From Telmatocola sphagniphila (GTDB lineage Bacteria; Planctomycetota; Planctomycetia; Gemmatales; Gemmataceae), in NCBI RefSeq assembly GCF_018398935.1, contig NZ_CP074694.1, positions 4,050,001 through 4,082,000 on the forward strand: a stretch of DNA of 32,000 bases. Reading direction: 5' to 3'. A program made the position numbers and the translations under genes. Within the stretch, counting starts at the first letter, position 1. Every line of letters starts with the position of its first letter. Below are positions 1 to 32,000 of this stretch, one piece after another. The notes beneath the pieces are model-generated. The model did not search any database. It had not been told where the DNA came from and worked only from the letters and a program-made list of their open reading frames with translations.

Positions 1-152
1 AAAGTAGCCGGGGAATTCGTCCAACCCACGATGATCGAATGGGGATCATAAGGAGCTGAATTGATCAGCGAGATGGGTGTGGCTGCGCTTAAAAGATCGC
101 GTGCTTCAAGAGCTTCCACCCCCAGAGGACGGGTGGTCTGTGGGATTCGCAT
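1..152 (-). CDS. N-terminal ~50 codons of a CDS that continues past the left edge (probable secreted/envelope protein; function not assignable)
   Basis: Minus-strand frame is open from the ATG at 152-150 to the window edge: MRIPQTTRPLGVEALEARDLLSAATPISLINSAPYDPHSIIVGWTNSPAT... It is absent from the ORF track because no stop lies inside the window. From memory, an 'LEALEARDLLS'-type motif recurs near the N-terminus of many large planctomycetal extracellular proteins. Confidence 0.4.
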   Translation of the reverse strand, partial: MRIPQTTRPLGVEALEARDLLSAATPISLINSAPYDPHSIIVGWTNSPAT

Positions 153-588
153 GGTGCCTTCTCAGGGTGATAATCTGCATAAACTTTGACGGTCGGCTAA
201 ACTTAACCGGTGGTTGCTAAAGTGCTTTGCGCCGGGGTTCTGCCATCTGCACGCTCCATGCTAGTTTGAAACGTTTTAGCCGTCAAAAGGAAAGAACCGG
301 TAGTGCCGTCCGGGATAAGTCTCTGGTGGTCGGACAATCCGCAGAAACGCCAAGGTCGAACTGTTCCTAAAAGAATGTTGCGGTTTGGTTTAAAGAAATG
401 AATTAAGCGAGTTCGCACACACTAAAGCAAGGACATCGGAAAGGATGTGCGATTCCCAGAGTATTCCGCAGGGATAAGTTACGATTTAGCTACGCAACGC
501 CGTATTTGGAAAAAGGGTTGAGAATTTATGTCGGCGGGTTGGAAAATGCTGGAAATAAAAGTTATCCGGTACACTATCATATCCTACC

Positions 589-2748
589 ATGAGCGACGCC
601 GGGACTCTTCAAGATTCGTACCGCCACTGCTGGAGGGTGGTTCAACAGGCGCGGAGCAACTTTGGTTTTGCCTTTCTCATTCTCCCCCGATCGCAGCGCC
701 GGGCCATGCATGCGATTTATGCCTTCATGCGTATTACCGATGACATTGGGGACGATTCCGTCACAGCGGAAAAAGAATTGTCGTTGAACCTGTGGGAACA
801 GCAATTCGAAAGCATGCTGCGTGGGGAGTATCATCACCCGATCCACCCCGCCCTTCACGATACTCTGAAGCGTTATCCGGGTATCGATCCGCAGTGGTTC
901 CGAGAGGTATTTGCCGGAGTTCAATCCGATCTGGCCCCAAAAAGTTATTCCAGCCTGCAGGAGTTGAATCAGTACTGCTATCAGGTGGCCGGGGTTGTGG
1001 GTTTAATCTGCCTGCCGATCTGGGGTTGCGCTTCGAGATTCGCCTATCCACTGGCCATCGCCGCCGGGCAAGCATTTCAGCTGACGAATATCTTGCGGGA
1101 TCGCGATGAAGACCAGCGGAATCAACGTGTGTATTTCGATCCTTCGCGAATTGCTCTTGCGGATCTGGAGACACAAATCGAAGAGGATTATCGGAAAGCC
1201 CTGGGGTTGCTGCCGTTACTGCCACTACCCGGTCGAGCCATATTCGAAGTGATGTGGAACACCTATCATTCGATTTTTCTGAAGTTGAAATCGCGAAATT
1301 TTGAACCGGGATCAAGACCACGAATTTCGAAAACCCGCAAACTGGCGATTTTTGCCCGGGCACTGCCGACTCGATTGGGTTGGTCCATAGTCGTCCCGAA
1401 AGCTCAAAAAAAAGATCTCCTGAAACACCCTCCCCAACCCAAATCCGTGCTTGTGCTTGGCGGCGGCCTGGCGGGACTCTCCGCGGCCGTGAAACTTGCC
1501 AGCTCCGGCCATCAGGTCACCTTACTGGAATCGAAAAATCGGCTGGGGGGACGGGCGGGTTCTTTTCAGGATGCGATTAGCGGCCAGAAAATCGATGCCT
1601 GCCAGCACGTCACCTTGGGCTGCTGTACCGCCTTCGCCGAGTACTGTCGCATTACAGGAACCGAAGAGTTGCTCGAAAAGCAGAGCGAGCTCTATTTCCA
1701 GGCTTCCGATCGCCGCGTCGATATTTTTAGCGGGGATGCTCTTCCCGCGCCTTTTCATCTGGGCCGGGCCTTCCTGCGGTTGCGATTTCTGACAGCTCTG
1801 GAAAAGATCCAGGTAGCCTATGGGCTTTCGCATCTGGTCAGAAAGTCCGCACAGCAAGATCCTCCTTTTTTGCCCTGGCTAAAAGCGCATTATCAATCTC
1901 CAAGGACCATCGAAAGATTCTGGAACGTGGTTCTGGTCAGTGCGCTCAATATGCGTGTGGAAGAAGTCGGGCTGAAATATGCTCGCAAAGTCTTCCGGGA
2001 AGCCTTCTGGGTTAATCGGGAAGGACTGAATATCTCGCTCCCTAAAACATCACTCGATTCCCTCTACGGCGAGACGCTGCGTCATTGGTTCGATCGCCAC
2101 TCCGTTCGGCTGGAGTTGAATGCAGGAGTGCAGCAGATTTCATTCGACCGCTATCATCGAGCGACCTCAGTCACCCTGCATGATGGACGGCAGTTTGCAG
2201 CCGATGCAATCATTTCCGCATTACCCTTTGAAAGGCTCCTCGATCTCCTACCGCATGAACTCGTAGGTAATCAAATGAGCTCCGATCTGGCGAAACTGGA
2301 ATTCTCCCCGATCACCAGTGTTCATCTGTGGTTCGATCAATCGATCCTGCAGCGACCCCACGTTGCACTGGTCGATTGCCTCGGCCAGTGGATATTTAAT
2401 CGGGGGGAGAGTTCACCGGGTGAATACTATTTGCAAGTGGTAATTTCCGCGAGCAATCGCACCTTCCCCGGCAAAAGCAACGACGAGATCAAATCGGCGA
2501 TTCAGGAAGAATTGAAGCGTCTCTATCCCCTGACAGAGCGGGCGCGATTGCTTCGTTCTAGAGTTGTGACCGAACGCCGGGCGACCTTTGCCCCTGTTCC
2601 CGGCGTCGATCGACTAAGACCGGGACAGGATATCGGCTTTAAGAATTTTTTCTTGGCGGGAGATTACACTCAGACCGGTTGGCCAGCCACTATGGAAGGG
2701 GCCGTCCGCAGCGGTTTTCTCGCTGCGGCTCGGGTAGCTAGCAGCTGA
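589..2748 (+). CDS. Fusion protein: squalene/phytoene-synthase-fold domain (HpnC/HpnD type) plus FAD-dependent HpnE-like (hydroxysqualene oxidoreductase / amine-oxidase family) domain
   Basis: 719-aa ORF with ATG at 589. aa 1-~265 carry head-to-head prenyl synthase motifs: 'ARSNFGFAFLILP', Asp-rich 1 'FMRITDDIGDD' (nt 733-756), 'YCYQVAGVVGL', and Asp-rich 2 'NILRDRDEDQRNQRVYF' (nt 1087-1116). aa ~285-719 carry the FAD Rossmann motif 'VLVLGGGLAGLSAAVKLASSGHQVTLLESKNRLGGRA' (from nt 1441) and the C-terminal 'FFLAGDYTQTGWPATMEGAVRSG' typical of HpnE/phytoene-desaturase-type flavoenzymes. Confidence 0.85.
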   Translation: MSDAGTLQDSYRHCWRVVQQARSNFGFAFLILPRSQRRAMHAIYAFMRITDDIGDDSVTAEKELSLNLWEQQFESMLRGEYHHPIHPALHDTLKRYPGIDPQWFREVFAGVQSDLAPKSYSSLQELNQYCYQVAGVVGLICLPIWGCASRFAYPLAIAAGQAFQLTNILRDRDEDQRNQRVYFDPSRIALADLETQIEEDYRKALGLLPLLPLPGRAIFEVMWNTYHSIFLKLKSRNFEPGSRPRISKTRKLAIFARALPTRLGWSIVVPKAQKKDLLKHPPQPKSVLVLGGGLAGLSAAVKLASSGHQVTLLESKNRLGGRAGSFQDAISGQKIDACQHVTLGCCTAFAEYCRITGTEELLEKQSELYFQASDRRVDIFSGDALPAPFHLGRAFLRLRFLTALEKIQVAYGLSHLVRKSAQQDPPFLPWLKAHYQSPRTIERFWNVVLVSALNMRVEEVGLKYARKVFREAFWVNREGLNISLPKTSLDSLYGETLRHWFDRHSVRLELNAGVQQISFDRYHRATSVTLHDGRQFAADAIISALPFERLLDLLPHELVGNQMSSDLAKLEFSPITSVHLWFDQSILQRPHVALVDCLGQWIFNRGESSPGEYYLQVVISASNRTFPGKSNDEIKSAIQEELKRLYPLTERARLLRSRVVTERRATFAPVPGVDRLRPGQDIGFKNFFLAGDYTQTGWPATMEGAVRSGFLAAARVASS

Positions 2749-5700
2749 TCATTCCTGGGGCTTGATGGTAATCGCCAATGGATCGATCCAGGCTTTGTTA
2801 TCCGCGTTGTAGTAGAGATAAGCTCGGCTTGCGGGTCCCCGATAAACGCCCGGGGTTTCACAAACGAGATCAATCTTCAATTCCAGCTCTGCTTTGGGAG
2901 CCATTTCGCGCCAGTAGAGTACCAGTTCGCGACCGCGGATTTCAAAGTAACTGATCTTGTTCTCTTCCCTCAAGCGAGTGAGTTGCTTGAGATCGGTGGG
3001 AACTTTCGAACCGGCAGGGAGTCCCAGGATCGCCACCGACATGCCGTGCCCTTTATCGAGCTTGTTCTTCAACTTCATCGACATTTGAAGAGTGTCCCCC
3101 TCTTTCGCGACGGCTTTATCCAGACTCGTCTTCAATTCCAGGGCACACTCGTCCGAGCTCAAGGGCCTGGCCGTTCGACATTCCCAGGCGAGGGTATAGG
3201 GCAGCCCCTGTTTGGTATCGAGTTCCAGGCGAATATTTTTATTTTCGCCCTTGGTGAAGAGTTTTTCCGGGTCCATTACATCGAGTGTGATCACCTCGCG
3301 GTCAGCCGCACTAAAAACCTTTTCGGCGACTTTCTTGTCATTGACAAATAGAGTCAAAGTGCCCCCTTCGGGCATTTTCTTCTGGTCCTTCGTGTAGGCA
3401 ATCAGTGCTTTCAGAGCCAGGATGGTCGATTGTGTTGAACCAAAGCCGCCATAGCCGCCGCGTTGCCTCCCTAACCAGCGAATGGCCAACTGAATATTTT
3501 CGGTGAACAGTTCGGGACGGTTTGCCTTTAGCAAGGCCAGCACGGCCAAGCTGGTGGTTTCGATTTCGAGATCACGCCCCCCCGAGGAAGTGATGCTGGT
3601 GACCGCACCGGTAAATCGTCCGTCGGGCTTCAATTGTTTTTCCGTCGCTTTCTTCATCCAGGTAAGCCCGGCTTCGGTCTTACCGCGGTTGAACAATGCG
3701 TTGGCTAAGAGCGACAGGAAATACGGATCGTTCTCCGACTGAGCTTTCTTCTCGAGGGCTTCGAATTCCTTGCTGAGATCGATTTTCTCTTTGTTTTCGA
3801 GATCGCTCTCGGTGAGAGCCCAGACAATGTACGCATCCGTGACATGCTGGGGGGCTCGACCGAATGTATCGAGTGCTCGCTGATTGCGCTTGAAGCTGCC
3901 ATTGCCGTCGCGCTGACTCAGCAGGTAATCCCGGGTCCGCTTTATCATAAGGGGATCGACCTGCTGAACGTGAGACATATCGACGAACTGCAGGAGACCA
4001 TAAGCTGTCAAAGCTTCATGGGGAGGAGCAGTGCCGCCAAACCATTCGTAGCCCTGCCGTCCATCGTTGGTGACCTTCATGCATTCGAAGGAGGTCAGTT
4101 TCTGATAACCCCTTTCGAGCAGGTCCTTGGCTCGTTTGCTGACCTCCGGCTTGGCCTGATCGCTGGTCGACAAATAATCCAGGATCAGCGTATTCGGATA
4201 ATTGGAAGTCGAAGTTTGTTCGAAACATCCGCAGGGCTCCCGCAACAAGCCATCCAAGCCCGCTTGGAGATCGGCCAGTGTTGTCGGGAAGAGCTTCACC
4301 TGAACTTTCATGGTTCCAGGAAGAATGTCGCCAGGAACTTTAATCGTGGGTGTCGCCTTCTTATCCAAGAGATCGCTGACCTGACCGCTCACGGGAAAGC
4401 CATCCGGCACCACAGTCATGTGGCGGAGAATATGATCGCTGGGAGCGTCCAGACTGGTCGCATCCAGTTGCAGCGACAGGCTTCCGGAAGTCACTGCCGG
4501 TTTGAATGAATAGACTTTGCGATTCTTGCCATTGGCATCTAGAGCAATCGAATCGACCCAGCGGTCCCCTTCGCGTCTCAAGTCGCTCGGTAACAACTCC
4601 AGTCCTTGAGGATTCACCGAGAATTTGACTTCGCGCTGGGTGTCGGAATCGTTGACAATCCGAACAGGTACATCGACCTGATCCGCACTGGAAATTTCCA
4701 CGGGCAGTTTCGGATCGACGCTGAAAGGTTTGCGAGCTTCGATGGTGGAAACATTCGCGGCCACACGACCATCGAGTGTATGACCTGCCACCATCACCTG
4801 ATACCGTGTGACATCATCGGCGAGATCAAAATGTATAGTGATCTTACCGGTATCCGGGAGCACAATCACTGGGTTCCAATACACGGTCTCTGTAAAGTCA
4901 TTGCGCAGTTCGGGATTCGTCGCATCGGGCGTTTTCGTATGAGCATATTCGCGAACCACTAGGGCCCCGGGCATTACTTTTTGCATAGCGACGATTTGCC
5001 CGTTAACTTCCTCCCAAGCGGCCAGAAAATTCGCGGGAGCTGCTAACCCATTCGGACTGCGGAAGCCGCCTCCGCCTGGACCGCCAGCACCACCCCCGAT
5101 GTCAGGGAAGAAGCCACCACCACCCATCCCCGGCCCCGCGAAGCCGCCGGCCATGGGAGCTGCACCGGCTGCCATAACTTTCCGTTTACCGTCGAATTGT
5201 TCGCGATCCTTTGCCATGTCGCGATTTTTATCGAGATCTCCCGCCGGCTTCTGAGCCTGCTTCATCATCGCATTACGGGGCATCATGGGCCTGGCCATGT
5301 CCAGCTTCTTGGCATTATCGCCTCCTTTCAGGGCTTCCGGAGCGCCAACACCTTTATTCCCGCGGGCGATCATGGGAGCCATCCGCATTTCCGCTTTAGC
5401 AACCGGACCACCACCGAAACCTCCAAACCCGCCGCCTTGGGCGCCAGGAGCACCCCCAAAACCACCGCCGCCAAATTCCATCTTTTCCATCGGATTCATG
5501 GCAGCACCCGGCCTGAGTTCCGCTTCTTCCCGGAGCATCTGATCTAGATCGTCTTTGAAGATTCGAGCAGCTCCTATGGCCGCGGGTGCTGGCATCGTCG
5601 TCGCATCTCGAGAGAAATCGAGCGGTTTTTTGGTCACCTCGGAGCGATTCACGAGCAAGAAGGCGACTAGCGGAATCCCCGATAGTATTAATCCGACCCA

Positions 5701-8580
5701 GGCGTAGGACCCCAACGGCTGATGCTTGCGGATCCGACGAACCAGGGTAATGGTTACCACAAGCAGACCGGTTAAGAAAAGGATGATCTCGGCCACTTTC
5801 AAGGGCTCTTCGAGATCGACAGATGCCGGGGCGGCTCTCAATTCGCGCTCAGCGGCGAGATAAGAACTCTCGGCCTGAGTTTCTGAAGAACTCAGTTGCT
5901 GATATTCCTTCTGCGAGCGCATCTGAGCCAGGAAAGCATTCAAATCATTGCGGGATTTATTCAGTTTTGCCTGATAATCTTCTAACTTCGGCTGGTACTC
6001 CGCCAGGAATTTCTGCCGTTCTAGAAACAACAAATCCGAAGCGGGTTTGGTCACCTGACCCGTGCTGACCAGAAGTCGCTCGGCTTCCTGCTTCTCGGCG
6101 ACATTGCTCTTACTGGCCACGAAGGCCGTAGGGTTCTGCTCGGCAAAGCGGCGCCAGCCCTGAGTTCCGAGCAGATTATCCAGCGCCTTGGCCGCTTTGG
6201 GATGGTCGCTGAGCAGGAAGTCCGCATGCTCCAGATCTTCAGGTTTTTTGACTTCCCCCGCCAACAGGAAATGAGTCGGCATCAGACGATCGGTCTTGTT
6301 ATCCGCCATCGTGATCACACTCTGATTCACGACGCCGACCATCAGTACTGCGGGGAGCGGGGAATCTTTTTCGTTCTTACTGGAAATCTCCAGCCCCACT
6401 CGAGAGCCCGGGTTGTAGCGATTCTTATCGGGTTTAACATTCAGAATCAGATTGTTCGGGGTTTTGCGGAAGACCAGGCGCTCGGCCAAGGGAATCAGAT
6501 TGCTCTCGCCGTTGGCGGCAGTCAAGTCTTCAAACACGGTGACGCGAATCACTCCGCCGAGATTGACTCCACCGCCAAGTTCGATTTTAGTGGGCTTGTT
6601 CGGTTCAATATTCAGCAACTGATGATCGAGCAATTTGCCCCGGCCATAGGCCCCCACTACCAACCGGCGTTTCTCCCGAGGAGTTTGAATTTGCACGCGA
6701 ATTGGGGCATCCCCCGAAGTTACTTCGTCCAGGGCAGTTAACACGACGCCATCCGGTTTCACGGTGGGTAATACGAAACCGTCCTTCGGCTCTTCGATGT
6801 TCAGCGGGCGTTCGACCTTCAGGTAATATTTGACATTGGCCTGGGGCTTGAAAGTAAAGGAACCCTGGCCTCGGCTGACACCCGCTTCAGAGGTATCGGT
6901 CAAAGTCTGAACGTCCGCGATCTTATTTTTACCATCAGTGATGTAACCCTTCAGATCAGCCGGTTTGCCATAAGGCGTGCGGACCTGGAAGTAAACCCGA
7001 TTGTCCAGTTCGGCGATGAGATCGCCCCCTTCCGGATAGAAATCGACATTCAATTGCCGGCCAATAATCGGGATCGGCCGGGAGATGACCTCGGGACCCG
7101 TACCATCCATATAAGTGATGCTGAGAGTGCCCTGCCCAGATTTGATTTCCTTGGGCAGTGTGAACTTCAGGTTCACAACTCCCTTGTCATCGGTGGTCTT
7201 GGGGGCGTTGACAGGAACATTGACACCATCGACGATGGCGGAAACGAATATAGTCTGATTCTTCAGTGCGCCGCCTTCGGTACGGCTGGCTTCGGAGCGG
7301 ACCTGAACGATGTCTCCCGGGCCGTAGGATTTGCCATCGAATTCGAGCTTTTTGAAGAATTTATCAGGCACGTATCTGTTGACGATAAATTTTCGCTTTT
7401 CCAGTTCCTTGTAGTCATTCATGACGACCAGGGTGTACTCGCCGCCGGGAGCGCCTTCGGGAATGATCCATTCACCGACGCCGATGCCCCGAATCGGTGG
7501 GGAGTTAGCCAGTGCTATGGGCATTCCCTGTTCGTTGATCACTCGGCCATTACCGGCGGCGAGAAGCTGTTCCGATCCATCCGGCTTGACGACTTTGAAT
7601 CGTACCATCTGATCTTCGGGTGGCGGAATCAAAGTCGAACGCTCGAGTGTTAGACTTCGGAACCGGAGGGTCTCGCCGGGTTGGTAGAGAGGTTTATCCG
7701 TGGCGAGGTGGGTAATGAAAACCGGTCGGGCCAGCTTCAATTTTTCCACCAACTTCGCCCCGACATCATCTTTCATCTTGGCGGTGATTTCCAGCGTCAA
7801 TTCATCGCTGGGTTTCACATTTTTCCACGCCGATACCGGCAGTCGGAGAGTGGAGGTGGTGTCGGGATTCTGCAGGGAAACGCTGTAAATCTCTTTTTCG
7901 GCTTGATTGCGAATGACCAGACTGATCATGGCCGGGATCAGCGGTTGATTCGCGCGATCCAGCGTGGTGACTTTCCACTCGTTGGGCGCGCCGGGCATCG
8001 GCCGTTCCGGTCCACTGAGCTTGATGACGACTTTTCGAGAAGAGAGTTCTTCGACGAACTTCTTACCCTTTTCTTCAGCAGCCTGAGTCGTGGCCTCATA
8101 GCTCTTCTGGGCCAGGAGAATTTCTGCTTCCAGTTTGGTTCGTTCGTTCCGGAATCGATCGGCGTACTCCTGCCGTTTCTGCGCAGCGAGAGCAAACGAA
8201 TTCTTCAGGCTCGCGACTTCGGCGGCCTGACGATTTCGTTCGGCGGTCTGCTGATAATACGGAACGCCCACGACACCTGCGGCCGCGAGGAGGCTGGCCG
8301 CAATCAGGAAACGAAGGATTCGATGCGATTTGCGCGTCGGTACGCCGGGTTGAGCAGTGGCCAACTGCATTTCGGTGGGTGCCCGGAATTCGACGTTGGG
8401 GAATTCCTTGCTGGCCGCTTTGGTCAATTTGGCTTTCCAGGCTTCGGCCAATTTGATCAGTCGATCGCCATCCGGCCCTTGCAGGTAAGCCTCGAGTTCG
8501 GTCACCTGCTCCGGTTCCAGTAAGCCGTACTGATGATCGAGCATCAGAGCTTCGTAATACGCTTGATCGCGAGTCGTCAT
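2749..8580 (-). CDS. Membrane-anchored alpha-2-macroglobulin-family thioester protein with an N-terminal anti-sigma-like cytoplasmic domain (putative anti-sigma factor for the adjacent ECF sigma)
   Basis: One uninterrupted frame. The ORF-track start at 8616 is TTG; the first ATG is at 8580 (MTTRDQAYYEALMLDHQYGLLEPEQVTELEAYLQ...), giving 1,943 aa. TM1 is 'ILRFLIAASLLAAAGVVGV' (nt 8263-8319). MG-type segments: 'TDKPLYQPGETLRFRS', 'FYPEGGDLIAELDNRVYFQVRT'. A2M_N_2-like: 'VLMVGVVNQSVITMADN...LLGTQGWRRF'. A2M domain: 'DFTETVYWNPVIVLPDTGKITIHFDLADDVTRYQVMVAGHT'. Thioester site: 'PCGCFEQTS'. TED: 'GGYGGFGSTQSTILALKALIAY'. A C-terminal receptor-binding-like domain follows. Confidence 0.85.
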   Translation of the reverse strand: MTTRDQAYYEALMLDHQYGLLEPEQVTELEAYLQGPDGDRLIKLAEAWKAKLTKAASKEFPNVEFRAPTEMQLATAQPGVPTRKSHRILRFLIAASLLAAAGVVGVPYYQQTAERNRQAAEVASLKNSFALAAQKRQEYADRFRNERTKLEAEILLAQKSYEATTQAAEEKGKKFVEELSSRKVVIKLSGPERPMPGAPNEWKVTTLDRANQPLIPAMISLVIRNQAEKEIYSVSLQNPDTTSTLRLPVSAWKNVKPSDELTLEITAKMKDDVGAKLVEKLKLARPVFITHLATDKPLYQPGETLRFRSLTLERSTLIPPPEDQMVRFKVVKPDGSEQLLAAGNGRVINEQGMPIALANSPPIRGIGVGEWIIPEGAPGGEYTLVVMNDYKELEKRKFIVNRYVPDKFFKKLEFDGKSYGPGDIVQVRSEASRTEGGALKNQTIFVSAIVDGVNVPVNAPKTTDDKGVVNLKFTLPKEIKSGQGTLSITYMDGTGPEVISRPIPIIGRQLNVDFYPEGGDLIAELDNRVYFQVRTPYGKPADLKGYITDGKNKIADVQTLTDTSEAGVSRGQGSFTFKPQANVKYYLKVERPLNIEEPKDGFVLPTVKPDGVVLTALDEVTSGDAPIRVQIQTPREKRRLVVGAYGRGKLLDHQLLNIEPNKPTKIELGGGVNLGGVIRVTVFEDLTAANGESNLIPLAERLVFRKTPNNLILNVKPDKNRYNPGSRVGLEISSKNEKDSPLPAVLMVGVVNQSVITMADNKTDRLMPTHFLLAGEVKKPEDLEHADFLLSDHPKAAKALDNLLGTQGWRRFAEQNPTAFVASKSNVAEKQEAERLLVSTGQVTKPASDLLFLERQKFLAEYQPKLEDYQAKLNKSRNDLNAFLAQMRSQKEYQQLSSSETQAESSYLAAERELRAAPASVDLEEPLKVAEIILFLTGLLVVTITLVRRIRKHQPLGSYAWVGLILSGIPLVAFLLVNRSEVTKKPLDFSRDATTMPAPAAIGAARIFKDDLDQMLREEAELRPGAAMNPMEKMEFGGGGFGGAPGAQGGGFGGFGGGPVAKAEMRMAPMIARGNKGVGAPEALKGGDNAKKLDMARPMMPRNAMMKQAQKPAGDLDKNRDMAKDREQFDGKRKVMAAGAAPMAGGFAGPGMGGGGFFPDIGGGAGGPGGGGFRSPNGLAAPANFLAAWEEVNGQIVAMQKVMPGALVVREYAHTKTPDATNPELRNDFTETVYWNPVIVLPDTGKITIHFDLADDVTRYQVMVAGHTLDGRVAANVSTIEARKPFSVDPKLPVEISSADQVDVPVRIVNDSDTQREVKFSVNPQGLELLPSDLRREGDRWVDSIALDANGKNRKVYSFKPAVTSGSLSLQLDATSLDAPSDHILRHMTVVPDGFPVSGQVSDLLDKKATPTIKVPGDILPGTMKVQVKLFPTTLADLQAGLDGLLREPCGCFEQTSTSNYPNTLILDYLSTSDQAKPEVSKRAKDLLERGYQKLTSFECMKVTNDGRQGYEWFGGTAPPHEALTAYGLLQFVDMSHVQQVDPLMIKRTRDYLLSQRDGNGSFKRNQRALDTFGRAPQHVTDAYIVWALTESDLENKEKIDLSKEFEALEKKAQSENDPYFLSLLANALFNRGKTEAGLTWMKKATEKQLKPDGRFTGAVTSITSSGGRDLEIETTSLAVLALLKANRPELFTENIQLAIRWLGRQRGGYGGFGSTQSTILALKALIAYTKDQKKMPEGGTLTLFVNDKKVAEKVFSAADREVITLDVMDPEKLFTKGENKNIRLELDTKQGLPYTLAWECRTARPLSSDECALELKTSLDKAVAKEGDTLQMSMKLKNKLDKGHGMSVAILGLPAGSKVPTDLKQLTRLREENKISYFEIRGRELVLYWREMAPKAELELKIDLVCETPGVYRGPASRAYLYYNADNKAWIDPLAITIKPQE
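4216..4233 (-). other. Thioester-type CxEQ motif (CGCFEQ) inside the A2M-family CDS
   Basis: The plus-strand text ttgttcgaaacatccgca reverse-complements to TGC GGA TGT TTC GAA CAA = C-G-C-F-E-Q. It is in frame with the 2749..8580 CDS, with the CxEQ Cys at aa ~1452 counted from the ATG at 8580. The context 'LLREPCGCFEQTSTSNYPN' matches the thioester loop of A2M/complement-family proteins. Confidence 0.7.
5047..5481 (-). other. Gly/Met/Ala-rich low-complexity (probably disordered) tract inside the A2M-family CDS
   Basis: 'MEFGGGGFGGAPGAQGGGFGGFGGGPVAKAEMRMAPMIARG...MARPMMPRNAMMKQAQKP...AGGFAGPGMGGGGFFPDIGGGAGGPGGGGFRSPNG'. Composition is visibly biased (GGF/GGG repeats, Met clusters). It lies just before the A2M domain. 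Confidence 0.7.
5650..5796 (-). other. Predicted two-helix transmembrane hairpin inside the A2M-family CDS
   Basis: 'VAEIILFLTGLLVVTITLV' (nt 5740-5796), basic loop 'RRIRKHQPLGSY' (nt 5704-5739), then 'AWVGLILSGIPLVAFLLV' (nt 5650-5703). Two hydrophobic stretches of 18-19 aa are separated by a positively charged loop. Confidence 0.65.
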
Positions 8581-8649
8581 GATCGCACCCGTTTCAAAGT
8601 TTGAACCGCATCTCAACCGGGAATGCCGGGAGTCGCGGAAGGTATCTCG

Positions 8650-9207
8650 TTACGCCAGTTTCTGTCGGAGTTTCTGCAATGCGGATCGCATTTGCGTTTT
8701 CACAGTTCCGACTGGGCTGGATCGGATTTCAGCGATTTGCTCGTAGGTCAATCCGCCGTTTTGCCGAAGCAGGAAGACTTCTTTTTCTTCCTCCCGCAAA
8801 CCGAGGATGGCCTGACGGAGCAATTCCAGATCTTCCTGATCCTCTAGCGGTTGTCCTGGGCCGATGTCGCGTCCCATAATCATGGTTTCGTCCCCTGCGA
8901 TGGCCCGGGAGCGACGCTTCCAGGCGGAACGCTGATAATCCTTGGCGGCGTTGAGTCCTACGCGAAATATCCATGCTCGGATATTCTGCACATCCGTTAA
9001 ACTCGCTCTCGCCCGCCAACACTTCAAAAAGGCTTCCTGTGTCGCGTCGAAGGCGTCTTCCCGGTTCCCCAACACATACACCAGCGTACTGACGAGTTCA
9101 TCGCGAATCGTATTAAACGTGCAAACCAATAGCTCCTCGCTGGCAATAGGCGGGTTTCCACCGCTTGCCGCGCTAGCATCTTTTGGAGCAGCACGCACAG
9201 TTTCCAT
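8650..9207 (-). CDS. ECF-type RNA polymerase sigma-70 family factor
   Basis: Region 2: 'DATQEAFLKCWRARASLTDVQNIRAWIFRVGLNAAKDYQRS'. Region 4 HTH: 'LREEEKEVFLLRQNGGLTYEQIAEIRSSPVGTVKTQMRSALQKLRQKL'. The ORF-track start at 9219 is GTG. The ATG at 9207 has GGTGGA 7 nt upstream, so it is preferred. Confidence 0.9.
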   Translation of the reverse strand: METVRAAPKDASAASGGNPPIASEELLVCTFNTIRDELVSTLVYVLGNREDAFDATQEAFLKCWRARASLTDVQNIRAWIFRVGLNAAKDYQRSAWKRRSRAIAGDETMIMGRDIGPGQPLEDQEDLELLRQAILGLREEEKEVFLLRQNGGLTYEQIAEIRSSPVGTVKTQMRSALQKLRQKLA

Positions 9208-9324
9208 GTTGGGTTCCACCTAAATGACGAAGGGAGTTTCGCTAGGGATTGTGCTATTGGAAATTATTTGAAGAAAAGAGGAAACTCACCAACAGCGACC
9301 AGGAAAGCTAGATAATACTAAAAA

Positions 9325-9352
9325 ATTGAAGAAAATATGCCGAACGTGTCAA
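9325..9352 (-). promoter_or_regulatory. Candidate sigma-70-type promoter upstream of the ECF sigma / anti-sigma pair
   Basis: The minus strand reads TTGACA (9352-9347), a 16-nt spacer, then TTCAAT (9330-9325), about 120 nt upstream of the sigma ATG and 33 nt after the TolC-like stop. The -35 is perfect and the -10 matches 4/6. The promoter consensus for this lineage is unknown to me. Confidence 0.25.
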
Positions 9353-9384
9353 TTTATATTCCGACAGGATTTTTTGTAACGAAG

Positions 9385-10953
9385 TTATCGCAGGCCGGAG
9401 AGAAGGGTATCTATCGGATGCCCCAACGCCCGATAAAGTCGGAATTGAGCTCGATTATAATCGGCTATGGCCGCCTGATAATCGCTATTGGCCTGAGCCA
9501 TGGCTTGCATGGAAGCGACCACTTCCTGAGGTCGAACGATCAATGTCAGCAGATTACCGACACGTCGAGTTTGGGTCATCGCCTCAATGTTTTTAGCGAG
9601 CAATTCGCGCGCCTCGTCGTAGGCGGGTTCCGCCACTAACAGTCGTTCTGCGGCCGACGTCACGGAGGCATAGGCCTGGATCACCTCGGCGGCCACGCGA
9701 TCCTGAATTCGAAATAGTTCCAGAAGGGCTATTTCGTGTTCCGTGCGCTTTTCCTTGATGCGGACGTAGTTACCGAGTCCGAGATTCTGCAACTCCCAGA
9801 TCACCTGGATGTCATAATCGAAGCGACCGCTCATACTACCGAAGTTCCCAGCACTACCCGCTGAGAAACTTCCGACCGCCAGGGAACCACTCGGGTTTGT
9901 GGAAACGCTGCGAAAGGCCAGGCTGGGAATCAAGGGCCGCATTTTTTCCTGCCGCAATCGATCCAGAGTGGCTTGCACCAGAGCCTGCTGACTGGCGAGT
10001 TCCGGTCGATTGGTTAGAGCAATAGGAATTAGCTCATCCACGGAATACTTCGGATCGATCAACCGAATTTTCAGATTCGAGGGTTCACTGGGCATCAACG
10101 GCTGAGTGGGACTGATTCGCATCAATCGCGTCAGATCGGCTTGGGAATACAGATAACGTTCACGAGTAGTACTGGCCGCCTGCTTACGCCGGGAGAGTTC
10201 GACTTTCGCCCGGTTGGTTTCCACCGCTGGAACCAGACCTTCCGCCAGGGCACCTACCTGCCGGACCAGCTCTTCTCCTTGAATAATCAGCATCTGGTCG
10301 GTCGCTAACTCGCCGGCGTACTGCAAAAGGGTGAAATAGGCTTCTATCACACTCAGGGAGAGATCGTTATTGATTGCCAGTTTGATCGATTCGCGCGCTC
10401 GCAATTCGCGCCGAGCCGCTATCGGAGCGTAGATCGCATCGGTTATTCCGAACACCGCATTCCAGCCCACGCCATACATAAAGCTCTGCCGATTATTCAT
10501 CAGCAAGGAGCCATCCGCCCCTTGAGTTGCCCCACTATGGTAAAAATAATCAGTCCCGGCATTGATGTTGGGTAACCAGAGAAGGCGGGTCTTCTGATAT
10601 TCCGCATTGGCCAGATCGATGGCCCGATCGGCCTGCAAAGCATCGATACCCTGCCGATTGGCAATCAACACGGCTTCCGTAAGCGTGATCGGCCGATAGT
10701 TCGGGTTTGCGGTCAGAGACACCAGCGGATTCGGCCGGACCGACGGTATCAGTTTTTTCGTTTCGGGCTCGCCGGGAGTGGGTGCGGCCGATTTATTTTC
10801 TTCCGTGAAAAGGGGAATCGCGACCTGGAAACTGGTTCGACGAAGGGATTCCGGTTTTGCGGAGAGGTTAGCAGATGGTTCCTGAGCGGACCCAGCACTT
10901 GAAAGAAAGCCCAGCACTAATCCGATACCCAGACAGGTACATCGCAACGGCAT
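9385..10953 (-). CDS. TolC-family outer membrane efflux protein (OEP)
   Basis: Two-repeat OEP architecture: 'LTEAVLIANRQGIDALQADRAIDLANAEYQKTRLLWLPNINAGTDYFY' and a second repeat 'LIPIALTNRPELASQQALVQATLDRLRQEK...', ending 'AIADYNRAQFRLYRALG'. The preferred start is the internal ATG at 10953 (MPLRCTCLGIGLVLGFLSSAGSAQEP), which gives a signal peptide. The ORF-track extension to 11079 has no such feature. Confidence 0.85.
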   Translation of the reverse strand: MPLRCTCLGIGLVLGFLSSAGSAQEPSANLSAKPESLRRTSFQVAIPLFTEENKSAAPTPGEPETKKLIPSVRPNPLVSLTANPNYRPITLTEAVLIANRQGIDALQADRAIDLANAEYQKTRLLWLPNINAGTDYFYHSGATQGADGSLLMNNRQSFMYGVGWNAVFGITDAIYAPIAARRELRARESIKLAINNDLSLSVIEAYFTLLQYAGELATDQMLIIQGEELVRQVGALAEGLVPAVETNRAKVELSRRKQAASTTRERYLYSQADLTRLMRISPTQPLMPSEPSNLKIRLIDPKYSVDELIPIALTNRPELASQQALVQATLDRLRQEKMRPLIPSLAFRSVSTNPSGSLAVGSFSAGSAGNFGSMSGRFDYDIQVIWELQNLGLGNYVRIKEKRTEHEIALLELFRIQDRVAAEVIQAYASVTSAAERLLVAEPAYDEARELLAKNIEAMTQTRRVGNLLTLIVRPQEVVASMQAMAQANSDYQAAIADYNRAQFRLYRALGHPIDTLLSGLR

Positions 10954-11354
10954 TTGAACTACCTGAAACCAGTCGATGCTCGGCAGGGACGCTTCCGTTT
11001 CTCTATCGGCTACTTTCCTCGGGGGAATGAGATCAAAGTTCCGGCTGTAGCGAACGTAACAATCGGGCAAACCTGGCACCCTGAGTAAATGGGGAAAGCA
11101 GTCCCCTTTGGAACTATTTGAACTCGGCAGCAGTCGCTAACCGCCGAGTGGCTTCCCCAGACTACCAAAATCGGGGGTTGTGGGAACTTACGCCTAAAAA
11201 CAATCTCGTTTTTCAAAAAATGAGTGATGAAGTTGCTTCGAAGCTTCTCCAACCTGGGAAAGTCGGCATTGCATAAACTTTAAATGTTTGGTTATATGTG
11301 GCCCATTCGGGGCTCCGGAGGCAGCCCCGTGGATGGCTTGGGAAGGATTCCCGA

Positions 11355-12413
11355 ATGGCTGCTGGACATCGTTTAAGCGAGCGTTTCTCCGCTACTGGTG
11401 AAGCTGCGCCATTCCGTCGACGGGAACGGCACCGCGGCCGGGCCAGCCAGCAGATTACCCGGCTATCCATAATCATCGTCAATTTCTGTCAGTGGCAAAA
11501 TACTTTCGAACTGGTCGAACAACTCCGACAATCGAATAGCTTCCGCGAAGGGCGAGCCGATATCGTCATCGCCGATAATCACTCACCGTCCGATCCGCTG
11601 TGCGATCAATTGCGTTCAACCGAAGGTGTGACCATTCGCCAGTTTGCCCGCAATCTGGGTTTCGCCCGGGCGGTCAACGAAGCCTGCCATTTGAGCCGGG
11701 GGCACTGGGTGCTGCTGCTCAATCCCGATATGCGAGTCGAACCCGGCTTCCTGGATCGGGTGGAAGCCGAAATCAGAAAAATGGACAAGGAATCCAACCG
11801 CATCGGCGTGGTCGGCTTCCGCTTACGGCACGGGGATGGAACCCGGCAGGCCTCTTCCGGCCCCTTCCCAACGTTCATGAGAACGATCACGGGCCTGTTT
11901 GCTCCTCGGGCGTTGCGAAAGTGCAAACTGAACTCGGCCCGCAAGCCGACGCATGTGCCCTGGGTCACCGGGTGCTGTCTTTTGGTCCGCCGGGAGTGTC
12001 TGCAGGAACTCCAGGGCTTCGATGAAGATTACTTCCTCTATTACGAGGACGTGGATTTCTGCCGGCGCGCCAAACAAGCCGACTGGAACGTGATGTACAA
12101 CCCCAGGATTGAAGTCACGCACTTCCATCCGCTGCATACTCGCGAGGTTCCCGCACCGCTGCGCGTGATGACTCGTCATGCACTTCTGATGTATAGCTGG
12201 AAACATTGGCCACGCTGGCAGGCGATTCTGCTCTGCGGCATGGTCTGGCTCGAAGCCAAGTATCGGCTGTATCAGAAGCCGAGCGAGCAAGCCAATCAGG
12301 ATCTGCGACAGCTATTTTATTTCTTCATCAACGACGATCGCATCGGCCTTCATGATGTGATACACGAGAACGCCGGTCGCCTGGAAGATCTGGCCGCAAA
12401 TAATCGCCTCTAA
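11355..12413 (+). CDS. Family 2 glycosyltransferase (rhamnosyltransferase-like GT-A fold)
   Basis: 'LSIIIVNFCQWQNT', 'ADNHSPSD', 'RNLGFARAVNEA', 'VLLLNPDMRV' (DxD-type), 'GCCLLVRRECLQELQGFDEDYFLYYEDVDFCRRA'. The ORF-track start at 11298 is GTG; the first ATG is at 11355. Confidence 0.85.
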   Translation: MAAGHRLSERFSATGEAAPFRRRERHRGRASQQITRLSIIIVNFCQWQNTFELVEQLRQSNSFREGRADIVIADNHSPSDPLCDQLRSTEGVTIRQFARNLGFARAVNEACHLSRGHWVLLLNPDMRVEPGFLDRVEAEIRKMDKESNRIGVVGFRLRHGDGTRQASSGPFPTFMRTITGLFAPRALRKCKLNSARKPTHVPWVTGCCLLVRRECLQELQGFDEDYFLYYEDVDFCRRAKQADWNVMYNPRIEVTHFHPLHTREVPAPLRVMTRHALLMYSWKHWPRWQAILLCGMVWLEAKYRLYQKPSEQANQDLRQLFYFFINDDRIGLHDVIHENAGRLEDLAANNRL

Positions 12414-12446
12414 CCTTAATGTCGGAATACGCAGGTACGACCGACT

Positions 12447-13331
12447 ATGAAGTTCTCCATCGTCATACCGTCTTACCGGAGGGCAGATCTCCTAAGTCTT
12501 TGTCTGCGCAGCCTCGAACAGTTCGCACCGGAAAATTGCGAAATAATCGTGGTTGATGATTGTTCCGCGGAAGGCATCATTTCCAAAACAGCTGCGGATT
12601 TTTCTTTCGTGAAAATCCTTCGCTTAGAAACACAATCCGGCTTCTGTCTGGCCTCCAATGCGGGAATACTTGCTGCTCAAGGGGAGTTCGTCGAACTGTT
12701 GAATGACGATACCGAAGTCACCCCTGGCTGGGCCGAAGCGGCCTTGCTCGCTTTTGAAAATCCCGAAGTGGGAGCCGTAGCCCCCTTGGTTCTGCAAACG
12801 GGAACAGCTTACTTGATCGATAGTGCCGGGGATGAATACCACTCCGGCGGTTTTGCCCGCAAGCGATTTCATAACTGTATGCTCGAGGACATTCCCCTCG
12901 AACCCAAATTCGTCTTCGGGGCGAGTGGCTCCAGTGCATTTTATCGCAAAGCCGCGCTGGAAAAAGCGGGGTTGTTTCCCACAGAGTTCGGAGCTTACTT
13001 CGAAGATGTCGATCTGGCTCATCGCTTGAATAACCTCGGCTTTCGCACCTGGTTTGAACCCTCCTCCATCGTGTGGCATGCCGTCAGCGCTTCACATGGG
13101 CGAAAACCTAGCCGCGAAGTTCTGGCACTGCAATCCTTGAATGAAGAGCGTGTGTTCTGGCGAAATATCGATTCCCGACATATCCCTACACATCTGGCCG
13201 TGCTAGGTTTAAAAGCGATCCGAAGAGCCCGGGAAGGAAATCTGATTCCGTTTTGCAAAGGCCGCTTAAGAGCCTTTCGCGAACTTCCCGAACTCCTTTC
13301 TCACAAGCGTCGCTTCGCGCGTGTCGGCTAA
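12447..13331 (+). CDS. Family 2 glycosyltransferase
   Basis: 'MKFSIVIPSYRRADLLSLCLRSL', 'IIVVDDCS', 'GFCLASNAGILAAQGEFVELLNDDTEV', 'GSSAFYRKAALEKAGLFPTEFGAYFEDVDLAHR'. It starts 33 nt after the previous GT2 gene. Confidence 0.85.
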   Translation: MKFSIVIPSYRRADLLSLCLRSLEQFAPENCEIIVVDDCSAEGIISKTAADFSFVKILRLETQSGFCLASNAGILAAQGEFVELLNDDTEVTPGWAEAALLAFENPEVGAVAPLVLQTGTAYLIDSAGDEYHSGGFARKRFHNCMLEDIPLEPKFVFGASGSSAFYRKAALEKAGLFPTEFGAYFEDVDLAHRLNNLGFRTWFEPSSIVWHAVSASHGRKPSREVLALQSLNEERVFWRNIDSRHIPTHLAVLGLKAIRRAREGNLIPFCKGRLRAFRELPELLSHKRRFARVG

Positions 13332-13386
13332 ACTTCGCCGCCATTTCCCCTAAAACAGCACTGATTCAATCCTTTAGGGAATTCCA

Positions 13387-14835
13387 ATGGCTGCTTCGAA
13401 TTATCATCAGATGTACATCAATGGTCAGTGGGTCGACGCGATCGGCGGTCAGCGCCTGGCTGTGGTCAACCCGGCCACGGAAGAAACAATCGCCGAAGTT
13501 CCCTGGGGGGGTCGGGCCGATACCGCCAAGGCTATCGATGCGGCCTACGCGGCCATGCCCGCGTGGTCTCGTCTCACCGCATGGGATCGCTCGAAGATTT
13601 TGAAAAAAGCTGGGGAGCTGCTGCGCGAACGGGTCGAAACTTACGCCCGCATTTTAACCCAGGAACAAGGCAAGCCACTCGCGGAAGCCAAAGCCGAAGT
13701 GATGCACTCAGCCGATACTTTCGAGTGGTTCGCCGAAGAAGGCAAACGTGCTTACGGGCAGATTATACCCCCCGCAGTGGCGGGTAAGCGTCACATGACC
13801 CTGAAGCACCCCGTCGGCGTGGTGGGAGGCATTGGCCCCTGGAATTTTCCGATCACGCAGCATGTTCGCAAAATCGCCCCGGCACTGGCTGCGGGTTGCA
13901 CCATCGTCTGCAAACCAGCCGATCCGACGCCGCTATCGCTGATTAATGTCTTTCATTGTCTGATTGATGCGGGAGTGCCGGCGGGAGTAGTCAATTTCGT
14001 CATTGGCCCGGGCGAGGAAATCGGCGCCGAGTTCATGGAGAATCCCAAGATGCGGAAGATCAGCTTCACCGGCTCAACCCGCGTCGGCAAGATTCTGATG
14101 AAGCAGGCCGCCGATCAGGTAAAAAGGCTTAGCCTCGAACTGGGCGGCCACGCACCGTTGATTGTGTTCCCGGATGCCGATCCCGAAGTGGTGGCCAAGG
14201 CGGCCGTGGCCGGTAAGTTTCGCAACAACGGTCAGGTGTGCATTTCCCCGAGCCGGTTCTACGTGCACAAGGATATTCAGAAGAAATTCCTGGAAGTGGC
14301 TGTGGAGGCCGCGAAGGCTATCAAGCAGGGTAACGGACTGGACGCCGATACGCAACTGGGGCCGATGATCGCGAAAAGAGCTCTAGAAACTACCGGCAAT
14401 CTGATCGGTGATGCGACTGCCAAGGGGGCCAAGCTCCTGACGGGCGGCCGCAAATCGGCCAAGTTCGATAAGGGCTATTTCTTCGAGCCGACGATTCTGA
14501 GCGAACTGTCAGCCGATGCTAGGTTACTGACGGACGAGCCGTTCGCCCCGGTTATGCCGGTGATGGATTTTTCGAAGATCGACGATGTAATTGCCGCTGC
14601 GAACAACACTAAGTATGGTTTGGCCGCTTATGTGTTCACCAATGACCTGACGGTGAGCTGGAAACTTGCGGAAGGACTGGAAGCAGGGATTATCGGCATC
14701 AACGACCCGGTACCCGCCACCCCGCAATGCCCGTTTGGAGGCATGAAGGAATCGGGCATCGGCCGGGAGTTGGCGCACGAAGGTCTGGAAGCTTATCTGG
14801 AAACGAAGTTCATCAGCATTCGGTTGAGAGACTAA
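13387..14835 (+). CDS. NAD(P)-dependent aldehyde dehydrogenase (succinate-semialdehyde dehydrogenase-like)
   Basis: 'GKPLAEAKAEVMHSADTFEWFAEEGKRAYG', 'GPWNFP', 'KIAPALAAGCTIVCKPADPTP', 'FTGSTRVGKILM', catalytic Glu context 'LELGGHAP', catalytic Cys context 'NNGQVCISPSRFYV', 'GGMKESGIGRE'. Confidence 0.9.
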   Translation: MAASNYHQMYINGQWVDAIGGQRLAVVNPATEETIAEVPWGGRADTAKAIDAAYAAMPAWSRLTAWDRSKILKKAGELLRERVETYARILTQEQGKPLAEAKAEVMHSADTFEWFAEEGKRAYGQIIPPAVAGKRHMTLKHPVGVVGGIGPWNFPITQHVRKIAPALAAGCTIVCKPADPTPLSLINVFHCLIDAGVPAGVVNFVIGPGEEIGAEFMENPKMRKISFTGSTRVGKILMKQAADQVKRLSLELGGHAPLIVFPDADPEVVAKAAVAGKFRNNGQVCISPSRFYVHKDIQKKFLEVAVEAAKAIKQGNGLDADTQLGPMIAKRALETTGNLIGDATAKGAKLLTGGRKSAKFDKGYFFEPTILSELSADARLLTDEPFAPVMPVMDFSKIDDVIAAANNTKYGLAAYVFTNDLTVSWKLAEGLEAGIIGINDPVPATPQCPFGGMKESGIGRELAHEGLEAYLETKFISIRLRD

Positions 14836-14857
14836 GTTCGGTATAGTTCTTTTCAGT

Positions 14858-14895
14858 TCGCGAAGTATTAGCCGATAGCCGGTGATACTTCGCGA
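14858..14895. terminator. Perfect 11-bp inverted repeat between convergent genes (candidate bidirectional terminator)
   Basis: TCGCGAAGTAT (14858-14868) and ATACTTCGCGA (14885-14895) flank a 16-nt loop. The repeat fills the 62-nt gap between the aldehyde dehydrogenase stop (14835) and the RhlB-like stop (14898). 'ttcttttcag' lies just upstream. Confidence 0.5.
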
Positions 14896-14897
14896 CG

Positions 14898-16133
14898 CTA
14901 AACAATTCCTTCCAGCATTTCCACAGCCTGTACCAAACCATCCTTTCCCTTCATTCTCTCTGCCAGCGTTTCGCAGCGTGCTTTGACAATCGGGTTCAAA
15001 ATTTCGTTCAGTCCCCGAACAATATGCTTCGAAGTGCGTTGACGAGGTCCTAGCCAATTCCCGGCTCCCAATTTTCGCACCCGCTCGGCGTTATCCGGTT
15101 GATCCCACGCCAAGGGCAAAATCAATTGCGAGGTTCCACTTGCTAAAGCCGCCGCGGTGGTGCCTATTCCCCCATGATGAACGACGGCCGCACAGTGTGG
15201 GAAGAGGGCGCGAAAAGGAGCATAGCTACAGACGCGGATCGAACTGGGCAAATCGCGAGGCACCTGGTGCAGATTTTTGGACAGCAATACTCCCCGCAAT
15301 CCCAAAGACTGACATGCTTTCACAGCTGTTCGAAAGTAACCGGAGCCATGGGTTACACCGGTACCCGTAGTAAACGAGATTAGTGGACCTGGCATTTCGC
15401 AAAATTTACGAAGTTCATCGGGAAGTTCCAAAGAACGACTTCCATCGAAATCGCCGAACCCGACTAATCGAAGGGAAGCCGGCCAATCGGATTGAGGGGA
15501 GGCGTACCAGTCGGGAAATAATCCAATCGTCAAATCGGGCGAAAGCCACCACTGAAATATTCGATAGACCGGCTTCAATCCAATTTTTTTTCGCACCTTG
15601 TTGAGTGCCAGCCCAAAAAGGGCGTACCCGGCCAAGTCCACCCCCAGCCAATAGAGCTGTGCGATTGGTCTCGGAAGCCAGGAAGGAGGAGTCAACCCGC
15701 CTGGCATAGTGGGGGGAGAATCGATACTGGGAATGACCCCGGGTTGGAGGACTAGGCTGACTACTCTTCGAGATTGTTTCTCCTGAAGCAGTCTAGCCGC
15801 GCTGACACCCGGGTTGGCCACAAGGATTGACTGTGGATCGGAAGCCACGTTTGATAGCTGGTCGTACTGGCGTTCGATAAATCGAGTCGCCCACTTCGAC
15901 ATAACTCGCCCACCCCAGTAGGGGTGCCACAGTGACGGATTCTGGAGGACTTCGTTTATTTCAGATTGGGAGACGATGGGAAGGAATTCGAACCCAAGCA
16001 GTTCAGCGCGTGCGCGATAAGGTTCCGGCACAACCAGCGTGACTCGATGCCCGCGCTCCCTCAACCGGATGCCCAGACCGATATAGGGGAAGACATCCCC
16101 ATCTGTTCCAAAACTGGCGAGAATCGCATGCAT
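14898..16133 (-). CDS. GT1-family glycosyltransferase, RhlB-like (rhamnosyltransferase-1 subunit B homologue)
   Basis: The preferred start is the ATG at 16133 (MHAILASFGTDGDVFPYIGLGIRLRERGHRVTL), which closely parallels the N-terminus of P. aeruginosa RhlB as I recall it. Further shared blocks: 'YRIFQWWLSPDLTIGLFPDWYASPQSDWP', 'GFGDFDGS', and the donor-binding 'VVHHGGIGTTAAALASGTSQLILPLAWDQPDNAERV'. Confidence 0.85.
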   Translation of the reverse strand: MHAILASFGTDGDVFPYIGLGIRLRERGHRVTLVVPEPYRARAELLGFEFLPIVSQSEINEVLQNPSLWHPYWGGRVMSKWATRFIERQYDQLSNVASDPQSILVANPGVSAARLLQEKQSRRVVSLVLQPGVIPSIDSPPTMPGGLTPPSWLPRPIAQLYWLGVDLAGYALFGLALNKVRKKIGLKPVYRIFQWWLSPDLTIGLFPDWYASPQSDWPASLRLVGFGDFDGSRSLELPDELRKFCEMPGPLISFTTGTGVTHGSGYFRTAVKACQSLGLRGVLLSKNLHQVPRDLPSSIRVCSYAPFRALFPHCAAVVHHGGIGTTAAALASGTSQLILPLAWDQPDNAERVRKLGAGNWLGPRQRTSKHIVRGLNEILNPIVKARCETLAERMKGKDGLVQAVEMLEGIV

Positions 16134-16373
16134 GCGGCTTCCAATGCGGATGGATTCAAAAAATGGAAACCGAAAAAAAATCTTCCTGAAACTGGATTTT
16201 ATCAAATTATTTTCGAACGAACTGGCAGCGAAGCAGTTCGGTTTCAATAGCGGGCTTTTGCGTATTCAAACCACGATCCTTCACGACTGAGCCGAAGCCA
16301 AATCGCACTACAGCGATCTTCTTTTTCTCCTGAGTTTGAGAATCCGGCGTTCTTAAAAGGAAGAATCAAACCG

Positions 16374-16847
16374 TCACAGGAGCCGGATTCGCGGATCCTC
16401 CCTTGATTGAGGCGGATACAATTCATGAACTCGCAGATGTTCGTTCAGAAACTTGTGGAGCGGAGCGTATTCCCAACCCAGATTGAACTCGTCGGCAATG
16501 GCCTTCAACTTTTTCAAATATTTCTCGGTGATTGTTTCTCCCACTCCCGCATATTTGGGATCGCAAAAATAGACCCGGCAGCCGAGCGGACGGGGCTCTC
16601 GAGCGGTGCATAAATTGTCTTTCTGATAAGGACAGAGATCGGCGCTCGCCGGTCCCGAAAAGGGGGGAGCGCTGGCTAAAAGCACTTCCGCTTCGAGCTG
16701 ACTGAGGAACAAAGTATGGCCGTATTCTCGAAATCGGCAACATTTTCCGGACGCTTCACAGCGCGGCTGGTGCCCGGCAATCTCAGCGTCGAGCTCTAAA
16801 TAGAGCCGATAAATGCGATCGTGCCAGTCTGGGAATTTGGGATGCAT
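16374..16847 (-). CDS. YkgJ/UPF0153-type cysteine-cluster protein (putative Zn/Fe-chelating CxxCxxCC-family)
   Basis: 'RCEASGKCCRFREYGHTLFLSQLE' is a CxxCGxCC-like motif with the second Cys replaced by Ser. 'LCPYQKDNLCTAREPRPLGCRVYFC' is typical of the C-terminal half of this family. Confidence 0.7.
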   Translation of the reverse strand: MHPKFPDWHDRIYRLYLELDAEIAGHQPRCEASGKCCRFREYGHTLFLSQLEAEVLLASAPPFSGPASADLCPYQKDNLCTAREPRPLGCRVYFCDPKYAGVGETITEKYLKKLKAIADEFNLGWEYAPLHKFLNEHLRVHELYPPQSREDPRIRLL

Positions 16848-17046
16848 GTACTCATTTTAGGGGTGGGGAACCTGTTTCCGAGACGGTAATTTGCCGGTTT
16901 ACCGAAGGCTTGTGCGTTGTATCTATCCTGACGGCTCGTGGTGTGGCGCAAACGGGAGCGGTTAAGTACAAGTTGACTTTTTATCATCGGCAGGATGAAG
17001 CGGAACCGATTAATGCCCTGTAGAGGCCGCCCAGGGAGTATTGACG

Positions 17047-18417
17047 ATGTCGTTAGAACTGCAACCGGATATTGCCGAACCGCTGGCGGAGAAGTCCGTC
17101 GCGCTCCGATGGTCGATCATCGGATTACTCCTCTGTGCTGCGGCCGGAGGAATCGGCTATGTCTCCCGCGATCCCGAAAATTTAAATACTCTGAACCGGG
17201 TCGCCGTCGGGTTGCTTTTTCTGGGAAGTTTCATCTCCGGTTGCGCTCTGACTCTTCGTTGGAACTGGTACCTCCCCTGGTTCCTCTCCTCCGTGTCGGC
17301 CCTGCTGGGAACTCTGGCTATCCCGCTCCCCTGGGACAGCATCCCACTGCTCTATCACGGGATGATGCTGGTGACCTTCATCATCGGCTTATTGGTGGCA
17401 TGCTTCACGGGGATTCGACGTGCCATCATTGGCGGCATGATCTGCTTCCACTTCTTCGGAATCAGCATGTCGATCCTATCGCCGCCTCCTTCTCCCTGGG
17501 CCGTGTTCCAAATCTGGCAACGCTGTCTGACCTGGTGGTTCGATCCCATCTATATCAACAACGCCTACCAGTTCTACGCTCCCGATCCAGGCCCGGCCAA
17601 CCAGCTCTGGTTCTGCATCGAGTTTTTCAAAACCGACTCCACCAGTCCCGGCGGCATCAGCAATGAGGAGAAAGCTCGCGAAGAATTCGCGCGGCTACTG
17701 GGAATGGACAAACAGGCGCCCGGCGTGATGGACGATCTGGCTCCGAAAATGCATCTGTGGATCAAGATGCCGGAACGCCCCCGCGATTATCGCGATCCCC
17801 TGGGGATTACATATTATCGAGAACTGGCTTTGACGGAGTACACCTACCAGGGGACGAATGCGAATTACAACGCCTTCCCCACGGAAGCCAAGGAAATCGA
17901 ACGCCGTCGGCAGGCGATGCGAAGTCGCATTCCGTTGCACAACGAACTGTTATATCCGACGATGCAGTACCGTCCGCCAAGCAATCTCGTCACCCAGATG
18001 ATTGTGCCTTCCTATGCCCGGCATCTGGCTCATAAATACGAAAACATCAAGCCGGGATTAAAGTTCCACACGGTTCGCATTTATCGGGTGATGCACCGCA
18101 TCATCGAGCCGGACGTCATGGGCGATCCGAAAAACCTGAAAGAGGATTCCCGGGAAAAACGTTACTCCAGCGTCTATGAGCCTTCGACCTATCAGCCCTT
18201 CTTCCTCGGTGAATTCTTCGCGGACGGAACGTTGAAGGATCCGGCCGAGCCGATGTTGTACTGGGCTCTGCCGATCTCGCGCAAACTGAACGGCAAGTTC
18301 TGCAAGTTCGGGGATGACGATTATTACTCGAACTACATAGACAGCGTGAGGACACACGCGGGCAGCGACCATACCAGCCGGGATCTGATTGAAGTGGATA
18401 AACGCTTCGACAATTGA
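17047..18417 (+). CDS. Polytopic membrane protein of unknown function (N-terminal 4-5 TM helices plus ~280-aa C-terminal domain)
   Basis: The ORF-track start at 17041 is TTG; the ATG is at 17047. Hydrophobic segments: 'WSIIGLLLCAAAGGIGYV', 'VAVGLLFLGSFISGCALTL', 'WFLSSVSALLGTLAIPL', 'LLYHGMMLVTFIIGLLVACF', 'AIIGGMICFHFFGISMSIL'. Then 'YINNAYQFYAPDPGPANQLWF' (nt 17566-17595 for YQFYAPDPGP). I recognise no catalytic motif. The stop lies 85 nt before the HTTM gene start. Confidence 0.6.
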   Translation: MSLELQPDIAEPLAEKSVALRWSIIGLLLCAAAGGIGYVSRDPENLNTLNRVAVGLLFLGSFISGCALTLRWNWYLPWFLSSVSALLGTLAIPLPWDSIPLLYHGMMLVTFIIGLLVACFTGIRRAIIGGMICFHFFGISMSILSPPPSPWAVFQIWQRCLTWWFDPIYINNAYQFYAPDPGPANQLWFCIEFFKTDSTSPGGISNEEKAREEFARLLGMDKQAPGVMDDLAPKMHLWIKMPERPRDYRDPLGITYYRELALTEYTYQGTNANYNAFPTEAKEIERRRQAMRSRIPLHNELLYPTMQYRPPSNLVTQMIVPSYARHLAHKYENIKPGLKFHTVRIYRVMHRIIEPDVMGDPKNLKEDSREKRYSSVYEPSTYQPFFLGEFFADGTLKDPAEPMLYWALPISRKLNGKFCKFGDDDYYSNYIDSVRTHAGSDHTSRDLIEVDKRFDN

Positions 18418-18502
18418 CGCAGGAATCGCGTTCCCACCCGACAATCCCCGGCGACTTGCCCAGTCGTTCCTCCGGCCGAAATAAACTTGAAGAGTGCAAA
18501 CC

Positions 18503-20383
18503 ATGAGCAAGTCGAATAATGGAGTCGATTACTCTCTCCCGAATATCTGGACGCGTTTCTTTTTTTCGCCGACCGATCCTTCCACGCTCGGTTTCATGCG
18601 GGTGATGATCGGATTACTCGTCTTCTATCTGCATGCCGCTTACTTCTTTAATTCCCAGGATCTCCATGGCAAGTACGCCTGGTGGGATCAATATGTAGCG
18701 AACAAACAGCGGCGGGAACTCCCCATCGCCCTCGGTACTTTTAACTGGGGCGACGACCACGAACCCCGCATCAAACTTCCGGAGACGACGCAGCGCCGGG
18801 CAATCGCCATCGAATTCCTGAAGGCACTTCCGGATAGCGTGGAACAACGCAAGCACGACCTCCGGTATTTGATCCCACTCATCGAACAGGCGAGCGATCT
18901 AGATCCCACGGGAGCTTCCAATCAGAAAGTGATCGAGGCTCTGGATCTGGCGGGGGCGTACACGCGGTTGAATAAAGAATCGGAAGCGAAGTTCCTGAAG
19001 AAGTTAAGCGAGGAACCTCTGAAAACCGCGGAATTGCCGATTCGCATTCCTCTGTTTTTGGAAGAAAGCGATGTGGCCCGGCGAGAAGCGATCCGAGTCG
19101 AACTAACTGATTTTCTGATGATGGTAGCCAGTCGGACTGATCTGCAAAACTTGGAGAATGCCGAATGGGTCTTTACCTGGTTGAAGGAGCTATCGGTCGG
19201 CCAACGTCAGAAAGCTCTCGCCTTTATGATGGGTTTACCTACCGACCGCACCGAACGCGAGAGTATCCTCGATTACATGGGCTTCTGGCAGGCCGATCCG
19301 CGCCAGTGCTATAGCAAAGGTCGTTACATATTTTCCTTCTGGTTCCACGTGACCGACCCGACGACGATGTGGATCGTTTACGGTCTCCATATGGTTATCA
19401 TCGCTCTGTTCACACTCGGATTCTATACTCGAATCACCAGCGTTCTCACCTGGATCGGCCTTTTGAATATCTGCCATCGCACACCGTTCTCACTCTACGG
19501 GATGGATGCGATGATGAGTCTTCTGATGTTCTATATGTGCATCGCTCCAAGCGGTGCCGCCTTCTCCATTGACCGATTACGAGCCCGCTACCGAGCCGCC
19601 CGGGCTTTGCAGAAAGCCAATGGCAAATCGGTTCCCTGGGCGGAAGCGACCCTGGCTGGTCCCGTGCCATCAAGATTGGCCAATTGCGTACTTCGAATGA
19701 TGCAGATCCATTTCAGCTTCATGTATCTCTCCGCCGGTTTTTCCAAGCTCAAGGGAACAACCTGGTGGAATATGACGGCCCCCTGGTATGTGATGTCGAA
19801 CCCGGAGTTCTGCCCGACTCACTTTAGATGGTACGAACATTTACTCGAGGAAATTTCCCAGAGCCGTCCTTTACTCTCGTTCATCTTCGCTTTCGGTGTA
19901 CTTGGAACTCTCGTGGCTGAAATCGGCTTACCCTTCCTGGTCTGGACGAGACTTCGCGGTTACGCCGTGATCAGCAGCGTTCTTCTGCATCTGGGCATCG
20001 ATTTCTTCATGGGACTGTCCGTATTCAGTCTGTTCATGCATTCGTGGGTCTTGAGTTTCATCCCCGCGGCTTTAGTTCGAGAAAAAGTGGGCGTAGGACC
20101 TGGGGGCCAGAAGTTGAGACTGAAATACAACCCGCAGGATCCGGAGCAGGCTCACACGGCGGCAGTCATCAAATCACTCGATTTGTCGAATCAGGTCCAG
20201 CAGGATCCGTTATCGCCGAATTCGTCGGAGACAATCAAGCTGGTGGATGAGAATGGGCACGACCACAATTCGCAGGAGATCGCACCCCTGCTCTTCCGCG
20301 ATCTGCTGCTCCTGCAGACGATCGGCTGGGTCTCCTGGATTCCTGGCGTCAAACTGCTTCTGCGAAAGGTCCTTCGGACCTAA
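18503..20383 (+). CDS. HTTM-domain (vitamin K-dependent gamma-carboxylase-like) integral membrane protein with a large inserted loop and a C-terminal DCC/DUF393-like remnant
   Basis: The ORF-track start at 18494 is GTG; the ATG is at 18503. HTTM hallmarks: 'DPSTLGFMRVMIGLLVFY', 'GLHMVIIALFTLGFYTRITSVLTWIGLL', 'GMDAMMSLLMFYMCIAPSGAAFSIDRL', 'LRMMQIHFSFMYLSAGFSKLKGTTWW', 'LVAEIGLPFLVW'. About 225 aa of charged, helical sequence lie between the first and second hydrophobic segments. Confidence 0.7.
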   Translation: MSKSNNGVDYSLPNIWTRFFFSPTDPSTLGFMRVMIGLLVFYLHAAYFFNSQDLHGKYAWWDQYVANKQRRELPIALGTFNWGDDHEPRIKLPETTQRRAIAIEFLKALPDSVEQRKHDLRYLIPLIEQASDLDPTGASNQKVIEALDLAGAYTRLNKESEAKFLKKLSEEPLKTAELPIRIPLFLEESDVARREAIRVELTDFLMMVASRTDLQNLENAEWVFTWLKELSVGQRQKALAFMMGLPTDRTERESILDYMGFWQADPRQCYSKGRYIFSFWFHVTDPTTMWIVYGLHMVIIALFTLGFYTRITSVLTWIGLLNICHRTPFSLYGMDAMMSLLMFYMCIAPSGAAFSIDRLRARYRAARALQKANGKSVPWAEATLAGPVPSRLANCVLRMMQIHFSFMYLSAGFSKLKGTTWWNMTAPWYVMSNPEFCPTHFRWYEHLLEEISQSRPLLSFIFAFGVLGTLVAEIGLPFLVWTRLRGYAVISSVLLHLGIDFFMGLSVFSLFMHSWVLSFIPAALVREKVGVGPGGQKLRLKYNPQDPEQAHTAAVIKSLDLSNQVQQDPLSPNSSETIKLVDENGHDHNSQEIAPLLFRDLLLLQTIGWVSWIPGVKLLLRKVLRT

Positions 20384-20390
20384 GGGATAA

Positions 20391-20618
20391 TTAAACTTTA
20401 GCTGCCTCGCCAGTTCGGCAAGGCAGCGATTTGAGGCTGGTGCAACCTTCGGGTAAGATAGCCTCGTCCAACAGTAGTGAGGGCAGCCCTTCTTTGGATT
20501 TGAATTGTATCCGGCAACGTTCGCAGAAAATCTTCACATCTTCTTCCAGGATTAATTTCGACTCCCGCCGTGGATCATTGGGACAACGGAGTACGGCCAG
20601 CGTTTCTGGGGTGATCAT
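20391..20618 (-). CDS. Trm112/UPF0434-family small protein
   Basis: 75 aa: 'LAVLRCPNDPRRESKLILEEDVKIFCERCRIQFKSKEGLPSLLLDEA'. This matches the Trm112 pattern (L..L.CP ... C..C...Y/F....G.P.LL.DEA). Confidence 0.8.
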   Translation of the reverse strand: MITPETLAVLRCPNDPRRESKLILEEDVKIFCERCRIQFKSKEGLPSLLLDEAILPEGCTSLKSLPCRTGEAAKV

Positions 20619-21020
20619 CAGCCTTCAACCTATCTCTGCGATGTAATATCCATCCTGTTCGGCTTATCTTATCAAATTTATGGTAGGGGCTATTTTCAGG
20701 AATCATGACCTTTCTCCCCATCGTAAGGTGACCTCAGATTCCCCAATCGGGAATTCCGGCTTCAAAAAACTTTCATTCGAAGCGAATCCTGAAGGCCGCA
20801 TTTTCAATCCCGGTAGGATTTTGTGTGAATATCAAACATTTATTAGTTAATATGCGTAAGCTTGCACCAGATAGACAACCTGGGAAAAAGTTTAGGGCCG
20901 ACCCAGGATCAGGTAATCTCACTTGTCCGGGGAGAAATTGATGGGCGTCTCCATCGAATAAGTTATAACGCTGAAAGATATGCTAGTTTACAGCATCCTT
21001 CAGAATGTGGGAGAACTCGC

Positions 21021-21323
21021 ATGGCTCGCATGAGTCGAGAATTTTCATTGGTCCTGCTCGGCGCCGGTGTCATGACGGCGGGCTACTTTCTTTATCCCGA
21101 ACCTGCTTTGGATGCCAGCGAGAAGCAGCAAGAGGACGCCGAACTCGCCCAGAATGGCGTCGATTCCAATACATCGAGTGGCGGCGGCTCCCACAGCCAC
21201 TTTTTCTGGTACCACACCGGTTATGGTTACGGGAGCGGTTCCCGCTCCTCCTTCTCGAGTGCCAGTAGTGCAGTTCGCTCCGGCGGGTTCGGCAGTTTCG
21301 GTCGTGGCGCTGCTGGAGCCTAA
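21021..21323 (+). CDS. Small membrane-anchored Gly/Ser/Tyr-rich protein, YgiB/YjfM (DUF1190)-like
   Basis: Preferred start is the ATG at 21021 (MARMSREFSLVLLGAGVMTAGYFLY: basic N-terminus plus one TM helix), giving 100 aa. The tail is 'SSGGGSHSHFFWYHTGYGYGSGSRSSFSSASSAVRSGGFGSFGRGAAGA'. The 'RSGGFG' element (nt 21273-21293) resembles the C-terminal RGGFG element of E. coli YgiB/YjfM as I recall it. It lies 34 nt upstream of a YgiC-type gene, the same order as ygiB-ygiC. Confidence 0.55.
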   Translation: MARMSREFSLVLLGAGVMTAGYFLYPEPALDASEKQQEDAELAQNGVDSNTSSGGGSHSHFFWYHTGYGYGSGSRSSFSSASSAVRSGGFGSFGRGAAGA

Positions 21324-21357
21324 CTCTACCGTCTCTTCCTCTTCCTGGCACTTCGTC

Positions 21358-22482
21358 ATGCACCGCATCAAAATCGATCCTCGGCCCGACTGGCAGAAAC
21401 GAGTCGAAAAATACGGCTTGCACTACCATACTCTGCGCGGCGAACCCTATTGGGACGAATCCGCCGCGTATCAGTTCACCGCCTTCGAAGTCGACACCCT
21501 GGAAGCTGCCACCAACGAACTGCACGAAATGTGCATGAATCTGGTCCAGGAAGTCATCGACGAGCGAATGTTCGGGCTATTCCTCATCCCCAAAGAATTC
21601 GAAGATTACATTATCCAGTCCTGGGAAGCGGAAGAGCCCTCGATCTATGGACGGTTCGACTTGGCGTACGATGGCGTCCATCCTCCGGTGATGCTGGAAT
21701 ACAACGCCGATACTCCCACGGCCCTGGTCGAGGCTTCTGTTGCCCAATGGTACTGGCTGAAGGATATCGATGAACGGGGCGATCAGTTCAACAGCATCCA
21801 CGAAAAGCTCCTGGATGCCTGGCGGTCCGTGCTCGAAAAAGACGATTCGCGGATTCACTTCGCAGCCATGTCGGATGCCATGGAGGATTACATTACCGTC
21901 GAGTATCTGCGCGATACCGCCATTCAGGCAGGCTTTGATACGGAATACATCAACGTCGAGGCGATTGCCTGGAACTCCCTGTCGAATCGGTTCGTCGATA
22001 CAAAGATGCGGAATATCCAGCGAATCTTCAAACTCTATCCCTGGGAATGGCTGATACGCGAGGAATTCGGCAAGAATATCCTCCGCAACCAGACCCACTG
22101 GATCGAACCCGCCTGGAAAATGATTCTCAGCAACAAGGCAATTCTCCCTTTGCTGCACGAACGGCACCCTGATTGTCCTTATCTGGTACCAGCTTCGTTT
22201 CAGCCGCTCACGGGAGAGTACGTCCGTAAACCGTTGCAATCTCGGGAAGGCGCGAACGTCACGATCTTCCGGGGCGATACCGTTCAGCGTTCCACGGAAG
22301 GAGTTTATGGCGAAGGACCGTTCGTCTATCAACAATTAATTCCAATCAAGCCGCACGACGATCGTTATCCGGTGATTGGAAGTTGGGTGGTTAACGGTGT
22401 ATCCTGCGGCATTGGCATACGCGAGGATGACTCTCCGATTACCCAGAATACCAGCCGATTCGTGCCGCACCAGATGGTGTGA
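21358..22482 (+). CDS. Glutathionylspermidine-synthase-like ATP-grasp ligase, YgiC/YjfC family
   Basis: Start at the ATG at 21358 (MHRIKIDPRPDWQKRVEKYGLHYHTLRGEPYWDESAAY), 374 aa. Near-collinear blocks with E. coli YgiC as I recall it: 'PSIYGRFDLAYDG', 'LEYNADTPTAL', 'DQFNSIHEKL', 'FKLYPWEW', 'WIEPAWKMILSNKAILPLL', 'VRKPLQSREGANV', 'IGSWVVNGVSCGIGIRED'. Confidence 0.9.
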   Translation: MHRIKIDPRPDWQKRVEKYGLHYHTLRGEPYWDESAAYQFTAFEVDTLEAATNELHEMCMNLVQEVIDERMFGLFLIPKEFEDYIIQSWEAEEPSIYGRFDLAYDGVHPPVMLEYNADTPTALVEASVAQWYWLKDIDERGDQFNSIHEKLLDAWRSVLEKDDSRIHFAAMSDAMEDYITVEYLRDTAIQAGFDTEYINVEAIAWNSLSNRFVDTKMRNIQRIFKLYPWEWLIREEFGKNILRNQTHWIEPAWKMILSNKAILPLLHERHPDCPYLVPASFQPLTGEYVRKPLQSREGANVTIFRGDTVQRSTEGVYGEGPFVYQQLIPIKPHDDRYPVIGSWVVNGVSCGIGIREDDSPITQNTSRFVPHQMV

Positions 22483-23960
22483 GCCGTCGAAGGATACCCA
22501 TGAGCCAGACGTACGATTTAGCACAACTCGATGAAGTGACGACCGGCTACCTCCGTAAGGCACGCGATACTCGTGCCACCGGCTTACCCGGGGCGATTCT
22601 CGAAGGCTCCAACGGCAATCCCCTGTGGATCTTCCTGTTGGGGCTGATGGTTCTGATCATTACACTGATTCTGACTTTTCCGAGTTCCGAGGATCCTCAC
22701 AAGACGGCCATGTTGCAAACCGCGGGATTCCTCCTGGGCGGTTGGACCACACTTTATGCCTTTCGAGTCTGGCGGGCGCAAGGCCGGAACCAGAACCTAG
22801 GAAGATTCTGGTATGCCGATCCACACTATCTCTGGATGTGCAGTGGTTGGAAAGTGACGATTCTGGCTCAGGGAAGTATTAAATTAGCCAAGACCCAGAG
22901 CATTTCTGACCAATCCAAACTCAGCAAGGTCGTAGTTCAGACGCTGGCTGGAAACTATACGTTTGTGGCTAGCGATTCACTCATGGCTTCCTATTTCGTG
23001 GATTTCCTGAACGTATTGCACGAATTGAAGGTGCGTTACCCCGATGCGGCGAACATGTCCCCGGCTCAACTCGGACACAATGCCCAGATCATCGCCGGAC
23101 AGGGCCGTTACCCCGAATTTCTCGATCGCGGGAGCGGCGGCCTATTGAACTCCTTGCCCCATCCTCAAGTGGGCAATTCCTCCTCGAGCGGCATCGTACC
23201 GCTGCTGATCATACTGGCTGTGGGTTGCCTCTGCTACTTCGGACTTCCCAAAATCAATGAGCCTCTCCGCGACGAATCGACCTACGCGCATGCTCTCAGT
23301 CAGAAAGATCATGATCTGCACCCATTGAGAAATTATCTTGCGGACGAACGAAATAAACTGCATCGAGAAGACGCGGAAAAAGCGCTGAGTGAAGCCTTCG
23401 ATAAGCAGATTGCGGCAATTCAGCAAAAGGAAGGTGTCGATCCACTGAGAGCCGATGCATTTTGTAAGATCTTGGACAAGATCCGTTCTGACCGAAAACT
23501 CGGGCTCTATATCTATCTTAACGAAATCAAGAATGATCAACTGAAAGGGGAGGATTTCCAGGAGATAAACGTCGGCGATCGAAAAGACCGCGCGGTGAAA
23601 CGGGTATCTCGCAAAGTTCTTTCCGTACTTCAGCCCGGGCTAGTTCGTTTCCTGGCTTTGACTTCCGAGGAAGATCGAGCCAATCTGGTCATCACCTGGA
23701 AATTATTGAACCCCCGGCCCAACAATGTTTATGACATTCAGTGGTCGTACACTTTGAAGGCGCCGCAAAGCAGTTCCGAATCCCAAAGTCCCGTCGAACC
23801 CGAGAAACCCTTCTTTACGAAGACCCAGATTTTTCAGAATAAAAGCGTCGCGGGAGTCGAAAACCTCCTGAACTTGATCCTCGATGATTTATTGCACAAA
23901 ACTTTCGGCAGTGTGATTGAAATCATGGATCTACCGAATCTGGAAGAAGACAACAATTAA
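22479..23960 (+). CDS. Membrane protein of unknown function (3 predicted TM helices), translationally coupled to the ATP-grasp gene
   Basis: The GTG at 22479 overlaps the upstream TGA (GTGA); an alternative ATG is at 22500. TM segments: 'LWIFLLGLMVLIITLILTF', 'TAGFLLGGWTTLYAFRVW', 'IVPLLIILAVGCLCYFGL'. A ~250-aa charged C-terminal region follows. I recognise no motif. Confidence 0.65.
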   Translation: MSRRRIPMSQTYDLAQLDEVTTGYLRKARDTRATGLPGAILEGSNGNPLWIFLLGLMVLIITLILTFPSSEDPHKTAMLQTAGFLLGGWTTLYAFRVWRAQGRNQNLGRFWYADPHYLWMCSGWKVTILAQGSIKLAKTQSISDQSKLSKVVVQTLAGNYTFVASDSLMASYFVDFLNVLHELKVRYPDAANMSPAQLGHNAQIIAGQGRYPEFLDRGSGGLLNSLPHPQVGNSSSSGIVPLLIILAVGCLCYFGLPKINEPLRDESTYAHALSQKDHDLHPLRNYLADERNKLHREDAEKALSEAFDKQIAAIQQKEGVDPLRADAFCKILDKIRSDRKLGLYIYLNEIKNDQLKGEDFQEINVGDRKDRAVKRVSRKVLSVLQPGLVRFLALTSEEDRANLVITWKLLNPRPNNVYDIQWSYTLKAPQSSSESQSPVEPEKPFFTKTQIFQNKSVAGVENLLNLILDDLLHKTFGSVIEIMDLPNLEEDNN

Positions 23961-23969
23961 CTCCGCACT

Positions 23970-24872
23970 TTATCTCTGCCGGGATTTCCGCTCCTGCAGA
24001 TATCGATAAGCGGCAAGAATCTTTTGCCGTACCGGCTCAGCCATTTGCGACAAACGCTTTTGGTGAATCAGGTACTCTTCCCGCCCGTTCCTCGTTTCGA
24101 TGGGGATCGGTTCCAGCCCAAATTTCTTGACATCATAAGGACTGGCCCGCATATCGATCTGGCGAGCCTCCCAGGCGAGTAGAAAAGAGTCCCGCACGAT
24201 TTCGGATTCGATCCAGGGGATAATCTTCTGCGAAAACTTGTAGAGATCCATGCACACGTGTACGCAGGCCGGTTGATCATTCTCCACCGTAGTCTGCCGA
24301 GTTAAGGCGATCCGATTTTTCGGTAATGACTCGGGTGTAAAAAAACGGTACGCATCGTAATGAGTGCAGCGTAACCCCAGATCCTCCACGACGGCGGCAA
24401 TTTCCGAACTCGTCAAACGCAACGGTGTCGAAGCGTGGCGAATTTCTTGAGTTCGATAGACCATCGCCCATTCATGTAAGCCGAAGCAGTTCCAGTTCGG
24501 CGTCCGCTCCCCCGTTGCTCGCAGGTAATCGAGCGCCCAGTCCAGATAATCGACACGATGATCCGGAAAACCCGAAGTGGATATTACCACTCCTTCTTCA
24601 AGTTGTTCTCCTTCCACCGGCCAGTCGGTCTTCTTCCGTTGAGCATTGGCGAGAATGACATCCGGCCCCGGAGACCAGCGGAGTAATTGACCCGGCCGAA
24701 GCGGATAGTACTCGAAGAGGAAATCATTGATGGGATGCTTGACCTGGCTGGCCATCCGAACGAGTCGCTCGTCCGCATAGGGCCTTAGATCGTCCTGATA
24801 TTGCTGCCGGCGTTCTTCCCAGGCGGATTCCGGCAGCAGACGATATTCGAAGGTGGAAGGAACGCTGTTCAT
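23970..24872 (-). CDS. Conserved hypothetical protein (~300 aa; from memory, this family is sometimes auto-annotated as 3-methyladenine DNA glycosylase)
   Basis: A clean ATG-to-stop ORF with the blocks 'HPINDFLFEYYPLRPGQLLRWSPG', 'NWNCFGLHEWAMVY', 'CTHYDAYRFF', 'CMDLYKFSQKIIPW', 'DMRASPYDVKKFGLEPIPIETRNGREEY'. Function unknown to me. Confidence 0.6.
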   Translation of the reverse strand: MNSVPSTFEYRLLPESAWEERRQQYQDDLRPYADERLVRMASQVKHPINDFLFEYYPLRPGQLLRWSPGPDVILANAQRKKTDWPVEGEQLEEGVVISTSGFPDHRVDYLDWALDYLRATGERTPNWNCFGLHEWAMVYRTQEIRHASTPLRLTSSEIAAVVEDLGLRCTHYDAYRFFTPESLPKNRIALTRQTTVENDQPACVHVCMDLYKFSQKIIPWIESEIVRDSFLLAWEARQIDMRASPYDVKKFGLEPIPIETRNGREEYLIHQKRLSQMAEPVRQKILAAYRYLQERKSRQR

Positions 24873-24959
24873 TTGGAATTAGAGAGCTTTCAATTTCTCC
24901 ATGCGGTTACCGCGGCATAGATTGTTATAGTCGGTTCAGAAGATCGGGAGTCAACCGGA

Positions 24960-25409
24960 ATGCGGGCAGTCGTTCAGCGAGTAAATGGGGCACAAGTCAC
25001 AGTCGGCGAGGAAGTGACCGGTCGGATCGAGCGGGGATTGTTAATCCTGATCGCTTTTCATCAATCCGATAGCGAAGCGAACATCCCCTGGATGGCCGAG
25101 AAACTCGTGAATCTGCGGATATTCGAAGATGAAGCCGGGAAGATGAAAAGAAGCCTCATCGACGTCGAAGGTAGCCTCCTGGTAGTTTCGCAATTCACCC
25201 TATACGGCGATTGCAGCAAAGGCCGGCGTCCCAGCTTCATCGATTCCGCCCGGCCGGAAGTTGCCGAACCCCTGTATTTGAAATTCATCGAATATCTGAA
25301 GCGATTTGCCATGACCGTGGCTACCGGTCGCTTCGGCGCCGACATGCAAGTTAAATTGATCAACGATGGTCCGGTAACTCTCATAATTGATTCACCTGAC
25401 AATCGATAA
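24960..25409 (+). CDS. dtd: D-aminoacyl-tRNA deacylase
   Basis: 149 aa: 'MRAVVQRVNGAQVTV...GRIERGLLILIAF', 'SQFTLYGDCSKGRRPSF', 'GRFGADMQVKLINDGPVTLIIDS'. These are the canonical Dtd blocks. Confidence 0.95.
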   Translation: MRAVVQRVNGAQVTVGEEVTGRIERGLLILIAFHQSDSEANIPWMAEKLVNLRIFEDEAGKMKRSLIDVEGSLLVVSQFTLYGDCSKGRRPSFIDSARPEVAEPLYLKFIEYLKRFAMTVATGRFGADMQVKLINDGPVTLIIDSPDNR

Positions 25410-25610
25410 AGCCCGCACATTTTACCCAATCGGCAGTTTCCAGAGAACCTTTCTTTTACGTTCAATCCTTTCGCGCAGCGACTTAGGTAGGCCGGGAAGC
25501 TTCGATCCGACCGGGGAATTTGGATTTACTCGGCAATCTCGGCCGATTCCAGAGAGAGACGTGTTTCAGGTAAGTCCGCGCAGGGAAGCCGGGGCCTGAA
25601 ATGTGTCACC

Positions 25611-27056
25611 ATGCCGGGAGCCTGCATGAAAGTCCTTTCTGCTGTGACATTGCCCCGCCGAATATTTCTCTCCGCATGCTTCAGTGTGATCGCCGGTCTC
25701 GTACCGACACCCATTCAGGCTCAGAATAACGCCAATCGACCGCTCTTTCCACAGACGGGGACGAATCCCCGCCGGACGGCGTGTGTGGAAGTCGCCGAAA
25801 AATGTCGCGGGGCGGTCGTGAACATCCACAGTGAACGCACCATCAGTGCCGCCACTCGAGACCAGTTCTACGAACAGGTTCAATCTTCGCAACGCGTCAA
25901 CGGCATGGGAACGGGCATTGTCATCGACCCGCGCGGCTATGTGATCACCAATCACCATGTGGTGGACGATGTCCAACTGCTGCGAGTTCGCCTGACCGAT
26001 GGCTCCAACCTGCTGGCTCGGGTTGTCGCTCGCGATCCCGAAAACGATCTGGCTCTGCTGAAAATCGATCCGGCGAAACCGCTCCCCACGATTCCGCTGG
26101 GCACGGCCACCGACCTGATGGATGGTGAACCGGTCATCGCCATTGGTAACGCCTTCGGCTATGAGCACACTATTACCACAGGTATCGTCAGTGCTCAGAA
26201 GCGTAACGTCAGCCTGAATAAAGAAGTCTCCTATCGCAATCTGATCCAGACCGATGCCAGCATCAACCCCGGCAACTCCGGCGGACCTTTGTTGAACGTC
26301 TACGGCGAGTTGATCGGCGTGAACGTCGCCATTCGCGCCGGGGCGCAGGGAATTGGCTTCACGATCCCGGTCGACCAGATGATCAATGCCGCGTCGGATA
26401 TGATCAGCCTGCGTCGCCGTACGGGGATCATTCACGGCCTGGGTATTCGCAATATGTTGGATGCGTCTCAGAATCCGATTCGTCGCTGGGCCCTGGTGGA
26501 TCGCTGCGATGCCAAGTTCCCGGGCGCCGAAGCGGGCCTGCAGATCGGAGATGTCATCGATCGCGTCGGCGAATTCGAAGTGAAAACGAATCTCGACTTC
26601 GAACGGGCTCTCATCGATATCCGAAATGGCGAAAAGCTGGTCGTCCTAGGCCGACGGGGTGTGAATGCCAAGGGGGAAGGCGGCGCCGAGTTCAAGTTGG
26701 AACTCGTTCTGAAGCCTACTAATTCGGTCAACGCCACGGCAGTTTCCAATAGCGATATCGTCTGGAAGAAATTGGGCATTCGAGTTCAACCGGCCAATGT
26801 CGAAACGGTGACCAAAGTGAACGCTCAACTGCACGGCGGCATGACGATTCTCGAAGTGAATACCAATAGCCCAGCCGCCAAGGCCGGATTGCAACGAGGC
26901 GATATTCTCATCGGCCTGCATCAGTGGGAAACGATCACCTCGGAGAACATTCAATTCGTGCTGACCCACCCGGACCTGAATAGTTTTACACCCTTGCGAT
27001 ATCACCTAATTCGCAACGGCAAATTGCAGCCCGGCTGGTTTGGCACGATTGATTAG
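25611..27056 (+). CDS. HtrA/DegP-family periplasmic serine protease (S1C) with two PDZ domains
   Basis: Catalytic triad contexts: 'YVITNHHVV' (His), 'ENDLALLKI' (Asp), 'TDASINPGNSGGPLLN' (Ser). PDZ-like segments: 'GLQIGDVIDRVGEFEV' and 'GLQRGDILIGLHQWE'. N-terminal signal-like 'MKVLSAVTLPRRIFLSACFSVIAGLV'. Alternative start ATG at 25626. Confidence 0.9.
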   Translation: MPGACMKVLSAVTLPRRIFLSACFSVIAGLVPTPIQAQNNANRPLFPQTGTNPRRTACVEVAEKCRGAVVNIHSERTISAATRDQFYEQVQSSQRVNGMGTGIVIDPRGYVITNHHVVDDVQLLRVRLTDGSNLLARVVARDPENDLALLKIDPAKPLPTIPLGTATDLMDGEPVIAIGNAFGYEHTITTGIVSAQKRNVSLNKEVSYRNLIQTDASINPGNSGGPLLNVYGELIGVNVAIRAGAQGIGFTIPVDQMINAASDMISLRRRTGIIHGLGIRNMLDASQNPIRRWALVDRCDAKFPGAEAGLQIGDVIDRVGEFEVKTNLDFERALIDIRNGEKLVVLGRRGVNAKGEGGAEFKLELVLKPTNSVNATAVSNSDIVWKKLGIRVQPANVETVTKVNAQLHGGMTILEVNTNSPAAKAGLQRGDILIGLHQWETITSENIQFVLTHPDLNSFTPLRYHLIRNGKLQPGWFGTID

Positions 27057-27086
27057 GCCGCATACCACTCACTTTTGATTAACTGC

Positions 27087-27111
27087 AAGGGTCGGCCAAG
27101 AGCCGGCCCTT
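27087..27111 (+). terminator. Candidate Rho-independent terminator after the HtrA-family gene
   Basis: AAGGGTCGGC (27087-27096), loop CAAGA, GCCGGCCCTT (27102-27111). This gives a 10-bp stem including one G-U pair, followed by the modestly T-rich 'tactcgtttcggtatcttcctttt'. It starts 31 nt after the stop at 27056. Confidence 0.45.
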
Positions 27112-27229
27112 ACTCGTTTCGGTATCTTCCTTTTACTTCAAACCACCGCGCACTCAGCCCGCTTCGAGAATTCTGTTCGTCCCTACTTGCTGCCAGGCAT
27201 AAAACGGTCGGTAAGTGAAACAGAATCTG

Positions 27230-28417
27230 ATGGAGCTTTCGATGTCCCTCCCTGGTCAGCTAAACATCCCCAATCGCCTGCTTCTGGGCCCCGGTCCCAG
27301 TGATGCCCATCCGCGCGTACTCGCGGCCATGGCCAATCCGCTGCTGGGGCATCTCGATCCGGCCTACCTCGAGATTATGAATGAAACTGCGGCTATGCTG
27401 CGCGAAGCTTTTCAAACGAAGAATCCGCTGACATTTCCGATCAGCGCGACAGGTATGGCCGGGATGGAAACCTGTCTCGTCAACCTTCTGGAAGCCGGTG
27501 ACAAAGTCATCATTTGCCAAGCCGGATTTTTCAGCTTAAGGATGGTGGAAGTCGCCACCCGGTGTGGTGCGGAAGTTACCACAATCACCAAGCCCTGGGG
27601 GCAGGTATTCGAACTGAGCGAAATTCGCGAGGCACTCCAGCGTATTCGCCCCAAGGCACTCGGAATCGTTCAGGCGGAGACCTCCACCGGGAGCTGGCAG
27701 CCGATCGAAGAGCTGGGCAAGCTCTGCCACGAATTCGATTGCCTTCTCGTGGTCGATGCCGTGACGGCTCTGGGATGCATTCCGGTGAAAGTCGATGAAT
27801 GGGAGATAGATGCCATTTATAGCTGCTCGCAGAAAGGCCTCAGTTGCCCCCCGGGTCTGGCGCCGGTTTCGTTCAGCCCGCGTGCCGAAGCCACTATAAG
27901 CAAACGCAAAACCAAGGTTCAGAGTTGGTATCTGGACATGACTTTGCTGAAACAATATTGGGGAGCGGAACGGGCCTATCATCATACGGCCCCGATCTCG
28001 ATGACCTACGCATTACGCGAAGGTTTGAAAATCGTTCTGGAAGAAGGTTTGGAGAATCGCTGGGCTCGGCATCTGAAAAATCACACCGCTCTCAAAGCGG
28101 GGCTTATTGCTCTGGGTCTACACTACACCGCTCAAGACGGCCATCAGTTACCGCAGTTGAATGCGGTTCGAATTCCTGATGGCGTGGATGATATGGCCAC
28201 GCGAAAAAAATTACTGATGGAATTCGGCATCGAAGTCGGCGGAGGGCTCGGCGATTTCAAAGGTAAGGTTTGGCGCATCGGCCTGATGGGTTACAACAGC
28301 AAATCGAGCTCCGTTTTCACTGTACTCGCTGCACTGGAACAGTGCTTGCGCTCGGCGGGCGCGAAAGTGACGCCGGGGTCCGGGGTCGCCGCCGCCGAGT
28401 TAGCTTACCAACGTTAG
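27230..28417 (+). CDS. Class-V PLP-dependent aminotransferase (serine-pyruvate / alanine-glyoxylate aminotransferase family)
   Basis: 'LLLGPGPSDAHPRVLAAMANPLLGHLDPAYLEIMNE', 'VVDAVTALG', and the PLP-lysine context 'YSCSQKGLSCPPGLAPVSFS'. The start is ambiguous: GTG at 27215, ATG at 27230, ATG at 27242. Confidence 0.9.
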   Translation: MELSMSLPGQLNIPNRLLLGPGPSDAHPRVLAAMANPLLGHLDPAYLEIMNETAAMLREAFQTKNPLTFPISATGMAGMETCLVNLLEAGDKVIICQAGFFSLRMVEVATRCGAEVTTITKPWGQVFELSEIREALQRIRPKALGIVQAETSTGSWQPIEELGKLCHEFDCLLVVDAVTALGCIPVKVDEWEIDAIYSCSQKGLSCPPGLAPVSFSPRAEATISKRKTKVQSWYLDMTLLKQYWGAERAYHHTAPISMTYALREGLKIVLEEGLENRWARHLKNHTALKAGLIALGLHYTAQDGHQLPQLNAVRIPDGVDDMATRKKLLMEFGIEVGGGLGDFKGKVWRIGLMGYNSKSSSVFTVLAALEQCLRSAGAKVTPGSGVAAAELAYQR

Positions 28418-28582
28418 CCAATCGGAAATACACTTTTCGCCAGGTTCGTCGCTATTCCCTCGAATCTGGCTTGTCCGATTTGCCCAACCTATCCCCCTTT
28501 CACTGAATCCGTCTTGCGGTTTATAAAGTCCGCCGGTATTGTCCGCACCTGATTATCGATCGAATTTCCGGGGGCGGAATTC

Positions 28583-29488
28583 ATGCGGGGGATAGGATAC
28601 AGCCTTTTAGCGGCGGTCGGCGCCTGGGCGTTCTGGCCCACTCTTCGCGATCTCGCGGAGAAGTGGCAGCACGATCCGCAGTATTCTCACGGGCTGCTGG
28701 TCCCCTTTTTCGTCGCTTATCTAATTCATCGTAAGCGGGAAGACCTCAAACAAATTTCGGCGGTACCCTCCTGGCCTCTAAGTCTGTTATTTCTCTCCAC
28801 TGCGTTAGGGTGCCGGGCAACATCGGCGATTTTCGATTTTCTGCCTCTCGATGGTTTGGCCCTAATTCTTGTTCTGGCCGGTGCTGTGAGTCTGATTCAA
28901 GGAAAAGAGATGCTGAAGACCGTTGCACCGGCTCTCGGATTTCTCTTGTTCGCATTGCCGCTGCCGTACAGCATGGAACGCTGGCTCAGCCAGGATTTAC
29001 AGCATCTGGCGACTCTCGCCAGCACCTATCTGCTCCAGGCGATCGGGCAGCCGGCGATCAATGAAGGCAATGTGATTCTCATCGATGAAATTAAGCTCGG
29101 CATTGTCGAAGCCTGCTCCGGCCTGCGCATGCTGATGACTTTCGCGGCCTTCGCGACGGGAATCACTCTGCTGATCGATCGGAGCTGGGCAACCAAGACC
29201 GTTTTAATTCTTAGCGCAATTCCGATCGCCCTGATCGTCAACGTATTACGGATCTCGGCAACCGGCCTGGCCTACGTACTGCTGCGGGAAGCTCCCGAAC
29301 GGCAGAACATGCTGGGTTTCATTCACGACTTTAATGGCTGGATGATGATGCCGGTCGCTCTGGTCCTGTTCGGGATTGAATTGAAAGTATTGCAATGGTT
29401 GCTCGTCGAGCCAGAGAAACTGGAACGGGTGATTTCGTTTCCGATTCGGCGTGAGATGCCAGAAGTACCGGCTCGAAAAGCCGCCTAA
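28583..29488 (+). CDS. Exosortase (EpsH/Xrt family transpeptidase)
   Basis: 'FWPTLRDLAEKWQHDPQYSHGLLVPF'; a polytopic membrane core; the catalytic Cys context 'VEACSGLRMLMTF' (Cys178, nt 29114-29116); conserved Arg 'IVNVLRI'; conserved His 'FIHDFNGW'. Confidence 0.9.
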   Translation: MRGIGYSLLAAVGAWAFWPTLRDLAEKWQHDPQYSHGLLVPFFVAYLIHRKREDLKQISAVPSWPLSLLFLSTALGCRATSAIFDFLPLDGLALILVLAGAVSLIQGKEMLKTVAPALGFLLFALPLPYSMERWLSQDLQHLATLASTYLLQAIGQPAINEGNVILIDEIKLGIVEACSGLRMLMTFAAFATGITLLIDRSWATKTVLILSAIPIALIVNVLRISATGLAYVLLREAPERQNMLGFIHDFNGWMMMPVALVLFGIELKVLQWLLVEPEKLERVISFPIRREMPEVPARKAA

Positions 29489-29508
29489 GGAATGGGAATT
29501 CCGAACCG

Positions 29509-31614
29509 ATGAATCGATCTTCCTTGAACATGCGGCTCTACGAAGGACGTACCGGCGATCGCCTTCCGGCGCGCTCGACGACCTACCTCAAACCCCCGGA
29601 TTCCCAATCCGCCGGTGCGACCAATCCGTTTCTTAAGTATCTGCTCTATCGCTGGGCTACGATTTTATTCGTGGGAGGATTCCTGGCCGCCGTGCTGGCG
29701 GCGGCCGCCTGGTACCTGATTCCTTCCAAATTCACTACCTCGTCGCTGATTCGGATCTCCGCGGAAATTCCCAGCTTAACCGTCGGCGACATCAACAATC
29801 GAGCCGATTTCTCAACCTACCTGAAAACACAAGCGGCCATGATCCGCAGTTATGGGGTTCTGCACATCGCTCTGTTGGATCCCAAGATCGCATCCTTGCC
29901 GATGATCCGGGAGCAGTCCGATCCGGTCGCTTTTCTGATGGAAGAACTGAAACTCGATTATCAGGATGGCAGCGAACTGCTGCGAATTCAGTTAAGCGGG
30001 GACGATCCCCAGGCGATCACCCAGATCGTCAACGCCGTGCAGGACGCCTATTTTCGAGAAGTGGTCGAGGACGAACAGCGTCGTAAGAAGCTTCGCCTCA
30101 ACCGGCTTGAAGAAACGGTTCACCGCATGAAAGACGAGGTGGAGACCCGTCAGAAACTGGTGCCGCCGGGTACGCCGCTCAAGGTGAGTTCTCAGGTGGT
30201 ACCGCAACTCGCGGCTAATCAGGTAGTACGCATCAAAGAAATGCTGGCGAATTCTGACTCCGCGATTCGCGCTCAGGAAGACAAGATCACGGGACTGCAG
30301 AAACGATTCAACCAGCCTCGTTCGGAGTGGATTGATCCACCGAATATTCTGGAACTCCTGGATCGGGACACGGACATCCAGAAACGCAACGAACGTATGC
30401 AGAGCGTGCAAATTCGCATTGATGAGTACAAGCGGGTCTTCCAGAACTTGGATACCACCCAGTTCAAAGAACTGCAGGAGAAGTTGATCGAGGAAACAAA
30501 ATTGAGGGATGAACTCCGCGAAAAGAGACTGAACGAATATCGCGCGGCCCACATCCCACTGCTCAGTCAGCAACTCAAACGTCAGTATGACGAGGCCAAA
30601 GAGCTCCTCGCTCAACAACGGCACTACAAGAGGGAATTGGAAAAGCAGCTTTCCGAATACCAGGGGATGCTGGACTCCGAACTCGCCAGTAACGAGAAAC
30701 CACTCGACTATACCGTCTTAGAAATTCAGGATCGGCAGAATATCATCACCAACCTGATCGACCGCTCCAATCTTTTGAGAATTGAATTGGATGCTCCGGC
30801 TCGGGTCCGTCCCCTTCAACCGGCCATCGTTCCTCAAAAACGAGATTACCGTCGACAGATTCTCGGTAGCATCGTTGCCGCGCTTTTCGGGTTCGGTCTG
30901 ATTTCGTTCAGCGTCGTGGCCTATGAATCGGCTCTCAAACGAACGACTGCGAGTGCCGATCTGACTCGGTTGGCTCCGATTCTGGGCGTGATTCCTGAAG
31001 TTCTCAATCGGCCGCGTGTAGAAGAGTCGCTCGATAAACTTCGCGGATTGCTCGTCGAACAGGTGAGTCCGAACAGCCGGTTGATCGTGGTTAGCAGTGC
31101 TCGCGAGGAAGACGGCAAGAATTATCTGAGCTGGCAATTGGCTCTTAGCTTCGAACGCGCAGGCGTAAAAACGCTGCTGGTCGATTTCGACCTCCGCCAA
31201 CCCCGGCTTCATCGCTTCTGCAAGACCGATAACGACGGGGGCGTCTGCGATCTCTTAATCGATAACTATGACGTCCGAGCCCATATTCGAACCGCGCCCG
31301 ATGGCCTGGCTTTCCTGCCAGCAGGGGCCTGGTGCGATCTGGTGCGCCGGGAACTGGTGCCCGATCGTTTGGAATCCTTCTTCCAGCGACTTCGCCAGGC
31401 ATTCGATGTGATCGTCGTGAATACTCATCCGGTACTGAATGTCGCCGAGACCTACCCGATCGCCAAATTTGCCGATGCGATTCTGTTGAGCGTGAAAAAA
31501 CATCACAGCCGGCTGGAATTGATCGAGCGGGCCAAGGATAAAATTGTCGGCCTCACGCCTTCGCTGTTTGGCTTGGTCCTCAATGGCGGCAATGAAAACG
31601 AGTGCTGGAACTAG
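29509..31614 (+). CDS. Polysaccharide chain-length-determinant (Wzz-type) protein fused to a BY-kinase-like P-loop domain with degenerate motifs
   Basis: N-terminal Wzz-type 'YLLYRWATILFVGGFLAAVLAAAAWYLIPSKFTTSSLIRI', a long coiled coil, and a second TM 'ILGSIVAALFGFGLISFSVVAY'. The C-terminal domain has 'VVSSAREEDGKNYLSWQLA' (Walker A position), 'LLVDFDLRQP' (Walker A'), and 'VIVVNTHP' (Walker B position). There is no C-terminal Tyr cluster. Confidence 0.8.
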   Translation: MNRSSLNMRLYEGRTGDRLPARSTTYLKPPDSQSAGATNPFLKYLLYRWATILFVGGFLAAVLAAAAWYLIPSKFTTSSLIRISAEIPSLTVGDINNRADFSTYLKTQAAMIRSYGVLHIALLDPKIASLPMIREQSDPVAFLMEELKLDYQDGSELLRIQLSGDDPQAITQIVNAVQDAYFREVVEDEQRRKKLRLNRLEETVHRMKDEVETRQKLVPPGTPLKVSSQVVPQLAANQVVRIKEMLANSDSAIRAQEDKITGLQKRFNQPRSEWIDPPNILELLDRDTDIQKRNERMQSVQIRIDEYKRVFQNLDTTQFKELQEKLIEETKLRDELREKRLNEYRAAHIPLLSQQLKRQYDEAKELLAQQRHYKRELEKQLSEYQGMLDSELASNEKPLDYTVLEIQDRQNIITNLIDRSNLLRIELDAPARVRPLQPAIVPQKRDYRRQILGSIVAALFGFGLISFSVVAYESALKRTTASADLTRLAPILGVIPEVLNRPRVEESLDKLRGLLVEQVSPNSRLIVVSSAREEDGKNYLSWQLALSFERAGVKTLLVDFDLRQPRLHRFCKTDNDGGVCDLLIDNYDVRAHIRTAPDGLAFLPAGAWCDLVRRELVPDRLESFFQRLRQAFDVIVVNTHPVLNVAETYPIAKFADAILLSVKKHHSRLELIERAKDKIVGLTPSLFGLVLNGGNENECWN

Positions 31615-31618
31615 AGCT

Positions 31619-32000
31619 ATGAAACCGCAAGCGTTCTTCATCCTGGCAATCGTCCTGGTCGGCAGTAGTCTGGTCCACGGCCATTACTCCGGCCGCTGGG
31701 AAGATTTCACCGAAATCCGACCTGTACTGAATCAGTTGCCTGAGCATATGGGGGACTGGACCCCGGGAAATTTTTTGAAAATCGATAGTCGGGAGCTGGC
31801 TTTTCAATCCTCGGCCGAGCATCGCATCATCCGGCACGTTCCCTCCAACCGTAATATCGTTCTATCGCTGACGAGTGGCCGTCCTGCCGTGGTGGCCGTG
31901 CACACCCCCGATGTCTGTTACGTCGGCTCCGGGTTCCAGGCAATGACGCAGGCACGAAGAGTGGAAGTGCCGACCGAACAAGGACCTGCTACCCTCTGGT
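31619..32000 (+). CDS. EpsI-family exosortase-associated protein (partial, runs off the right edge)
   Basis: My own translation from the ATG at 31619: MKPQAFFILAIVLVGSSLVHGHYSGRWEDFTEIRPVLNQLPEHMGDWTPGNFLKIDSRELAFQSSAEHRIIRHVPSNRNIVLSLTSGRPAVVAVHTPDVCYVGSGFQAM... It has a signal/anchor segment plus the 'HTPDVCYxGxG' motif typical of EpsI. It starts 4 nt after the preceding stop. It is not in the ORF track because it has no stop in the window. Confidence 0.75.
   Translation, partial: MKPQAFFILAIVLVGSSLVHGHYSGRWEDFTEIRPVLNQLPEHMGDWTPGNFLKIDSRELAFQSSAEHRIIRHVPSNRNIVLSLTSGRPAVVAVHTPDVCYVGSGFQAMTQARRVEVPTEQGPATLW

Follow-up and report, generated by a model that had tools for sequence, protein, structure and literature searches.

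The window, by which we mean the whole 32,000-nucleotide stretch of DNA that was analyzed, carries two consecutive genes on its (-) strand: an ECF sigma factor gene (8650-9207; 185 aa from ATG 9207) and, downstream of it, a gene for an anti-sigma::A2M/C3-like thioester protein (2749-8580; 1,943 aa plus stop, with the start at ATG 8580 and the stop codon at 2749-2751). The intergenic spacer between them (8581-8649, (-) strand) is 69 nt long and contains no terminator-like hairpin, and the two genes are probably co-transcribed. An earlier interpretation made from the letters alone, here called the sequence-only reading, had placed an ECF sigma gene before the giant ORF on the same strand and had given the latter a size of 1,943 aa, and both statements hold. 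The large ORF runs over 1,955 codons, far exceeding chance expectation, and its product matches, with 100% identity, a protein of Telmatocola sphagniphila that bears the NCBI name 'alpha-2-macroglobulin'. We found 238 homologues of this protein at E<=1e-5; an NCBIfam search with it returned zero matching models, and there were zero matches to PADLOC defence models. In the window, the two genes are neighbored by a SQS_PSY/amine-oxidase fusion and a TolC-like OEP.

The product of the upstream gene is an ECF (group 4) sigma-70 factor by content, as it comprises the sigma2 and sigma4 regions only (Pfam Sigma70_r2 at residues 34-97 and Sigma70_r4_2 at residues 128-180). It scored 81.7 bits against TIGR02937 (cut-off 42.9) and stayed below the cut-off of every specific NCBIfam ECF model, including TIGR02989 (53.9 bits vs 124.55). 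Orthologues of this sigma factor at other genome loci were matched by phmmer at 1e-44 to 1e-73. A regulator gene adjoins it in the window, namely the gene bearing the anti-sigma domain (ASD), 69 nt downstream. The pair resembles SigL-RslA (PDB 3HUG), SigW-RsiW and RpoE-RseA, with which it shares a sigma factor of sigma2 and sigma4 regions alone, an anti-sigma gene as the next gene downstream, a helical ASD at the cytoplasmic N-terminus with a TM helix after it and, as predicted here, an autoregulatory promoter of the AAC/CGTC type.

We then considered the N-terminus of the large protein, where residues 1-60 (8401-8580, (-) strand) appear to form a class-I anti-sigma domain that is derived from the ZAS type and has lost its zinc ligands. 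AF2 predicted helices at residues 6-17, 23-33 and 38-59 with pLDDT values of 75-91 and no distinct fourth helix; the helices are followed by a conserved AAxxEFPxVxFxxP motif (residues 55-68), and the helical segment by TM1 at residues 88-106. In having three predicted helices plus the conserved EFPxVxFxxP, with no clear fourth helix, the domain differs from other class-I ASDs. The sequence-only reading had recognized a class-I layout in this region and the absence of the HxxxCxxC zinc motif from it. The former was confirmed by a match of the window N-terminus at E 3e-13 to an HMM built exclusively from orthologues bearing HxxxCxxC, and by matches of the ASD family profile to the anti-sigma structures RslA (3HUG_B, 6e-6), RsrA (1e-3) and RsiW; the latter was confirmed by alignment to the zinc orthologues, in which H32 is replaced by Y, C36 by G and C39 by G. 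Zinc-bearing versions of the domain matched Pfam zf-HC2 in 12/12 cases scanned, whereas the window protein had no direct match to this model, so that its relation to anti-sigma models is seen through the orthologue HMM and the family profile. HxxxCxxC is kept in 27/42 orthologous genome loci, and in a search of 1.84 billion representatives this ASD subtype was seen on MG2/A2M-bearing proteins only.

The three substitutions, which set the window ASD apart from ZAS-type pairs, and the failure of zf-HC2 to detect the protein would also be seen if the domain were a decayed relic that no longer binds the sigma factor and whose adjacency reflects co-expression only. We consider this very improbable: 41/120 homologues make up a conserved zinc-less clade, the helices of the zinc-less form are strongly conserved, and a sigma gene lies upstream in 13/14 of its assessable loci. 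Furthermore, working zinc-less class-I ASDs are documented (RseA, RskA), as are ECF groups in which ASDs with and without zinc occur together (PMC7406223). By sequence comparison, the descent of the N-terminal domain from a ZAS class-I anti-sigma domain, with loss of the zinc site, is thus strongly supported.

Most of the remaining protein is a thioester protein of the A2M/C3 type, encoded throughout on the (-) strand. A ring of MG1-MG6 with a helical segment (aa 184-815; 6136-8031) ends in an invariant GTQGWRRF, and the body resumes with MG6-alpha/MG7 (Pfam A2M) and the first half of CUB (aa 1209-1426; 4303-4956; from Pfam and AF2/Foldseek). These are followed by the thioester domain (TED), an alpha/alpha toroid (aa 1427-1729; 3394-4302; from TED_complement and the AF2 helices), and by the second half of CUB with an MG8/receptor-binding-like domain (aa 1730-1943; 2752-3393; from a weak bMG10 match and AF2/Foldseek). 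Within the TED, the CFEQ thioester motif (aa 1452-1455; 4216-4227) is part of an invariant GCFEQTS, and CxEQ is present in 120/120 homologues. The A2M-type domains anticipated from the letters were recovered by Pfam as MG2 (291-390), A2M (1232-1320) and TED_complement (1427-1729, E 6.5e-35), with weak matches to A2M_BRD and bMG10. In Foldseek comparisons the N-terminal half of the body aligned with the beta chains of C3, C5 and C4 (E 4e-26, TM-score (target) 0.57, ~650 aligned columns), and the AF2 model of the C-terminal half aligned with native C3 alpha, A2ML1, CD109 and TEP1 (E 2e-38, TMq 0.67), as opposed to a TMq of just 0.33 with C3b conformers. The predicted model thus matches the native (latent) conformation.

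However, the body is not continuous. An insert of ~400 aa splits its two halves and fills the bait/anaphylatoxin position with a membrane hairpin and a long tail. It begins with a variable, coiled-coil-like helical segment (aa 816-925; 5806-6135, (-) strand; AF2 helices 850-888 and 891-916; conservation 0.42) that leads down to the membrane, continues as a TM2/loop/TM3 hairpin (aa 929-977; 5650-5796, (-) strand) with a cytoplasmic loop RRIRKHQPLGS, and ends in a hypervariable periplasmic tail (aa 978-1208; 4957-5649, (-) strand), which is of low complexity, Gly/Ala/Met/Pro-rich and disordered as judged by composition and conservation. Over its 230 aa the tail has a conservation of 0.24, the lowest of all segments, compared to 0.68-0.70 in the flanking blocks. 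PDB alignments pick up again at residue ~1223, equivalent to residue 729 of human A2M. That the hairpin and tail sit exactly at the A2M bait, or the C3 anaphylatoxin and cleavage site, is strongly supported by these alignments.

TM1 (aa 88-106; 8263-8319, (-) strand; hydropathy 2.24) runs on into a periplasmic stalk helix (aa 107-181; 8038-8262, (-) strand), and AF2 predicted a single unbroken helix across residues 89-181. The protein has three strongly hydrophobic segments, at residues 88-106, 929-947 and 959-977, each averaging 2.2-2.5 on the Kyte-Doolittle scale over 19 residues. Among homologues, the insert contains two TM segments in 86/87 of those in which it can be delimited, and the loop between TM2 and TM3 has a mean net charge of +2.6. 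Since the insert contains a second and a third TM helix, the protein has three TM helices and not the single one of the sequence-only reading. The topology is strongly supported as one in which the N-terminus is inside, MG1-6 and MG7-CUB-TED-MG8 are periplasmic, and TM1, TM2 and TM3 each staple the body to the inner membrane. Of the original observation, the gene pair and the domains therefore stand and the TM count and topology do not; likewise, the complete A2M architecture it described is present in its MG, A2M, CxEQ, TED and receptor-like parts, but as a body interrupted by the insert. Compared to other ECF/class-I pairs, the extracytoplasmic part differs in consisting of ~1,840 aa, holding a complete thioester protein and re-entering the membrane twice.

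With C3/C4, A2M, A2ML1, CD109 and TEP1 the window protein shares the MG1-6 ring, MG7, CUB, a TED with CxEQ, MG8 and a variable, putative activation region between the MG6 halves. In contrast to these eukaryotic proteins, it is integral to the membrane, which it spans with three TM helices, its putative activation region is ~400 aa long and includes a TM hairpin, the anaphylatoxin (ANA) and C345c domains are absent, and it is fused to a putative transcription-factor-sequestering domain. Among bacterial proteins, ECAM/YfhM (E. coli) and SaA2M (Salmonella) are similarly periplasmic and inner-membrane-anchored, thioester-bearing A2Ms of the monomeric type, and are presumed to guard against proteases that get through the outer membrane. 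However, the window protein is anchored by TM helices rather than through an N-terminal lipobox, which is absent from a terminus made up of the cytoplasmic ASD and then TM1; it has no Pbp1C (pbpC) neighbor, and linkage to a sigma factor is confined to its family. MagD/YfaS also has a periplasmic MG-domain A2M scaffold, but is thioester-less and belongs to the six-gene mag operon, while the window unit encodes an invariant thioester motif in a two-gene cassette without mag-like partners.

The best sequence and fold matches of the protein are CD109, A2ML1, TEP1, C3 and C4, its two body halves are exact counterparts of the beta and alpha chains of C3, and ECAM/SaA2M-type structures were not among its phmmer PDB matches at E<=0.01. 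As its nearest structural relatives are C3, CD109 and TEP and not proven bacterial protease traps, it may have a ligand other than a protease. The body could then act in a C3/TEP-like manner, its activated thioester tagging a surface or molecule (of a competitor, of prey or of the cell's own envelope) and the sigma factor reporting contact or tagging. We regard this as quite improbable, given that C345c and anaphylatoxin domains are missing, that such a system requires a dedicated convertase and none is linked to the cassette among the neighbors at 44 loci, and that a hypervariable, exposed tail fits a bait of broad specificity.

Next we analyzed whether the association of this sigma factor with the A2M body is conserved, approaching the question from both genes. 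Among genome loci selected by A2M, an orthologous sigma gene lay directly upstream in 40/41 of those with this N-terminus and in 0/15 of those without an ASD. Conversely, at metagenome loci selected by the sigma factor, an ASD was encoded directly downstream, at a distance of 6-214 nt, in 69/71. Where more than 1.2 kb of downstream sequence was available, 39/41 of these loci had an ASD with an A2M-homologous body, and one further locus had an A2M body in which the ASD went undetected. The sigma-A2M adjacency, whose absence in homologues the sequence-only reading had named as evidence against its proposal, is thus conserved, and the cassette occurs widely in Planctomycetia, Gemmatales and Pirellulales among them. 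A conserved third gene (protease, S2P or Pbp1C) was not found within 4 kb across 44 loci, nor was any other conserved neighbor. We also observed a class of paralogues in which the same body carries a different anti-sigma-like N-terminus and lies beside a sigma gene of the TIGR02989 family with a 4-nt overlap (3/3 loci), and another class with neither an anti-sigma N-terminus nor an adjacent sigma gene.

Upstream of the sigma gene in the window we identified an ECF-type promoter-like dyad (9226-9255, (-) strand), with a -35 element CAATC (9251-9247), a 17-nt spacer and a -10 element CGTC (9229-9226) that ends 18 nt before ATG 9207. The exact sequence CAATC-N17-CGTC occurred in 22/59 unique upstream regions of sigma orthologues, always between -29 and -46 nt relative to the start, compared to 1 in the reverse-complement control and a mean of 0.045 in shuffles. 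With a PWM, 85/139 matches in 1.43 Mb lay just upstream of sigma genes. The window dyad scored 13.6 bits, which is among the lower scores of the training set, and about half of the sigma upstream regions were without the dyad by the criteria used. Furthermore, CAA[TA]C-N17-CGTCGGAAGT was present upstream of ASD-less paralogues in 11/11 cases, with 0/11 for the reverse complement. The dyad emerged after start codons had been re-estimated and 80 loci added; the first searches, with crude start estimates, had found no shared dyad. Canonical GGAAC-N-CGT patterns were not enriched upstream of the sigma genes. An alternative promoter element, in which TCTCCTTG(C)CC is paired with GTTAC, was rejected, as the full dyad was present in just 4 related loci; its 7-mer core [AT]CTCC[CT]T preceded 11/46 sigma genes. 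Further matches to the CAATC-N17-CGTC dyad or its PWM within the window (at 25783, 31375, 6565, 9787 and elsewhere) lacked a half-site or were intragenic and were judged to be chance. The occurrence of the dyad before sigma genes and before 11/11 ASD-less paralogues suggests that the sigma factor regulates its own expression and has a regulon.

How might such a sensor release its sigma factor? Cleavage of the bait or ANA region is the universal trigger of A2M/C3 rearrangement, and protease cleavage or thioester activation may be the signal here. In the resting state, the A2M-type anti-sigma would hold the sigma factor at the membrane. A foreign protease entering the periplasm would cut the exposed tail, and this cut would spring the MG/TED rearrangement, expose the thioester and lead to capture of the attacker, as in A2M and C3. 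Breakdown of the spent, rearranged molecule, for which regulated intramembrane proteolysis at TM1 is the probable route, would then free the sigma factor. The latter would transcribe its own operon, so that the single-use sensor is replaced, as well as the putative ASD-less effector paralogue. The step from activation to sigma release is the weakest of this proposal. Site-1/site-2 proteolysis is a common means of inactivating membrane-bound class-I anti-sigmas (RseA, RsiW), and as a cut in the tail after TM3 leaves the periplasmic part attached to TM1 unshortened, such a cascade needs an extra step here. Moreover, the tail is Gly-rich in places, and many proteases cut such sequence poorly, which argues against the tail-cleavage reading. 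We offer only tentatively, and with somewhat less than even confidence, the specific model of a self-replenishing, protease- or target-triggered circuit in which tail cleavage or thioester activation of a single-use sensor is relayed to the sigma factor via the TM hairpin and the TM1 stalk.

The same difficulty speaks for a more conventional explanation, in which the genes form an envelope-stress ECF pair, the A2M body is a mere effector (a protease trap anchored in the membrane) that happens to carry the ASD, and the sigma factor is freed not through activation of this body but in response to a general stress, for instance when misfolded envelope proteins set off a cascade of the DegS/RseP type. 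For class-I anti-sigmas in the membrane, the best-known route is regulated intramembrane proteolysis initiated by unrelated site-1 proteases; no geometric route leads from tail cleavage to TM1, and a gene for an HtrA-like protease is located at a distance of 16 kb (25611-27056). Even so, we find this explanation unlikely. The clade of sigma factors and the A2M body are linked one-to-one, in both directions and phylum-wide, a second anti-sigma-like N-terminus has been recruited onto the same body, the regulon appears to include a further A2M paralogue, and the HtrA-like gene is not among the conserved neighbors; together, these observations argue for a functional coupling of body and signaling. 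That the pair is a dedicated two-gene ECF signaling cassette, with a full complement/A2M-type thioester protein as its sensor and protease-sprung release of the sigma factor, is a reading to which we give an about even chance of being correct.

A description of such a sigma/A2M device was not found in the searchable literature, and this is consistent with the statement of the sequence-only reading that none was known. The 'CAGE complex' preprint, considered as a possible prior description, names A2M and Planctomycetes, but its protein is unrelated. Bacterial A2Ms are usually viewed as passive periplasmic traps, and the conservation of the pairing across the phylum suggests that here genes are switched on when the trap is sprung. 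The sensor domains of ECF anti-sigmas are usually small or poorly understood; because activation of this sensor would follow a well-understood and irreversible course (bait cleavage, rearrangement, thioester exposure), the cassette would offer a concrete, testable ECF input signal, and the predicted promoter and predicted regulon member make reporter designs directly possible. The membrane-stapled topology of the A2M/C3 fold had gone unnoticed until now, and, if the proposal is true, the cassette would be the first link of thioester-protein activation to gene regulation.

The window holds two same-strand genes in tandem. The ECF sigma factor gene at 8650-9207(-) encodes 185 aa from ATG 9207, with Sigma70_r2 and Sigma70_r4_2 domains. 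Of the NCBIfam ECF models, the generic TIGR02937 alone is passed (81.7 bits, cut-off 42.9); scores for every specific ECF family are well under threshold. After a 69-nt spacer, in which no terminator-like hairpin was found, a large ORF on the same strand (-) runs from ATG 8580 to the stop codon at 2749-2751 and encodes 1,943 aa. NCBI lists the same protein (100% identity) from Telmatocola sphagniphila (Gemmataceae, Planctomycetota) under the bare name 'alpha-2-macroglobulin'. Pfam placed MG2 at aa 291-390, A2M at 1232-1320 and TED_complement at 1427-1729 (E 6.5e-35), with sub-threshold matches to A2M_BRD and bMG10, and the thioester motif CFEQ lies at aa 1452-1455 (window 4216-4227, - strand). 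NCBIfam has no model for the large protein, and no PADLOC defence model matched the cassette. The ORF calls and Pfam thus bear out the coordinates, lengths, spacing and domain list of the sequence-only reading, which had described an ECF sigma paired with an anti-sigma::A2M fusion, and recover its A2M and TED domains and CxEQ loop.

The two genes share a reading frame, with one TAA and 23 sense codons between them (8581-8652(-)), so that read-through would fuse both; since spacer lengths across orthologous loci show no in-frame bias, the shared frame is probably due to chance. Convergent to the A2M gene is a 719-aa squalene/phytoene synthase (SQS_PSY)-flavin amine oxidase fusion (589-2748(+)); the stop codons of the two genes touch, leaving no base between them. 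A TolC-like OEP gene (9385-11079(-)) lies just upstream of sigma, and the window also contains genes for a glutathionylspermidine-synthase-like protein (21112-22482(+)), an HtrA/DegP-like trypsin and PDZ protease (25611-27056(+)) and an exosortase (EpsH; 28583-29488(+)); none of these four genes is conserved beside the cassette. The window yielded no tRNA genes.

A word-indexed search returned 238 homologues of the large protein at E<=1e-5, and we analysed the best 120. These 120 are 1,650-2,060 aa long, come nearly all from Gemmataceae and other Planctomycetota, and all carry CxEQ at the equivalent position; GCFEQTS was invariant in a 27-sequence alignment. Sorted by N-terminus, 13 of the best 120 bear a zinc-motif class-I anti-sigma domain (ZAS, HxxxCxxC present) and 41, of the same type as the window protein, have this domain with the zinc ligands absent. 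A different N-terminus, type B (MTPESPIIAELxPLLDALCEExITPEQ...), was found in 34, the GRFVPQ-containing type E in 5, and 27 have only a short N-terminus ahead of the first transmembrane segment (TM1). Type E (…ELTDDDAxRLxYEALxRDGRFVPQ(T/S)PEEVAxAEAE…) comprises ~100 cytoplasmic residues and, in L044, L045, P0094, P0096, P0106 and P0114, showed no Pfam match, adjacent sigma gene or promoter motif.

An anti-sigma N-terminus without a zinc motif had been proposed for the window protein from the sequence. The homology held: this N-terminus matched an HMM made from zinc-bearing orthologues only (E 3e-13), and the family profile matched the solved anti-sigma domains RslA (3HUG_B, 6.4e-6), RsrA (1.4e-3) and RsiW. 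Pfam, however, gave no direct zf-HC2 match to the window protein, although it did so for 12 of the 12 zinc versions scanned. AlphaFold2 predicts three confident helices in the anti-sigma domain (ASD; aa 6-17, 23-33 and 38-59), and one homologue carries the automatic JGI name 'anti-sigma-K factor RskA'. In an unambiguous alignment to zinc-bearing orthologues, the window protein's zinc-ligand positions are substituted (H32 to Y, C36 to G, C39 to G). Such substitutions could be taken to mark the domain as a decayed relic, an explanation we find hardly credible; groups that mix zinc and non-zinc ASDs are on record, as are ASDs that do without zinc, RseA and RskA among them (PMC7406223), and by analogy loss of the motif is no evidence of decay. 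With aa 1-130 as the query, 69 matches were obtained among 1.84 billion representative proteins, and since all 8 intermediate-length matches checked (553-1,433 aa) bear MG2 or A2M domains, this ASD subtype appears, among the matches examined, to occur only on the A2M body. The top match, P0121 (4,982 aa), aligned in 10 stretches, most likely through Ala/Glu/Lys-rich coiled-coil similarity and not homology.

We surveyed the linkage of the two genes from both sides. Among 78 loci selected by the A2M body from 185,579 species genomes, an orthologue of the window sigma (phmmer 1e-44 to 1e-73) lay directly upstream on the same strand in 40 of the 41 ZAS-type loci with enough upstream DNA; at the sole exception, L057, it was 646 nt away. 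No sigma gene adjoined any of 15 ASD-less loci. Conversely, among 80 metagenome loci chosen by sigma alone, an ASD followed 6-214 nt downstream in 69 of the 71 with >=250 nt of downstream DNA. Both an ASD and an A2M-homologous body were present in 39 of the 41 with >1.2 kb downstream, and one further locus of these 41 had an A2M body with no ASD detected. Adjacency of sigma and A2M, for which the sequence-only reading had called for a neighbourhood survey, is therefore conserved in both directions. No other flanking gene is conserved beside the pair; sigma and anti-sigma::A2M form a self-contained two-gene cassette, and a sigma/anti-sigma relationship between its members is very probable. Type-B loci carry a different ECF sigma, which passes TIGR02989 (147 bits against 124.55) and overlaps the downstream gene by 4 nt in 3/3 loci; the type-B N-terminus matches NCBIfam anti-sigma models weakly. 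Type-B examples are the loci L005 (4868-5452 and 5413-11115), L043 and L047 and the homologues P0044 and P0104. The same A2M body is thus coupled to two different sigma/anti-sigma types, the type-B coupling being apparently independent.

A candidate promoter accompanies the ZAS-type sigma genes. After start codons had been re-estimated in 59 unique sigma upstream regions, the dyad CAATC-N17-CGTC was found in 22 of them, invariably 29-46 nt ahead of the start, compared to 1 on the reverse complement and a mean of 0.045 in shuffles; a relaxed dyad, [ACG]AA[AT]C-N16-18-CGTC, occurred in 28/59 versus 1 in the control. Classic ECF promoters combine an AAC-type -35 element with a CGTC -10 element, the predicted architecture of this dyad. 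In the window, CAATC lies at 9251-9247 and CGTC at 9229-9226 (- strand), and the 18-nt gap containing GGTGGA that separates CGTC from ATG 9207 favours this predicted start over GTG 9219. When 1.43 Mb of fetched loci were scanned with a PWM, matches of >=12 bits numbered 139, of which 85 fell just upstream of sigma orthologues, as did most other strong plus-strand matches. Unexpectedly, CAA[TA]C-N17-CGTCGGAAGT also preceded 11/11 ASD-less paralogues with upstream DNA (L006, L007, L040 and L159-L166, two of them identical, none used to build the promoter model), 105-237 nt ahead of the start, versus 0/11 for the reverse complement and a background of 8.6% in random 300-nt windows. The motif was absent from type-B, type-E, myxobacterial and Phycisphaerae relatives. 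Because the same motif precedes sigma genes and ASD-less paralogues, we infer that the sigma probably controls its own gene and, again probably, has the ASD-less, membrane-stapled A2M paralogue in its regulon.

In L162, L164 and L166 the divergent neighbour of the ASD-less paralogue is a T4_deiodinase/AhpC-TSA gene. In another phylum, a site in a Candidatus Sumerlaeia MAG scored 22.6 bits with the PWM of the planctomycete sigma promoter (CAATCCGT…GGTC; L060:5816-5849); it precedes by 74 nt the gene of a short homologue of 1,409 aa with neither hairpin nor ASD. Of a separate element, (A/T)CTCCTTG(C)CC, the 7-mer core [AT]CTCC[CT]T was seen in 11/46 sigma upstream regions, among them those of L009, L028, L029, L061, L070, L075 and L078, compared to 0 for the reverse complement, with GTTAC 18 nt further on in four loci; the element could represent an alternative promoter or a leader element.

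We modelled the large protein with AlphaFold2 as aa 1-1010 (pLDDT 78.5) and aa 1190-1943 (pLDDT 83.6). In the first model, beta-sandwich domains over aa 184-735 match the C3/C5/C4 beta chains (MG1-MG6; E 4e-26, target TM-score 0.57). The second matches the native C3 alpha chain, native A2ML1, CD109, TEP1 and A2M (E 2e-38, TMq 0.67); against rearranged C3b forms, TMq falls to 0.33. By these fold matches, the two halves are counterparts of the beta and alpha chains of C3 in the latent conformation. With C3, CD109 and TEP1 as nearest relatives, the body might be a complement-like tagging or contact sensor and not a protease trap; we consider this improbable.

A single TM helix had been assigned to the large protein, which proved wrong: it has three TM segments (aa 88-106, 929-947 and 959-977), with a basic loop, RRIRKHQPLGS, connecting TM2 and TM3, and ~230 Gly/Ala/Met/Pro-rich residues after TM3. 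From this loop, the basic residues before TM1 and the positive-inside rule, the predicted topology places the ASD in the cytoplasm, with TM1 running outward, aa 107-928 in the periplasm, TM2 inward, TM3 outward and aa 978-1943 again in the periplasm. TM1 is modelled as part of a single long helix (89-181), and two further long helices (850-888 and 891-916) run up to TM2, which suggests a stalk keeping the MG ring above the membrane. In phmmer searches of the PDB, alignments of the C-terminal part start at aa ~1223, equivalent to human A2M 729, C3 763 and CD109 705, each directly past the bait or anaphylatoxin (ANA) region. An insert of ~400 aa, comprising a helical segment (816-925), the TM hairpin and the disordered tail, thus replaces the bait/ANA activation region. 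Two TM segments lie within the insert in 86 of 87 homologues in which it could be delimited. The tail after TM3 spans 118-301 Ala/Gly/Pro-rich residues across homologues and is the least conserved segment (mean majority-residue fraction 0.24 versus 0.68-0.70 in MG and TED blocks). Sumerlaeia and Phycisphaerae relatives have a short insert (150-190 aa) without a hairpin; the hairpin thus seems to be an innovation of Planctomycetia. Gly-Phe runs of the GGGFGG/GGFGG type repeat in the periplasmic tail (aa ~1030-1200, window 4957-5500(-)); other homologues from Gemmataceae, such as L013, have them too, directly ahead of the VREYAH motif.

The cassette therefore joins a dedicated pair of ECF sigma and class-I ASD to a periplasmic, latent-state C3/A2M-like body with an invariant thioester motif and a hypervariable exposed tail at the activation site; a predicted ECF promoter precedes both the operon and an effector-like paralogue. 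A2M and C3 rearrange and expose their thioester once they are cut in the bait or ANA region, anti-sigmas of the RseA/RsiW type undergo regulated proteolysis, and A2Ms are single-use. By analogy with these mechanics, a protease entering the periplasm would cut the tail, the A2M body would snap and capture it, the spent molecule would be cleared, and the freed sigma would drive synthesis of more sensor and more effector. Since A2Ms are single-use, coupling consumption to resynthesis would be a sensible design. We give this full scheme an even chance, and hold it slightly doubtful that proteolysis is the signal. Its weak link is the coupling of activation to release, because a cut past TM3 leaves the TM1-attached periplasmic part unshortened; rearrangement might open the stalk to site-1 cleavage, or the change might be passed on by the bundle of three TM helices. 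Alternatively, the body could be an effector only, with sigma released through generic envelope stress, which we regard as unlikely.

The cassette has the testable defining features of both superfamilies, ECF/class-I anti-sigma pairs and A2M/C3 thioester proteins. The window protein is not an A2M of the ECAM/YfhM type, because a lipobox and a Pbp1C neighbour are both missing and the ECAM/SaA2M structures were not among its sequence matches, nor is it of the MagD type, since the thioester motif is present. Full-text literature on anti-sigma/ECF, Planctomycetes and macroglobulin/A2M/thioester yielded nothing relevant, and the terms macroglobulin, MG2, thioester and A2M do not occur in the main text of the 2021 ECF re-classification; these Pfam domains may be listed automatically in the context of some ECF group. 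Automatic annotations glimpse the anti-sigma::A2M fusion, for which we found no curated family or mechanistic description. Altogether, the fusion would add to ECF signaling an unprecedented, mechanistically explicit sensor, and to the A2M/C3 fold a new, predicted membrane topology.
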